Part shown: piece after piece, positions 1 through 35,577 of the stretch
Numbering within the stretch: the first letter of the stretch is position 1
How the letters are laid out: every line of letters starts with the position of its first letter
From: an uncultured Candidatus Saccharibacteria bacterium
GTDB taxonomy: Bacteria; Patescibacteriota; Minisyncoccia; Phycocordibacterales; PALSA-1337
Reading direction: 5' to 3'
Assembly: GCA_964655515.1 (NCBI GenBank)
Contig: CAZZPF010000009.1
Coordinates: 1-35,577, forward strand
Length of the DNA stretch: 35,577 nucleotides
The notes under the pieces: generated by a model
Told to the model about the DNA's origin: nothing
What the model saw: only the letters and a program-made list of their open reading frames with translations
Databases searched by the model: none
Position numbers and translations under genes: made by a program

Positions 1-48
1 ATTATTGCCTTGTTTAAATACATAAATTTTATAATGAGTTAATAATAA

Positions 49-537
49 TTATGCTCCCTTCACCATTTCATCAATACTTTTATCCATCTCTTCAATTGAA
101 GCGGGGGTTACTACTGGGGGTGTAACCTTAGTTTCTATAGCTAGTTCTGGTTGAATCTCTGTTCCTAATACATCTTCAGTTTTTATGATAGATGCAACAA
201 CAGCTTTTTTCCCTAGATATGTAGGCTCTTTGATGGTATTTATGATAAGCATTCTAAGCATATGTGGATTTTCCTCAAACGCTTTCTTTATGCCCTCAAT
301 CTCCTTCTTTGCTAGCTCAAACTTGAACCAGCCGAAATACCCTTGATCAAATTTGTGATTGAAGCCCGCAATCTTCTTGACCATAGTATATGCTAGTGTT
401 TTAAGTTCTGGATCCTCTTCGGCAATAAAAATTGCCCCTTTCTTTGAAAGGATTTCCTTTAGAGTTGTGACTTCAGATATCACTTTCTCTTGTGGAATTG
501 AAGATATCAAGAGATATCCTATTTCATATACCTGCAT
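49..537 (-). CDS. rpsF: 30S ribosomal protein S6
   Basis: Translation starts MQVYEIGYLL and contains LAYTMVKK, an S6-like pattern. An AAGGAAG RBS lies about 5 nt upstream of the ATG at 537. The tail is acidic and Pro-rich. The ORF also extends to an upstream ATG at 567, which lacks a good RBS. Confidence 0.6.
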   Translation of the reverse strand: MQVYEIGYLLISSIPQEKVISEVTTLKEILSKKGAIFIAEEDPELKTLAYTMVKKIAGFNHKFDQGYFGWFKFELAKKEIEGIKKAFEENPHMLRMLIINTIKEPTYLGKKAVVASIIKTEDVLGTEIQPELAIETKVTPPVVTPASIEEMDKSIDEMVKGA

Positions 538-818
538 CTTATCTTCCTTTAACGCTTTTTCTTGCATGTCTTTATGCCTTTTTAGGCAATAGTGAGCAAT
601 AATCCGCCCTTTAGTTCTTTATTTTAGCGGAGCATGGCCGTGCCAGCCAAGATTGTTCACATATTAAGTTGTTAATTTGCACGTACATGCAGACTAGCAT
701 ATAGAAAGAGATAGATCAACTATCAATGTCATGGTGAATGACATGGTGACATGTTAGCAAAGTGAGATGAAGATAGAATAAAAAAAGTATTAAATCTTAA
801 TGAATTTTTAATTTTTTT

Positions 819-1592
819 CTATATAGAAAACAATTTTTTCGCATTGTCAACAAGATGTGGTAATACTTTTTCAGGAGATTCGCCTTTGATTGAAGCAATG
901 GTGTGCGCAATCTCTGTTATAAAAGATGGTTCATTTCTTTGACCACGATAAGGTATTGGTGCCACAAGTGGCGCATCTGTTTCTGACATAATCATATTTA
1001 ATGGAACATTTTTAATTATTTCATTATAATCTTTAGCGAAAGTGATCACTCCAGTAAAAGATAATCTGAAACCTAAATCTAAAAATTGTTTGCCTTCTTG
1101 CCAATTTCCAGCAAAAAAATGCACATTGCCATGAACTTTGGCGTGTTTCTTTATAATTTCAATTGCATCTTTATATGCATTTTGCTCTTGTTGTATTCCA
1201 TTTCTCAAATGCAACATGAGTGGTTTTTTGACTTCATTTGCAATGGCGATTTGACCCTCAAATATTTCCTGTTGTGTGGCACGATTTTCATATCCTTGAC
1301 GATAATAATCAAAACCACATTCACCTATTCCTACGACTTTTGGATGTTCAGCAAGTTTTTTATATGAATTAAAATTAAATGTCTCACATGGAATTTCTAT
1401 TGGATGTAAGCCAATAATTGCCCAGATATCAGGATTTTCTTCGGCAAGTTTAATTGCTTTTTTTGAAGTTTCAAGGTTATTGCCAACTACTATCATACCT
1501 ACTTCTTTCTCTCTGGCTCGCGAAATCACATCAGCTTGGTCAATATCAAATGCCTCAAAGTTAAGATGGCAGTGTATGTCAATATATTTCAT
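819..1592 (-). CDS. tatD: TatD family metal-dependent hydrolase
   Basis: The N-terminus reads IDIHCHLNF and later motifs include GECGFDYY, HLR, VHFF and SETDAP, as in TatD metal ligands. The ATG at 1592 sits directly after the metG stop. The track ORF begins at a TTG at 1607. Confidence 0.8.
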   Translation of the reverse strand: MKYIDIHCHLNFEAFDIDQADVISRAREKEVGMIVVGNNLETSKKAIKLAEENPDIWAIIGLHPIEIPCETFNFNSYKKLAEHPKVVGIGECGFDYYRQGYENRATQQEIFEGQIAIANEVKKPLMLHLRNGIQQEQNAYKDAIEIIKKHAKVHGNVHFFAGNWQEGKQFLDLGFRLSFTGVITFAKDYNEIIKNVPLNMIMSETDAPLVAPIPYRGQRNEPSFITEIAHTIASIKGESPEKVLPHLVDNAKKLFSI

Positions 1593-1593
1593 A

Positions 1594-3036
1594 TTATTTT
1601 CTGACAAACAACGGTCGTACTGGCATTTTACCTCTCTTCACACATTCTTGTATTTCAATTGAGGTTGAAGGTAAAATAGGTTCAAGGGCTTTGGCTATAT
1701 GCCATATAGAAGCAAGGAGAAAAGACATTTGCTTTTTTGCCTTTTGAGGGTCAATTTTTATAGTCTTGAATGGTTCATTTTCCTGAATATATTTATCGGT
1801 TTCCTGAATCCTTTCCCAAATATCATCACAAACTTTATTTATTTCGTAGCGAGCATAAAAATCAGCATGTTTCTTAGAATCAAGAGCTGGTGCAGATTTT
1901 TCATCCAATTTAAGATCATTTGCTTCCACCATTTTCATAACTCTACTAACTAAATTTCCTAGACCGTTTGCCAGATAAGCATTGTAAGCTTGTTTGAATT
2001 TCTCCAAAGTGAAGGGGCTGTCTTCAAATGGATGGACTTCGCGAAGTAAATAATAACGCAATGCCGAAGCTCCATATTCTTTTATAATATCAAGTGGATT
2101 GACAACATTACCTAAGGATTTGCTCATTTTTATACCGCCTTCGCCGGTTATAAAACCGTTGATCACTATTTGGCGAGAATTCGGCAAACCAACCGACATT
2201 AGCATTGCTTGCCACATTGCGCTTTGCTGACGGAGATTATCTTTACCGCAGTACTGCACTACATTTTCAGAATCCACCCACCATTTTTTAAATTTCTTTT
2301 GATCATCAGGCCAACCAATGGCTGAAATATAGCTTACCAAAGCAGCAAACCATACATACATGACATGACTATCATCGTCAGGCACTGCTATTCCCCATGG
2401 CATTTTGCTTGTGAGGCGTGAGATACTGAAGTCCTGCAAACCCCTTTCTACAAAAGCTTTTATTTCATTATATCTAAATGAAGGAATGACAAAATCTGGA
2501 TTATTTTTATAAAACTCAAAAAGTGGTATAACAAATTCAGAAAATTTAAAAAAATAATTATCTTCATCAATTTCTTCAATTGCCATTAATGGATGTATTG
2601 GACATTTTTCATCAACAAGTTCGCTATCCGTTTTTTCAAGTTCACATCCCACGCAATATTTGATTTTATAATTCTTTTTATAAATAAATCCTTGATTTTT
2701 ACAAAGTTTCCAAAAAGCTTGAGCGGATTTTATATGATGGGCATCTGTAGTACGGATAAAGTTAACATCAGGAGAAATTTCTAAAAGTGAAATAAGTTCT
2801 TTAAATTTCGCAGTGTTATTATCTACATATTTTTGTGGATCCTGACCTAAGGCAATAGCGTTGCTGTGAACTTTGGCACCATATTCATCTGTTCCAGTAT
2901 TGAAAAAAACATCATAGCCCTCAATCTTTTTTGCTCGTGCAATCACATCAGCTTTAATAAATTCAAGGGCATGACCTATGTGTGGATCGGCATTTACATA
3001 AGGAAGAGTTGTGGTGATATAAAAATTCTTTGACAT
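1594..3036 (-). CDS. metG: methionine--tRNA ligase
   Basis: This is a class I aaRS. PYVNADPHIGH supplies the HIGH motif and KMSKSLGN the KMSKS motif. A CVGC...CPIH zinc-knuckle-like segment is present. Confidence 0.9.
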   Translation of the reverse strand: MSKNFYITTTLPYVNADPHIGHALEFIKADVIARAKKIEGYDVFFNTGTDEYGAKVHSNAIALGQDPQKYVDNNTAKFKELISLLEISPDVNFIRTTDAHHIKSAQAFWKLCKNQGFIYKKNYKIKYCVGCELEKTDSELVDEKCPIHPLMAIEEIDEDNYFFKFSEFVIPLFEFYKNNPDFVIPSFRYNEIKAFVERGLQDFSISRLTSKMPWGIAVPDDDSHVMYVWFAALVSYISAIGWPDDQKKFKKWWVDSENVVQYCGKDNLRQQSAMWQAMLMSVGLPNSRQIVINGFITGEGGIKMSKSLGNVVNPLDIIKEYGASALRYYLLREVHPFEDSPFTLEKFKQAYNAYLANGLGNLVSRVMKMVEANDLKLDEKSAPALDSKKHADFYARYEINKVCDDIWERIQETDKYIQENEPFKTIKIDPQKAKKQMSFLLASIWHIAKALEPILPSTSIEIQECVKRGKMPVRPLFVRK

Positions 3037-3062
3037 ATGGCAAATGTTAATTCAAGTCCTTA

Positions 3063-4118
3063 TTATATCAGAGAGTTTTTATATAATCTTTTATCTTCTT
3101 CAAGATCATTAACATATTCCATAAGAGCTGATGCAATAGGAACAGCAAGTAAAACTCCTATAAAACCTGCGAGCTTGGCACCTATAACTAGTGCGATAAT
3201 AACAATAATTGGTGATATGCCGATAATTTTTCTAACTACCAGAGGATATAGAAGATGATTTTCAAATTGATGAATTATGATATATAAACCAATAACCAAA
3301 AGACCGCTAGTAATTGCACCATTAACAACAGCTATTAGTACTGCTGGTACAGCTGATAATATAGGACCAAATATTGGAATGAGTTCAAATACTGCCGCGA
3401 TAGAAGCTAGAAGTAATGCATGTTTAATACCCAGTATCATAAGTCCTAAATATACAAGAATGCCGATAATAAAACCTAGTAATAATTGCCCTTGCATCCA
3501 ATATCCTATTTTTCTCTGTGATCTTTTCCAAAGATTGATAATGTAATCATGATGTTTGGGCGGTGAAACAATTCTTAAAAAATTTCCTACTCCATCTTGC
3601 TGAACTGCCAGATAAAATGAAAGAACGATCATAAGAACAAAACTCAATGCTCCACCAAAGATAATGCTAGCAGTTTTAAATGCACTTTCGCTAGTTCCCG
3701 GCACGAATGTTTTCAATGATTCAATGAACTGTTTTATAGAAAAACTTTTATCTGAAATTGTCTCTACTAATTGATTTGTTGAAGAAAAGCCGATATCACT
3801 AAGACTGATATTTTCAGGAATATTATTGAGATAGACTACGGCTTCCTCAAGAAGTGAGGGTAAGAAAAATACAAAAAATAGTATGAGTATGAGAGTAATC
3901 AATAAATAAATAAATATTACAGCAAGTAGGCGTTTTATTCTCTTTTTTTCAGCCCAAAGTACCAATGGTTCAATAGAAGAAGCTATTACAACAGCCGCCA
4001 AAATGACAAGAACAATATCTCTGATATAGAATAATCCCCAAATTAGCAAGATAATAAGGGCTATTTTGACTACAGTGCTTGAATTTATGGTTATATTAAA
4101 ATTTCGTCCATCGTTCAT
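3063..4118 (-). CDS. AI-2E family transporter (PerM/UPF0118-like) membrane protein
   Basis: The protein is polytopic and hydrophobic. Its C-terminal segment PIIVIIALVIGAKLAGFIGVLLAVPIAS is typical of the AI-2E family. Confidence 0.7.
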   Translation of the reverse strand: MNDGRNFNITINSSTVVKIALIILLIWGLFYIRDIVLVILAAVVIASSIEPLVLWAEKKRIKRLLAVIFIYLLITLILILFFVFFLPSLLEEAVVYLNNIPENISLSDIGFSSTNQLVETISDKSFSIKQFIESLKTFVPGTSESAFKTASIIFGGALSFVLMIVLSFYLAVQQDGVGNFLRIVSPPKHHDYIINLWKRSQRKIGYWMQGQLLLGFIIGILVYLGLMILGIKHALLLASIAAVFELIPIFGPILSAVPAVLIAVVNGAITSGLLVIGLYIIIHQFENHLLYPLVVRKIIGISPIIVIIALVIGAKLAGFIGVLLAVPIASALMEYVNDLEEDKRLYKNSLI

Positions 4119-4139
4119 ATCTTGAGTATAGCACTATGT

Positions 4140-5414
4140 CTAATTTTTGAAAGTAAGTAATGAAATAAAGTGGTTGGGGTCTTTATAGGGACCAATAATG
4201 GCAAGGTTGAGTTTCTCGTCAACAAAAATATTTTTTGCAATTTTTTTAACTTCTTGTGCTGTAACTTTTTGGATTCTTTTTATTTCTTCTTGAGGTAATT
4301 CAATTTTACTTTTTAGTATTTGACTTATGGCCACATATTCAGCTTGAGCATCTGATGTTTCAAGTCCTAATACAAGTGAGCCAGAAATATAATCCTTTAC
4401 CTTTTTAAGTTCTTCTTTTGAAATGGGCTCGTGAATAATTCTCTTACATTCAGACATAAGTGTTGTAATCACTTCATCTATCCTTTTTGTATCAATGCCG
4501 ACAGAAATAGTGAACAGGCCATGATCAGTATATGCATCATGATTGGCATGGACATAATATCCTACCCCCATTTCATCACGAAGTTTTTGAAAAAGTCTTG
4601 AACTCATTCCCCTACCTAATAAAGTAGATAGAACTGTCAGGGCGGAATCATTTTTACTTTTTGCTTTGTAAGATCTAAAACCAAGTATTATGTGTGCTTG
4701 ATCTGTTTCTTTAAATTTTACAAGAATTTCGGGTTTTGATTGTTTCTCTTTTACTGGAATTTTGGTGAGATTTTTAGCTTGAGATATCTTTGAAAATGCT
4801 TTTTTAATTTTTTCTATAGTATCTTTTTCATCAAATGAACCAGAGACTATTACAGATGTTGCTTCTGCCACATAGTGATCTTTTCTATATTTAATAAAAT
4901 TTTCTTTATTAAAGCTTTTTACATTTTTTTCTGTTCCAGCAATATTCCAACCTGCTGGCTGATCACCATAAACTAAATTCATAAATAAATCATGTATATG
5001 TCTTTGTGGCATATCTTGATACATTCTTATTTCTTCCACTATCACCCCTTTTTCCTTTTCAATTTCTTTTGAATCAAGAAGAGGGTTCAAATATATATCT
5101 GATACCACATCAAGAGCTGTATTTATGTGTTTGGGACTAACTTTGGCATAATATCCAGTATATTCTTGTGAAGTAAAGGCATTGTATTGTGCTCCGAGAG
5201 AGTCCAGCTCTCTAGAAATATCTATTGCTTTGGGTCTTCTGGGGGTACCCTTGAAAACCATATGTTCAAGAAAATGCGAAAGTCCATTTATCTCTTTAGT
5301 TTCATATTTTGAGCCAGTTTCAACCATCACAAGCACAGTAACTGCGGGATTGTCAGTCATTGGTACAGTAATGATTTTTAAACCATTTTTTAGAATTTGC
5401 TTATTGAATTTCAT
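4140..5414 (-). CDS. M16 family (insulinase/pitrilysin-like) zinc peptidase
   Basis: It has the inverted zinc motif HFLEHMVFKGT (HxxEH). Its 424 aa length is typical of two-domain M16B proteins. Confidence 0.8.
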   Translation of the reverse strand: MKFNKQILKNGLKIITVPMTDNPAVTVLVMVETGSKYETKEINGLSHFLEHMVFKGTPRRPKAIDISRELDSLGAQYNAFTSQEYTGYYAKVSPKHINTALDVVSDIYLNPLLDSKEIEKEKGVIVEEIRMYQDMPQRHIHDLFMNLVYGDQPAGWNIAGTEKNVKSFNKENFIKYRKDHYVAEATSVIVSGSFDEKDTIEKIKKAFSKISQAKNLTKIPVKEKQSKPEILVKFKETDQAHIILGFRSYKAKSKNDSALTVLSTLLGRGMSSRLFQKLRDEMGVGYYVHANHDAYTDHGLFTISVGIDTKRIDEVITTLMSECKRIIHEPISKEELKKVKDYISGSLVLGLETSDAQAEYVAISQILKSKIELPQEEIKRIQKVTAQEVKKIAKNIFVDEKLNLAIIGPYKDPNHFISLLTFKN

Positions 5415-6612
5415 TATTTATTTTTACTAATAAATCCTCAATTTTAATCCTTTGCTGTTTTCCACTGTCTCTATCCCGAACAGTCACCCCATTCCCCTTT
5501 TCAATAGTTTCAAAATCAACGGTTACGCAAAAAGGTGTACCTATTTCATCTTGTCTGCGATAGCGCTTGCCAATATTTCCATTATCATCAAAGGCAATTG
5601 CAGAAATTTCTTTTTTTAACATTTTATAAATTTCTTGAGCTTTTTCTACGAGTTGAGGTTTATTTTTAAGTAAAGGAAAGACCGCAACTTTTACCGGAGC
5701 AATTCTCGGTAAAAGTTTCAGATAGACTCTTTGCTCACCGTCTATTTCATCTTCGGTGTAAGCATCAGATAAAACTGCCAAAACTATTCTTTCAACACCG
5801 AAAGAGGGTTCAATACAGTGCGGAATAAATTTTTCTTTTGTTTCTTCATCATAATATGAAAGATCAACTTTGCTTGCTTCAGAATGTTGTTTTAGATCAA
5901 AATCTGTACGATATGCCAGACCATATAATTCTTTTCTGCCAAAAGGAAAATCAAATTCAAAATCAATGGTTCTTTTTGAATAATGCGCTCGTTCATTATC
6001 TAGAACTTCTAGTTGGTGTATATTTTTAAGATGAATTCCAATGTCTATAATGAAAGCTTCAGTTTCCTTTACAAAATGTTTGAAGGTTTTTTCCCAATCC
6101 TTAGGTTTTATGAAATATTCAATTTCCATCTGTTCAAATTCTCTAGTACGAAAAATAAAATCTCTGGGTGCGATTTCATTTCTAAATGCTTTGCCAATTT
6201 GTGCAAGACCAAAGGGAAGTTTTGCACCTGTATTATCTAGAATATTTTTAAAATTAACAAACATTCCCTGGGCTGTTTCTGGACGAAGATATGAAATTGA
6301 GTTTTCATCTTCAATAACACCGACATTGGTCTTAAACATCATGTTAAATTTCTTTCCATCTACAAGCGGATCTGAAAAATCAGAAATGTGTCCACTGGCC
6401 TTCCATACATTCTGATTCATTATAATGGCCGTATCTAGACCATATATATCATCACGATCTGTTACAAAACGCTTCCACCATATTTGCTTTATATTATTTT
6501 TTAAAGTTAATCCATGATGAACAAAGTCCCACGCCCCTGCAAGACCTCCGTAGATTTCGGAGCCTTGGAAAATAAAACTCCGTCTTTTGCAAAGAGAGAT
6601 TATTTTTTCCAT
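5401..6612 (-). CDS. glyQS: glycine--tRNA ligase (dimeric class II type)
   Basis: MEKIISLCKRRSFIFQGSEIYGGLAGAWDF is a typical GlyRS N-terminus. FRNEIAPRDFIFRTREFEQMEIEYF is class II motif 2. I chose the start at the ATG at 6612 (M22 of the track ORF). Confidence 0.85.
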   Translation of the reverse strand: MEKIISLCKRRSFIFQGSEIYGGLAGAWDFVHHGLTLKNNIKQIWWKRFVTDRDDIYGLDTAIIMNQNVWKASGHISDFSDPLVDGKKFNMMFKTNVGVIEDENSISYLRPETAQGMFVNFKNILDNTGAKLPFGLAQIGKAFRNEIAPRDFIFRTREFEQMEIEYFIKPKDWEKTFKHFVKETEAFIIDIGIHLKNIHQLEVLDNERAHYSKRTIDFEFDFPFGRKELYGLAYRTDFDLKQHSEASKVDLSYYDEETKEKFIPHCIEPSFGVERIVLAVLSDAYTEDEIDGEQRVYLKLLPRIAPVKVAVFPLLKNKPQLVEKAQEIYKMLKKEISAIAFDDNGNIGKRYRRQDEIGTPFCVTVDFETIEKGNGVTVRDRDSGKQQRIKIEDLLVKINNEIQ

Positions 6613-6649
6613 TTTTTTTTCGTCTTTTAGTATCATAAATATAAATAAA

Positions 6650-8584
6650 TTACTGTACCACCTTCTCATCGCCATCTTTGAAGACCTGATCTGTGCTAAA
6701 CCGTGTTGTAAGTTGTCCTAAATTACTGTTCAATGTCTGTCCTGTAAAATCGTCTTGCGCTGTAAGACTTGCTTGATTAACCAAAACTGGAATTTGACCA
6801 ACTTGAGTTATGCTTGGTTTTAGTGAAATCTGAAAAGCTACTTCCTTTCTTCGTGAATTATTGAGTGTATATGTATCCAGATTACCAATTTTCCATGTGA
6901 TAACTCCATCAACATTATTATAAGTAATATCTTCAGTAGTAGGACTTATTTTACCGACCCATTTTACATACGGAGGTAGACTTGCATGAACTAGAGCATT
7001 TGAAACTGTACTGGAAGTATTATTAACTGTCCAAACGACTGTATATGTAGTCTGTTGTTCAGCTTTAGGTGGAATAGGGCCAGTATTTTCAAATGGACCA
7101 GTTCCTCGTAGTACTTGACCGCCAAGAGCAATATCTGAAGCAATTTTTATGTGTCTATTTGCGCTTGAAGTAATATTCTCTGGAACATCAGTTTCTGAAT
7201 TTCTTTTACCTTTAACACCGACAATTAGAGAAACATCTGGGTTCGTAATGGGTTTCAAGGAAGTGCCGAGATCTCTTGGTGTAAAGCTGAAACTTACGCG
7301 TCCATTATCACCCGCAGCAATATTTGCGAGCTCTTTTGTGGTAATTTGATTCCAAACAATTTCATTATTGACAGAATCAAAAACACCCTGGTCAGGAGAT
7401 ACAGAAACTTTATCAAGGGCAGTACCAGAAAGCTTGACATGAATTTCTCCATCAATAACTGATGTTGGTAAATTATTGAAATAAGAGATTTCAACTTTTA
7501 TAGGATGATTAAATGTAGCGATATATTCTTGATTATCAGTATCGCCTTCAAGTGAAACACCAACACTGATAAATGGCTTTTTTATAATGATTTCCTGTGT
7601 GCTTGAAATATATTCGGTACCTATGACTTTTTCATTACGAATACTTTGGGCTCCAGTACTAAAACGAAAAACTCTAGTCTCATCGTCTTGACCTTCTAGT
7701 TTGCCTTTAATTTTAATAATTTTCTTTCCACCGGGGGGTATATCACCTATTTTCCATGTAGCATTGTCTGAAAGTGGCTTTATATCAGAAGATATAAAGG
7801 TAAATCCGAATGGATAAATGGTTTTTAGTAAGAGGTTTTTTATTACTTCTTTTGAATTTGAGGTCATTGTCAATGCCATTTCAAATTCTTGATCAGAATT
7901 AACTTCCTTAAATGAAGATATTGATAGGGTTAGTGGTGATGAACTGATAAGTAAATCAAAAGTTTTTTCTTTCTGAAAAATAGCGTTAGAACCTTTAACT
8001 CTGTATTCAACACTTACTTTTATTAATTTTTTACTATTTTCTTCTCCATAAACCACAACCTTAATTGTTTTCTGACCAATTCCCCCAGGATCAATATCGG
8101 GAATTAATTCTCTAAATGTTTTTAGTTCTTTTGTGGTATCTAAAGAATCAGTAGTACCTGCAGGAAAATCTACTGAAAGATCTACTGTTTCAAGTTTTAT
8201 ATTATTTTTATTTGATACCTGCACATCAAATGATACTGGCTCACCTCCAGCCACTGATACAGGGCCATTGATAGTTATATCAATATTGTTTGCAGAAACT
8301 ATGTTGGATCCATTAAATACAAGAAGAGCACCGAGACCAAGCGCTAGAATAAAAAATATAATAGATCCTATAAGAAGTTTAGTAAAAAATGACATGGAAT
8401 GATCTTCATAACGATTATTCAAATCAACATCCTCAGGTAGTTTTTCATGATGCTCCCAGTCAGTCTTCACTTCTATTTCCTGCGGTTCGAATCTAAGTCT
8501 TCGCTTGGTGCGAATGTCTGGTGCTGTTCGCGAGTAAAGGGACTTCTTAAGTTCTTCAATCCTGCTTTTTTCTTCGGGAGTCAT
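6650..8584 (-). CDS. membrane-anchored surface protein with repeated beta-sandwich-like modules, function unknown
   Basis: It has a charged N-terminal region of about 65 aa, then a single TM helix (FFTKLLIGSIIFFILALGLGALLVF). A long Ser/Thr/Asn/Val-rich region follows, with recurring strand-like patterns such as V..G..V.F.V.V.N. I recognise no catalytic motif. Confidence 0.45.
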   Translation of the reverse strand: MTPEEKSRIEELKKSLYSRTAPDIRTKRRLRFEPQEIEVKTDWEHHEKLPEDVDLNNRYEDHSMSFFTKLLIGSIIFFILALGLGALLVFNGSNIVSANNIDITINGPVSVAGGEPVSFDVQVSNKNNIKLETVDLSVDFPAGTTDSLDTTKELKTFRELIPDIDPGGIGQKTIKVVVYGEENSKKLIKVSVEYRVKGSNAIFQKEKTFDLLISSSPLTLSISSFKEVNSDQEFEMALTMTSNSKEVIKNLLLKTIYPFGFTFISSDIKPLSDNATWKIGDIPPGGKKIIKIKGKLEGQDDETRVFRFSTGAQSIRNEKVIGTEYISSTQEIIIKKPFISVGVSLEGDTDNQEYIATFNHPIKVEISYFNNLPTSVIDGEIHVKLSGTALDKVSVSPDQGVFDSVNNEIVWNQITTKELANIAAGDNGRVSFSFTPRDLGTSLKPITNPDVSLIVGVKGKRNSETDVPENITSSANRHIKIASDIALGGQVLRGTGPFENTGPIPPKAEQQTTYTVVWTVNNTSSTVSNALVHASLPPYVKWVGKISPTTEDITYNNVDGVITWKIGNLDTYTLNNSRRKEVAFQISLKPSITQVGQIPVLVNQASLTAQDDFTGQTLNSNLGQLTTRFSTDQVFKDGDEKVVQ

Positions 8585-8598
8585 ACTCTGATATTATA

Positions 8599-9153
8599 TC
8601 ATAACTGACTTTCCTTTAGAGCAGAGTTTATCACTTTAACAACTATTTGTCTTATAGCATTGATATTTTTAATAATATCATCATTAATTGAAGTATTTTT
8701 TAAAAATATGTTCAGTTTATCAATATTGTTTATATATCCTAATGTATTAAGTATTCTCAAAACTGTTATACATTCAACCGCATCATGGTCTTTGTCTGTA
8801 ATTTCAGTTTTATATAATTCTTTTATAATTTCAAATAATTTTTCATTTTTTTCTTCGCCATGAAGTAATCTTTTAAGAAATTTCAGTATTTTATTATGTA
8901 GTAAGATACTTTTTGTATGTGGAATTTCATGAGCTCCTGTTACTCTCCATACTTCCTTTCCTCGCACCACAGAAACATTTGAATACGAAAAATCTTGTAA
9001 ATGATATCGCAGTTTTGAACTTGGAAGTCTTATGCCTTGCGCTGTAGCCCCAATCATTCCAAAATTTTCAGTGAACAACAACAAAAACTTCCCCGCTTCA
9101 CCGTGAGAGGTGCTGTGTATAACGAAGGCGGGAGTTGTGTAGATGTGGTGCAT
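8599..9153 (-). CDS. recO: DNA repair protein RecO-like (short form)
   Basis: The N-terminal OB-fold-like pattern AFVIHSTSHGEAGKFLLLFTENFGMIGATAQGIRLPSSKL resembles RecO. At 184 aa it is shorter than canonical RecO. Confidence 0.45.
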   Translation of the reverse strand: MHHIYTTPAFVIHSTSHGEAGKFLLLFTENFGMIGATAQGIRLPSSKLRYHLQDFSYSNVSVVRGKEVWRVTGAHEIPHTKSILLHNKILKFLKRLLHGEEKNEKLFEIIKELYKTEITDKDHDAVECITVLRILNTLGYINNIDKLNIFLKNTSINDDIIKNINAIRQIVVKVINSALKESQL

Positions 9154-9297
9154 GGTGAGATTTTTAGGATAATTAAAAAGCGCTTTATTTAAGGCATTTT
9201 ATTGTAAGTTAATATTGATAATTATACATTATATAATATGCAAAATGTAATATGTGGGTTATACTATATGAAGTTATTAATAACTAAATAAAAAAAT

Positions 9298-11016
9298 ATG
9301 TTCGGCGATTACTTAAAACATGTTCTTGTTTTGATACTTCTCACAGGCATTGCATATTCACTTCCACAAATGCGAGATGCTATGTCTGGAGCTTTTAGCT
9401 TTGGCTATGTACCAGAAAGTGCTGTGTATGTAGAATCCAATACAACCGCAGTTGCTCTAGATTCTCTGGGCACGCTTTGTCCTACGGGCTATGTTTGCTT
9501 TAGAAATAATGATGTGAACGGATTATATAATGCATACTTAAATGCATCTCGCGAGCATGGAAATTTAAATTCAAACGATTTTACAATCACATCACAAAAA
9601 ACATCTGAAACATGGCCTCGTGGTACGCGTCACACCATTACATGGTCGGCTTCTTCTCTTTCTGGTGGAATAGTTCGCGCATATCTTGTATCTACGACAA
9701 ATACAGTTTCTAGTTCAAATCAATCAATAATTGCCGCAACGCCTGTAGAAAAAGGAGTAGCTGAAATAAAACTGAAAGCGCTGGATAATGCGGATATAGG
9801 TAGTTATTATGTCAAAATAGTACTTATTCCACGAGCTGGAGGCAGTGCAATAGCCACAACAAGTAAGGCCACTATTCAAGTTGTGCCTGCTCTCCCTCCT
9901 TCTATGACTATTACAGCTCCTACAGCAGAAACACGCTGGGAAACAGGATCAGTACAACGAGTAACATGGACAGCAAATTTTGTAAAAGGTAAATCAAAAG
10001 GCGATACAGATTATTCAGGAATAAAAATCGTACCCAAATATGGTATAGAACCCGGTAATAGGAGCATTGATGCCAATAAGTTCAACAAGGAAGATCGCAA
10101 TACTCTGATGAGCTTAAGTCCTGAAGATCTTGTTGGTCTTTCTCAACTATCACCAGATTCACTTGCAGATCTTGATCCAACTAAAGTATTGAGTCTTCCT
10201 GGTATTTCTTCTTCTGGTAAAAATATATTGTCTAAACTTTCACCTTTAGGATTTGATATACTCCAAGAGGTTGATGTTTTAGGTTTGGGTGATATTTCTT
10301 TAAATCTTATATTAAAGCCGTTAGAAATAGTTGATAAAATTGATCCAATATCTCATGCAATATTTGGAGGACTCTTTTCAGACGATAAACCAGAAGCAGT
10401 AAAAGCTATCATTTATATCGTTTCTTCAACCGGGCAGGAAACACAGCTAAAGAAAACATATATAGAAAAAGCAAGATCTCGCATTTCTCTAAAAAATGTA
10501 ACTCCGGGCACATACAAGATTAAACTTGTAGCTCAATTGAGAAATAACAAGACCATTATAGCGTTAAGTTCTTCATTCCAAGTCATTGCAAAGTCTTCTG
10601 TTTCTGGGGCTCAAAATACAAACTCCACAGTTTCTCCAATAACAACTCCTACACCACTACCAATTTCTCCAACAACGCCTTCTCCAACCACAATTCCTCC
10701 TCCTTCACCTGCGCCCACACCAGGAACATCTATAACAGTTCTTACGCCTAATGGAGGTGAAATATTTACTCGTGGTAGAGATATGAAAATCACATGGTCA
10801 AGTGTCAATATTGCAAGAAGCGCAAATGTCAGTATATATCTCGTATCAAGCACGGGTGTTGAAACAGCACTTAAAACCAATATCCCAAATGACGGTCTTG
10901 CCACTCCATCAATTCCCAATAGTCTTGGGGCGGGTTTATATAAAGTAAGTATAAAATATGTTAGTGGTACAACTTCTGTGGTAGATATGAGTAATGCCAG
11001 TATAACTATCAACTAG
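9298..11016 (+). CDS. secreted or cell-surface repeat protein with a Pro/Thr-rich linker
   Basis: It has an N-terminal hydrophobic signal/anchor (LVLILLTGIAYSL). Three similar modules are present (ITSQKTSETWPRGTRHTITWSAS, ITAPTAETRWETGSVQRVTWTAN, VLTPNGGEIFTRGRDMKITWSS). The linker reads TTPTPLPISPTTPSPTTIPPPSPAPTPG. Confidence 0.5.
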   Translation: MFGDYLKHVLVLILLTGIAYSLPQMRDAMSGAFSFGYVPESAVYVESNTTAVALDSLGTLCPTGYVCFRNNDVNGLYNAYLNASREHGNLNSNDFTITSQKTSETWPRGTRHTITWSASSLSGGIVRAYLVSTTNTVSSSNQSIIAATPVEKGVAEIKLKALDNADIGSYYVKIVLIPRAGGSAIATTSKATIQVVPALPPSMTITAPTAETRWETGSVQRVTWTANFVKGKSKGDTDYSGIKIVPKYGIEPGNRSIDANKFNKEDRNTLMSLSPEDLVGLSQLSPDSLADLDPTKVLSLPGISSSGKNILSKLSPLGFDILQEVDVLGLGDISLNLILKPLEIVDKIDPISHAIFGGLFSDDKPEAVKAIIYIVSSTGQETQLKKTYIEKARSRISLKNVTPGTYKIKLVAQLRNNKTIIALSSSFQVIAKSSVSGAQNTNSTVSPITTPTPLPISPTTPSPTTIPPPSPAPTPGTSITVLTPNGGEIFTRGRDMKITWSSVNIARSANVSIYLVSSTGVETALKTNIPNDGLATPSIPNSLGAGLYKVSIKYVSGTTSVVDMSNASITIN

Positions 11017-11025
11017 TTTGGTGTA

Positions 11026-14000
11026 TTAAAGTAAATTTAATTTAACAGACAATTCTCTGAGGTTTTTTGCTTCGGAAACTACAGTCTCAAATCTGATGTC
11101 TGAGAGTAAGGCGACTCTGGTAATGTCTTTTTTATTTTTTATAATCAACTCCTTGCCTTTTTCATCGGTATCAACAACAAGCACCGCGTGGTCGTGTATG
11201 GTCAATCCCCTCTCCTTACGCAAATCCTGAATTGCACGCACAAGCTCGCGTACTGTTCCCTCTTCTTTCAATTCAGGCGTTATTGAAACATCCAAAACTA
11301 CTTCTTGGCTAAGAGAAGAATTAAAAATTACTTCTTTTACATTTATTTCGTCTTGTATAAGCTGAACAAGCCCTCTTGGTACAGCACTTTTTACAGTCAA
11401 TTTTGAGAGTGGCTGGCGGACATTTATCTTTGCCTTCATACGCGCTTCAAGGCCGAGGGAGGCAATGCGACGCGCTTCTTTCATGTCGGTAAGGATAGTA
11501 TGATCCGCCTTCGGATATGCCGGCCATTCTTCCAAATGTACACTTTCCTTGCCACCTTTTAATCGTACATAAATATCTTCGGCTAAAAATGGCATAAATG
11601 GCGCAATAAGTTTTGATAAATTTATAAGTACGGTGCGTGTTGTGGCAAGGGCCGCTATTTTGTCTTTTTCATCATCTCCCTTGAAGCGATCTCGTGACCG
11701 GCGAATATACCAAGTAGAAAGGTCATCAATAAAATCAGCAAAAGGACGAATTGCTCTATCAATTTCATATTTCTCAAGATTTAGAGTGACTTCACTTGCA
11801 AGTTCTGCAAAACGATTGACAATCCATATATCAAGGCGGTCTGTGCTTGTTATATCTTTGATATCTACTGTGGCATACATTTCATAAAAAGTGACAACGT
11901 TGTTTAGGCGACCAATGTGTTTTTTCACAACTTCATCTATACCTTTTTCCAAAAAGACAAAGTCTTGTCCACGCACAACAGGTGAAGACATTAGATAATA
12001 ACGCAGAGCGTCTGCGCCATATTTATTTATAATTGGTATAAGGTCAGGAAAGTTATTTTTAGACTTTGACATTTTTTGGCCATCTTCGGCTAAAACTTGA
12101 CCATTTACAACAACTCTCTTAAAAGCAGATTTACCGAAAAGAGCCACACTTAAAACAATCATTGAATAAAACCATCCACGGGTTTGATCCAAACCTTCAG
12201 CAATAAAATCTGCAGGATATCCTTTTGATTTTCTAAAGAAAATATTGCTTGGATCAAATTCTGTTCTATCAAATGGATAATGATATTCTGCAAAGGGCAT
12301 TGATCCAGACTCAAACCAACAATCAAAAACTTCTGGAACACGAATCAGTTTATTTCCCCTGAGAGTAACAAGCTCAAGATCGTCTATAAATGGTTTGTGG
12401 AGATCAAGTTCATATTCAGAGTTATGTGGTAATGGACAGAAGTCCAATTTAGATGGTTTGGCATTTTGATTATAATGATCTCTTGCTCCACGAAGAGCTA
12501 TTGACTGCTTTCTATCCAAACCTTGTACAACGGCAGTTAGTAAAAACAGCGGTGTATCATGAGAAATAATGAGAATATTTTTGTCTTTATATTTTTTTTC
12601 AAGATCATACAGTACATCACCCATACGCTTTTTTATATCAGCATAATTTTCTCCACCTTCGGGGGTTTTTATAAATCTGTCGGCGTGGGCAAAGTTTTTT
12701 ACAAAATGATCAAATGGTTTTCCATTCCACACACCGGCGTTTAGTTCGTGTATTCTGGGTTCAATAATAATTTTTGAGGGATCAAAAGCTAAAATTTTTC
12801 CAATTATATCTGCTGTTTCTCTAGTACGAATAAAAGGAGAAACGAAAACAAGATCAATCTTTTTATCTTTTAACCAAATACCTATTTCCTCGGCTTGCTT
12901 TTTACCTTTTTCTGTTAAGTGGTGGGAATTCTCTGCCACTGAACTTATGACCCTTTTTGTATTATTTTCTGCTTCACCGTGTCTAGTAATATAATAAGTA
13001 TTTTTTGAATGACTATATTTTTTTAATTCTTCTAGTCCAGAAATAACCTTATATTCATCGGTTTTCTCTACTTTCCAGACAGGCAAAGGAGCACCCCAAA
13101 ATCTAGACCGTGATATAGCCCAATCATGCGCATTTGCCAGCCAATTACCGAATCTTCCTTGGCCTATTTCTGGTGGAATCCATTGTATTTTTTTATTTTC
13201 CTTGACCAAGTTATGGCGAAGGGCTGTAACTTTTACAAACCAAGATGAAGAGGCATAATTTAAAAGCGGAGTCTCGCAACGCCAACAATGAGCATACGAA
13301 TGTACGATTTTTTCTTTTTCAAAAAGACTATTGTGATGTGCAAGATATTTTATAATTTCTATATCTGCTTTTTGATGATTGTCTTTTTCTTCATTTGTAT
13401 CTTTTGGCTTAACTGGCTGACCTTGAAAATCTATAACTTCTTTTTTGAAAGTGCCATTTGTGGCTATATGTTGAATAAAAGGTAAAGAATATTTAAGTGA
13501 CAAATCATAATCATCAGAACCAAAAGCAGGAGCAACATGTACTATTCCGGTGCCATCTTCCGTAGTAACAAAATCCGCACCATAAACCTTCCAACCATTT
13601 TGGTGATTTTTTAGGTTTTTATCATTAAAGTAATATGGAAAAACTGCTTCATATGATTTTCCTATGAAATTTTCTCCTTTTATTTCTTCAAGAATCTTGT
13701 ATTCTTTTTTAAGTACTGAAAGTCTATTTTTTGCAATAATAAATTTTTCATTAGCTATTTGAACTTTTGCATATTCAATATTGGCATTGACGGCAAGTGC
13801 AGAATTCCCCGGAAGCGTCCATGGTGTTGTCGTCCAAGCCAGAAAATATGTAGGTGATTCTTCATCAGACTGATCTAGTAATTTAAATTTTACATAAACA
13901 AAAATATCGGTAATATCTTTATATCCTAGATTAACTTCAAAATTTGAAAGTGTGGTCTCACATCTAGGGCAAAGATTCATAGACTTGAAACCTTCATAGA

Positions 14001-14517
14001 TTAAACCTTTTTTATAGAGTTCAGAAAATGCCCACCAGACGGATTCTGTATAACTAGCATCCATGGTACGATAATCATTATTCATATCCACCCATCGTCC
14101 AAGCCGAGGTATAATCCTCCGCCAATCTTCCGCATAACGCATTACACTTTCACGAGCCATGGCATTGAATTTTTCAATTCCATATTCAAGAATATCTTTC
14201 TTTGAACCAAGTTCCAGTTCTTTTTCAACAATATTTTCTACAGGCAATCCATGACAATCCCATCCCCAGCGCCGTTTCACATAATATCCTCGCATAGTTT
14301 TATAGCGAGGGATTATATCTTTTATTGTTCCAGGCACAATGTGTCCATAGTGCGGCTCGCCTGTTGCAAAGGGTGGCCCATCATAAAAAACAAACTGCCC
14401 TTTTGGTGATGGCTTTTCTAGAGATTTTTTAAAAATTTCATTCTTTTCCCAAAAAGCTAGTATCTTTTCTTCATTTTCTGCCATTTTGCTCTTTTCGGGC
14501 TTTTGTTCATTCTGCAT
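11026..14517 (-). CDS. ileS: isoleucine--tRNA ligase with an internal histidine-phosphatase (PGAM-like) domain insertion
   Basis: PPFATGEPHYGH is the HIGH motif, WTTTPWTLPGN marks the editing domain, WAISRSRFWGAPLPVW is conserved, and KMSKSKNN is the KMSKS motif. A module of about 200 aa carrying RHGE...SPFIRTRETA...ISHD is inserted (see findings). The start may instead be the ATG at 14484 (MAENEEKILAFW). Confidence 0.9.
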   Translation of the reverse strand: MQNEQKPEKSKMAENEEKILAFWEKNEIFKKSLEKPSPKGQFVFYDGPPFATGEPHYGHIVPGTIKDIIPRYKTMRGYYVKRRWGWDCHGLPVENIVEKELELGSKKDILEYGIEKFNAMARESVMRYAEDWRRIIPRLGRWVDMNNDYRTMDASYTESVWWAFSELYKKGLIYEGFKSMNLCPRCETTLSNFEVNLGYKDITDIFVYVKFKLLDQSDEESPTYFLAWTTTPWTLPGNSALAVNANIEYAKVQIANEKFIIAKNRLSVLKKEYKILEEIKGENFIGKSYEAVFPYYFNDKNLKNHQNGWKVYGADFVTTEDGTGIVHVAPAFGSDDYDLSLKYSLPFIQHIATNGTFKKEVIDFQGQPVKPKDTNEEKDNHQKADIEIIKYLAHHNSLFEKEKIVHSYAHCWRCETPLLNYASSSWFVKVTALRHNLVKENKKIQWIPPEIGQGRFGNWLANAHDWAISRSRFWGAPLPVWKVEKTDEYKVISGLEELKKYSHSKNTYYITRHGEAENNTKRVISSVAENSHHLTEKGKKQAEEIGIWLKDKKIDLVFVSPFIRTRETADIIGKILAFDPSKIIIEPRIHELNAGVWNGKPFDHFVKNFAHADRFIKTPEGGENYADIKKRMGDVLYDLEKKYKDKNILIISHDTPLFLLTAVVQGLDRKQSIALRGARDHYNQNAKPSKLDFCPLPHNSEYELDLHKPFIDDLELVTLRGNKLIRVPEVFDCWFESGSMPFAEYHYPFDRTEFDPSNIFFRKSKGYPADFIAEGLDQTRGWFYSMIVLSVALFGKSAFKRVVVNGQVLAEDGQKMSKSKNNFPDLIPIINKYGADALRYYLMSSPVVRGQDFVFLEKGIDEVVKKHIGRLNNVVTFYEMYATVDIKDITSTDRLDIWIVNRFAELASEVTLNLEKYEIDRAIRPFADFIDDLSTWYIRRSRDRFKGDDEKDKIAALATTRTVLINLSKLIAPFMPFLAEDIYVRLKGGKESVHLEEWPAYPKADHTILTDMKEARRIASLGLEARMKAKINVRQPLSKLTVKSAVPRGLVQLIQDEINVKEVIFNSSLSQEVVLDVSITPELKEEGTVRELVRAIQDLRKERGLTIHDHAVLVVDTDEKGKELIIKNKKDITRVALLSDIRFETVVSEAKNLRELSVKLNLL

Positions 14518-14529
14518 AGAGATATTCTA

Positions 14530-16230
14530 TCACATTCTCTTTGGCACTTTTATACCCAAAATCCATAAACCATTTTTCATAACCTGTGCAAATACTTTTG
14601 TTAGAGTAACTCTATAAGGCGACACGGGATCTTTTTTATCAATAATTTTATGGATTGAATAATAAGAATTGAACGCTGAAGCAAGTTCTGTGAGATAAGT
14701 CACTATATGTTGTGGCGAGTATTCAAGACGAGCTCTCTCAATAATTTCTGGAAATCTCACCAGAAGTTTTTCAAGAAGTGCAACTTTATCTGGCAATTCC
14801 GTTACTTTTTCTGAAATACCAACTTCTATTGCTTTTGCCAAAACGGCATTAGCACGAACAAATGAATATTGTAAATATGGTCCAGAATCACCATCAAAAG
14901 AAACTGCTTTTGATGGATCATAGATAATATCTCCCCCGATGGCCTGACGAAGTATTGTATATTTTAGAGCCGCTATAGTAATTATTTCTTTTATTTCTTC
15001 ATATTCTTTTTCATCAAAATTCCTATCTTTTATTTTCTTTTCTACGAGAATTTCAAACTCTCTCATTAATTCTTCCGCAGAAATAATATTGCCTTTTCTA
15101 GAAGACATTTTCCCAGACGCGGGACGCAGAATTCCATGGCTAATATGCTTCATTTTTGAAGCTATATCAGGATAAATTACTTTTAGCACAGCATGTATGA
15201 CATTGAAATAATCATTTTGTTCATTGGCAGTAACAACTATTGATTCATCTAAATCTGGATAAAGTTCAAATTTCTTTTTCGTCAAACCAAGCTCTTTTGT
15301 TTCATAAGTTGGCAAACCTTCGTGAGTAATGAAAACGCGAGTATGTTCTCCATACTTTTCTCCAGAAAAAATAATTGCTCCTTGGCTTTTTTCAAAAACT
15401 TCTTTTTTTGTAAATTCATGGACAATTTTCAGACCTTGTTGAGAAACCTCACTTTCAAAGAAAAAATGATCAAATTTTGTGCCTAACTTTTTATAAATAA
15501 TATCAAAATATTTTAAACTTAAATTTCTACCTTTTTTGTATACTTTATTTATCTCTTCATCAATATGTTCAAAAATTTTCTTATTTATTTCTATAATCTC
15601 TTTTTTGGCCATTTCATCTTTTTCGTATTTTTCTGAACCAATAACATACATATCTCCTAAATATTTTATGTTGTATTTTATTTTTGATTCAAATTTTCCA
15701 TTCTCAAGCACAGCCCAAATTGTTTTTGCCACATGAAGACCGATGTCTCCTTGATAACAAGCACGGATTACTTTTGCTCCGGAAAATTCAATCATTCTAG
15801 AGATGCATTCACCAATGGTATTTGCCATAACATGGCCGATGTGAAAAATTTTAAAAGGATTGGGATCAGTGTACTCTATCATCACTTTTTTGCCATTATC
15901 TAAACCTATCTTTCCAAATTGCTTCAATTGTTTTGAAGTCTCTAATATTTCTTTTAAAAAATAATGATCTGTTAATTTTATATTTATAAATCCTGGACTT
16001 GCAATTTTAACTGAAATAACTTCTTTGGGTATAGACTTTTTAAACTCTTCAATAATTTTCTGTGCGAGAAGTTTGGGACTAGTTTTTAGTTGTTTGGCAT
16101 AGACAAGAGCAAGATTAGTTGAAAAATCTCCAAAATCATTGTCTTCTGGATGTTCTAAATTAACCTTATAATCAGAAATACCTAGCTTTTCTAGGGCTTT
16201 TTCTAGGGCTTTTTTAAGTTCATCTATCAT
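14530..16230 (-). CDS. argS: arginine--tRNA ligase
   Basis: It has an N-terminal Arg-tRNA-binding-like domain. MIEYTDPNPFKIFHIGH supplies the HIGH motif. The anticodon-binding C-terminus ends ...VPKRM, as in ArgRS. Confidence 0.9.
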   Translation of the reverse strand: MIDELKKALEKALEKLGISDYKVNLEHPEDNDFGDFSTNLALVYAKQLKTSPKLLAQKIIEEFKKSIPKEVISVKIASPGFINIKLTDHYFLKEILETSKQLKQFGKIGLDNGKKVMIEYTDPNPFKIFHIGHVMANTIGECISRMIEFSGAKVIRACYQGDIGLHVAKTIWAVLENGKFESKIKYNIKYLGDMYVIGSEKYEKDEMAKKEIIEINKKIFEHIDEEINKVYKKGRNLSLKYFDIIYKKLGTKFDHFFFESEVSQQGLKIVHEFTKKEVFEKSQGAIIFSGEKYGEHTRVFITHEGLPTYETKELGLTKKKFELYPDLDESIVVTANEQNDYFNVIHAVLKVIYPDIASKMKHISHGILRPASGKMSSRKGNIISAEELMREFEILVEKKIKDRNFDEKEYEEIKEIITIAALKYTILRQAIGGDIIYDPSKAVSFDGDSGPYLQYSFVRANAVLAKAIEVGISEKVTELPDKVALLEKLLVRFPEIIERARLEYSPQHIVTYLTELASAFNSYYSIHKIIDKKDPVSPYRVTLTKVFAQVMKNGLWILGIKVPKRM

Positions 16231-16299
16231 AAATATATTCTATCATTAAAAGCTAAAATGATGTTAAAGTTGACAAATTTTTGTTTTCTGTTACGCTAT

Positions 16300-16417
16300 C
16301 TATACATTAGCATTTGGGTGGTTCCCATGGTTTCCATGGTTCCCAACTAATGAGAAAAGCGCGGCCGAAGTTAATCGGGTCCTGCATGAAGGAATCATGC
16401 AGGACTTTCTTTTTTAT
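16300..16417 (+). ncRNA. candidate small RNA of about 110 nt, unknown family
   Basis: No plus-strand ORF occupies this intergenic region, yet a strong plus-oriented intrinsic terminator is present. A possible promoter is TTGACA (16270-16275), a 16-nt spacer, then TACGCT (16292-16297). The body is locally GC-rich and contains CCATGG-TTT-CCATGG. Confidence 0.25.
16379..16417 (+). terminator. rho-independent terminator (11-bp perfect stem, 5-nt loop, T-tract)
   Basis: gtcctgcatga (16379-16389) pairs perfectly with tcatgcaggac (16395-16405). The following sequence is tttcttttttat. On the minus strand there is no U-tract after the hairpin. Confidence 0.6.
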
Positions 16418-16439
16418 ATAAATTTTTGGCTTATATAAA

Positions 16440-17648
16440 TTATTTCTTCAAAATCTTATCAATTCTATCTGCAATCTTTTTCATGTCTTTTTCTTTTTTT
16501 CCTCTAGTTGTTTCTGCGGCAGTGCCAAGACGAATACCTGAAGGATCAACAGGTGAACGAGTATCAAATGGAATTGTATTTTTATTTACAATAATTCCTT
16601 CTTTTTCAAGTCTATCACTTGCCTCTTTTCCTGAAATTCCTCCTAAAGTTTTATTACCATCCATCCATGTATCAATCAATATGAGGTGGCTATCGGTTCC
16701 TCCAGAAATAATTCTCCAGCCTTTTTTCATAAGTTCATCTGCCAAAACTTTTGCATTTTTTACAACTTGCTTCGCGTATTTTTTAAAATCTGCAGTAGAG
16801 GCCTCTTTTAGAGCTACTGCAACCGCTGCAATCTGATTCATATGAGGACCACCCTGAAGTCCTGGAAATACTGCTTTGTCTATTTTTTTACCGAGTTCTA
16901 GCTGTTTATTATCTTTGTCATTTCCTTTGTCTCTCTTTGAAAAAATAATTGCACTGCGAGGTCCGCGAAGTGTCTTGTGAACAGTGGTGGTAACAATATC
17001 CGCATATTCAAATGGCGATGGATAAACTTTGCCAGCTATAAGACCTGCTATATGTGACATGTCTATCATAAGAAATGCTTCACAACTATCAGCAACTTCT
17101 CTCAATTTTTTAAAATCAATTATTCGTGGATATGCTGTATATCCACCAACAACGATTGCTGGTTTTTCACGCATAGCAATCTCTTTTAATTCATCATAAT
17201 TCAAGACTTCGGTTTTTTTATCAACTCCATATGAAACTTGAGTCCAAAATTTCCCTGAAGCAGAAACTTTGTGACCGTGCGTAAGATGTCCTCCTTGATC
17301 CAGAGACATTCCCATTATTTTCCCGCCCACAGGAACTAGTGCCAAATAAACTGCCAGATTGGCTGGTGATCCAGATAGAGCTTGGACATTTACATTCCAT
17401 TCTTCTGGTTTAAGATCAAAAAGCTTTAGGGCGCGTTTTTTACATAAATCTTCTAATTTATCAACATTTTCATTGCCTCCATAATATCTTAATTTTGAAT
17501 ATCCTTCTGCATACTTGTTCGTAAACTCCGAACCAAGTGCCTCCAACACATCTTTTGACACATAGTTTTCTGATGCAATAAGGTTAATAACCTTTCTTTG
17601 GCGTTTTTTTTCGGATTCTATTAGATTTTTTATAACTAGGTCTTTCAT
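16440..17648 (-). CDS. glyA: serine hydroxymethyltransferase
   Basis: LIASENYVSKDVLEALGSEFTNKYAEGY is present, and the PLP-lysine region reads TTTVHKTLRGPR. Confidence 0.92.
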   Translation of the reverse strand: MKDLVIKNLIESEKKRQRKVINLIASENYVSKDVLEALGSEFTNKYAEGYSKLRYYGGNENVDKLEDLCKKRALKLFDLKPEEWNVNVQALSGSPANLAVYLALVPVGGKIMGMSLDQGGHLTHGHKVSASGKFWTQVSYGVDKKTEVLNYDELKEIAMREKPAIVVGGYTAYPRIIDFKKLREVADSCEAFLMIDMSHIAGLIAGKVYPSPFEYADIVTTTVHKTLRGPRSAIIFSKRDKGNDKDNKQLELGKKIDKAVFPGLQGGPHMNQIAAVAVALKEASTADFKKYAKQVVKNAKVLADELMKKGWRIISGGTDSHLILIDTWMDGNKTLGGISGKEASDRLEKEGIIVNKNTIPFDTRSPVDPSGIRLGTAAETTRGKKEKDMKKIADRIDKILKK

Positions 17649-17664
17649 GAACGCAATTGTAGTT

Positions 17665-18288
17665 TTATTTCAATATAGAGTCAATTTTCTCAATAAAATC
17701 TTTTTTTACTTCTTCAAAGGGTTTGTTAGCATCAATAACTGTATGGGGGACTTTTTTAAAAAATTTAACATATCCATCACGCAATCTTTTGTGAAAAGAT
17801 AATTCTCTTTCATCAAAATGATTGCCTTCATTTGATTTTGTGTTTCTGGAACCGGAACGATATAGTCCTTTTTCTATATCTACATCAATATAAATGTATA
17901 AATCTGGCAATCTGGAAATTTTAGAACGAAGATTCCAAAATAAATCCTCAATGTGTTTCGCTTTTTGTGCATGAATTTGATAGGCGTATGAAGATGCGTC
18001 AAATCGATCAGTGATAACATGTTGACCTTTTTTAAATGCTGGAAGAATGAGTTTTGATATATGATCAAAGCGCGAAGCAAACATAAGACAAATCATTGTT
18101 TCAGCTGTGGCATATTTTGAAAGTGGGTGCTTTAGCGCTACATCACGAATAATTTCGCCAAATCTTGAACCACCCGGCTCACGGGTAATAAGCACATTGT
18201 TACCAAATTTTTCTTTAAGAGTTTTTAGAAGTGAGGATTTCCCTGATCCCTCTCCTCCTTCTATGGCAATAAATTTTGGTTTTTTCAT
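17665..18288 (-). CDS. tmk: thymidylate kinase
   Basis: The P-loop reads FIAIEGGEGSGKSS, followed by TREPGG and the DRF...S.AYQ pattern. Confidence 0.85.
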   Translation of the reverse strand: MKKPKFIAIEGGEGSGKSSLLKTLKEKFGNNVLITREPGGSRFGEIIRDVALKHPLSKYATAETMICLMFASRFDHISKLILPAFKKGQHVITDRFDASSYAYQIHAQKAKHIEDLFWNLRSKISRLPDLYIYIDVDIEKGLYRSGSRNTKSNEGNHFDERELSFHKRLRDGYVKFFKKVPHTVIDANKPFEEVKKDFIEKIDSILK

Positions 18289-18368
18289 ATTATTTCAGTA
18301 AGTCTATCATTGTAGACTAATACTTACAAAAAAGTATAATTAAGTAAGAAAAAATGTATAATTGACTT

Positions 18369-19217
18369 ATGAAAAATTACAATTCATTACTTAAAGAGAT
18401 AATGGACACTGGTTCAGATAGAGAAGGACGAAATGGTTTTACGCGAGGAGTTTTTACAAGAGAACTTAGGTTTAGAATGAAAGATGGCTTCCCAGCAACC
18501 ACAACGAAAAAATTGGCTTTCAGAAGTGTGGCTGCTGAACTTTTCTGGTTTATATCTGGCTCCAATGATAATAAGATATTGAAAAGACTCGGTTGTGAAA
18601 TATGGACTGCAAATGCCAATTCAGATTATTGGAAACCTAAGGCAAAATTTGATGGTGATTTAGGAAGAGTTTATGGTGTTCAGTGGAGATCATGGAAAAA
18701 ATCAGATGGATCTACTGTGGATCAGCTGGCATCAATCATTGAAAAGATAAAAAAAGATCCCAATGATCGTAGATTAATAGTTTCCGCATGGAATGCGGGT
18801 GAAATTGAGGAAATGGCCTTACCACCATGTCACATGATCTTTCAGTTTTTCGTAACAAATAAAAAACTTTCACTCCATATGTTCCAAAGAAGTTGTGATA
18901 TGTTTTTGGGTGTTCCATTCAACATTGCGTCATACGCTCTTTTGCTACATCTCATAGCACATATAACAAATCTTGAGCCAGATGAGCTTATTTTAACTTT
19001 AGGTGATGCGCATATATACCACGATCATTTTGATGCAGTAAAAGAGCAATTATCTAGAGAACCAATGTCATTACCTAGATTATGGCTGAATCCTCACATT
19101 AAAACTCTTGAAGATATTGATGTATCAAAAATGCAGACCGCTGAAGATATTTACAAATTTGTTAAACTTGAAATGTATGCTTATCATCCGCCCATCAAGG
19201 CAAAAATGGCTGTGTAG
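18369..19217 (+). CDS. thyA: thymidylate synthase (ThyA type)
   Basis: The catalytic Cys is in LPPCHMIFQFFV. Other motifs are RRLIVSAWN, LSLHMFQRSCDMFLGVPFNIASYALL and GDAHIY. Confidence 0.92.
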   Translation: MKNYNSLLKEIMDTGSDREGRNGFTRGVFTRELRFRMKDGFPATTTKKLAFRSVAAELFWFISGSNDNKILKRLGCEIWTANANSDYWKPKAKFDGDLGRVYGVQWRSWKKSDGSTVDQLASIIEKIKKDPNDRRLIVSAWNAGEIEEMALPPCHMIFQFFVTNKKLSLHMFQRSCDMFLGVPFNIASYALLLHLIAHITNLEPDELILTLGDAHIYHDHFDAVKEQLSREPMSLPRLWLNPHIKTLEDIDVSKMQTAEDIYKFVKLEMYAYHPPIKAKMAV

Positions 19218-19231
19218 ATAGGATATATATT

Positions 19232-19259
19232 AAAAACTCCAGCTTTTAAGCTGGTTTTT
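19232..19259. terminator. weak bidirectional hairpin between convergent thyA and dut
   Basis: The sequence aaaaactCCAGCttttaaGCTGGttttta has a 5-bp stem, with an A-tract upstream and a T-tract downstream. Confidence 0.3.
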
Positions 19260-19680
19260 ATTTACCTGTGCTTCCAAATCCTCCCTTGCCTCTATCTGTA
19301 TCTGTAAGTTCTAAAACTTCTTCAAAATTTATATTTTCTACTTTTTGTATAAGAAGCTGGGCAATTTTTTGTCCTTTTTCAAAATGAAAAAATTTATCTG
19401 AAAGATTCATCAGACCCGCATGAATTTCTCCTCTATATCCAGAATCAATAACTCCTCCAAATGTTTTAATTCCATATTTATGCGATAATCCACTTTTATC
19501 CCAGATCAAACCAACAAATCCGTTTGGTATTTCTATTGCCAAACCGAGTGGTATTGACTTTCTTTCGCCCGGTTCCATTTCAAAAGCATCAATTGCGTAA
19601 AGATCCATTCCTGCATCATTATTGTGTGCATGTTTGGGAATGTGTGCTTTAGGATGAAGTTTTTTAATTTTTATGCGCAT
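19258..19680 (-). CDS. dut: dUTP diphosphatase
   Basis: Motifs DAGMDLYA, GVIDSGYRGEI and the C-terminal RGKGGFGSTG are present. I chose the ATG at 19680 (MRIKIKKLHP). Confidence 0.88.
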   Translation of the reverse strand: MRIKIKKLHPKAHIPKHAHNNDAGMDLYAIDAFEMEPGERKSIPLGLAIEIPNGFVGLIWDKSGLSHKYGIKTFGGVIDSGYRGEIHAGLMNLSDKFFHFEKGQKIAQLLIQKVENINFEEVLELTDTDRGKGGFGSTGK

Positions 19681-20203
19681 GATTTGAGGATCTGTCTTTT
19701 TTATAATCTTCAATTTCAGAATTTAACAGTTGGAAAATTATTCCACTCTCCTCACAAAGCTTTTTAGTTCTTGTGCCTTGATGATAATCTTTATTGGCAA
19801 TAATCTTTTTTATTCCAGCATTGATAAGAATTTTAATGCAAATATAACAAGGTGTCATATGACAATAGAGAGTTGCTCCATTTAGAGAAACTCCAAGTTT
19901 TGCCGCCTGTGTAATAGCATTTTGTTCAGCGTGAACAGTTCTGACACAGTGTTCAGAAATTGAGCCATCGTCGTTAACTACTTTTGACATTTCATGACCA
20001 ATATCATCACAATGAGCAATTCCTTTAGGAGATCCGACATACCCAGTTACAAGGATCTGTCTATCTTTCACAACTACACAACCAGAACGGCCCCTACTGC
20101 ATGTGGCTCTACTTCCAACAAGCTCGGCAATTGACATGAAATATTCATCCCAAGACGGCCGTATGTATTTTTTCTCTGATTTTTTTCCTGGATGATCACT
20201 CAT
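19664..20203 (-). CDS. comEB: dCMP deaminase (zinc-dependent cytidine/deoxycytidylate deaminase family)
   Basis: The zinc motifs HAEQNAI and PCYICIKIL (HAE...PCxxC) are present. Confidence 0.85.
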   Translation of the reverse strand: MSDHPGKKSEKKYIRPSWDEYFMSIAELVGSRATCSRGRSGCVVVKDRQILVTGYVGSPKGIAHCDDIGHEMSKVVNDDGSISEHCVRTVHAEQNAITQAAKLGVSLNGATLYCHMTPCYICIKILINAGIKKIIANKDYHQGTRTKKLCEESGIIFQLLNSEIEDYKKDRSSNHAHKN

Positions 20204-20241
20204 ATCATTTAATTATTAACAAGTATATAATATTATTATAC

Positions 20242-20763
20242 ATGATCAAAGTATTTATTATTGCCGCAGTGTCTGCTGACGGCTTTATTGCCAAAAATGA
20301 AAATCATCCTGCTCTATGGACAAGCAAGGCTGATAAAAAACGCTTTATTGAGCTTACAAGGCGTGCTGGGGTAGTTGTTATGGGTTCTACAACATATAAG
20401 ACTCTAGGACGACCCCTTAAAGATCGCTTAAATATAGTTTACTCAAAAAAACAAACTTTTGAAGGTGTAGAAATGACCCAAGAAAGTCCGAAGGATTTAA
20501 TCAGAAAACTTGAAGAAAGGGGATTTAAAGAGGTGGCAATTTGTGGCGGTTCACATATTTATTCTATGTTTATGAAAGCTGGCATTGTATATACTATATA
20601 TTTAACAATAGAACCGATTATTTTTGGAAAAGGAATTAGTTTATTTAATGAAGATTTGCTTTATCATTTAACATTAAAAAACTCGCAAGTATCAGAAAGT
20701 GCCAGTTCATTGCTCCTAGAATATAAGGTGGATTATTCTGGAAATGCTAAAATGACTATTTAA
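20242..20763 (+). CDS. dihydrofolate reductase family protein (RibD C-terminal-domain type)
   Basis: It reads IIAAVSADGFIA...KADKKRFIELTRRAGVVVMGSTTYKTL...ICGGSHIYSMF...EPIIFGKGISLF, the RibD_C/DHFR-like pattern. It lies in the thymidylate block. Confidence 0.6.
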   Translation: MIKVFIIAAVSADGFIAKNENHPALWTSKADKKRFIELTRRAGVVVMGSTTYKTLGRPLKDRLNIVYSKKQTFEGVEMTQESPKDLIRKLEERGFKEVAICGGSHIYSMFMKAGIVYTIYLTIEPIIFGKGISLFNEDLLYHLTLKNSQVSESASSLLLEYKVDYSGNAKMTI

Positions 20764-21178
20764 CATCAACACCTAGTGATTTGCACGAGCCCTCAATGAT
20801 TTTGATAGCCGCTTCTATTGTGCCAGCATTGAGGTCTGGCATTTTCTTTTCGGCAATAGCTTTAATTTGTTCTTTGCTGATAGTTCCAGCGCGCTTGACA
20901 GTATGATTTCCTGAACCTTTTTCTTGGCCAATGGCTTTTAAAATAAGTGAGCTTGTCGGAGGAGTTTTAAGCACAAAATCATAAGTTCTATCTTCATAAA
21001 CTGTAATGACAACGGGGATCATATCTCCCATCATATTCTTTGTGGCTTCATTAAATTTCTTGGTAAAGTCTCCAATATTAACACCGGCTTGTCCGAGAGT
21101 AGGCCCTAGTGGTGGCGCAGGGGTTGCTTTGCCTGCTGGAGCTATTACTTTTACTTTTTTTATTATCTTTTTGGCCAT
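20756..21178 (-). CDS. rplK: 50S ribosomal protein L11
   Basis: Motifs are PAGKATPAPPLGPTLGQAGVNI and YDFVLKTPPTS. It lies downstream of nusG. Confidence 0.92.
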   Translation of the reverse strand: MAKKIIKKVKVIAPAGKATPAPPLGPTLGQAGVNIGDFTKKFNEATKNMMGDMIPVVITVYEDRTYDFVLKTPPTSSLILKAIGQEKGSGNHTVKRAGTISKEQIKAIAEKKMPDLNAGTIEAAIKIIEGSCKSLGVDVK

Positions 21179-21219
21179 GGCATTTTTTGTTAGTCTTTTT
21201 ATTGTCTTTGGAGGTTACA

Positions 21220-21765
21220 TTAAATCTTCTTGACTTGCAAGAAATCCAGCTCAACAGGAGTCTCTCTACCGAACATTGATACAAGAACCTTAATCTTACC
21301 TCTATTATCATCAACTTCGCTTACTTTACCTTCAAGATCTTTGAATGGGCCGTCAATAATTTTCACTGTTTCATCTTTAACAAGATCAATAGTATGTTTT
21401 ACCTCACCTTTGTTCATTCTACTAAAAAGTATGTCTACTTCTTTTTTTTCTAAGGGTACTGGATAGACACCAGAACCGACAAAACCAGTAACTCTTGGGG
21501 TATTTCTAACGACATACCATGAATCATCCGTAACATTCATATCTACAAGAACATAACCGGGATAAATTTTTTCTTCTTCCTCAACCCTTTTGCCAGATTT
21601 TATTTTTATTTTCTTTTCAGTTGGAACAAGAACATTGAAAATACGATCCTCCATTCCGAGAGATTCTATGCGTTGTTTTAGGTTACGCGCTACGGCATTT
21701 TCATATCCTGCATAAGTATGAATAGCGTACCAATTTCTTTCCCCACCAACTTGCTGTTTTGACAT
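21220..21765 (-). CDS. nusG: transcription termination/antitermination protein NusG
   Basis: [14 protein letters not shown] marks the NGN domain, GYVLV is present, and a C-terminal KOW-like segment reads [14 protein letters not shown]. The secE-nusG-rplK order is conserved. Confidence 0.9.
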
Positions 21766-21780
21766 AGATTTATAATTTAA

Positions 21781-21957
21781 TTAGACAAGTAATGTTAAAA
21801 GTTTTGAGAAAATATAGTCAAAGAGACCTAGAAAAAAGGCGGTGATAACAGACACGGCAACAACTAAAATTGAGTACAATATTGCCTGTTTTCTGGTGGG
21901 CCAAGTAACATGGGTCATTTCCGCACGCGTATCTTTTATATATTCAGTTATTTTCAT
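21781..21957 (-). CDS. secE: preprotein translocase subunit SecE (58 aa, below the ORF-track cutoff)
   Basis: My hand translation is MKITEYIKDTRAEMTHVTWPTRKQAILYSILVVAVSVITAFFLGLFDYIFSKLLTLLV. It has an E..KV.WP-like motif and a single TM helix. It sits immediately upstream of nusG. Confidence 0.7.
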   Translation of the reverse strand: MKITEYIKDTRAEMTHVTWPTRKQAILYSILVVAVSVITAFFLGLFDYIFSKLLTLLV

Positions 21958-22033
21958 TGGTTTTTTCTTTTATTAAAAAACCCCTTCCCAGGGACTATAG
22001 ACCTATAGTATATCTATTAAATTAAAAAGTCAA

Positions 22034-22822
22034 TTACCTTATCTCGTAAGTGATGCTTACATTGGCAGTAATCTTCTGTTCACCTGTAGGAATAACTGGG
22101 GCTAGTTCGGCTTTCATGGTCATAATATTTCCACTCATGGCGTCTCGAGCGTAAGGAGAGAATGGCTGATCATCGCTGGAATCGTAAAAACTTGTAACAC
22201 GAACAAGCCTTACTCCAAGATTTTTGGCAATCATAATTGCTTTTTCTTTTGCATTTGAAATAGCTTCGGCGCGAGCAATTGCCTTTACAGAATCTATATT
22301 ATCTATTGAAAACGAGAGTCCATTTACAGTTTGAATACCCGCAGTTCCAATAGTATCAAAAAGTGCTCCCGCTTTTGATAGATCACGAATCTTTACTTCA
22401 ATACTCTGGCTTACATCGTATCCTGAAAGAACTTGTTTGCCTGGAGGACATACATATTGGGAACAAGTGACATTTGTATATTCATAATGAGGATTTATGG
22501 AATATGAAAGGGTTTTTATATCTTTTAGAGCCACGCCACCAGCTTTGACTGCTTTCAATGCTTCATTTATCTTGGTTGTTACTTTATCTTGGGCTTGTTT
22601 AACTGTCTTTGCATTTTCGGTCACACTAAATGAAAAAGTGGCAATATCTGGGATAGATACGGCTTCACCTTTGCCATTTACAGAAATACTGTTCATTATA
22701 GGTGTATCTCTGCCCACATATTTTAATGAAAGAAGTTGCTTAAGGGAAAGTACAGCAAGAAATACTACTAGAAGTATTCCGACCCATTGACCTATTTTCC
22801 AAACTTTGTCTTGATTATTCAT
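22034..22822 (-). CDS. SIMPL (DUF541) domain-containing secreted protein
   Basis: It has an N-terminal TM/signal segment. ISVNGKGEAVSIPDIATFSFSV and the overall pattern match SIMPL, the 26-kDa periplasmic immunogenic protein family. Confidence 0.6.
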   Translation of the reverse strand: MNNQDKVWKIGQWVGILLVVFLAVLSLKQLLSLKYVGRDTPIMNSISVNGKGEAVSIPDIATFSFSVTENAKTVKQAQDKVTTKINEALKAVKAGGVALKDIKTLSYSINPHYEYTNVTCSQYVCPPGKQVLSGYDVSQSIEVKIRDLSKAGALFDTIGTAGIQTVNGLSFSIDNIDSVKAIARAEAISNAKEKAIMIAKNLGVRLVRVTSFYDSSDDQPFSPYARDAMSGNIMTMKAELAPVIPTGEQKITANVSITYEIR

Positions 22823-23628
22823 ATATTTCTAACATCGTAACACGCATCAATAAGATTTTCAAATAAAGCCAGAACTGTCATTTGGCCTACCCCACCCGGC
22901 ACTGGTGATATCATTTTCACAATATCTTTAACCTGATTAAAATTTACATCTCCAACAAGACTATTATTATGACGAGTAATACCAACATCTATTACAATCT
23001 GGCCCTTTTTTATATATTTCTCATCTATAAAATTTGCTTTGCCTATTGCCACGATTAAAATATCTGCATCTTTTGTTACCATATTCATATTTTTTGTTTT
23101 GCTGTCACAAACAGTAACAATTGCCTTTTTACTTCTACACATAAGAGCTATCGGTTTGCCCACAAGTTTTGATTTTCCTATGACAATTACCTTTTTATTT
23201 GCCAGCTTAATATTATAAAAATCAAAAAGTTCTAATATGCCCCTTGCGGTAGCTCCCATAAATTTTGTATTTTGAGTAAGTCCGTCAGTATCTTTTTGGG
23301 GCGCTATAGAATTGATGATAATTTCTGAATTTAAATGAGATGGTAGGGGTAGTTGAACTATAATTCCTTGCGTGTTTTTGTCATTATTATATTTTTTTAT
23401 TATTTCTAAAATTTCTTTTTGCGCAACCTTTTCGTCAAGCTGTATATGAATTTCTTTTACTCCTATTTTCTGCGCAAAAGATTTTTTAGATTTAATAAAT
23501 GAATCAGAATCAGCACGGTTGCCAACCTGAATAATTGCCAGGCATGGCACAAAAGAAAGTTTTTTTATTTTCTCTGTAAGCAAGAAAACATAGTGCTCCC
23601 GAGCCTTTTTACCGTCTAGTAGTTGCAT
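22819..23628 (-). CDS. folD: bifunctional methylenetetrahydrofolate dehydrogenase/methenyl-THF cyclohydrolase
   Basis: It reads LLDGKKA...LAIIQVGNRADSDSFIKSKKK-like, VQLPLP, DGL, VIGKSKLVGKP and PVPGGVGQMTV. I chose the ATG at 23628. Confidence 0.88.
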   Translation of the reverse strand: MQLLDGKKAREHYVFLLTEKIKKLSFVPCLAIIQVGNRADSDSFIKSKKSFAQKIGVKEIHIQLDEKVAQKEILEIIKKYNNDKNTQGIIVQLPLPSHLNSEIIINSIAPQKDTDGLTQNTKFMGATARGILELFDFYNIKLANKKVIVIGKSKLVGKPIALMCRSKKAIVTVCDSKTKNMNMVTKDADILIVAIGKANFIDEKYIKKGQIVIDVGITRHNNSLVGDVNFNQVKDIVKMISPVPGGVGQMTVLALFENLIDACYDVRNI

Positions 23629-23645
23629 AGAAAACAATACTATCA

Positions 23646-24551
23646 TTACTTTCTCCACCTAGCAAAAATGCCGGCCGGTAAAAGCCTGCCACGATGATTT
23701 TCTTTGGTCTTTTCCTCAATCGCCAATTCCCCTATTTCTATTGAACCGCCAAATTTTTCTATTAGAATTTTCAAACTGTTTTCATAAGCGATAGCTGAAT
23801 ATCCAGCCGAGTAGCCATTAATTATAAAAAATAATGGTTTGTCTTTTAAAAGTTTTATGCAATCTTCCACAAGCCCTAGAAAATGTTCTTCAATTTTCCA
23901 AATCTCTTTTTGCGGGCCATGGCCGAATGCCGGCGGATCCATGATGACAGCATCATACCTACTACCTCGTTTGATTTCACGACCAACAAATATTCTAGCA
24001 TCTTCAAAAATCCAACGAATAGGTTTATCTGCAAGACCTGAAAGTTTGGCGTTTTCTCTTGCCCAAGTTATAGCGGATTTTGAACTATCAACATGGACAA
24101 CTTTGGCACCAGATTGTGCGCAAGCGAGCGAGGCACCTCCCGTGTAGCCAAACAAATTTAAAACTTCGTAAGTGTTTTCATTCGTTTCATTATCTTTTAA
24201 AACTCTTCTCATCCAATGCCAATTTACTGATTGTTCCGGAAAAAGTCCTGTATGTTTGAAAGCCGTGGGCTTTATCCAAAACTTTAAACCTGAAAAATCA
24301 ATGGGCCATCGGTCAGGAGTGCCTTTCTTGATATACCATTTGCCTTTTTGCTCATCGTGAGTAAACTTGCAATCAGCTTTTTTCCATTCTGCTTCTGGTA
24401 AATGCTTTCTCCATAAAGCTTGAGGGTCTGGACGCGATAGAATAACCGTACCAAATCGTTCTAGCTTTTCCCCTTCACCAGAGTCAAGTAGTTCGTAATC
24501 TTTTGAGGATTTAGTTGTTACGATTTTTATACTGTCCATATAATATGACAT
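23646..24551 (-). CDS. class I SAM-dependent methyltransferase (RlmI/RlmK-like)
   Basis: VLNLFGYTGGASLACAQSGAKVVHVDSS is a SAM motif I-like segment. IMDPPAFG is the NPPY/DPPxF-type catalytic motif. Confidence 0.75.
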   Translation of the reverse strand: MSYYMDSIKIVTTKSSKDYELLDSGEGEKLERFGTVILSRPDPQALWRKHLPEAEWKKADCKFTHDEQKGKWYIKKGTPDRWPIDFSGLKFWIKPTAFKHTGLFPEQSVNWHWMRRVLKDNETNENTYEVLNLFGYTGGASLACAQSGAKVVHVDSSKSAITWARENAKLSGLADKPIRWIFEDARIFVGREIKRGSRYDAVIMDPPAFGHGPQKEIWKIEEHFLGLVEDCIKLLKDKPLFFIINGYSAGYSAIAYENSLKILIEKFGGSIEIGELAIEEKTKENHRGRLLPAGIFARWRK

Positions 24552-24592
24552 GAGTTGAAATTACAAAAATAGTTTTTGGATCAATTGATTTA

Positions 24593-25096
24593 TTACAAAG
24601 CAAATGGTTCCGGCGATCTATTGCTATTTATTTTAATAAACTTAAGTATTGCTTGTTCATCATAGGCCTGCAACTTTTGTAATTGACCCCAAGACACAAG
24701 AACGATTGGCGCATCATCTTTTAATCTTGGTGTAACAATTATTTTTACATGAGATTTGGCAATCTGCTCCAGAGCCCCTTTAGTTGCATCATCAATTGTT
24801 GTATACGATATCCAAATGCCACCATGTTCAAGATTATGTATTAATTGTTCATCAGGCAATTCGGTCTGGTAAACTCCCCATTCAGCGGGCTGTTCATAAT
24901 GTGGACCAGATGTCGGAGGATTTGAGTTGTAGGGTGTATGTGAAGCACCTATAGCAATATGTTCTCTACTAACAATAGGAAAAGATTCTCCGACTAGTGG
25001 CAATGCTTTTTTATTATTCGCAGCAATCAATCCCCAAATAATAAGCCCGATAATTATAATAAATGTTCCCCAACTAAGTATTCTTTTTGTATTCAT
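24593..25096 (-). CDS. DUF3105 domain-containing membrane-anchored protein
   Basis: It has an N-terminal TM helix, then NPPTSGPHY...WGVY...HNLEHGG, which is typical of DUF3105. Confidence 0.55.
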   Translation of the reverse strand: MNTKRILSWGTFIIIIGLIIWGLIAANNKKALPLVGESFPIVSREHIAIGASHTPYNSNPPTSGPHYEQPAEWGVYQTELPDEQLIHNLEHGGIWISYTTIDDATKGALEQIAKSHVKIIVTPRLKDDAPIVLVSWGQLQKLQAYDEQAILKFIKINSNRSPEPFAL

Positions 25097-25105
25097 GATT
25101 TCTTA

Positions 25106-25669
25106 TTATAACAGATGGGAGAATTGAATCAAAAGATATATGCCAAACATATTCATAATAAATGAAATGGGTATAAGAACTACTGTTTTCACTTTTGACA
25201 TACCAAGAAGAATAATGCCAAATTCATCTGGTAATGGGGAGGCAATTATAAGGGCTCCCAGAATTGGAGAAAGCCATTTCAGAAAACCAAAGTGTAATGA
25301 GTATAGAATGTGACGCATGGTTTTTGGCTTTATTGTTTTCATCAGGTCATTTGCGAAACGATCCTTTATAAAAAAGAAGAGGATGAGATCACCACACATA
25401 GCTCCGAGTCCTCCCCAGATAACTACATCTCTGATTGGAGAATTTTCGGCTATATGGACAAGGGCCACCGATGAAGGGGCTAAAGTAAAAGCAGAAGTAA
25501 AAAAAATGCCGGCCACGAAGCTTGCCAAAATATAGTAATCGCGAAATAAATAAACAAAGAAATCTATTAGGCCTGTTTTGACAAAAATAATAGCGAAAAG
25601 AACTCCAATGGCAATCATAATAACATCGCATGCTAGTGCATATGCATTCTTTTTATTTTTTCGTGACAT
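25106..25669 (-). CDS. polytopic membrane protein, function unknown
   Basis: It contains several hydrophobic helices. A basic N-terminus, MSRKNKKN, follows the ATG at 25669. The track ORF extends to 25729. Confidence 0.4.
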   Translation of the reverse strand: MSRKNKKNAYALACDVIMIAIGVLFAIIFVKTGLIDFFVYLFRDYYILASFVAGIFFTSAFTLAPSSVALVHIAENSPIRDVVIWGGLGAMCGDLILFFFIKDRFANDLMKTIKPKTMRHILYSLHFGFLKWLSPILGALIIASPLPDEFGIILLGMSKVKTVVLIPISFIMNMFGIYLLIQFSHLL

Positions 25670-26084
25670 AATAATGAAATCGCCGACCAATGCTTTTATT
25701 ATAGCAAAGTTTGAAAGAAAGAAATCCAATTAAACCAAGTTGTATTGCAGGAGTAAGGCCAACATTTATAAGAGGAATGATTGGCATATGGGCATTATAC
25801 ATCCAACGCCCCGTACCAAGACCATACCATTCATTGAATATGCCAATTATCATGCCGAGAATAATAATTAGCCATGGTCTTTTTTGCAAAAAAGAAAAAT
25901 ACAAAAAAGGAATGGAAATAGTAGTAATGATTATTGCATCTGCAATAGAAGCTCTTAAAAGTATAAATTCAGTAATTTCCCCACCCATATAATTGTCATA
26001 AAGAAAAACGTGGAGATTTTCCCATATTGCGTTGAGAATTAATGATATGAAGAAAATTAGAGATAATTTTTTTAAGTTCATCAC
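25653..26084 (-). CDS. polytopic membrane protein, function unknown
   Basis: The 143-aa protein is hydrophobic with about four predicted helices. I recognise no motif. Confidence 0.4.
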   Translation of the reverse strand: MMNLKKLSLIFFISLILNAIWENLHVFLYDNYMGGEITEFILLRASIADAIIITTISIPFLYFSFLQKRPWLIIILGMIIGIFNEWYGLGTGRWMYNAHMPIIPLINVGLTPAIQLGLIGFLSFKLCYNKSIGRRFHYYVTKK

Positions 26085-26283
26085 TTTTTAATTACTCATC
26101 TTTATTTATCTTATAAAAATAATGTAACCACTCAATTTTTTTATTTGTTGTCATGTTTTTATTTTTGGGGGTCAGTATCCAAACCTTATTATAAGTATAC
26201 TTGAAGATAAGGAATATATGGAAGCTTTGTATGGGAAGTATTTGGGTATTAAATCTGAAATGGAACTAGTAACACACAAAGTC

Positions 26284-27261
26284 TTATTTTTCTAATTTTA
26301 AATGTTTTTTGAGTTTGTAAGTATTTCCATGTCCAAGTAATCCACGATAAGAATTTACAGTTTCTTTTTTGGGATAACCTCTTAATTTTCTTATTATTTT
26401 TCTTTTTGTAGTTGTACGAATCTGTCTATGATATGGAAAGTGGACCCAGCCCAGAAAATCTACGCCCGAATCGTAGGTCTTTATGTATACTTTGTGCTCA
26501 TGGAGTGTGAGGTGTAATTTCTCATTCAGAAAAACGTGGAGCTTCGGCAGAATGTCTTCTAGATATTTTCTATCGTCAGACAGGATCGCAAAATCATCCG
26601 CATAGCGAAGATAATATTTTACTCGCAGTTCCTGTTTGAGGTACATGTCAAATTCGTGCATGTACACATTCACGAGAAGCTGAGACGTGAGATTGCCAAG
26701 TGGCAGTCCGACACCAGGAGCAGTTGTGTGAAAGCTCGAGACCACTTGATTAATGAGCCAGCGAATATCTGGATCGGCAATATGACGCTCGAGCACTTTC
26801 ATAAGGACCTCATGATCAACGCTTGCAAAGAATTTCCTGATGTCACACTTAAGCACGAAGCATGTGCGTGTGTAATTCTTGGACATCTTGCGGGCAAAAT
26901 CTCTGAAGCGGTCGAGAGCTCGATGTGTTCCCTTATGCTTTCGGCATGAATACGAATCGTGAATAAAGCGGGTGTGGAAATGCCAGTAAAGCTCTTTATA
27001 AATTAAATGATGCAGCACCCTATCACGCACAGTTGCTTTGTGAATGCTGCGAGGCTTTGGATCGGAAATATTAAACGCTGAGTACAGACCGTGAACATAA
27101 GTCTTATTTTTGAGGTCTGTATATAGGCTAGCGATGTTGATTGTGAGCTCGGCTTGAAATTTTATGACATCCTTTTTGTGCTTTTTGCCGCGTAGAAATC
27201 TCTCCCACGTCAGGAGTAAATTTTCGATTGTGATGATAGAATTGTAGGTATGAGTAAACAT
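26284..27261 (-). CDS. DGR-type reverse transcriptase
   Basis: RT motifs 1-7 are present: PRSIHKATVRDRVLHH, SYSCRKHKGTHRAL, VLKCDIRKFFASVDH, GLPLGNLTSQLLVNVYM (the DGR-diagnostic GxxxSQ), YLRYADDFAIL, LHLTLHEHKV and GVDFLGW. I chose the start at the ATG at 27261 (MFTHTYNSI...). The upstream part of the track ORF is antisense to avd. Confidence 0.88.
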   Translation of the reverse strand: MFTHTYNSIITIENLLLTWERFLRGKKHKKDVIKFQAELTINIASLYTDLKNKTYVHGLYSAFNISDPKPRSIHKATVRDRVLHHLIYKELYWHFHTRFIHDSYSCRKHKGTHRALDRFRDFARKMSKNYTRTCFVLKCDIRKFFASVDHEVLMKVLERHIADPDIRWLINQVVSSFHTTAPGVGLPLGNLTSQLLVNVYMHEFDMYLKQELRVKYYLRYADDFAILSDDRKYLEDILPKLHVFLNEKLHLTLHEHKVYIKTYDSGVDFLGWVHFPYHRQIRTTTKRKIIRKLRGYPKKETVNSYRGLLGHGNTYKLKKHLKLEK

Positions 27262-27287
27262 AACGAGCAGAATAAACCAGTAAGTAA

Positions 27288-27296
27288 CCCCCCCCC
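27288..27296. repeat. C9 (G9 on the minus strand) homopolymer tract in the RT/avd divergent intergenic region
   Basis: I read it directly as ...taagtaaCCCCCCCCCacga... It lies 27 nt upstream of the RT ATG and 19 nt upstream of the avd GTG. Confidence 0.9.
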
Positions 27297-27314
27297 ACGA
27301 TTCCACTCGTTCTT

Positions 27315-27656
27315 GTGCGTGCGAAAGAAGCGTACCAATTGTGGCATAGCTCAATCGTAAATTTAAAGCGTGTCGACCGCTACACGATCGGTGCAAAAGT
27401 TGACGATATTTTCCTCTCACTCCTCGAGCTCATATTCAGAGCATGCTTTGCTTATGACAAATTCGAGAAGCTGTCTCTGGTATCTCAGGCTATTGCAAAA
27501 TCCGACCTGCTCAAATTCTTTCTGCAATTGAGCTGGGAACATAAAGTCATTGACCATAAAAGTTACGGTGCACTGATTCTTCTTTTAGATGAAGTCGGTC
27601 GCATGCTTGGAGGTTGGAAGAAAAACCTTGGAGACAAAACTCCCACTAACAAATAG
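27315..27656 (+). CDS. avd: Avd-like four-helix-bundle protein (DGR accessory variability determinant family)
   Basis: The 113-aa protein has a GTG start. RYTIGAKVDDIFLSLLELIFRACFA...LLKFFLQLSWEHKVIDHKSYGALILLLDEVGRMLGGWKK matches the four-helix-bundle (23S rRNA IVS/Avd) family pattern. It lies between the TR and the RT but on the opposite strand. Confidence 0.7.
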   Translation: MRAKEAYQLWHSSIVNLKRVDRYTIGAKVDDIFLSLLELIFRACFAYDKFEKLSLVSQAIAKSDLLKFFLQLSWEHKVIDHKSYGALILLLDEVGRMLGGWKKNLGDKTPTNK

Positions 27657-27673
27657 TGGGAGAAATCATTTGA

Positions 27674-27795
27674 GTTGCAGAAGCAGAGGAAGGCATTGTC
27701 GTCGTTCCAGACATTCTCGAAGTTGCCAAGGTTGAACTTGAAGTGACCGTCCGAGTTGCAGTTCACATTCGGCACCCTGTGGTTGCCGTCGGCAT
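27674..27795 (-). repeat. DGR template repeat (TR)
   Basis: The 122 nt align without gaps to 28142-28263 at an offset of 468. There are 12 mismatches, and every one is a plus-strand T in the TR, which is an A on the sense strand. In the VR frame the TR is rich in AAC (Asn) codons. Confidence 0.9.
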
Positions 27796-28030
27796 ACCTC
27801 ATCAGCAATGTACGACGCGCCGTCTATTTCACCAAGAAGAGCACCGGCTCCCCTTTGAATTTTATTTCGAGTCTTATACTCGCTGGCACATCGCACCGAC
27901 TTATTTGATTTTTTCATGAAAGGCAGCACTCGTCCGCAAGGCTTACCCGACAGACCGCTCGCTGATTCCTTAAACGAGAATTCGATGACATGAAACCGTG
28001 GCCACATGCGCTATCTAGGTTCCGAACAAT

Positions 28031-28038
28031 ATTATACA
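28031..28038 (-). promoter_or_regulatory. candidate -10 element (TG-TATAAT) for a separate TR-containing transcript
   Basis: The minus strand reads tttTGTATAATatt directly after the target-gene hairpin. The -35 region (tcaatt) is weak. Confidence 0.3.
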
Positions 28039-28049
28039 AAATTTAGATA

Positions 28050-28084
28050 GAAAAATTGAGCCCTCGCAGTGAAGCAAGGGCTCA
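28050..28084 (-). terminator. hairpin downstream of the VR and target stop (terminator and/or DGR-associated stem-loop)
   Basis: tgagccct (28057-28064) pairs with agggctca (28077-28084) around a 12-nt loop. On the minus strand it is followed by atttttc. It lies about 50 nt after the stop codon. Confidence 0.5.
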
Positions 28085-28132
28085 AAGGATCTAAGATCCG
28101 AAGAACTAACTGAGTGTCCAAGTTTCCAAGGA

Positions 28133-28822
28133 CTACTCGACGTCGCAGAAGCAGAGGAAGGCATCGTCGTCGATCCAGACAATCCCGAAGCGGCCAAGGT
28201 TGAACTCGAAGCGACCGTCCGAGTGGCAGTCCACAGTCGGCACCCTGTGGTTGCCGTCGGCATCTGCCCAGAGACGATCCTTTTCATCGAAGGAAGCATA
28301 CCACTTGCCTTTCGGCAGTTGGTCGCGCTTCTGATCGAAGACGAGGGACGCGCCTTGTGCACCGGTGTGAATGGCCTTTTGAGTTGCCAAGAACGCCATA
28401 CGCTCTTCCGAGGTAGTGGTCCCACCGACGACTTGCTTGAACGCGCGAACGCGAAGCTTGTCGCCAGGCTTCAGGACCCGAGTCGGATTCGGGAAGTTCT
28501 TGTCGGTGATCTCGTCGTTGTAGTAATAGAACTTTTTACGGTTCTGCTTACCGAACGTCGTGAACCGCTTGTCGTGCACGTAGTTATCGGGCACCGTGAT
28601 GATGCCGAGGTCCACGAGCAGAGCGAACTTTTCGGTGGGTTCCGCAGGAGCTGTGGACTCCGGCTTCTTCCAATCGCCGAAACGTGCTTCCCGATCATCC
28701 GGAGAGAGGTTGTTGAACCGCTCCAACTGGCCGAGGGTGATCTGACCGCTTCGCACCTTTTGAAGGGTGTCGATTTGCAAACCAGCTAATTTGGCCGCAT
28801 CTGCGTCGATGATAGTGTTCAT
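28133..28822 (-). CDS. DGR target (variable) protein, 229 aa, no recognisable signal peptide
   Basis: A good RBS (AAGGAAAGGA) lies 6 nt upstream of the ATG. The gene is high in GC. The C-terminal 41 codons are the VR, and the protein ends ...AFLCFCDVE. Confidence 0.85.
   Translation of the reverse strand: MNTIIDADAAKLAGLQIDTLQKVRSGQITLGQLERFNNLSPDDREARFGDWKKPESTAPAEPTEKFALLVDLGIITVPDNYVHDKRFTTFGKQNRKKFYYYNDEITDKNFPNPTRVLKPGDKLRVRAFKQVVGGTTTSEERMAFLATQKAIHTGAQGASLVFDQKRDQLPKGKWYASFDEKDRLWADADGNHRVPTVDCHSDGRFEFNLGRFGIVWIDDDAFLCFCDVE
28142..28263 (-). repeat. DGR variable repeat (VR)
   Basis: This is the counterpart of the TR. It ends 2 codons before the stop codon. Eleven amino-acid positions differ from the TR-encoded sequence. 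Confidence 0.9.
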
Positions 28823-28894
28823 CGTTTGTCCTTTCCTTACAATGTGCTTTCGGAAATCTGCCGAATCAGTCGCAAGGGCATCTTGCTACTGTAA

Positions 28895-28923
28895 ATTATA
28901 CACCCTACATCATATTTTGTCAA
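28895..28923 (-). promoter_or_regulatory. consensus sigma70-type promoter of the DGR target gene
   Basis: The minus strand reads TTGACA (28923-28918), a 17-nt spacer, then TATAAT (28900-28895). It lies about 70 nt upstream of the target ATG. Confidence 0.6.
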
Positions 28924-28939
28924 TAGCTAGGTTAGAGCC

Positions 28940-28962
28940 AAAAATAGCCCTTGAAATAAGGG
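28940..28962 (-). terminator. small hairpin plus T-tract downstream of tRNA-His
   Basis: The minus strand reads CCCTTatttcAAGGGctattttt. The stem is only 5 bp. Confidence 0.35.
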
Positions 28963-28985
28963 TATTTTGAAGAAAAATATCGCAG

Positions 28986-29057
28986 GGTGACTACTGGGAG
29001 TTGAACCCAGACTAAAAGCTCCACAAGCTTCTGTGCTACCGCTACACCATAGCCACC
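28986..29057 (-). tRNA. tRNA-His (anticodon GTG) with encoded G-1
   Basis: The sequence is G-GTGGCTA...TAGTCAC-C. The anticodon stem GAAGC/GCTTT encloses the loop TTGTGGA. The T-loop is GGTTCAACTCC. No CCA is encoded. Confidence 0.9.
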
Positions 29058-29105
29058 ATATTTCACCTATTTGTATTAAGATGATAGCATCTTTATATCA
29101 GATTT

Positions 29106-29624
29106 ATGACTTCCTTGCCACACCCCTTTTTTAATCGTCCAGTCTTAAGAGTGGCTCGTGACCTCACTGGTTGTCATCTTGTTCGTCAAAAAGACCAAAA
29201 GATTGAGCGATACATGATAACTGAAACCGAAGCTTATGACGGTCATCATGACCTAGCATCTCATGCTTCAAAAGGCAGAACAAAACGAAATGAAATAATG
29301 TTCGGCTCTTCTGGATATTTTTATGTTTACCTTATCTATGGAATGTATTGGATGTTAAATATTGTGACAGGACCAAAGGGCTACCCTGCCGCCGTGCTTA
29401 TTCGTGGCATTGAAGGATATGATGGACCAGGAAAATTGACAAGAAAATTAGGTATAAAAGGAAAACTCAATGGAAAAAAGGTTGAACAAAAATCGGGGTT
29501 GTGGATTGAACCAAGAGAAAAGGATTTTAAAACTAAAAAAATCACTCGCGCAACACGAATCGGCATTGATTATGCCGGACCAATTTGGTCAAAGAAAAAA
29601 TACAGGTTTGTGTTTAAGGAATAG
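29106..29624 (+). CDS. mpg: DNA-3-methyladenine glycosylase (Mpg/AAG family)
   Basis: It reads FFNRPVLRVARDLTGCHLV, ITETEAYDGHHDLASHA, GRTKRNEIMFGSSGYFYVYLIYGMYWMLNIV. Confidence 0.85.
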   Translation: MTSLPHPFFNRPVLRVARDLTGCHLVRQKDQKIERYMITETEAYDGHHDLASHASKGRTKRNEIMFGSSGYFYVYLIYGMYWMLNIVTGPKGYPAAVLIRGIEGYDGPGKLTRKLGIKGKLNGKKVEQKSGLWIEPREKDFKTKKITRATRIGIDYAGPIWSKKKYRFVFKE

Positions 29625-29887
29625 TAAGCAAAAGAACAACACATAATACTGTAATACAAGCAAATATTCCTATAGTTTTTACCAAGAGTGAAACTGCAGC
29701 ATTTTTATCACCATCTAAATATATCCTTATTGGCTGATAGAAAAATATCAATCTGGCCATGACCACCCATCCTTTGCACATAAAAAATGAAAGTGGCCAT
29801 TATGGACACATAGGCAATTGCAAGTAAGGCATTTAAAAAGGGGTTTTTGGTCATGAAGATATTATAACTTATTTTATTATAATTTAG

Positions 29888-29969
29888 TGCTCGGGAGAGG
29901 ACTTGAACCTCCACGCCTTACGGCACACCCACCTCAAGGGTGCATGTATACCAATTTCATCACCCGAGC
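29888..29969 (-). tRNA. tRNA-Leu (anticodon GAG), long variable arm
   Basis: The acceptor is GCTCGGG/CCCGAGC-A. The anticodon stem CACCC/GGGTG encloses the loop TTGAGGT. The T-arm is GGAGGTTCAAGTCCTCT. It overlaps the 5' part of track ORF 29708..29914. Confidence 0.9.
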
Positions 29970-30407
29970 TTATACTTTAACTTCTTCCCTTTTCTCCTCT
30001 ACAGCATTTTCTTTTGAAACAACTTTAGTATCTGTGTTCTGATCTTTATCAATAGCGAGCATGCGACGCATTTGCTTGCGAATTTCCTTTGCGGCTTTTT
30101 CACGAACAAAGTAGAGCTTTGCTCGACGAACCTTTGAGCGACGAAGGAGTTCAATCTTATCAATCATAGGAGAATAGAGAGGAAAAATTTTCTCAACACC
30201 CACACTATCCATGACAGTTCTCACTGTAAAAGTAGCTCCGGCTTCACGACCATGTTTGTGTGCAAGTACAAGCCCTTCAAATGCCTGAAGGCGTATTTTC
30301 CCTTTTTCCTGAATTTTTTGCCAAACCTTTACAGTATCACCGGGACGCACATCTAATCTCTTTCTTTCTTCAACTTTTACTGGGGAAATAATGTTATTTA
30401 TAGTCAT
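29970..30407 (-). CDS. rplS: 50S ribosomal protein L19
   Basis: It reads RPGDTVKVWQKIQEKGKIRLQAFEGLVLA...FTVR...GVEKIFPLYSP.IDKIEL. It has a basic and acidic C-terminal extension. Confidence 0.9.
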   Translation of the reverse strand: MTINNIISPVKVEERKRLDVRPGDTVKVWQKIQEKGKIRLQAFEGLVLAHKHGREAGATFTVRTVMDSVGVEKIFPLYSPMIDKIELLRRSKVRRAKLYFVREKAAKEIRKQMRRMLAIDKDQNTDTKVVSKENAVEEKREEVKV

Positions 30408-30422
30408 AATATAGAAACAAAT

Positions 30423-31169
30423 CTAACATACGCCTTTATTTTTGGCAACTTTTGTGATTCCAAGTTCGTCAATAGCATTTTTAAAATCTTTTGGGATAGG
30501 AGATCTTACAGTTATCTTTTTATTAACACAATTTGTAAATACAATAGAAGAAGCATGAAGAGCAGTGCGACTGAAACCTAGAGCGTCTGGCTTCTCGGTG
30601 GCATAGAGTCGATCGCAGACAATGGGGTGGTTTATGGCCTTAAAATGGACTCGTATCTGGTGTGTACGGCCAGTCTTGGGTTCTGCTTCAATGAACGAAT
30701 ATCCCCTTTTATATGCCAAAAGCGTATACCATGTCTCCGCCTCACGAAGATCTCCTCTGGCTCCACGCGTAGCTGACCAGCGTCTGAAATCTCTCGGGCT
30801 TCTTCCAATCGGTCTATTTATAATTCCAAATTGATCTTTTATCTCGCCATAGACAAAAGTGTAATATTTTTTTGAAATAGTTTGGTTTTGGAATTGTTTT
30901 TTGAGACAATCATATCCCTTTTTAGTTTTTGCAATAAGAAGCACACCCGATGTGTCACGATCAAGACGATGAACAATACCGGGTCTTTCTATTATTCCAT
31001 AATCTTTGGTTTCAATCGGCTCACCTACTTTTTTTGCTTTGGGATATTTTTTTAGTATCCAATCAGTTAAAAATGGCCCAGTTGATTTGCCGTCTGGATG
31101 TACTACAATTCCAGCCGGTTTATCAATAGCCACGATGTTTGCATCTTCGTATAAAATAGGAATTTTCAT
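30423..31169 (-). CDS. RluA family pseudouridine synthase
   Basis: The catalytic motif is GIVHRLDRDTSGVLLIAKT. KTGRTHQIRVH is also present. There is no N-terminal S4 domain. Confidence 0.88.
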   Translation of the reverse strand: MKIPILYEDANIVAIDKPAGIVVHPDGKSTGPFLTDWILKKYPKAKKVGEPIETKDYGIIERPGIVHRLDRDTSGVLLIAKTKKGYDCLKKQFQNQTISKKYYTFVYGEIKDQFGIINRPIGRSPRDFRRWSATRGARGDLREAETWYTLLAYKRGYSFIEAEPKTGRTHQIRVHFKAINHPIVCDRLYATEKPDALGFSRTALHASSIVFTNCVNKKITVRSPIPKDFKNAIDELGITKVAKNKGVC

Positions 31170-31226
31170 GCTTTTATCTTGATAATTAAGAGAATATACG
31201 ATAATCTAACATAAGTCTATTTGTTT

Positions 31227-31302
31227 GCGCGATTAGCTCAGTTGGTAGAGCAGCGCTTTTACACAGCGAAGGTCGCAGGTTCGAATCCTGCATCGCGCAC
31301 CA
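31227..31302 (+). tRNA. tRNA-Val (anticodon TAC), CCA encoded
   Basis: The acceptor is GCGCGAT...ATCGCGC-A-CCA. The D-arm is GCTCAGTTGGTAGAGC, the anticodon loop TTTACAC, and the T-loop GGTTCGAATCC. Confidence 0.9.
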
Positions 31303-31327
31303 AGAAAATTATTTAAATTAACTATTG

Positions 31328-31399
31328 TGCCCTCGCGTGGAATCGAACCACGAATTACGGCTTAGAAGTCCGCAGTTATATCCATTTAACTACGAGGGC
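31328..31399 (-). tRNA. tRNA-Arg (anticodon TCT)
   Basis: The acceptor is GCCCTCG...CGAGGGC-A. The anticodon loop is CTTCTAA, with an A31/G39 mismatch at the stem end. The T-loop is GGTTCGATTCC. Confidence 0.85.
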
Positions 31400-31457
31400 A
31401 ATTTAAGCGCAAGCATTAGAGAATATAGCAGAAAAAACCTAAAATATAAAGAAAAAA

Positions 31458-31790
31458 TTATATGGATGGATCTCCTGGCCCTATATATCCTTTTTTAGCT
31501 TGTATACTTACTTCTTCTTTAGTATTAAAGTGGTTTATGATTGATGATAAATCTTTAGGATCAAACACTTTTTCTGATGATGGGTTTATAATATCTGTAC
31601 TTTTAATTTTTCCAGATGTTACTGCGCGGTACAGATAAAAACTATTAGTAATAAATATAATTATCAATATTAAACTAATAATCAAGATCAAAATCCAATC
31701 AACAAAAGAATTTCTTCCTATTTCCCTTATTGCATTTGCAATAGAGATATGCGGGACTTGTAAATATTTTTTCTTAAAAAGATTTGTCAT
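31458..31790 (-). CDS. small single-pass membrane protein in the pilus assembly cluster
   Basis: The ATG at 31790 lies directly after the upstream stop. It has one TM helix (WILILIISLILIIIFITNSF). Its position after the pilMNO-like genes is the only functional hint. Confidence 0.35.
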   Translation of the reverse strand: MTNLFKKKYLQVPHISIANAIREIGRNSFVDWILILIISLILIIIFITNSFYLYRAVTSGKIKSTDIINPSSEKVFDPKDLSSIINHFNTKEEVSIQAKKGYIGPGDPSI

Positions 31791-31791
31791 G

Positions 31792-32295
31792 TTATTTAAT
31801 AGTAAGTACTGATATATCAAGGGAAAGATTCCATTTGTGATCTCCGGAAGAAACAGTGTGAACATTGTTTATGGAAAGACCATAAGAAAGATTCTCAATA
31901 AGTATAAGGGCTTGCATTATATTTGACCATGAGCCCACAGCGTTTATATGGGCACCAACATAACCAGTTTCGGTATTTATGGATGAAAGACTTATGTTAG
32001 TTTTTGAATCACTGCTGATTTTTTCTATTTTTTCAATAAAATCAACCACTTTGTCCTCATTTATAAAAAAGGAGGTTATTTTTGATCTGTCAAGAATAGT
32101 ATTATTATAAATTTTCGTAAGTTCATCTTCGTGTTGTCTCTTTTCACTTTCAGTATTAATATCATTTATGAATTTGGAAGAATTTTCAGCTTGAGTGATT
32201 ATGGTCTTGTACATAAAAACATATCCTATTATAGAAAATACTGTGGCACTGATTGCAAAAATAATTAAAATGTAATGTCGTGAATTGATTTTCAT
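31792..32295 (-). CDS. PilO-like pilus assembly membrane protein
   Basis: It has an N-terminal TM helix, then a coiled-coil-like region, then a beta-rich C-terminal domain. It is the third gene after the pilM and pilN homologues. Confidence 0.4.
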   Translation of the reverse strand: MKINSRHYILIIFAISATVFSIIGYVFMYKTIITQAENSSKFINDINTESEKRQHEDELTKIYNNTILDRSKITSFFINEDKVVDFIEKIEKISSDSKTNISLSSINTETGYVGAHINAVGSWSNIMQALILIENLSYGLSINNVHTVSSGDHKWNLSLDISVLTIK

Positions 32296-32296
32296 A

Positions 32297-32848
32297 TTAT
32301 TCTACAAATGTTATGCGTATAGCAAAAGAAATATTCTTGGGTTTGGTAAGATCAGAAACTGGTAATTCAACCTTTGTAATCCTTTGATCGTCTTCAAGTT
32401 TTTTCTTAAATAAAAGAAGAGATTCACGGCTTATGGCTTTTCCTTGGACTATAGCTTCAGTGGATGAAGTGGCAGACCCTGATTTTGAAAGTTGGAAAGA
32501 AGTTAGGGTAACTTGAGCTGGGCGAAGTTTAGTAATTTCTGAAATTGTCTCACTAAATCTAGATATATTTTCATTAGCTTTGAGTTTTTTTATTATTTGA
32601 TAACTTTCTTTTAGTTCTTTTGAGATATTTTTTATATCCCGCGCTTCCCTGTTTTTCTCTAGTGTTTGAATTTTTTGAAAAGAGCTTTGTCCTTGTGAAT
32701 ATGAAAAAATGTATGCTGGAAAAAGTGATAAGATTCCGATTATTACTGCAATTGAAATGAAAAAGAGAAACATAACAAAGACTCGTGTTCTATACTCTCT
32801 TTTAAGAGATCTCATTTCCTTTTCTGGTAATAATGTGTAATGAATCAT
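32297..32848 (-). CDS. pilN: PilN-like fimbrial assembly protein
   Basis: The short N-terminus YTLLPEKE resembles the PilN INLLP motif. A single TM helix and a coiled region follow. It lies immediately downstream of pilM. Confidence 0.5.
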   Translation of the reverse strand: MIHYTLLPEKEMRSLKREYRTRVFVMFLFFISIAVIIGILSLFPAYIFSYSQGQSSFQKIQTLEKNREARDIKNISKELKESYQIIKKLKANENISRFSETISEITKLRPAQVTLTSFQLSKSGSATSSTEAIVQGKAISRESLLLFKKKLEDDQRITKVELPVSDLTKPKNISFAIRITFVE

Positions 32849-32860
32849 ATTTGTAAATAA

Positions 32861-33796
32861 TTATGGCAGTGCCAAACCAGCAGCAATAGCATAATCCAAT
32901 GAATCTTCAAATGATATTGGTGGAATGTAACTATCACTTGAAAAAGAATTCTGCCAAACTTTTGCAATTTCAACAGGAATCTTTGAATCTGGTGAGATAT
33001 GAGAACTTAGATCTTCAGTCAATGCTTCATGGCCAGAAATTACTATGCGACTTATTATTTTACCTTCTCCGTGTTCTCGCCAATATGTATAGACTTTTTC
33101 CACTTCCTTTTTTAGAAAAGCAATTTCTGATGCCTTTCCCCAGGCAATAGTTGAAGTGAAACAAACTACACCACCACATACTATATATAAGCCAGTTTTT
33201 TTATTCATAATGTGCACAATCATTTGTGTTTCAGTAGAATCGCTAGACACTATCGCTCTGGCAATGGCTTTTGCTTGAATTTCAAAAGAAATAACATTGA
33301 GTCCAGAATCTTTAAGAACTTTTAGATAATTCTTTACAAGATCGTATGGCGCTACAGAAACACTGGCATATGGTCTATCCCTGTTTGCTTCTGGAATAAG
33401 ATCAAAAAAGAAAATAGCATCTAATGGTGAAAGGGGTACATTTTCTTCCAATTTAAATTCTATGTTTTGCCTAATTTGGTCTTCATTGGCATTAGGAACT
33501 TCAGTTTTAAATAAATACATTCTTTCTTCAGGAAGAGATGCTTTTACAGTTGAAATTTTTAATTCTTTAACCAAGGTTGAAATTATTTTTGTAAGTTCGG
33601 CTGTATTTTTTATATTACCAGAATCTACAATTCCTGGATTTAGAATTTTTGTGCCATAACGATGAATAGTATAACCTCGTCTGCCTTCTTTATATTCTAT
33701 ACACCTTACGGCATCATCAGAAATATCAAGACCAGCATATGGAATATTTAAGAATTTTGGGGGAGGAAATAATTTGAAAAATGTCTTAGTAAACAT
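32861..33796 (-). CDS. pilM: type IV pilus assembly protein PilM (actin-like ATPase fold)
   Basis: GLDISDDAVRCIEY is a phosphate-1-like motif. The 311-aa size and the downstream PilN/O-like genes support the call. Confidence 0.65.
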   Translation of the reverse strand: MFTKTFFKLFPPPKFLNIPYAGLDISDDAVRCIEYKEGRRGYTIHRYGTKILNPGIVDSGNIKNTAELTKIISTLVKELKISTVKASLPEERMYLFKTEVPNANEDQIRQNIEFKLEENVPLSPLDAIFFFDLIPEANRDRPYASVSVAPYDLVKNYLKVLKDSGLNVISFEIQAKAIARAIVSSDSTETQMIVHIMNKKTGLYIVCGGVVCFTSTIAWGKASEIAFLKKEVEKVYTYWREHGEGKIISRIVISGHEALTEDLSSHISPDSKIPVEIAKVWQNSFSSDSYIPPISFEDSLDYAIAAGLALP

Positions 33797-33841
33797 ATGA
33801 TAATACTACGATTATTTATACCTTATTATATCATAAGAGTA

Positions 33842-34450
33842 TTATGTTTTTTTATGTTTAATAAATTCAATAATGGCTGGAACAAACGAAATGCTGATAA
33901 TTAGAAGTATGATGGGTGTTAAATATTTTTCCGTGTTTGGAACAATATTACCAAGAAGATATCCCGTCCAGAGCATTCCCCATGTCCAGATAAAACCACC
34001 AATAAGATTATACGAAATAAAGATTTTATAATTCATGCCCGCAACTCCAGCCATAATCGGTGCGAAAGTTCTGATAATAGGAATAAATCTAGCAAAGACT
34101 ATGGTTTTCTTGCCGTATCTTTCATAAAATATTCGTGCCTTTTCAAGATGTTTTTTATGAAAAAATAATGAATCTTCTTTAGTAAAAATCATTGGTCCAG
34201 TTTTCTTGCCGAATATAAACCCTACATTATCTCCAACCACTGCAGCTATAAAACATAGTATGAGAAGCCACCATATTGAAATCAAATTTTGAGATGCCAG
34301 AAAACCAGCAGTGAAAAGAAGAGAATCTCCGGGAAAAAAGAAACCAAAAAATAATCCAGATTCAGCAAAAATAATAAGAACGACACCGAGGAGCCCTAGG
34401 GTTTTGATGATTGTTAATGGATCAATGAAATCGTGAAATGACATTGTCAC
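33842..34450 (-). CDS. DedA family (VTT domain) membrane protein
   Basis: It reads FFPGDSLLFTAGFLA...RFIPIIRTFAPIMAGV, the DedA pattern. Confidence 0.8.
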   Translation of the reverse strand: MTMSFHDFIDPLTIIKTLGLLGVVLIIFAESGLFFGFFFPGDSLLFTAGFLASQNLISIWWLLILCFIAAVVGDNVGFIFGKKTGPMIFTKEDSLFFHKKHLEKARIFYERYGKKTIVFARFIPIIRTFAPIMAGVAGMNYKIFISYNLIGGFIWTWGMLWTGYLLGNIVPNTEKYLTPIILLIISISFVPAIIEFIKHKKT

Positions 34451-34456
34451 ATTATA

Positions 34457-34843
34457 CTACGCTTTTGATTGTCTCTTATCAAGAAAACTTTGCAAGATAA
34501 GCGCCGCCGCCGAAGCATCCAGCAAATCGTTCTTGCCTTGAAACTTTTCTGCATGAGTGCTAGTCATGAATTCCGGTTCAAGATGAACTATAAATCCCCG
34601 CTTCTCCAAATCCATTTTGAAATTCAAGCTCTCGGTTAAAATGGCATTGGCTTCACCTTTATAATTTTTTGATTCGCCCAACACGAGTTCTTTTATATTA
34701 TTTTTCTTTGCAAGCTCAATAATTTCCGTCACAAGATTTTTTGAATTATTAATAACAATTAAAGGCATGGCGAATTGACAGTTTTCATCAGACACGGCTA
34801 TGCCCACGCGCTTTGTTCCATAATCAATGCCAAGAAATCTCAT
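34457..34843 (-). CDS. ruvX: Holliday junction resolvase-like RuvX/YqgF
   Basis: The N-terminus is MRFLGIDYGTKRVGIAVSD. Later segments read LVLGES and DASAAALILQSFL. Confidence 0.85.
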   Translation of the reverse strand: MRFLGIDYGTKRVGIAVSDENCQFAMPLIVINNSKNLVTEIIELAKKNNIKELVLGESKNYKGEANAILTESLNFKMDLEKRGFIVHLEPEFMTSTHAEKFQGKNDLLDASAAALILQSFLDKRQSKA

Positions 34844-34899
34844 AGTTACAGTCTACTTCAAGTTGAAAATATGAGCAAAATGTGAGAATATCTCTACAC

Positions 34900-34988
34900 G
34901 GATAGGTGGCTGAGCTTGGTTTAAGGCGCCAGTCTTGAAAACTGGAGTCCGCGTAAGTGGACCGTGAGTTCAAATCTCACCCTATCCG
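34900..34988 (+). tRNA. tRNA-Ser (anticodon TGA), long variable arm
   Basis: The acceptor is GGATAGG/CCTATCC-G. The anticodon stem-loop is CCAGT-CTTGAAA-ACTGG. The T-arm is GTGAGTTCAAATCTCAC. Confidence 0.9.
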
Positions 34989-35013
34989 CAAAATGTTATG
35001 TTATAATATCCCC

Positions 35014-35472
35014 ATGCAACCTCTCATTTCATGGGACGCTTATGAGCATGTTCATACAGAGAAAAACAATGACTGGTATTGGGCAGTTGGCATCATCACC
35101 ATAACTGCGACAGTTTTAGCTTTTATTTTTAATAATATTATATTCGGCATTTTCATTATAGTCGGAGCATTCGCGCTTGTTGTACATTCATCAAAAAAAC
35201 CTCGTATGATTCATTGCGAGATAAATGATCGTGGCATTGTCATCAATGACATACTTTATCCATTCCTTTCCCTTGAATCGTTTTGGATTGATGCGCATGA
35301 AAGGCCTGCGAAAATTCTCATCAAGTCTCATAAAACTTTTATGCCTTATATCACTATTCATATTGATGAAGTAGATCCGGAACAAGTGCGCGATATTCTT
35401 TTGAATTATATTGCGGAAACTGAACACAGCGAGCCACTTTCACAAAAAATATTAGAAAGATTTGGGTTTTGA
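35014..35472 (+). CDS. two-TM membrane protein, function unknown
   Basis: The track ORF start overlaps tRNA-Ser. I prefer the ATG at 35014 (MQPLISWDAYEH...). Two adjacent hydrophobic helices are followed by a soluble domain of about 90 aa. Confidence 0.45.
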   Translation: MQPLISWDAYEHVHTEKNNDWYWAVGIITITATVLAFIFNNIIFGIFIIVGAFALVVHSSKKPRMIHCEINDRGIVINDILYPFLSLESFWIDAHERPAKILIKSHKTFMPYITIHIDEVDPEQVRDILLNYIAETEHSEPLSQKILERFGF

Positions 35473-35512
35473 TAGAAATATGTTAGTCTAATTTTCATAC
35501 ACATTGCTTATT

Positions 35513-35577
35513 GCCCTCGTCGTTCAATGGATAGGACACAACTTTGCGGAAGTTGTGATGTAGGTTCGATTCCTACC
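35513..35577 (+). tRNA. tRNA-Arg (anticodon GCG), 3' end truncated by the window edge
   Basis: It reads GCCCTCG-TC-GTTC-AATGGATA-GGAC. The anticodon stem-loop is CAACT-TTGCGGA-AGTTG. The T-arm is GTAGGTTCGATTCCTAC. The acceptor 3' strand is missing. Confidence 0.75.

Follow-up and report, generated by a model that had tools for sequence, protein, structure and literature searches.

[quoted passage not shown] The description is a single sentence that gives no borders, residues, distribution or function, and it was the sole printed mention found in a literature search. Solved IleRS structures differ from one another in the fold of the CP3 subdomain (PMC7191050); a CP3 zinc ribbon is found in the T. 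thermophilus (Tt) and P. megaterium (Pm) enzymes and is not a universal IleRS trait, the Ca and Sa enzymes likewise being without the motif (PMC7191050).

The stretch of DNA analyzed here, hereafter the window, comprises 35,577 nucleotides of a contig from an uncultured Candidatus Saccharibacteria bacterium. An earlier note on the window had reported a histidine phosphatase domain inside its IleRS and knew of no described aminoacyl-tRNA synthetase with an embedded phosphatase at this position; no characterization of such a domain was indeed found, but the sentence of Kantor et al. (2013) does mention domains of this kind in SR1 IleRS.

A Complete Type-2 Isoleucyl-tRNA Synthetase

The ileS gene (11026..14517, minus strand) is a continuous open reading frame of 1163 aa, and its product scored 872.8 bits against TIGR00392, for which the curated equivalog cut-off is 621.4. 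A second IleRS was not found in the source genome (G000) by tblastn, and ileS is the sole IleRS of this tiny Patescibacteria genome. The type-2 assignment follows the best PDB matches, 8C8U and 8WND, which lay far above the type-1 enzyme 1FFY, and the presence of DUF5915. Residues 1-502 (13012..14517, minus strand) aligned with residues 10-478 of 8C8U and comprise the first Rossmann half, the CP core, the CP1 editing domain, CP2 and the first half of CP3. Residues 700-1163 (11029..12420, minus strand) aligned with 8C8U residues 482-910 and, with Pfam matches to Anticodon_1 and DUF5915, comprise the second half of CP3 with its DLHKPFIDD hairpin, the second Rossmann half with KMSKS, the anticodon-binding domain and the DUF5915 C-terminal domain. 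Motif searches located the HIGH signature as HYGH at residues 56-59 (14341..14352, minus strand), in which H56 and G58 showed no variation in a 77-sequence alignment, the KMSKS signature at residues 815-819 (12061..12075, minus strand), and the CP1 editing motifs WTTTPWT at residue 228 and GTGIVH at residue 322. Judged from its sequence, the product is a complete type-2 IleRS; it keeps the HIGH, KMSKS and editing elements, as the earlier note had maintained. Both knuckles of the CP3 zinc ribbon (CxxC…CxxC) are without cysteines in the window IleRS; the cysteines are retained in the homologs L047 and L062. Directly upstream lies argS (14530..16230, minus strand), an assignment based on its own sequence and on the ArgRS that Pfam identified in the corresponding place in L004 and L006.

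A Histidine Phosphatase Nested at the Tip of CP3

In the alignment with 8C8U, residues 503-699 fall between P. megaterium IleRS2 residues 478 and 482, so that the insert measures 197 aa (12421..13011, minus strand); its position is the tip of the CP3 subdomain, and it consists of a histidine phosphatase domain and a C-terminal linker ending in FCPLPHN. The core of the domain, residues 509-671 (12505..12993, minus strand), matched Pfam His_Phos_1 (PF00300) with E=6.8e-31 and 107.9 bits, against a gathering cut-off of 21.7, and the same profile scored 112 bits at C9:12502-12993 in a six-frame search of the whole genome. The sequences of solved structures nearest to the insert were PhoE (1EBB/1H2E) and PspA (4IJ5). 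The insert is almost certainly an entire histidine phosphatase of branch 1, belonging to the small PhoE/PspA/CobC-like type and nested in a complete and sole IleRS, which bears out the superfamily assignment made earlier from sequence motifs. The layout described with that assignment was recovered by motif search and codon arithmetic: 245 aa separate the two IleRS motifs on either side, VPEVFDCWFESGS lies at 12339-12301 (its DCWFESGS starts at residue 732), RHG at 12984-12976 and His653 at 12561-12559. The WAISR block is present (residue 466) but starts at 13122, the previously given 13125 including the preceding Asp.

The insert resembles the rest of the gene in composition: GC content is 0.340 in the insert vs 0.367, its codon-usage distance falls inside the range of same-size segments of ileS, and neither its GC nor its GC3 departs from the range seen elsewhere in the gene. 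The continuous frame and host-like composition reported before both hold.

The catalytic set, for which the earlier note had listed Arg/His/Arg/His, is intact in full as Arg/His/Arg/Glu/His. The RHG motif (12976..12984, minus strand) supplies Arg512, the nucleophile His513 and Gly514; Arg564, the second catalytic Arg, lies in SPFIRTRETA (12826..12828, minus strand); Glu591, the proton donor, lies in HELNAG (12745..12747, minus strand) and aligns with the catalytic-position Glu of PhoE; and His653, the second catalytic His, lies in ISHD (12559..12561, minus strand). None of these varied in 112 full-length relatives or in the IleRS-embedded copies sampled across the phylum (38/38), and the set stayed constant down to a domain identity of about 25-40%. 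Catalytic residues have been lost in some copies outside IleRS, namely the copy on contig C7 of the same genome and those of L027, L034 and L074. Identity to the window protein averaged 62% in the phosphatase, 65% in CP1, 66% in the anticodon-binding domain and 47% in the C-terminal domain; by this comparison, purifying selection acts as strongly on the phosphatase domain as on the editing and anticodon-binding domains.

An AF2 model of the protein superposed on type-2 IleRS structures with TM 0.78-0.86 (normalized to the target), with pLDDT of about 88-96 across residues 503-680 and alternating β/α elements over residues 507-665. In the model, the phosphatase is folded as a separate α/β domain. 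It apparently keeps every residue required by the standard branch-1 mechanism and is predicted to be active: phosphate would be transferred to His513, Arg512, Arg564 and His653 would hold it, and Glu591 would serve as the acid.

Distribution Across the Phylum and Among Synthetases

At least 120 protein clusters, from independent NCBI, ENA, JGI and Logan assemblies, share this insert architecture; recurrence on such a scale lies far beyond chance, shows that the insert is not a misassembly and agrees with the earlier view of a genuine fusion. That note had also allowed that the insertion might prove to be a common annotated IleRS module; in a 401-genome sample it is near-universal in the IleRS of the window's class and common in the phylum, but it has not been characterized. 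The majority of IleRS genes in the phylum were without the phosphatase domain in two 401-genome surveys, as was the IleRS of G077, a genome of the same class, and IleRS therefore does not need the phosphatase.

In the same two surveys, all internally nested copies that could be resolved among the matches listed (all but 25 in the first survey and all but 256 in the second) were hosted by tRNA synthetases, and none was seen there in other large essential proteins. Within IleRS the insertion occurs at three sites, one in the CP3 loop, one following the DLHKP hairpin and one where the anticodon-binding domain begins. ValRS also nests the phosphatase, in the loop homologous to the IleRS site, and in one case (L091) together with a GNAT domain; class II AlaRS is a further host. 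Nested copies span three synthetase families, two classes and at least five sites, and the embedded phosphatases do not all belong to a single clade. In family f20, double inserts that had been taken as tandem proved to occupy two separate sites, one on either side of the DLHKP hairpin.

Free-Standing Relatives

The neighborhoods of the best 40 free matches were fetched. Thirty-five of these phosphatases lie away from ileS and five lie upstream of it, all five from two families, f16 and f81, in which the gene is <3 kb from ileS and on the same strand. With one f133 copy downstream added, the notion that the free phosphatase generally adjoins ileS holds only in part. Family f16 has an unfused IleRS and another gene between phosphatase and synthetase, and the order argS, phosphatase, other gene, ileS was seen in L004, L005 and L006. 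Family f81 combines the free upstream copy with a nested one, and in f133 the free copy is found immediately downstream of an ileS with a nested copy of its own.

Elsewhere, a Nudix gene is immediately upstream of the free phosphatase in L035, the two are fused in L089, and other free copies neighbor SurE plus DHODH or form a thymidylate-kinase fusion. Non-synthetase partners to which the phosphatase is joined end to end are Nudix, a VTT membrane domain and, in 4 genomes, a 2-hydroxyacid dehydrogenase. A recent origin of the insert by duplication of the free phosphatase in this genome was ruled out: the C7 copy is only 28% identical, belongs to another clade and is without the Glu and the second His.

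Possible Roles of the Nested Domain

We propose that the nested domain would be a working phosphomonoesterase kept on the synthetase, with a job tied to aminoacylation, and thus a partner of the enzyme rather than a random passenger; we give such coupling a probability of about 0.45. It is suggested by the placement of all resolved internal insertions among the matches listed in tRNA synthetases (the three IleRS sites, the homologous ValRS loop and class II AlaRS), by the several phosphatase clades from which embedded copies come, and by the free genes adjoining ileS in three lineages (f16, f81 and f133). The likeliest substrate would be a small nucleotide-type phosphomonoester that is produced, used or bound at the synthetase; the Nudix gene in L035, the Nudix fusion in L089, the SurE, DHODH and thymidylate-kinase neighbors, and the Nudix domain inside SR1 IleRS all point this way. 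The tRNA backbone would be a less likely substrate. A role as a tRNA-backbone or 3′-end phosphatase found no support in a crude test of isoelectric points, in which nested domains were no more basic than free ones (mean pI about 7.1 in IleRS, 5.7 in ValRS and 5.3 in AlaRS vs 7.2 for free copies). Membership of a defense system was dropped, as the inserted domain matched no family among the PADLOC-DB anti-phage defense profiles at E≤0.01.

The most serious competitor, to which we assign a somewhat lower but still substantial likelihood, is that an ordinary house-cleaning or salvage phosphatase, acting on nucleotides or sugar phosphates in chemistry unrelated to aminoacylation, has settled in a tolerant loop of a gene that is essential and steadily expressed, its greatest possible benefit being expression together with the translation apparatus. 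Free relatives that sit among nucleotide-metabolism genes rather than synthetase genes, the fusions that join the phosphatase end to end to Nudix, a dehydrogenase or a membrane protein, its absence from most IleRS genes of the phylum, and a CP3 fold that is different in each solved IleRS would all be expected of such a lodger; the same absence from most IleRS, the 35/40 free relatives away from ileS, the non-synthetase fusion partners and a CP3 that may simply tolerate insertions count against coupling. A lodger would, however, have to have entered synthetases at every resolved internal insertion, across three families, two classes and at least five sites, and no other large essential protein among the matches listed has a nested copy; free copies of different clades, moreover, adjoin ileS in three lineages. 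The coupled and the unrelated-chemistry readings remain close.

Other explanations fare worse. The domain might mainly substitute, as a scaffold, for the lost CP3 zinc ribbon, with catalysis irrelevant or lost: the window protein has lost all four zinc-knuckle cysteines, which are found on either side of the insert in other lineages and which P. megaterium IleRS2 possesses, and the linker motif PLPHN is kept in close relatives. The purely structural role that the earlier note had guessed at is nevertheless disfavored by the invariance of the five catalytic residues over 112 + 38 sequences, all the more as residue loss does occur in copies outside IleRS (C7, L027, L034, L074), and we regard scaffolding as improbable. 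Equally improbable is a metabolic enzyme in disguise, whether a cofactor-dependent phosphoglycerate mutase (dPGM), a phosphoserine or alpha-ribazole phosphatase, or a pyrophosphatase pulling amino-acid activation forward. In its favor are a weak resemblance to the NCBIfam families CobC, archaeal dPGM and PspA, the presence of PGK in the genome and the failure to find a cofactor-independent mutase (iPGM) there. All family scores nonetheless stayed far under their cut-offs: 76.1 bits vs an equivalog cut-off of 162.9 for the CobC alpha-ribazole phosphatase (TIGR03162), 75.8 vs 225 for dPGM (NF038349/TIGR01258) and 59.8 vs an equivalog cut-off of 350 for the PspA phosphoserine phosphatase (NF045917). 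Enolase was not found in the 98%-complete genome, so the product of a mutase would have no outlet, and these scores together with the missing enolase rule out a glycolytic dPGM. A substitute pyrophosphatase is unnecessary and was rejected, because the genome already encodes an H+-PPase of the membrane type (913 bits) and a soluble PPase (140 bits). An assembly chimera or a recent foreign insertion has a negligible chance of being correct: the reading frame is continuous and the architecture occurs in >100 clusters from four sources of assemblies, and GC, GC3 and codon usage stay within the range of the remaining gene.

If the coupled phosphatase does work with its host enzymes, then tRNA synthetases, which are among the best-studied of all enzymes, would have an unstudied layer in the form of a second intact catalytic center in three families within a single bacterial radiation, with a possible bearing on nucleotide management or the protection of translation in ultra-small, nucleotide-scavenging cells. 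A wider conjecture, which we consider rather unlikely as it stands, is that Patescibacteria have repeatedly built histidine phosphatase, Nudix and GNAT domains into surface loops of IleRS, ValRS and AlaRS, and that these together may form an on-enzyme station for the clean-up of, or protection from, nucleotide by-products of aminoacylation or toxic intermediate analogs; if true, tRNA synthetases would possess an accessory catalytic activity that has no characterized precedent. Should the domain instead be a mere passenger, it would illustrate how a streamlined genome can fit enzymes into loops that tolerate them. Protein engineering can also draw on the protein as a naturally occurring case of a domain inserted into an essential enzyme.

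Comparison With Known Systems

The window IleRS shares its enzyme family and domain order with P. megaterium IleRS2 (8C8U/8C8V; E=1.7e-216 by sequence), T. thermophilus IleRS (1ILE) and the yeast enzyme (8WND), all three of which have a CP3 of roughly 50 aa (including a zinc ribbon in the Pm and Tt enzymes) and no insert; compared with Pm IleRS2, it is longer by 197 residues between Pm 478 and 482 and has lost the four cysteines. The insert shares its fold family with PhoE of Geobacillus (1EBB/1H2E), PspA of Hydrogenobacter (4IJ5), TIGAR (3E9C) and CobC (6NRU), and its catalytic residues align with theirs; unlike these free-standing enzymes it is nested, matches them only at E of about 1e-12 and reaches no NCBIfam equivalog cut-off. 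Carriage of a small enzyme domain by IleRS, in that case an N-acetyltransferase, is also the hallmark of NCBIfam NF040702 ('ileS_w_GNAT'), against which the window protein, having no GNAT domain, scored 331 bits vs a cut-off of 1999. SR1 IleRS belongs to another CPR lineage and carries nudix and two phosphatase domains, whereas the window protein has one phosphatase and no nudix. The two are alike in being CPR IleRS interrupted by domains of the phosphoglycerate-mutase (histidine phosphatase) family, and the window adds a further case to a widespread feature that had been sighted before.

The phosphatase insert and its host synthetase

The ileS gene of the window is a continuous open reading frame of 1163 amino acids on the minus strand (11026..14517), assigned to isoleucyl-tRNA synthetase by TIGR00392 (872.8 bits; cut-off 621.4), and encodes the only IleRS in this genome (591 kb, 98% complete). 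Pfam recovered tRNA-synt_1 in two stretches, Anticodon_1, and DUF5915, with His_Phos_1 (PF00300) between the tRNA-synt_1 halves (residues 509-671, E=6.8e-31), in agreement with the phosphatase identity proposed in the earlier note. The motifs and coordinates of that note proved right to the codon when the reading frame was searched, including RHG at 12984-12976 and His653 at 12561-12559 (both minus strand) and a spacing of 245 amino acids between WAISR…PVW and VPEVFDCWF. A phmmer comparison with PDB sequences aligned residues 10-478 of Priestia megaterium IleRS2 (8C8U) with window residues 12-502, and 482-910 with 700-1124; this places the insert at residues 503-699 (197 aa; 12421-13011, minus strand), where it replaces ∼3 residues of 8C8U. 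The insertion site lies within CP3, Candida albicans IleRS residue ∼499 corresponding to window residue 502; CP3 comprises residues 473-534 in the C. albicans enzyme, its topology differs from one IleRS structure to the next, and the Thermus thermophilus CP3 alone binds zinc (PMC7191050). Two CxxC knuckles flank the insert in IleRS from other Patescibacteria lineages (L047, L062), and all four knuckle cysteines are lost in the window protein.

Across 112 aligned full-length relatives, the catalytic residues R512, H513, R564, E591, and H653 do not vary, and neither do N519, S560, T568, E623, and R631. The catalytic set read in the earlier note is indeed intact, and the host-like composition it described also held, as GC content and codon usage of the insert match the rest of the gene. 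The five catalytic residues were likewise intact in all IleRS-embedded copies examined from the phylum-wide sample (24/24 single, 14/14 double-site, and 3/3 site-B copies), at domain identities to the window copy down to ∼25-40%. The phosphatase averages 62% identity to the window protein, compared with averages of 65% in the editing domain (CP1), 66% in the anticodon-binding domain, and 47% in the C-terminal domain. The full-length AlphaFold2 model (mean pLDDT 80.6, pTM 0.72) matched IleRS2 and yeast IleRS structures (TM 0.78-0.86) and gave a regular β/α pattern with pLDDT ∼88-96 across residues 503-680. In the same model, several strongly conserved catalytic-core loops fell below pLDDT 50 (residues 49-53, 88-92, 180-203, 407-422, 469-474, and 730-741), including the HIGH- and WAISR-proximal loops, probably reflecting a shallow alignment of close relatives. 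These results establish the insert as a genuine, conserved phosphatase module, catalytically complete by its residues, at the tip of CP3 in an otherwise complete IleRS.

Distribution and hosts of nested phosphatases

A region-restricted search over 5.8 billion proteins gave 1372 matches; all 120 listed combined IleRS domains with PF00300, and where the source named an organism among these, it was Patescibacteria, Paceibacterota, or Pacebacteria. Among 401 genomes sampled from the phylum, the fused form was present in 7/7 genomes of the window’s order and 12/16 other genomes of its class; the remaining same-class genomes were three from family f16, with an unfused IleRS and an upstream phosphatase gene, and one with no such phosphatase.

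Long-ORF matches were classified against the window genome’s IleRS, ValRS, and LeuRS and against Pfam/NCBIfam. The majority were IleRS interrupted in the CP3 loop, as in the window protein; family f20 had a second copy, from another phosphatase clade, directly after the DLHKPxxDD hairpin, and in family f90 the phosphatase sits where the anticodon-binding domain begins. Ten ValRS contained a phosphatase in the homologous loop, one of which (L091 2619-6089, minus strand; TIGR00422/valS, 642 bits) had a GNAT acetyltransferase (aa 531-636) and the phosphatase (aa 680-862) nested side by side in the same region. The catalytic domain of class II AlaRS hosted a phosphatase between FMQYDK and the DTGMGLER motif in five genomes of family f56 (L073 3823-6159, plus strand; likewise L078 and L093-L095), a form represented by only six clusters in a large protein collection. 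The remaining long hosts, recovered with the generic Pfam model, were end-to-end fusions of His_Phos_1 with D-2-hydroxyacid dehydrogenase (L084-L087; four genomes, one in the window’s order), Nudix (L089; one genome), or a VTT membrane domain (L088; one genome); thus, among the matches listed in the 401-genome surveys, internal nesting was confined to synthetases.

Free phosphatases and genomic context

Five of the best 40 free relatives precede a co-oriented ileS by ≤3 kb: three in f16 (order argS, phosphatase, another gene, ileS) and two in f81, a family that additionally carries a nested copy of a different clade; the other 35 were not near ileS. A further free copy in f133 (L071) was directly downstream of an ileS that itself has a nested copy. 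The intervening f16 gene encodes a 250-aa alternative-oxidase-like protein (PF01786, ∼42-44 bits; L004 6028-6792, plus strand; L005 4713-5453, minus strand), no homologue of which was found in the window genome. Neighbors of the 35 copies away from ileS included Nudix (L035), SurE and dihydroorotate dehydrogenase (L026), a deoxyribosyltransferase-thymidylate kinase fusion (L043), chorismate synthase two genes away (L036, of a family other than the window’s), YchF, and an HD-OB protein with a NYN nuclease.

A quick-search tree of 92 phosphatase domains had low resolution and was therefore used only to assess whether multiple lineages were involved. A branch with SH-aLRT support of 87 split the tree into one set with every first-site and site-B IleRS copy, every ValRS copy, 5/6 ileS-adjacent copies, and eight free copies, and another set with the AlaRS copies, the second-site copies, and most free copies. 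By this topology, more than one phosphatase lineage was recruited.

The other Pfam-level phosphatase of the window genome is a free His_Phos_1 protein of 204 aa (contig C7, 694-1308, minus strand), whose gene lies between those for EPSP synthase (aroA) and chorismate synthase (aroC). A divergent 280-aa RHG protein (contig C11, 1417-2259, plus strand; 18 bits, below the Pfam cut-off) has RHG, S..R..QTA, and Glu- and His-like motifs, and is flanked by a glycosyltransferase-like protein with a C-terminal Nudix match (36-1352, minus strand) and a free Nudix gene (2304-2828, plus strand), another Nudix-phosphatase pairing. Besides a 714-aa ValRS (C38, 16414-18555), there is a ValRS-like fragment (C16, 3228-3755; 65% identity over 176 aa), which may represent a partial additional copy or contamination (estimated at 3.2%). 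Within the window, GC content is 0.45-0.52 at 27000-29000 vs. ∼0.35 elsewhere, with ORFs overlapping on both strands (28015-28822), and Rfam found no family in this segment except tRNA-His (28985-29056). A loose tRNA cluster spans 28985-35577 (His-GTG, Leu-GAG, Val-TAC, Arg-TCT, Ser-TGA), with a further tRNA (35513-35577) cut by the window end.

Possible function

Several specific identities were rejected for the insert. It scores far below dPGM cut-offs for a glycolytic mutase; PGK is present in this 98%-complete genome, and enolase was not found in it. A needed pyrophosphatase was discounted, as H+-PPase and soluble PPase are both encoded. There was no sign of nucleic-acid binding, nested domains being no more basic than free ones and the ValRS- and AlaRS-nested domains acidic, and a defense-profile search matched no known defense protein. 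Nor is it a copy of the C7 phosphatase, which shares 28% identity with it and in which two catalytic residues are replaced (Glu to Thr, second His to Ser).

Going beyond the identity of the module, we lean slightly, at a probability of roughly 45%, toward an inferred functional tie between the insert and aminoacylation, because nesting recurs in three synthetase families, two structural classes, and at least five sites, and because more than one phosphatase clade is nested and ileS-adjacent free copies occur in three lineages. That recurrence leans away from an ordinary phosphatase lodged in a permissive loop, its chemistry unlinked to aminoacylation; this account nonetheless remains a strong contender, if the slightly less probable one, since most IleRS genes do without the domain, the phosphatase is promiscuous in fusions, CP3 tolerates change, and no substrate ties the phosphatase to the synthetase. 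Under a tie to aminoacylation, the predicted substrate would be a small nucleotide-type phosphomonoester, as suggested by the recurrence of Nudix (as neighbor, fusion partner, and in SR1 IleRS) and of nucleotide-salvage genes.

Comparison with described proteins

The earlier note knew of no described aminoacyl-tRNA synthetase with an embedded phosphatase, which holds for characterization but not for mention: Kantor et al. [quoted passage not shown] The kind is thus known in print but uncharacterized, and the window protein is a further member. The solved sequences nearest to the insert are PhoE (1EBB/1H2E, E ∼1e-12), PspA (4IJ5), TIGAR, and CobC, whose catalytic positions align with those of the window insert.

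Follow-up and report, generated by a model that had tools for sequence, protein, structure and literature searches.

Organization of the locus

The window, meaning the whole 35,577-nucleotide stretch of Candidatus Saccharibacteria DNA that we analyzed, contains genes for a reverse transcriptase (RT), an Avd protein and a 229-aa target, along with a template repeat (TR) and a variable repeat (VR). These are the parts of a diversity-generating retroelement (DGR). The initial annotation had named four components (RT, Avd, TR and target gene), and all four lie where it had placed them. The cassette is complete, and its parts are apparently intact. Its features, with the evidence for each in brackets, are as follows.

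26284..27261, minus strand: DGR reverse transcriptase, 325 aa, with LGNLTSQ and YADD (ORF, RVT_1 and bRT match)
27288..27296, no strand assigned: G9 tract, read as G in the RT sense, within the 53-bp divergent spacer between avd and RT (sequence and 34 cassettes)
27315..27656, plus strand: avd (accessory variability determinant), 113 aa (Pfam bAvd, NCBIfam DivGenRetAVD)
27636..27662, minus strand: covarying hairpin and U tract, 11 nt past the TR, a terminator-like end of the putative DGR RNA (covariation)
27674..27795, minus strand: TR (TR/VR repeat comparison)
27796..28029, minus strand: structured 5' domain of the putative DGR RNA, about 234 nt, with 8 helices and 56 pairs, directly 5' of the TR (covariation)
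28031..28036, minus strand: -10 box, putative promoter of the DGR RNA (TATAAT or TATACT in 24 loci)
28051..28085, minus strand: hairpin and T run resembling an intrinsic terminator, predicted to end the target transcript (terminator-like hairpin)
28087..28130, minus strand: post-VR element, with a direct repeat CTTGG-AAA-CTTGG (28118-28130) and a hairpin GGATCTTAGATCC (28087-28099) (conserved across loci)
28133..28822, minus strand: target gene, 229 aa (ORF, model and profile searches)
28142..28263, minus strand: VR, at the 3' end of the target ORF (TR/VR repeat comparison)
28895..28923, minus strand: promoter-like site TTGACA-17-TATAAT, 12/12 matches, upstream of the target gene (promoter scan)

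Read along the minus strand, the TR is followed by avd on the opposite strand and then by the RT gene, the order that defines Architecture B3 of the CPR DGRs. This TR-(avd)-RT layout makes up 90% of the DGR set from CPR (Wu et al. 2018, PMC5758913). Because the cassette shares it, we do not regard the cassette as atypical, as the initial annotation had; DGRs are, as it also remarked, a known class, common in CPR. Identical gene order and strands, with adenine-specific VR/TR differences, recur in about 30 Patescibacteria loci. Nearly all named relatives of the cassette come from Patescibacteria MAGs, and two records carry other, probably mis-binned, labels.

The reverse transcriptase and Avd proteins

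The RT matches RVT_1 (8e-25). Its LGNLTSQ (26680-26700) and YADD (26593-26604) motifs conform to the signature of DGR-lineage RTs, a motif 4 of the form [LIV]GxxxSQ together with a YxDD box. A longer, 378-aa form of the ORF with a GTG start is unsupported, since alignments with relatives begin at residue 1 of the 325-aa ATG form. Among solved structures, the best match is the 328-aa RT of 8ub7-8ube, which aligns over the full length (136 bits, E 1.3e-38), while group II intron and retron RT structures score at most 58 bits (E 1e-14 or weaker). From its sequence (YMDD, IGSLTSQ), we take this 328-aa protein to be the Bordetella phage bRT. The scores uphold the earlier assignment of the 325-aa protein to the DGR type rather than to group II RTs. 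Judged indirectly, from relatives that are nearly all Patescibacteria and a target lacking known domains, the cassette is also consistent with DGR clade 2, which is restricted to Patescibacteria and has targets without recognizable domains (Roux et al. 2021, PMC8144416).

The avd gene diverges from the RT gene and lies on the strand opposite to RT, TR and VR. Its product, described initially as a 113-aa Avd-like protein, matches Pfam bAvd above the curated 40-bit cut-off (1.4e-12, 48.5 bits) and NCBIfam DivGenRetAVD below the curated 80-bit cut-off (4.9e-14, 52.5 bits). It also weakly matches PDB 4dwl (Bbp7; E 0.65), the free-Avd model used by Handa et al. 2018 (PMC6182149).

Template and variable repeats differ at adenines

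TR and VR are each 122 nt long and 90% identical. All 12 mismatches between them fall at TR adenines, of which there are 31 in the 122 nt (hypergeometric P 1.1e-8), just as the initial annotation had claimed of the template and the 3' end of the target gene. By codon position, 12 of the 31 adenines are first, 19 second and none third; the TR contains ten AAY codons, and each of the 12 mismatches alters an amino acid. The VR spans codons 187-227 of the target ORF. The last mismatch, at TR position 120, lies in codon 227 (AAC versus GAC). Almost every family member keeps D227, so this mismatch was probably not made by mutagenesis but is a fixed difference between TR and VR.

The adenine signature extends to the whole family. 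About 28 related loci carry 9-23 VR/TR mismatches each, nearly all at TR adenines, and VR columns have an entropy of 2.47 bits where the codons contain A but 0.67 bits at the remaining codons (P 1.6e-6). As regards IMH/IMH* boundary elements, TR and VR both end in an identical A-free stretch of 18 nt, GCCTTCCTCTGCTTCTGC, and differ by AAC/GAC at the last codon. Past this stretch, the repeat and hairpins of the post-VR element are kept 3' of VRs, including most of those in remote and orphan targets, and are absent after the TR; they make up a candidate target-recognition or homing element.

The window holds a single VR. Two VRs are served by one TR in three relatives (L008, L025 and L031), and in one MAG a VR on one contig (L064) differs from the TR on another (L037) at 10 positions, 10/10 of them at adenines, as expected of a remote target. 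We rejected a further candidate for a remote target (L030/L070) because the two target copies are 100% identical and hence not independent.

The target protein

The initial annotation had the 3' end of a 229-aa target gene copying the template, and the VR does lie there, encoding the last 42 residues of the C-terminal domain. The protein consists of an N-terminal three-helix module (approximately residues 1-50), a low-confidence linker and this 167-aa C-terminal domain, whose model has a pLDDT of 95.6. Searches of Pfam, NCBIfam and PDB sequences, including a family profile against Pfam and PDB, gave no sequence match. Foldseek searches of PDB and viral models, using both full-length and domain models, gave no significant fold match; the best were C-type lectin-like (NKR-P1, mannose receptor CRD4, LOX-1 and poxvirus/herpesvirus CTLs), all with E ≥0.15 and TM <0.45. 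With at least 608 clusters, no annotated domain, a confident model and no significant fold match, the target family offers a well-delimited subject for structural work.

The template appears to lie within a larger RNA gene

The TR had been described as non-coding. This is correct but incomplete, because a larger structured RNA gene encloses the TR, which appears to be the 3' part of its own transcription unit; the unit extends for roughly 390 nt on the minus strand, from about 28024 to 27636. The 234 nt directly 5' of the TR fold into a domain in which 46 of the 56 pairs show compensatory changes and 96.4% of cells are paired. When partners were slid, only 36-50% were paired, and none of 500 shuffles reached the observed value. 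Invariant single-stranded motifs of the domain include GAAAAAA, AGTCGGTG, AATAAAAT and GGTG, and its 12-bp closing helix, which pairs 27885-27896 with 27810-21, stops 14 nt short of the TR. A covariance model built on the domain matches directly 5' of TRs, including those of loci outside the seed (L031, L072 and L075). Away from TRs, its only matches are incomplete and adjoin four orphan targets; the domain is missing from most targets of that kind.

Rfam searches, at gathering and at permissive thresholds (E up to 10), returned only chance-level matches between 27200 and 28300 (E ≥0.16) and otherwise tRNAs only, so there is no match to RT-10 or another known DGR RNA motif. We found no published description of a large structured RNA domain 5' of a TR.

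At its other end, the RNA would close with the hairpin at 27636-27662, whose loop contains, on the opposite strand, the avd stop codon. This hairpin corresponds to the Avd-binding stem-loop predicted directly 3' of the TR in many DGRs. We also considered a spacer-like functional RNA running antisense through avd, comparable to the Sp that comes after the TR in BPP-1. Third-position entropy in avd (1.19 bits) equals that in the RT gene (1.27 bits), except over the last 8 avd codons, which overlap the terminal hairpin. Because synonymous sites are otherwise unconstrained, a long functional antisense RNA in avd was rejected. We also asked whether the 5' domain forms a covarying template:primer or stop duplex with the TR 3' end or flank, but only weak, overlapping candidates emerged.

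A simple-sequence tract separates avd and RT

Apart from the G9 tract, the window has no G/C run that reaches 7. Between avd and RT, 34/34 cassettes examined carry a simple-sequence repeat, either G5-15 or (GT)n. Its length varies among relatives and is the sole difference between two otherwise identical assemblies. The promoter scan called no promoter for RT or avd. In the literature, we found neither a description of a simple-sequence repeat between avd and RT in DGRs nor a report of a simple-sequence-repeat switch in a DGR.

Weighing the alternatives

The best explanation, which we hold with high confidence, is that the locus is a chromosomal Patescibacteria/CPR DGR of the B3 layout, with its own DGR RNA gene and a target recoded by mutagenic retrohoming. 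The bRT-like RT, the Avd protein and the adenine-specific TR/VR differences here and in about 28 loci support the original call of a DGR. An ordinary partial gene duplication, in which the TR is a decaying pseudogene piece whose RT neighbor is unrelated and of group II intron-like or retron type, would suit the NCBIfam results for the RT, where the top model is group_II_RT_mat (140 bits, far under the 300-bit cut-off) and no DGR-specific RT model is among the matches. But the restriction of 12/12 mismatches to adenines (P 1e-8), its repetition across the related loci, the lack of adenines at third codon positions, the margin of bRT over group II RTs (136 versus ≤58 bits), the presence of Avd and the absence of any group II intron or retron RNA family from the Rfam results effectively refute this account, to which we give next to no credence. 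It is also unlikely that a mobile element or prophage brought the cassette in recently by integrating at tRNA-His. The target gene does begin 163 bp downstream of that tRNA, GC content is 56% in the target against 35% in the remaining window, and cassette contexts differ among other genomes. In addition, identity to a syntenic relative (L007) is higher for RT (85%), Avd (90%) and target (80%) than for L19 (70%) or RluA (54-58%). Yet the roughly 4 kb beyond the RT and 2.5 kb beyond the target contain no integrase or phage gene, RT and avd are near host values at 40-43% GC, and published work describes the CPR DGR clade as cellular (PMC8144416). The flanking genes encode FolD, a SAM methyltransferase, DUF3105, an MPG glycosylase, L19, an RluA-type synthase and five tRNAs, which is the housekeeping neighborhood first annotated, and the synteny RluA-L19-tRNA-Leu-tRNA-His-DGR is also found in divergent L007 and L031, which fits an old residence. 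Most cassettes do not adjoin a tRNA, so tRNA-targeted integration finds no support as a general rule.

Two further alternatives concern the RNA and the present state of the cassette. The 234-nt region might stand apart from the DGR RNA, either belonging to the target transcript as its 3' UTR or forming a small RNA or leader of an unrelated kind; the promoter scan called no full -35/-10 promoter there, and the RNA ends given here are predictions. We consider this improbable: a terminator-like hairpin with a T run and the conserved -10 box lie between the region and the target, the covariance model is found immediately 5' of the TR even where the target domains differ (L072 and L075), and the closing helix ends so close to the TR. 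A more serious possibility, though still not the one we favor, is a DGR that is intact but now silent, its VR/TR differences recording past events and its expression shut off, for example, through G-tract length. Three loci of the same strain from different samples (L005, L095 and L103) have identical VRs and show 0 mismatches across 11.9 kb. Each of three orphan targets (P0001, P0013 and P0047) is identical in 3 to 13 contigs. Since VRs are thus identical in near-identical relatives from different samples, diversification may be rare or switched off. Against silence, every ORF is intact, with the catalytic YADD and the SQ motif, and no non-adenine TR/VR mismatch occurs in 122 nt, although 1/12 adenine mismatches is probably fixed; moreover, assemblies give a consensus that hides minority VR variants. 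That the cassette looks active, as the initial annotation put it, is something we infer from sequence. Exact-protein look-ups of the target, RT, Avd and L19 in an assembly index returned no match and no same-strain contigs, and a metagenome scan with a 30-nt RNA motif recovered 10 loci, the closest cassette being 91.5% identical to the window.

Proposed mechanism

In the chromosomal DGR that we favor, the DGR RNA would be transcribed as its own gene, from the conserved -10 box through the 234-nt 5' domain and the 122-nt TR to the terminal hairpin and U tract. The RT-Avd complex would bind this RNA and reverse-transcribe the TR, presumably misincorporating opposite TR adenines, and the cDNA would then take the place of the VR of the target gene by mutagenic retrohoming. 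The last three beta-strands of the 167-aa domain would offer up to 18 codons for recoding in this way, for about 2.5e16 possible proteins. The enzymology and RNP assembly in this scheme follow the Bordetella paradigm by analogy. By the same analogy, the 5' domain may supply the scaffold, stop and priming functions that a downstream Sp gives in BPP-1.

We tentatively extend the scheme to a permuted DGR RNA in CPR B3 elements, with the binding, stop and priming scaffold 5' of the template, and to RT/Avd expression gated by the hypermutable G-run or (GT)n. This combined proposal is speculative, and we think it could well be wrong. If true, tract gating would make the diversifier itself phase-variable; the conserved, length-variable repeat between avd and RT offers a testable idea for on/off switching of hypermutation.

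Comparison with known systems

As a DGR, the locus is one more example of an abundant CPR class, a kind already common in Patescibacteria, and leaves the general picture unchanged. The comparative by-products may carry greater weight for work on the DGR mechanism. To our knowledge, no CPR DGR has been reconstituted. The RNA to include in such work is now defined, because 234 nt upstream of the TR covary and, downstream, only one hairpin is constrained; the published survey of RNA elements examined only 40 nt upstream and 100 nt downstream of the TR.

The cassette resembles the CPR B3 DGRs and clade 2 (PMC5758913, PMC8144416) in gene order and strands, Patescibacteria host, C-terminal VR, adenine-specific mutagenesis and a small target without a recognizable domain or transmembrane segment. 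In core architecture, there is no difference from the B3 DGRs. Classes of unknown VR, UVR1-6, have been defined (Wu et al. 2018, PMC5758913). Neither Wu et al. 2018 nor Roux et al. 2021 described the 234-nt domain 5' of the TR or a simple-sequence repeat in the avd/RT spacer. In Legionella, Treponema and others, DGRs are known to serve remote or multiple targets (Wu et al. 2018, PMC5758913). Our relatives with two VRs per TR (L008, L025 and L031) and with a target on a separate contig (L064 with L037) are of this kind, whereas the window has its single VR.

Contingency loci made of simple-sequence repeats are known in divergent promoters, such as the (TA)n tract of Haemophilus influenzae hifA/hifB and the poly-G promoter tracts of Neisseria. 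The cassette likewise carries a hypermutable tract, homopolymeric or dinucleotide, in the short stretch that parts two divergent genes. Paul et al. 2017 reportedly also dealt with CPR/Patescibacteria DGRs.

The mechanistic prototype is the DGR of Bordetella phage BPP-1, arranged mtd-avd-TR-brt (Handa et al. 2018, PMC6182149; bioRxiv 10.1101/2023.10.23.563531). The two systems share full-length RT homology (E 1e-38), the SQ motif, Avd, AAC-rich codons, a TR of about 120-130 nt that is about 90% identical to a C-terminal VR, and a stem-loop directly 3' of the TR. Here, in contrast, avd sits between TR and RT in reversed orientation, the context is chromosomal and non-phage, and the target is not an Mtd-like tail fiber and matches no fold significantly. 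The Sp RNA of BPP-1-type DGRs, described as the RT-10 motif (Weinberg et al. 2017, PMC5737381), is like the 5' domain a structured RNA that adjoins the template and presumably serves reverse transcription. Sp lies 3' of the TR, but in our cassette the extensive structured RNA is 5', is larger and has no Rfam match up to E 10, and the TR is followed by a hairpin and U tract only. This suggests that DGRs vary in how RNA scaffold and template are arranged.

A complete DGR with adenine-specific variation

The initial annotation described a complete diversity-generating retroelement (DGR), with a reverse transcriptase (RT), an Avd protein, a template repeat (TR) and a target gene containing the variable repeat (VR). 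All of these parts are real, correctly interpreted and located where it placed them:

28133-28822, minus strand: target ORF, 229 aa
28142-28263, minus strand: VR
27674-27795, minus strand: TR
27315-27656, plus strand, opposite to all other cassette parts: avd ORF, 113 aa
26284-27261, minus strand: RT ORF, 325 aa

TR and VR form a 122-nt direct repeat with 90% identity. Read on the minus strand, they have 12 mismatches, and all 12 fall at adenines of the downstream copy, TR. With 31 adenines in 122 nt, the probability of this outcome by chance is 1.1e-8, bearing out the earlier claim that the repeats differ only at template adenines. All 31 TR adenines occupy codon position 1 or 2 and none position 3, ten TR codons are AAY, and every mismatch alters an amino acid. 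The VR corresponds to codons 187-227 of the target. Across 106 target-family members, column entropy is 2.47 bits at codons with a TR adenine at position 1 or 2, compared to 0.67 bits at other VR codons (P 1.6e-6). About 28 related loci have 9-23 VR/TR mismatches each, nearly all at TR adenines. In theory, the target can be recoded into about 2.5e16 proteins. A single codon in TR, AAG at codon 206 (27738-27740), is mutable to the stop TAG, and in a fraction of homing events the target would thus lose its last 24 residues.

The final mismatch lies in codon 227 (AAC in TR, GAC in VR). Because Asp227 is nearly invariant in the target family, while the remaining A-containing codons are hypervariable, this is probably a fixed difference at which the exchanged segment ends.

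All cassette parts are intact and TR and VR have no non-adenine difference, which, at the sequence level, argues for recent homing in the window element. The nearest cassette that we found is 91.5% identical. In relatives, contigs of the same strain have identical VRs, so consensus-level turnover is not fast.

Reverse transcriptase, Avd and target protein

The RT matches RVT_1 at 8e-25 and contains LGNLTSQ and YADD. Among all solved structures, its top match by far is the 328-aa RT of 8ub7-8ube (E 1.3e-38, 136 bits, residues 7-300). We take the aligned sequence (YMDD, IGSLTSQ) to be the Bordetella phage bRT. It agrees with the active-site numbering of the bRT cryo-EM preprint. Solved RTs of group II introns and retrons, and Drt3a, reach at most 58 bits; judged by match scores, the protein thus sides with DGR RTs, as proposed, and not with group II intron or retron RTs. 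A longer, GTG-initiated ORF is not needed, since relatives align from residue 1 of the 325-aa form. The 113-aa ORF exceeds the Pfam bAvd cut-off and falls below that of the NCBIfam DGR Avd model, in keeping with the Avd-like protein of the initial annotation.

In AlphaFold models of the target, three helices form an N-terminal module, which a disordered linker joins to a C-terminal domain (63-229; pLDDT 95.6, pTM 0.90) whose last three β-strands hold the VR. Foldseek found no significant match in the PDB or viral models, and the target profile matched nothing in Pfam or PDB sequences. C-type lectin-like domains recur among the top weak Foldseek matches, none significant (E 0.15-1, TM 0.3-0.45), and the modeled order of the second half of the domain (β, α, α, four strands) would suit a lectin-like topology. 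The target sequence has no apparent signal peptide or membrane segment, as likewise reported for CPR DGR targets (PMC8144416).

The three-helix module (residues 1-50; 28673-28822) also fronts different C-terminal domains in Patescibacteria loci L069-L082, suggesting a shared adaptor for the DGR targets of this lineage. One such gene, in L075, has its own VR/TR and cassette, and that in L072 apparently does too.

A structured RNA domain precedes the template

The 337 nt that separate TR from the target stop codon match the coding regions in conservation. On the minus strand, this interval and the sequence past TR contain the following features:

28118-28130: direct repeat CTTGG-AAA-CTTGG, part of a conserved post-VR element
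28087-28099: small hairpin of the same element
28085-28051: terminator-like hairpin and T run
28036-28031: conserved -10 box
28029-27796: structured 5′ domain, 234 nt, eight helices, 56 pairs
27662-27636: covarying hairpin followed by UUUU, 11 nt after TR

The CTTGG-N3-CTTGG repeat and small hairpin (28087-28130) are found 3′ of cassette-linked and most remote or orphan target stops, and never 3′ of TR. In the few orphans without these elements, the match to known TRs is poor as well.

In the 5′ domain, compensatory double changes are seen in 46 of the 56 pairs, and the share of paired cells is 96.4%. Sliding the partners by 1-3 columns lowers pairing to 36-50%, and the observed values were not attained in any of 500 shuffles. 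Helix tips carry hairpin insertions of variable length, and several of the single-stranded motifs do not vary. A covariance model of the domain, seeded with 24 sequences, gives full matches only directly upstream of TRs. Beyond the seed it recovers L031 (201 bits), L075 (111) and L072 (106); in two of these three, the target has another C-terminal domain. On the other strand, the loop of the post-TR hairpin contains the avd stop codon. Synonymous sites of avd are as free as those of RT except in the last eight codons, over this hairpin, ruling out a long functional RNA antisense through avd.

We found no match to the DGR RNA in Rfam 15, in which the motifs RT-1 to RT-19 should presumably be included. 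Among these motifs, RT-10 is the Bordetella spacer RNA (PMC5737381). A published survey of DGR RNAs was confined to the 40 nt before and the 100 nt after TR, and took a stem-loop just past TR to be Avd-binding (bioRxiv 10.1101/2023.10.23.563531). In our reading, the DGR RNA of this lineage is a separate unit of ~390 nt with its large structured part 5′ of the template. The 12-bp closing helix of the 5′ domain ends 14 nt before TR, where it would meet the reverse transcriptase as copying of TR finishes. The 'cPRT stop' duplex of the Bordetella RNA is placed alike, and by analogy we infer that the two may be akin. The 3′ end of TR showed no supported pairing with the 5′ domain.

A variable repeat separates avd and RT

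The divergent avd and RT start codons are separated by a 53-bp spacer that contains the only G/C run of at least 7 in the 35.6-kb window:

27288-27296, G on the RT-sense strand: G9 tract

A repeat occupies this spacer in all 34 cassettes examined, as poly-G of 5-15 in 32 (window included) and (GT)11-13 in two. The spacer is otherwise poorly conserved, and the repeat ends 12-39 nt upstream of the RT start. Two independent assemblies, L005 and L103, align over 11,867 nt with no mismatch; their sole difference is four G in this tract (G11 and G15), and a G7 run elsewhere in the same pair is unchanged. Long homopolymers may produce such differences as assembly artifacts. The L003 contig stops 31 nt beyond the avd start codon, at about the tract position in L001. 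From these comparisons the tract looks like a contingency locus that could switch expression of RT, avd or both. Among the papers found, none connects DGRs with phase variation through homopolymer tracts.

Genomic context

Housekeeping genes flank the cassette, and 163 bp separate tRNA-His from the start of the target gene downstream of it. The order RluA, L19, tRNA-Leu(gag), tRNA-His, DGR is common to the window, L007 and L031; in the latter two, L19 and RluA are only 49-70% identical to those of the window and RT 75-85%. In the syntenic L007 genome, cassette proteins are 80-90% identical, L19 70% and RluA 54-58%. Other cassettes occupy unrelated contexts, most without an adjoining tRNA.

Target GC is 56% in the window against 35% in the flanks. 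It is 50-60% in most hosts, with flanks ranging from ~32% to 57%, and 43%, still above the flanks, in the two most AT-rich. Every host checked (L001-L067) has this excess, usually ~10-25 points and only 1-3 in one GC-rich host; RT and avd are near host values. Horizontal exchange and unusual constraint are both possible explanations for the high target GC and cassette conservation. The context fits long residence of an element with unusual conservation or occasional exchange; synteny, GC and context do not demonstrate recent insertion.

Remote and orphan targets

In about half of the related loci, neither avd nor RT lies within 6 kb of the target homologue. One such homologue, L064, shares its MAG with L037 and lies on a different contig. 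Its VR has 10 mismatches to the L037 TR, every one at a TR adenine, and is also unlike L037's own VR; on this sequence evidence, we regard L064 as a remote target of that TR. L008, L025 and L031 each pair one TR with two VRs, and the window has a single VR.

Downstream of the orphans L012, L060, L022 and L070 are partial matches to the RNA model, suggesting decayed cassettes. In L012, the match (6784-6929, 110 bits) follows a target flanked by a 212-nt direct repeat (5682-5893 and 6909-7120, 99.5% identical), and the locus resembles a cassette cut short by recombination. Several close orphan targets (L004, L083-L085, L091-L093) occupy a conserved site, with a peptidase M50 gene on one side and rpsL-rpsG-fusA on the other, and are identical in 3 to 7 contigs from different samples. 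L091 also has a PF05635 gene (23S_rRNA_IVP, Avd-like four-helix-bundle) between rpsG and fusA.

Relationship to published DGRs

The target has at least 608 relatives at E ≤0.001; those listed are ~230 aa with no Pfam domain, and the named ones among them come from Patescibacteria/Paceibacterota MAGs. A genome scan gave 79 loci, of which ~30 (tblastn) have target (+), TR (+), avd (-) and RT (+), the order and strands of the window. Two Patescibacteria-type targets, L033 (with a full cassette) and L062, are on contigs labeled Thermodesulfovibrionales and Bdellovibrionales in MAG records; these labels are probably binning errors.

The main interest lies in the structured 5′ RNA domain and the variable avd/RT repeat, two comparative and testable observations that go beyond the DGR finding itself, the DGR being ordinary for the CPR lineage. 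The initial annotation considered several properties of the cassette atypical, a view that the comparison overturns. Roux et al. 2021 described a Patescibacteria-restricted DGR clade whose targets lack recognizable domains (PMC8144416). The layout is identical to Architecture B3, 'TR-(avd)-RT', found in 90% of the CPR set of Wu et al. 2018 (PMC5758913). We therefore regard the cassette as standard for a known lineage, and its reversed avd is no oddity.

Follow-up and report, generated by a model that had tools for sequence, protein, structure and literature searches.

Covarying RNA structure around the template repeat and a simple-sequence repeat in the inverted avd of a CPR-type DGR

The best described template RNA of a DGR is that of the Bordetella phage element (BPP-1). 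In this element avd lies upstream of the template repeat (TR) and is co-oriented with it, and a 140-nt spacer between the TR and brt is required for priming (PMC6182149; bioRxiv 10.1101/2023.10.23.563531). In the phage RNA, an 11-bp stem-loop at Sp3-33 binds all five Avd protomers, and a duplex joins sequences upstream and downstream of the TR (bioRxiv 10.1101/2023.10.23.563531). Handa et al. surveyed the flanks of the TR over 40 nt upstream and 100 nt downstream and predicted 9-bp stem-loops just 3' of the TR in 207 of 278 DGRs, those of CPR included (bioRxiv 10.1101/2023.10.23.563531). A different layout was catalogued by Wu, Gingery, Abebe et al. (Nucleic Acids Res 2018, PMC5758913). According to the searchable text of that paper, architecture B3, "TR-(avd)-RT", makes up 90% of their CPR set, and at least two transcription units are needed, as the components lie on both strands.

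We analysed a window of 35,577 nucleotides from an uncultured Candidatus Saccharibacteria bacterium (GenBank assembly GCA_964655515.1, contig CAZZPF010000009.1). Its minus strand carries a complete DGR, consisting of target, TR and reverse transcriptase (RT), while avd alone is on the plus strand. The parts of the cassette are as follows.

28133..28822, minus strand: target gene, 229 aa, an ORF whose 3' end is the VR (28142-28263)
27674..27795, minus strand: TR, from its gapless alignment with the VR
27297..27656, plus strand: avd coding region 3' of a C-tract (Avd fold, four-helix bundle family), from the Pfam bAvd match, a conserved P-L-V-L and the relatives
26284..27261, minus strand: DGR reverse transcriptase, 325 aa, from the RVT_1 match and motifs

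The VR (28263->28142) and the TR (27795->27674) align without gaps over 122 nt with 12 mismatches, and as all 12 fall at TR adenines, the TR, the VR and the target gene are assigned to the minus strand. Two codons (6 nt) separate the end of the VR from the target's stop codon. In a profile search the RT ORF (27261->26284) matched RVT_1 with an E value of 8e-25; it carries LGNLTSQ and YADD, which fit the DGR-type motifs [ILV]GxxxSQ and YxDD when read in the ORF, and all the relatives of this RT occur within TR/VR cassettes. The plus-strand ORF ending at 27656 matched Pfam bAvd (PF22296) at 48.5 bits, above the cut-off of 40. The same ORF scored 52.5 bits against NCBIfam DivGenRetAVD, under that model's cut-off of 80, and in a sequence search of the PDB its best match was bAvd 4dwl at an E value of only 0.65. 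The adenine-specific TR/VR pair, the RT, the VR at the 3' end of the target and the Avd together identify the cassette as a DGR.

These assignments bear out what an earlier note on this DNA had read from the letters, namely that TR, RT and target share the minus strand and that an Avd-like gene, for which it had proposed an HMM check, stands between TR and RT on the plus strand; the bAvd match shows this gene to be genuine. The stop codon of avd (27654-27656) is indeed 17 nt from the 3' end of the TR, avd is antisense to both TR and RT, and any TR-strand sequence that follows the 3' end of the TR overlaps avd, as the note had stated.

Next, we compared the layout with that of related cassettes. 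One genome per species was scanned for relatives of the RT, and the best 80 of the 577 found (56-84% identity) were kept, nearly all of them from CPR/Patescibacteria MAGs or from genomes labelled only as bacteria. Among these 80, avd was opposite in strand to the RT in 74 of the 74 loci with an Avd match and immediately upstream of the RT in 73; the remaining six loci were without upstream DNA. A TR whose mismatches are biased to A was present in about 60 loci, with its end 0-25 nt away from the stop codon of avd. The same genome also holds a second cassette (contig C15, 17478-19368; L081), which has the same layout and is cut by the contig end. It comprises an AAC-rich repeat resembling a TR, a hairpin with a T-run, avd in inverted orientation, a G10 tract and the first RT codons. 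By hand reading, the avd of this cassette is one base out of frame. The body of a second RT was not found in this genome's assembly, and a search of the genome for a co-oriented avd gave none, the inverted avd on C15 being the only other Avd.

The order TR, avd, RT with avd reversed is that of architecture B3. As far as the searchable text of Wu et al. 2018 (PMC5758913) describes it, B3 has target, TR, reversed avd and RT in the same order and orientation as the window and likewise occurs in CPR/Patescibacteria hosts, and we observed no difference in layout. We conclude that the window holds an ordinary CPR-type DGR of architecture B3, in which the inverted avd is the norm of the lineage and not a rearrangement; the layout itself is not new, having been catalogued since 2018. 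Hence the view of the earlier note that the cassette departs from the rule did not hold, although its reasoning that such a layout needs more than one transcription unit was correct and agrees with what the available text of Wu et al. says. Compared with BPP-1, the window is alike in its A-specific TR-to-VR mutagenesis and its Avd accessory protein, but its avd is inverted and lies between TR and RT. The searchable text of PMC5758913 does not describe RNA structure around the TR, a hairpin in the 3' end of avd or a repeat in its 5' end, and it is these that we turned to.

The region immediately 3' of the TR contains three elements.

27663..27673, minus strand: 11-nt flank from the TR to the stem-loop, of which UGAUUU (27668->27663) pairs with AAAUCA of the leader described below
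27640..27662, minus strand: conserved 9-bp stem-loop (CUCCCACUA-UUUGU-UAGUGGGAG), from hairpin prediction and covariance model R1, spanning the avd stop codon
27632..27639, minus strand: U-tract UUUUGUCU directly after the stem, from the relatives

The gap between TR and stem-loop has a median of 11 nt in the relatives, and in the window the avd stop is located in the upper stem of the hairpin 27662->27640. Model R1, built from 22 relatives, recovered the stem-loop at the same place in about 60 loci. In the hairpin alignment, which was fitted to the model and leans to pairing, 95.3% of the cells were paired and 134 cells carried double changes. With the same model-fitted alignment, covariation was 0.554, while shuffled alignments gave 0.179 (0 of 500 as high) and slid controls about 0.06, and G-U/U-G cells numbered 58 against 3 A-C/C-A cells. 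This excess of G-U over A-C indicates that selection acts on the stem-loop in the TR-sense RNA rather than in the avd mRNA. At least four T were present among the first five nt past the stem in 61 of 61 loci, irrespective of the frame or stop position of avd. In 44 of these 61 loci the hairpin contains the avd stop, whereas in 16 the stop lies on the 5' side of the hairpin and in one on the 3' side. As the position of the stop varies and the U-tract is universal, the conservation of the hairpin is not a by-product of avd codons.

The stem-loop has a median energy of -13.5 kcal/mol across the relatives, and a GC-rich stem followed by a U-tract is the form of an intrinsic terminator. It also stands, like the stem-loop of BPP-1, a few nt 3' of the TR and is of similar length (about 9-11 bp), so that in position it corresponds to the phage element; binding of Avd would follow by analogy. 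The U-tract behind it, found in all 61 loci, is unlike BPP-1. On the evidence of these alignments, we regard the stem-loop and its U-tract as a candidate Avd-binding element and a candidate intrinsic terminator of the TR RNA. In the window, the U-tract UUUUGUCU is interrupted by G and C, and read-through of the hairpin is therefore possible.

Beyond the stem-loop the picture is different from that of the phage. BPP-1 has a large structured domain 3' of its TR (primer strand, stop element, thumb ring and RT-binding stem-loop), whereas in the window-type cassettes nothing is structurally conserved past the first stem-loop: over the next 170 nt, antisense to avd, RNAalifold returned 0 consensus pairs in 22 loci, and the substitutions in this stretch follow the codon periodicity of avd. 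Thus we found in these 170 nt no sign of a structured spacer like the Bordetella one of about 140 nt, and the conflict that the earlier note had seen between such a spacer and the inverted avd seems absent, only the stem-loop and the U-tract being conserved 3' of the TR and the structured domain lying 5' of it. The RNA fold of the TR region that the note had proposed was informative only in part. Folded alone, 27830->27520 of the window was no better than its shuffles (z -0.92), and it is the alignments of the relatives that show covarying structure.

The folded domain of these cassettes, of about 230 nt, lies between the VR and the TR, in a spacer of conserved length (about 300-400 nt). In 19 close relatives this spacer contains, in order, the terminator hairpin of the target, a -10 box and a folded leader. 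The corresponding features of the window are given below.

28058..28083, minus strand: terminator-like hairpin of the target gene, a 12-bp stem plus TTTTTC
28031..28036, minus strand: -10 box TATAAT with TG before it, from conservation; candidate TR RNA promoter
27796..28024, minus strand: structured leader RNA, about 230 nt, from RNAalifold over 19 loci
28008->27989, 27977->27914 (a domain), 27896-27885 with 27821-27810, 27882->27868 and 27855->27834, minus strand: helices of the leader
27897..27913, minus strand: A-rich single-stranded segment of the leader, AAAAAUCAAAUAAGUCG, complementary to the 3' flank of the TR

The terminator hairpin of the target showed compensatory changes at all 10 aligned pairs, with 99.5% of cells paired in the 19 relatives. 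Most of the 19 loci have TATAAT, TATACT or TACAAT as the -10 box, with the first T and A invariant throughout; a simple sigma-70 consensus scan called no promoter in 27200-28100, and the box is visible by conservation only. We infer from its conservation and position that it is the promoter of the TR RNA, and the 5' end of the leader at about 28024 is a guess taken from it.

For the leader, RNAalifold predicted eight helices with 53 pairs over the 19 loci, or 63 pairs together with the terminator hairpin of the target. Compensatory double changes were observed at 47 of these 63 pairs, and 96.6% of the cells were paired. Covariation over leader and terminator was 0.626 against 0.303 in shuffled alignments (0 of 500), and slid controls reached at most 0.17. 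An Rfam search at E<=1 across 26000-29200 gave no family for the leader and returned only a tRNA (28986-29056) and one chance match. A minus-strand ORF at 27666-28007 (113 aa) was considered as a gene and rejected: it has no family match, and the region shows compensatory helices and indels that are not multiples of three. A leader domain in this place would have escaped the survey of Handa et al., since only 40 nt upstream of the TR were examined there.

The leader and the 3' flank of the TR also appear to be joined. Across 46 loci, pairing between the A-rich segment and the flank of the same locus had an energy of -4.12 kcal/mol, compared with -3.01 +/- 0.23 when the partners were permuted (0 of 5000 as stable), and the pairing showed compensatory switches, for example AAAUGAAGA:UCUUCAUUU against AAAUAAAGA:UCUUUAUUU. 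The duplex is short and A-U rich, with 6 bp only in the window. With this length in mind, it is the counterpart of the upstream/downstream duplex around the TR of BPP-1, same-locus pairing being better than permuted pairing. We also looked by hand for a template:primer duplex formed by the leader with the 3' end of the TR, and saw no convincing candidate.

Taken together, these observations make it probable that the B3 cassette is expressed as three transcription units, one of them a self-contained template RNA of about 390 nt (~28024->27632). The target mRNA would end at its own terminator hairpin (28083->28058). The template RNA would begin past the conserved -10 box (28036->28031), fold into the leader of about 230 nt, carry the TR and end at the stem-loop and U-tract (27662->27632), so that its overlap with avd would be about 22 nt and confined to the last codons and the stop. 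The A-rich strand of the leader would pair with the 11-nt flank and clamp the TR, as the duplex does in the Bordetella phage RNA, and the stem-loop would take the position of the phage Avd-binding stem-loop. In the third unit avd and RT would be expressed divergently, with starts overlapping head to head by 12 nt, and a slippery C-tract in the 5' coding region would set the frame of avd. Of this model, the layout and its conservation, the covarying structures with their strand and the frame relations are observed, whereas the promoter, the 3' end of the RNA, the binding of protein, the site of priming and a possible switch at the C-tract are inferred from sequence comparison. The collision of a TR-to-RT transcript with avd transcription, which the earlier note had foreseen, would be avoided if the hairpin terminates. 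The note had left two alternatives, separate transcripts for TR and RT or antisense regulation of avd. As there seems to be no functional spacer beneath the inverted avd and the hairpin is terminator-like, the first of them, separate TR and RT transcripts, is favoured by the comparison.

The alternative to separate transcripts that survives best is that TR and RT are on one long minus-strand transcript as in Bordetella, with the stem-loop acting as an Avd-binding element or a leaky attenuator and with 412 nt antisense to avd serving as spacer and 5' UTR and colliding with avd transcription. The G and C that break the U-tract would allow this, no convincing RT promoter was predicted in the window, and the Bordetella spacer is needed for priming. 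However, the 170 nt past the hairpin are without conserved structure in the very loci where leader and hairpin covary strongly, the U-tract is universal, and in several relatives TAnnnT boxes can be seen by eye between a G-run and the ATG of the RT. We therefore consider such read-through unlikely.

We then examined where avd begins, as the earlier note had placed its start at GTG 27315. Among 25 relatives, the codon equivalent to this GTG is GTN, ACN, GCT or TCG, and is GTG in only 9, whereas the four codons before it are an invariant P-L-V-L in which all the third positions are free. Since the codon is not conserved and a conserved P-L-V-L precedes it, GTG 27315 is not the start of avd; the conserved coding region extends upstream to a tract of nine C. 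No stop interrupts the frame as far upstream as 27288, where this run starts, but TAA 27285-27287 then closes it. Two features lie in this region.

27288..27296, plus strand: C9 simple-sequence repeat within the 5' coding region of avd; read on the RT strand it is a G9 tract 26 nt before the RT ATG
27250..27252, plus strand: candidate avd start ATG, 12 nt inside the RT and the only ATG open into the C-run

Read on the opposite strand, ATG 27250 is CAT, the His codon at position 4 of the RT, and the two coincide in this way in 51 of 69 loci; if this ATG is used, the starts of avd and RT overlap head to head over 27250-27261. With nine C the avd frame is out of register with this ATG, the reading from which is a 36-aa dead end (hand reading); C10 or C7 would join them. 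In 70 of 73 loci a repeat, either C6-C14, (CT)n or (CA)n, occupies the site of the C9 tract. Two relatives, L022 and L011, clearly lack a repeat, and in both of them avd is in frame from the equivalent ATG. With respect to the nearest open ATG, 19 of 69 loci are in frame, 31 have one extra base and 19 have two, and the loci with dinucleotide repeats are mostly in frame. This uneven distribution could be due to +1 slippage on CCC-C in translation, to homopolymer assembly bias or to selection for the OFF state.

Simple-sequence repeats that act as contingency loci are known from the intragenic poly-G/C tracts of Campylobacter, Neisseria and Haemophilus. The avd repeat resembles them: it is a slippage-prone repeat in the 5' coding region whose length differs among relatives and sets the reading frame. 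It differs from them in its setting, an accessory gene of a CPR retroelement head to head with the start of the RT, and in the frames being unevenly spread (31 of 69 with one extra base); the comparison here is across relatives only. Two metagenome scans gave no near-identical strain with another length of the C-run; they yielded three chance matches and a single relative, L086, which has C11 and is out of frame too. From these frame relations the C-tract looks like a contingency-type gate on Avd, with slippage during expression or a homopolymer assembly error as alternatives.

Some relatives show a hairpin at the 5' end of avd (GCACAAGC...GCTTGTGC), which we did not retain as an element: the closest relatives lack it, and the P-L-V-L codons account for the sequence pattern. 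We also rejected the idea that the G-run serves the RT as a Shine-Dalgarno site, as its distance from the ATG is 13-26 nt. On the RT strand of many relatives, the G-run is directly followed by a TAnnnT hexamer (TAATAT, TAGAAT, TAAAAT or TATAAT) 8-20 nt before the RT ATG, and the repeat may thus also lie in the spacer of an RT promoter. On the avd side, a TAGAAT box is located 7 nt upstream of ATG 27250 and is present in relative L086 too.

As assembled, with nine C, avd is without a canonical in-frame start, and this copy might be off or inactive. On this reading the copy is switched off or decaying, makes no full-length Avd and leaves the inverted gene silent at present. This would agree with the TAA that closes the frame just 5' of the C-run, with the dead end reached from ATG 27250, with the lack of conservation of GTG 27315 as a start and with the avd on C15, which is out of frame by one base as well. 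Against it, every other part of the cassette is intact, all 12 TR/VR differences are at adenines, and the repeat is kept in 70 of 73 loci although most of these are out of frame. A reversible switch, slippage in expression or an assembly error in the homopolymer fits this better than decay, and we hold a copy that is switched off or decaying to be improbable.

Least probable of all, in our view, is the second alternative of the earlier note, a built-in antisense regulation in which TR RNA and avd mRNA overlap at their 3' ends and a duplex or transcriptional interference couples the levels of Avd and TR RNA: the overlap is conserved (median 22 nt, with the avd stop lying within the hairpin or on its 5' side in 60 of 61 loci) and the hairpin is without a U-tract in the avd direction, so that avd transcripts may run into the antisense of the TR, but the shared stretch is short and folds on its own into a stable intramolecular hairpin, the asymmetry of G-U and A-C points to selection on the TR-sense strand only, and the overlap could be accounted for just as well by the compaction of a small genome. 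Such regulation would be compatible with the three transcription units, and the comparison neither supports nor excludes it.

Returning to the three-unit cassette, the interest of the locus lies in what the relatives suggest of a rearranged template RNA and a repeat-gated avd. One may go further and propose, with somewhat less than even confidence, that in B3 DGRs the protein-binding and priming domain has moved 5' of the TR, that only a terminator-like Avd-binding hairpin has been left in the end of the inverted avd, and that hypermutation is gated at random by the avd repeat. Neither a template RNA domain 5' of the TR nor a repeat gate in avd was found described in the searchable literature on DGRs with homopolymers, phase variation or structured RNA. 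If the template RNA of the most numerous DGR lineage is indeed compact and self-standing, at about 390 nt, and has its control domain on the 5' side of the TR, the model based on Bordetella, with a downstream spacer and cis-priming at Sp A56, is not directly transferable to it. The comparative result could matter for the mechanism and the engineering of DGRs, and it defines an RNA for in vitro work with RT-Avd. The conserved repeat in avd would turn targeted hypermutation into a random on/off trait in ultra-small bacteria.

Two further observations concern the surroundings of the target gene. The tRNA gene at 28986-29056 (minus strand; Rfam, 60.9 bits) lies 164 nt upstream of the start of the target gene, so that the cassette abuts a tRNA. 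Right after the VR and the target stop, at 28090-28141 on the minus strand, there are four to five CTTNG-like motifs (for example CCTTGG, ACTTGG, TCTTCGG, TCTTAGA) spaced by about 10 nt. These motifs are conserved in 19 relatives and may be a target-site recognition element for the integration of cDNA.

Follow-up and report, generated by a model that had tools for sequence, protein, structure and literature searches.

The 35.6-kb window (the whole 35,577-nt stretch of DNA that was analyzed) carries a 122-nt direct repeat that is very probably the template (TR) and variable region (VR) of a chromosomal diversity-generating retroelement (DGR) of the Patescibacteria (CPR) type, arranged in the order target/VR-TR-(avd, inverted)-RT. 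All DGR parts are present and intact in the window, and the element is an ordinary further case of the known Patescibacteria DGR system, with nothing about it that is new in kind; some of the RNA and repeat features near it have been little described. The first-pass annotation had read mutagenic retrohoming from the repeat pair, and that reading is supported by what adjoins the pair, namely, a DGR-type reverse transcriptase (RT), an avd gene, and a C-terminal VR. The VR lies within the 3' end of a 229-aa open reading frame, and 412 nt separate the end of the TR from the start of the RT. The features of the cassette are as follows.

26284..27261, minus strand: DGR reverse transcriptase, 325 aa with Met54 of the 378-aa open reading frame 26284-27420 taken as its start (Pfam, PDB, and PHROG matches)
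27288..27296, unstranded: C9/G9 homopolymer within the 53 nt that separate the start codons of the divergent avd and RT genes
27315..27656, plus strand, opposite to TR and RT: avd accessory gene, 113 aa (Pfam and PHROG matches)
27640..27662, minus strand: 9-bp stem-loop (CTCCCACTA / TAGTGGGAG), then TTTTG, 11 nt past the TR
27674..27795, minus strand: TR (alignment, repeat search)
27796..28024, minus strand, directly 5' of the TR: structured RNA leader of ~230 nt with seven helices (covariation)
28031..28036, minus strand: TATAAT box (TAnnnT in 13/13 loci)
28056..28099, minus strand: two hairpins past the target stop codon, GGATCTTAGATCC at 28087-28099 and a 12-bp terminator-like stem with a T-run at 28056-28085 (inverted repeat I13)
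28133..28822, minus strand: target gene, 229 aa, VR at the C terminus (open reading frame)
28142..28263, minus strand: VR, coding for target residues 188-227 (alignment, repeat search)
28145..28163, minus strand: adenine-free 19-nt 3' tract of the VR (TGCCTTCCTCTGCTTCTGC), identical to TR 27677-27695
28895..28923, minus strand, upstream of the target gene: putative sigma-70-type promoter, TTGACA-17-TATAAT (12/12, consensus match only)

Adenine-restricted differences between template and variable region

A hand alignment had placed TR 27674-27795 against VR 28142-28263. The recomputed alignment returned the same 122 nt, ungapped and at a constant offset of 468, and a repeat search of the window recovered the pair independently (family D1). 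The 12 mismatches fall at the TR coordinates reported previously (27676, 27697, 27705, 27714, 27717, 27723, 27724, 27739, 27744, 27757, 27763, and 27768), and in each case the plus strand has T, so that the sense TR, on the minus strand, has A. The sense TR contains 31 adenines; from TR to VR, A became G seven times, C three times, and T twice, and none of the 91 non-A template positions has changed. The probability that 12 of 12 mismatches would fall on A by chance is C(31,12)/C(122,12) = 1.1e-8. The abrupt end of homology that had been described on both sides was borne out by chance-level identity in the 40-nt flanks, and a scan of the whole 35.6-kb window found no extra VR-like copy. The TR-frame and VR peptides (frame 2) are exactly those given in the first-pass annotation and differ at 11 residues. 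The description of the diversified codons as mostly AAC was loosely correct; they comprise five AAC and three AAT (eight Asn codons), together with CAC, AAG, and GAG. Adenines occupy codon position 1 in 12 cases, position 2 in 19 cases, and position 3 in none, and 11 TR codons are AAY. Because mutation of the AAG codon can give TAG, the template is not wholly stop-proof.

Mutagenesis had been proposed for all 12 mismatches and is the best explanation for 11 of them. The exception is 27676, in the last codon (AAC in the TR, GAC in the VR), which most likely represents a TR/VR difference fixed at the boundary, or an Asp under selection, rather than adenine mutagenesis, because the VR copies at the target C terminus read GAC in this codon throughout the family (57/57) whatever the TR base (the TRs there read AAC, GAC, TAC, or CAC). 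This fixed difference, G in the VR and A in the TR, lies past the adenine-free 19-nt tract, the CTTCTGC core of which is kept in nearly all loci compared. The tract itself appears to be an IMH-like homology anchor. Neither a GC-only IMH nor a hairpin immediately after the VR, in the style of the Bordetella phage, was found at the window element, the nearest hairpins starting ~42 nt past the VR; GC-rich hairpins just downstream of the VR are reported for only 34% of DGRs (Wu et al. 2018, PMC5758913).

Related cassettes and evidence of activity

Adenine bias was compared in 16 TR/VR pairs from 13 related cassettes. The adenine-restricted signature was present in all pairs compared, with the exception of a decayed L032 paralog, and mismatches on template A made up 19/19 in L001, 17/17 each in L007, L017, and L022, and 16/16 and 11/11 in the two pairs of L021. 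A sister element, the TR of which differs from the window TR at just 2 nt, was found on contigs L070 and L073; over 4,559 nt these show 11 differences, each of them within the VR at a position where the TR has adenine. The L070/L073 pair shows that the DGR family of the window element is diversifying in nature. Activity of the window element in its own strain is something that we infer from its sequence. No same-strain VR variants of it were found, the nearest cassettes being 88-92% identical. A possible remote target in L025/L040 was rejected: the two come from the same MAG, have identical targets and VRs, and are probably a repeated or alternative assembly.

A different reading of the same cassette is that diversification took place in the past and that the element, having been switched off or having acquired a subtle defect, is now inactive in this strain, the 12 differences being the frozen product of its last homing event. 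No further sequence of this strain was found for comparison, and the family does include decayed cassettes (L011 and L040 keep only part of the leader, L052 has a leader but no core, and the RT of L025 is truncated) as well as one element, sampled twice as L065 and L066, with identical VRs and no turnover seen. We nevertheless consider inactivity unlikely for the window element, which has kept its RT, Avd, TR, leader helices, and hairpin intact and in which no non-adenine difference (0/91) has accumulated, so that either the last homing event was recent or the TR/VR pair has been maintained; the sister element, moreover, is demonstrably diversifying. An ordinary segmental duplication or gene-conversion tract with normal divergence and no retroelement would account for the existence of a 122-nt direct repeat and for nothing else, and it is effectively refuted by the restriction of 12/12 differences to one template base (p = 1.1e-8), by the repetition of the adenine bias in related cassettes, by the RT and Avd genes that adjoin the repeat, and by contigs L070 and L073, between which the genic copy changes while the non-genic copy is constant.

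Reverse transcriptase, Avd, and genomic context

The DGR assignment extends to the proteins encoded beside the repeat. The RT, homologs of which are also ~325 aa long, matched RVT_1 in Pfam (1.2e-24) and phrog_1423 in PHROG (1.7e-101). Its closest PDB match was Bordetella phage bRT (8ub7_A, E 1.3e-38, full length), with group II intron RTs at 1e-14, and the (I/L/V)GxxxSQ and catalytic YxDD motifs expected of the DGR clade are present as LGNLTSQ and YADD, aligned with IGSLTSQ and YMDD of bRT. A different class of RT (group II intron, retron, or defense RT), with the repeat as an incidental neighbor, might be supposed from weak, subthreshold NCBIfam matches to models of group II intron, Drt3a, and retron RTs and from several homolog records named "group II intron" or "retron-type" RT, but it is exceedingly improbable given that those matches are far under their cutoffs (e.g., 139.6 bits versus 300), that bRT leads the other solved relatives by 23 orders of magnitude, that Rfam scans returned no intron RNA domains or retron msr/msd, and that an avd gene adjoins the RT.

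Avd is typical of DGRs, although not universal among them. The protein encoded in the window matched Pfam PF22296 bAvd (48.5 bits against a cutoff of 40; 1.4e-12) and phrog_3206, "Avd protein of DGR" (4.8e-16); its match to NCBIfam NF033474 DivGenRetAVD (52.5 bits, 4.9e-14) is under that model's cutoff of 80. In related cassettes avd is 70-96% identical and is inverted every time. The same TR-(avd)-RT layout, with avd on the reverse strand, is shared by all 13 complete genome-contig cassettes, the window, and the metagenome cassettes.

Named homologs of the target, RT, and ArgRS are nearly all from Patescibacteria/Paceibacterota; for ArgRS, the relatives that are named belong to this group and give an indication of the host. 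PHROG and viral contig scans revealed no phage genes around the element and no viral-contig relatives. Three viral-contig matches to the leader motif were without leader or protein homology, and a phage link was rejected. A repeat search found no att-like direct repeats flanking the cassette, although tRNA-His adjoins it, and tRNA-targeted integration is not supported, as a neighboring tRNA was seen again only in the syntenic relative L007 and, in a loose sense, in L026. Horizontal transfer, argued from GC content alone, is weakened by L007, which has the same tRNA-His context.

A predicted structured RNA flanking the template

The region directly 5' of the TR is predicted to fold into a leader with the following helices and single-stranded segment, all on the minus strand.

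28015-28000 / 27997-27984: helix P1
27977-27968 / 27923-27914: helix P2
27963-27961 / 27927-27925: helix P2a
27955-27945 / 27942-27932: helix P3
27896-27885 / 27821-27810: helix P4
27882-27878 / 27872-27868: helix P4a
27855-27847 / 27842-27834: helix P5
27913-27897: near-invariant single-stranded segment AAAAATCAAATAAGTCG

Among 24 distinct sequences, 97.1% of cells were paired, compared with 37-48% in slid controls, and compensatory change was seen in 38 of 60 pairs, compared with 10-16 in controls, a value matched by 0/500 shuffles. The TATAAT box upstream is presumed to be the promoter -10 element of the TR-containing RNA. A search of positions 27200-28300 against Rfam, at the gathering threshold and at E <= 10, matched the leader and the post-TR region to no family, RT-motif families included. 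A small-protein gene was also considered for the leader and rejected: conservation is lacking for its 113-aa open reading frame (27666..28007), the leaders vary in length by amounts that are not multiples of 3, and most loci have stops in every frame.

The 9-bp stem-loop past the TR overlaps, on the other strand, the final avd codons and stop codon. A hairpin was found in the same place in 23 of 24 folded loci, with unrelated stems in L049, L045, L047, and L032; in the exception, L022, complementary arms exist and the minimum-free-energy fold is without the hairpin. Stem-loops downstream of the TR, "commonly 9 bp," have been reported for 207 of 278 Avd-DGRs, and that of the window fits this description. 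It may serve for Avd binding, for termination of the TR RNA, or for both. A long structured spacer formed by avd read antisense was rejected, since third codon positions are free to vary there, the last ~10 codons excepted. A possible duplex between the leader and the region after the TR is 91% paired, but double changes occur in just two cells, so there is almost no covariation. Since the structured RNA precedes the TR and what follows the hairpin is ordinary avd coding sequence, the leader may, more speculatively, have the scaffold role, and perhaps the primer role, that belongs to the 3' spacer in the Bordetella phage.

The target protein

The target begins with a helical segment, continues through a Pro/Glu-rich linker, and ends in an alpha/beta domain, and inspection by eye revealed no evident signal peptide or transmembrane segment. 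An exact database look-up of the window protein (P0245 in the sequence collection compared) returned no record. There are 608 homologs at 60-90% identity, of which the named ones are all from Patescibacteria, and the hypervariable columns of the family alignment coincide with the TR AAY codons. No family match was obtained in Pfam (E <= 1, 31 members) or, for the window protein, in PHROGs, and a profile search against PDB sequences gave nothing usable. Both hairpins past the target stop codon recur in related loci with different stem sequences.

A C-type lectin (or Ig-like) fold is expected of DGR variable proteins. The AF2 model of the target (pLDDT 81.8) had no match at E < 0.1 when it was compared by Foldseek with PDB and BFVD. 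The modeled order of secondary structure in residues 122-227 is beta-alpha-alpha-beta-beta-beta-alpha-beta, which by our own reading is compatible with a minimal C-type lectin fold. It is also possible that the domain is a scaffold for massive variation without a recognizable C-type lectin fold. The analysis flags an abundant, unannotated target family with no evident signal peptide.

A simple-repeat tract between avd and RT

The C9/G9 homopolymer is the sole G/C run of at least 7 nt in the 35.6-kb window. The same place is occupied in related cassettes by runs of G7 to G15 and in L021/L060 and L024 by (GT)~11 instead. Over 4,601 nt, L005 and L061 differ in the length of this tract (G11 and G15, respectively) and in nothing else. 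The tract is a candidate for slipped-strand change, with the caveat that length differences between assemblies could be sequencing artifacts or assembly errors, and slippage in it may switch expression of the avd/RT machinery on and off. A tract of this kind could gate the mutator; were phase variation through the poly-G or GT repeat to prove true, the element would be a switchable hypermutator. In Haemophilus influenzae, a (TA)n tract between hifA and hifB reportedly acts by simple-sequence-repeat phase variation in a divergent promoter region. The two cases are alike in having a hypermutable-looking repeat between divergent genes that varies in length among close relatives, the unit here being replaceable, Gn or (GT)n. 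For the tract in the window, the link to DGR control is inferred.

Proposed mechanism

The RNA would begin just downstream of the conserved TATAAT box (~28024) and would consist of the ~230-nt seven-helix leader, the 122-nt TR, and the 9-bp stem-loop with its U-tract. This leader-TR-hairpin RNA would be bound by an RT-Avd complex, and the RT would copy the TR into cDNA with misincorporation opposite adenines. The cDNA would then replace the VR of the target gene, the adenine-free 19-nt tract serving as the 3' anchor and the boundary falling before the last codon. As an outcome, up to ~19 target codons, mostly Asn AAY, could be rewritten, which by codon-table arithmetic would allow roughly 10^17 peptides. 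In the structural model, the varied residues would map to the C-terminal domain, where they occupy two beta-strands and one short helix.

A more speculative proposal joins several of these elements, and we regard it as doubtful when taken as a whole. Relative to the Bordetella phage, the RNA would be "permuted": the scaffold for RT-Avd would come from the leader that precedes the TR and not from a 3' spacer, and the invariant single-stranded AAAUCA segment of the leader (27909-27904) may pair with UGAUUU just after the TR for priming or positioning. In the same proposal, the mutator may be phase-switched by the Gn/(GT)n tract that separates avd from RT, and the target domain may be a scaffold other than a C-type lectin. 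A covarying template-flanking RNA that is absent from Rfam could explain how the ribonucleoprotein assembles in inverted-avd DGRs.

Comparison with known systems

The element shares with the DGR of Bordetella phage BPP-1 (mtd-avd-TR-brt) full-length RT homology, an Avd, adenine-specific TR-to-VR differences, and a VR at the 3' end of the target. The ~9-bp stem-loop past the TR resembles the Avd-binding stem-loop of the bRT-Avd-RNA cryo-EM model (Handa et al., bioRxiv 10.1101/2023.10.23.563531), and, as in BPP-1, sequences upstream and downstream of the TR may be able to pair. In contrast to BPP-1, the window has avd in inverted orientation, after the TR and before the RT. Its conserved structured RNA precedes the TR, whereas in BPP-1 it is a 3' spacer, and what follows the hairpin evolves in the manner of plain coding DNA. 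The window also differs from BPP-1 in having no Rfam RT motif match (RT-10 is the BPP-1 spacer motif), no GC-only IMH, a chromosomal rather than a phage-borne location, and a target without a recognizable C-type lectin fold.

The closer comparison is with the DGRs of the CPR bacteria, which are already known as the richest cellular DGR reservoir and of which the layout in the window is the standard. Architecture B3, "TR-(avd)-RT," is typical of Patescibacteria/CPR DGRs (Wu et al. 2018, PMC5758913), and these DGRs correspond to DGR clade 2 (Roux et al. 2021, PMC8144416). The window element agrees with B3 in its layout, host, and location, and by these three properties it would fall in clade 2. 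The target family, the covarying ~230-nt leader, and the poly-G tract are not described in PMC5758913 or PMC8144416; an earlier description is possible (Paul et al. 2017). Part of the value of the comparative set lies in a clean natural case of adenine-only VR turnover between two otherwise identical contigs. The window element has the inverted-avd core order, the cellular rather than viral location, and the Patescibacteria host of the CPR B3 DGRs, together with the small target, C-terminal VR, and lack of a recognizable transmembrane or Pfam domain seen in CPR DGRs, and it differs from the B3 elements in nothing essential.

A complete retroelement surrounds the repeat pair

A recomputed pairwise alignment of the template repeat (TR, 27674-27795) and the variable repeat (VR, 28142-28263) agreed exactly with the ungapped 122-nt match, at an offset of 468, that the first-pass annotation had proposed by hand. 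All 12 mismatches fall at the coordinates reported there, each a plus-strand T, that is, a sense A of the lower copy, and the base counts hold as well (31 adenines in the sense TR; 7 A>G, 3 A>C, and 2 A>T). A search of the computed alignment for gaps or differences at other template bases returned no gaps and 0 of 91 non-A positions changed; 12 mismatches would all land on A with a chance probability of 1.1e-8. Identity is at chance level on either flank of the repeat, as expected from the abrupt ends described earlier. The pair was the top family in a repeat search of the window, and no third copy was found across it.

Read in the frame continuing the upstream open reading frame (ORF), the TR and VR peptides are those previously quoted, with eleven diversified residues. 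The description of these as mostly AAC codons holds in the form that Asn AAY codons underlie 8 of the 11, the rest being CAC, AAG, and GAG. All 31 TR adenines occupy codon position 1 or 2. The TR codon AAG at 27737-27739 (sense positions 57-59) could yield TAG by adenine mutagenesis, and so the template of the window is not fully protected against stops, unlike its AAY codons.

The annotation had read this pattern as mutagenic retrohoming, and the surrounding sequence bears that reading out, as every component of a diversity-generating retroelement (DGR) is present and intact:

28923-28895, minus: perfect match to the consensus promoter, TTGACA-17-TATAAT
28822-28133, minus: target ORF, 229 aa, with the VR as its last 40 codons but two
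28099-28056, minus: two hairpins, of which the second resembles a terminator and has a T-run
28036-28031, minus: TATAAT box
27796-28024, minus: noncoding stretch (~230 nt) that separates the TATAAT box from the TR and forms a conserved RNA leader with seven helices
27662-27640, minus: 9-bp stem-loop followed by TTTTG
27315-27656, plus: avd, 113-aa ORF, bAvd family
27288-27296: C9/G9 run between the divergent avd and reverse transcriptase (RT) starts; no other G/C homopolymer in the 35.6-kb window reaches 7
27261-26284, minus: RT, separated from avd by a 53-nt gap

Avd matched Pfam bAvd (48.5 bits; cut-off, 40) and the PHROG family "Avd protein of DGR"; its match to NCBIfam DivGenRetAVD was under the cut-off of that model. 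The closest solved structure to the RT is the Bordetella phage enzyme bRT (8ub7_A; E = 1.3e-38; end-to-end alignment). Behind it come 8bgj (3.3e-15), a fragment of an unnamed RNA-directed DNA polymerase, and RTs of group II introns (~1e-14). The RT motif LGNLTSQ aligns with IGSLTSQ of bRT, and YADD is present. A length of ~325 aa among homologs argues for an RT start at Met54 of the long ORF.

The 3' boundary of the repeat

While all 12 adenine mismatches stand as positions, the one at 27676 is probably not a product of mutagenesis. It lies in the last shared codon, AAC in the TR and GAC in the VR, and GAC was found here in 57 of 57 VR copies at the target C terminus among the fetched loci, a count that leaves out four rows labeled VR by the rough rule of the scan (one a TR, three unrelated matches elsewhere). 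The corresponding TR triplet varies across the family (AAC, 26; GAC, 6; TAC, 3; or CAC), and the VR keeps G even where the TR has T or C, bases expected to be copied faithfully. Most likely, therefore, this nucleotide would lie outside the replaced segment, or else Asp227 is under strong selection. Directly 5' of it is a 19-nt adenine-free tract, TGCCTTCCTCTGCTTCTGC, which is the same in TR and VR and largely conserved family-wide. The locus has neither a GC-only IMH nor a hairpin right next to the VR; the 19-nt tract would be a functional analog of the IMH, a homology anchor immune to mutagenic erosion.

Related cassettes and evidence of activity

Database searches with the target returned 608 relatives at 60 to 90% identity, the few with an organism name being Patescibacteria. 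In a 31-sequence target alignment, the C-terminal third was unconserved only in columns for which AAY codons of the TR are the template. Among species-representative genomes, a scan picked out 40 loci, mostly in Patescibacteria metagenome-assembled genomes (MAGs), and a metagenome scan using the leader motif added 18 (loci from either source carry L numbers). The cassette was found with its order unchanged and avd inverted throughout at 13 genome loci, window included, and at most metagenome loci. Template A accounts for nearly all TR/VR differences in each complete cassette (L001, 19/19; L007, L017, and L022, 17/17 each; L025, 15/15; L021, 16/16 and 11/11), with single non-A differences in a few others; apparent non-A differences in L026 arose because the comparison window ran past the repeat. 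Two targets per TR occur in L008, L021/L060, L026, L032, and L053, either one 5' of the TR and one 3' of the RT or as a tandem pair; both VRs differ at adenines only, except in the second, decayed L032 paralog, where all four bases are affected.

About 25 loci have a target only, some followed by a truncated leader, which indicates decay; many may be remnants or be served by a DGR elsewhere. Target plus partial leader is all that is left at L011:5791-5916 and L040:5604-5702. At L052 the leader lies at the contig end with no TR, avd, or RT after it, and the L025 RT is truncated at ~109 aa. The L019 VR differs from the TR of L005, in a different MAG, at 17 A and 0 non-A positions. L072 (1761 onward) has a target protein identical to that of L070, diverges completely 190 nt past the gene, and has a gene with Pfam ASRT in the expected place of avd; either the locus was rearranged or the assembly is chimeric.

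The cassettes closest to that of the window are 88 to 92% identical, too distant to sample its own population. For a sister element (target 90% identical; TR differing at 2 nt), there is direct evidence of activity: contigs L070 and L073 come from different sequencing runs and differ at 11 positions in 4,559 nt, all 11 inside the VR where the invariant TR has A. The target protein clusters P0241/P0243 and P0247/P0248 likewise combine an identical backbone with different VRs. The window has no non-A TR/VR difference, a sign either that homing was recent or that the pair is still maintained, and the element is probably active at present.

A repeat tract between avd and RT

A simple repeat occupies the spot of the C9/G9 run in nearly every related cassette, ranging from G7 to G15 or consisting of (GT)~11 (L021/L060 and L024); L044 has G4 only. 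The sole difference between L005 and L061 over 4,601 nt is G11 versus G15, although such homopolymer lengths may also arise by misassembly. The tract resembles contingency sequences that vary by strand slippage, here in what would be a bidirectional control region, and it is possible that it controls the DGR machinery by phase variation. A full-text literature search for DGRs with phase variation or homopolymeric tracts returned no DGR paper among the top results.

Genomic context and mobility

Relatives of the arginyl-tRNA synthetase of the window do not exceed 72% identity, and its few named matches are Patescibacteria/Paceibacterota; the cassette, in contrast, has relatives at 88 to 92% nucleotide identity in different genomic contexts. 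Cassette GC is 0.44 to 0.49 in most cases (0.37 to 0.54 over all 16 compared). The clearest contrasts with flanking sequence run both ways, the cassette being higher in GC in the window and L017 (0.46 to 0.47 versus 0.35 to 0.39) and lower in L022 and L024 (0.49 to 0.54 versus 0.56 to 0.62), which suggests horizontal spread. Distribution is also partly vertical, given the tRNA-His context common to the window and L007. In both, tRNA genes (His, Leu, Val, Arg) are clustered a short way upstream of the target (28985-31399; L007:298-4899), which places the cassette at the same chromosomal site in otherwise diverged genomes. At the other loci examined the sites are unrelated; L026 has a tRNA-Leu/tRNA-His pair ~3.6 kb upstream. 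No integrase or flanking direct repeats were found around the window cassette. Elsewhere in the window (11026-14517, minus), a 1163-aa isoleucyl-tRNA synthetase carries, between its catalytic and anticodon-binding parts, an apparent inserted histidine-phosphatase/phosphoglycerate-mutase-like domain (residues ~505 to 675; NCBIfam matches).

The target protein

No relatives of the target were found in Pfam, PHROG, or PDB sequences. With 31 sequences as input, AlphaFold2 gave a model with a mean pLDDT of 81.8, whose best Foldseek match against PDB and BFVD had an E value of 0.12. The varied residues alternate on two modeled beta-strands (196/198/200 and 204/206) and continue in a short helix (211-217), and on our reading of this secondary structure they would share one face. 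CPR clade-2 targets are typically without recognizable domains, and novel C-type lectin variants are expected among them (Roux et al. 2021, PMC8144416); this target may be one of these variants or may have a different fold.

RNA structure around the template

Across 24 distinct leader sequences, 97.1% of cells form standard pairs, versus 37 to 48% with slid partners, and compensatory double changes affect 38 of 60 pairs versus 10 to 16 in slid controls; none of 500 shuffles matched the observed values. Loop insertions of 12 to 25 nt occur in helices P1, P3, and P4a. Differences in leader length are not multiples of three, and most loci have stops in all frames, so the 113-aa ORF at 27666..28007 and gene calls in the leader (e.g., 81 to 87 aa in L001, L069, and L070) are spurious. 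An Rfam scan of the leader region, at gathering thresholds and at E <= 10, gave no match, including to the RT-associated motifs of Weinberg et al., among which RT-10 is the Bordetella spacer.

A hairpin was predicted 11 to 16 nt downstream of the TR in 23 of 24 folded loci, with stems of 7 to 13 bp and a U-run after each; stem sequences are quite different in L049, L045, L047, and L032, and in L022 the hairpin is absent from the minimum-free-energy fold, its complementary arms being present. Handa et al. (bioRxiv 10.1101/2023.10.23.563531) predicted an Avd-binding stem-loop, commonly of 9 bp, just 3' of the TR for 207 of the 278 DGRs with an Avd, CPR ones included, and a duplex joining sequences 5' and 3' of the TR; their analysis reached only 40 nt upstream, so that the leader would have fallen outside it. 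A candidate for such a duplex would pair AAAUCA (27909-27904), which is invariant and single-stranded, with UGAUUU (27668-27663); pairing is 91% versus 23 to 50% in slid controls, but double changes occur in just two cells.

Comparison with known DGRs

More than ~30 nt past the hairpin, the sequence shows ordinary avd coding evolution (third-position conservation of 0.55 to 0.75, reaching 0.84 only in codons 101 to 110), so that the conserved RNA structure lies 5' of the template. The Bordetella phage DGR instead has a 3' spacer, and we hypothesize a "permuted scaffold" in which the RNA scaffold role would have moved 5' of the TR. The covarying leader RNA, the variable avd-RT repeat tract, the fixed boundary nucleotide, and a target fold without assignment are the points of interest here, and some of these details may already have been described for CPR DGRs. 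The element itself is a typical Patescibacteria DGR of architecture B3 as defined by Wu et al. 2018 (PMC5758913); it thus belongs to an already known type and has the same TR-(avd)-RT layout as other B3 DGRs of CPR/Patescibacteria.
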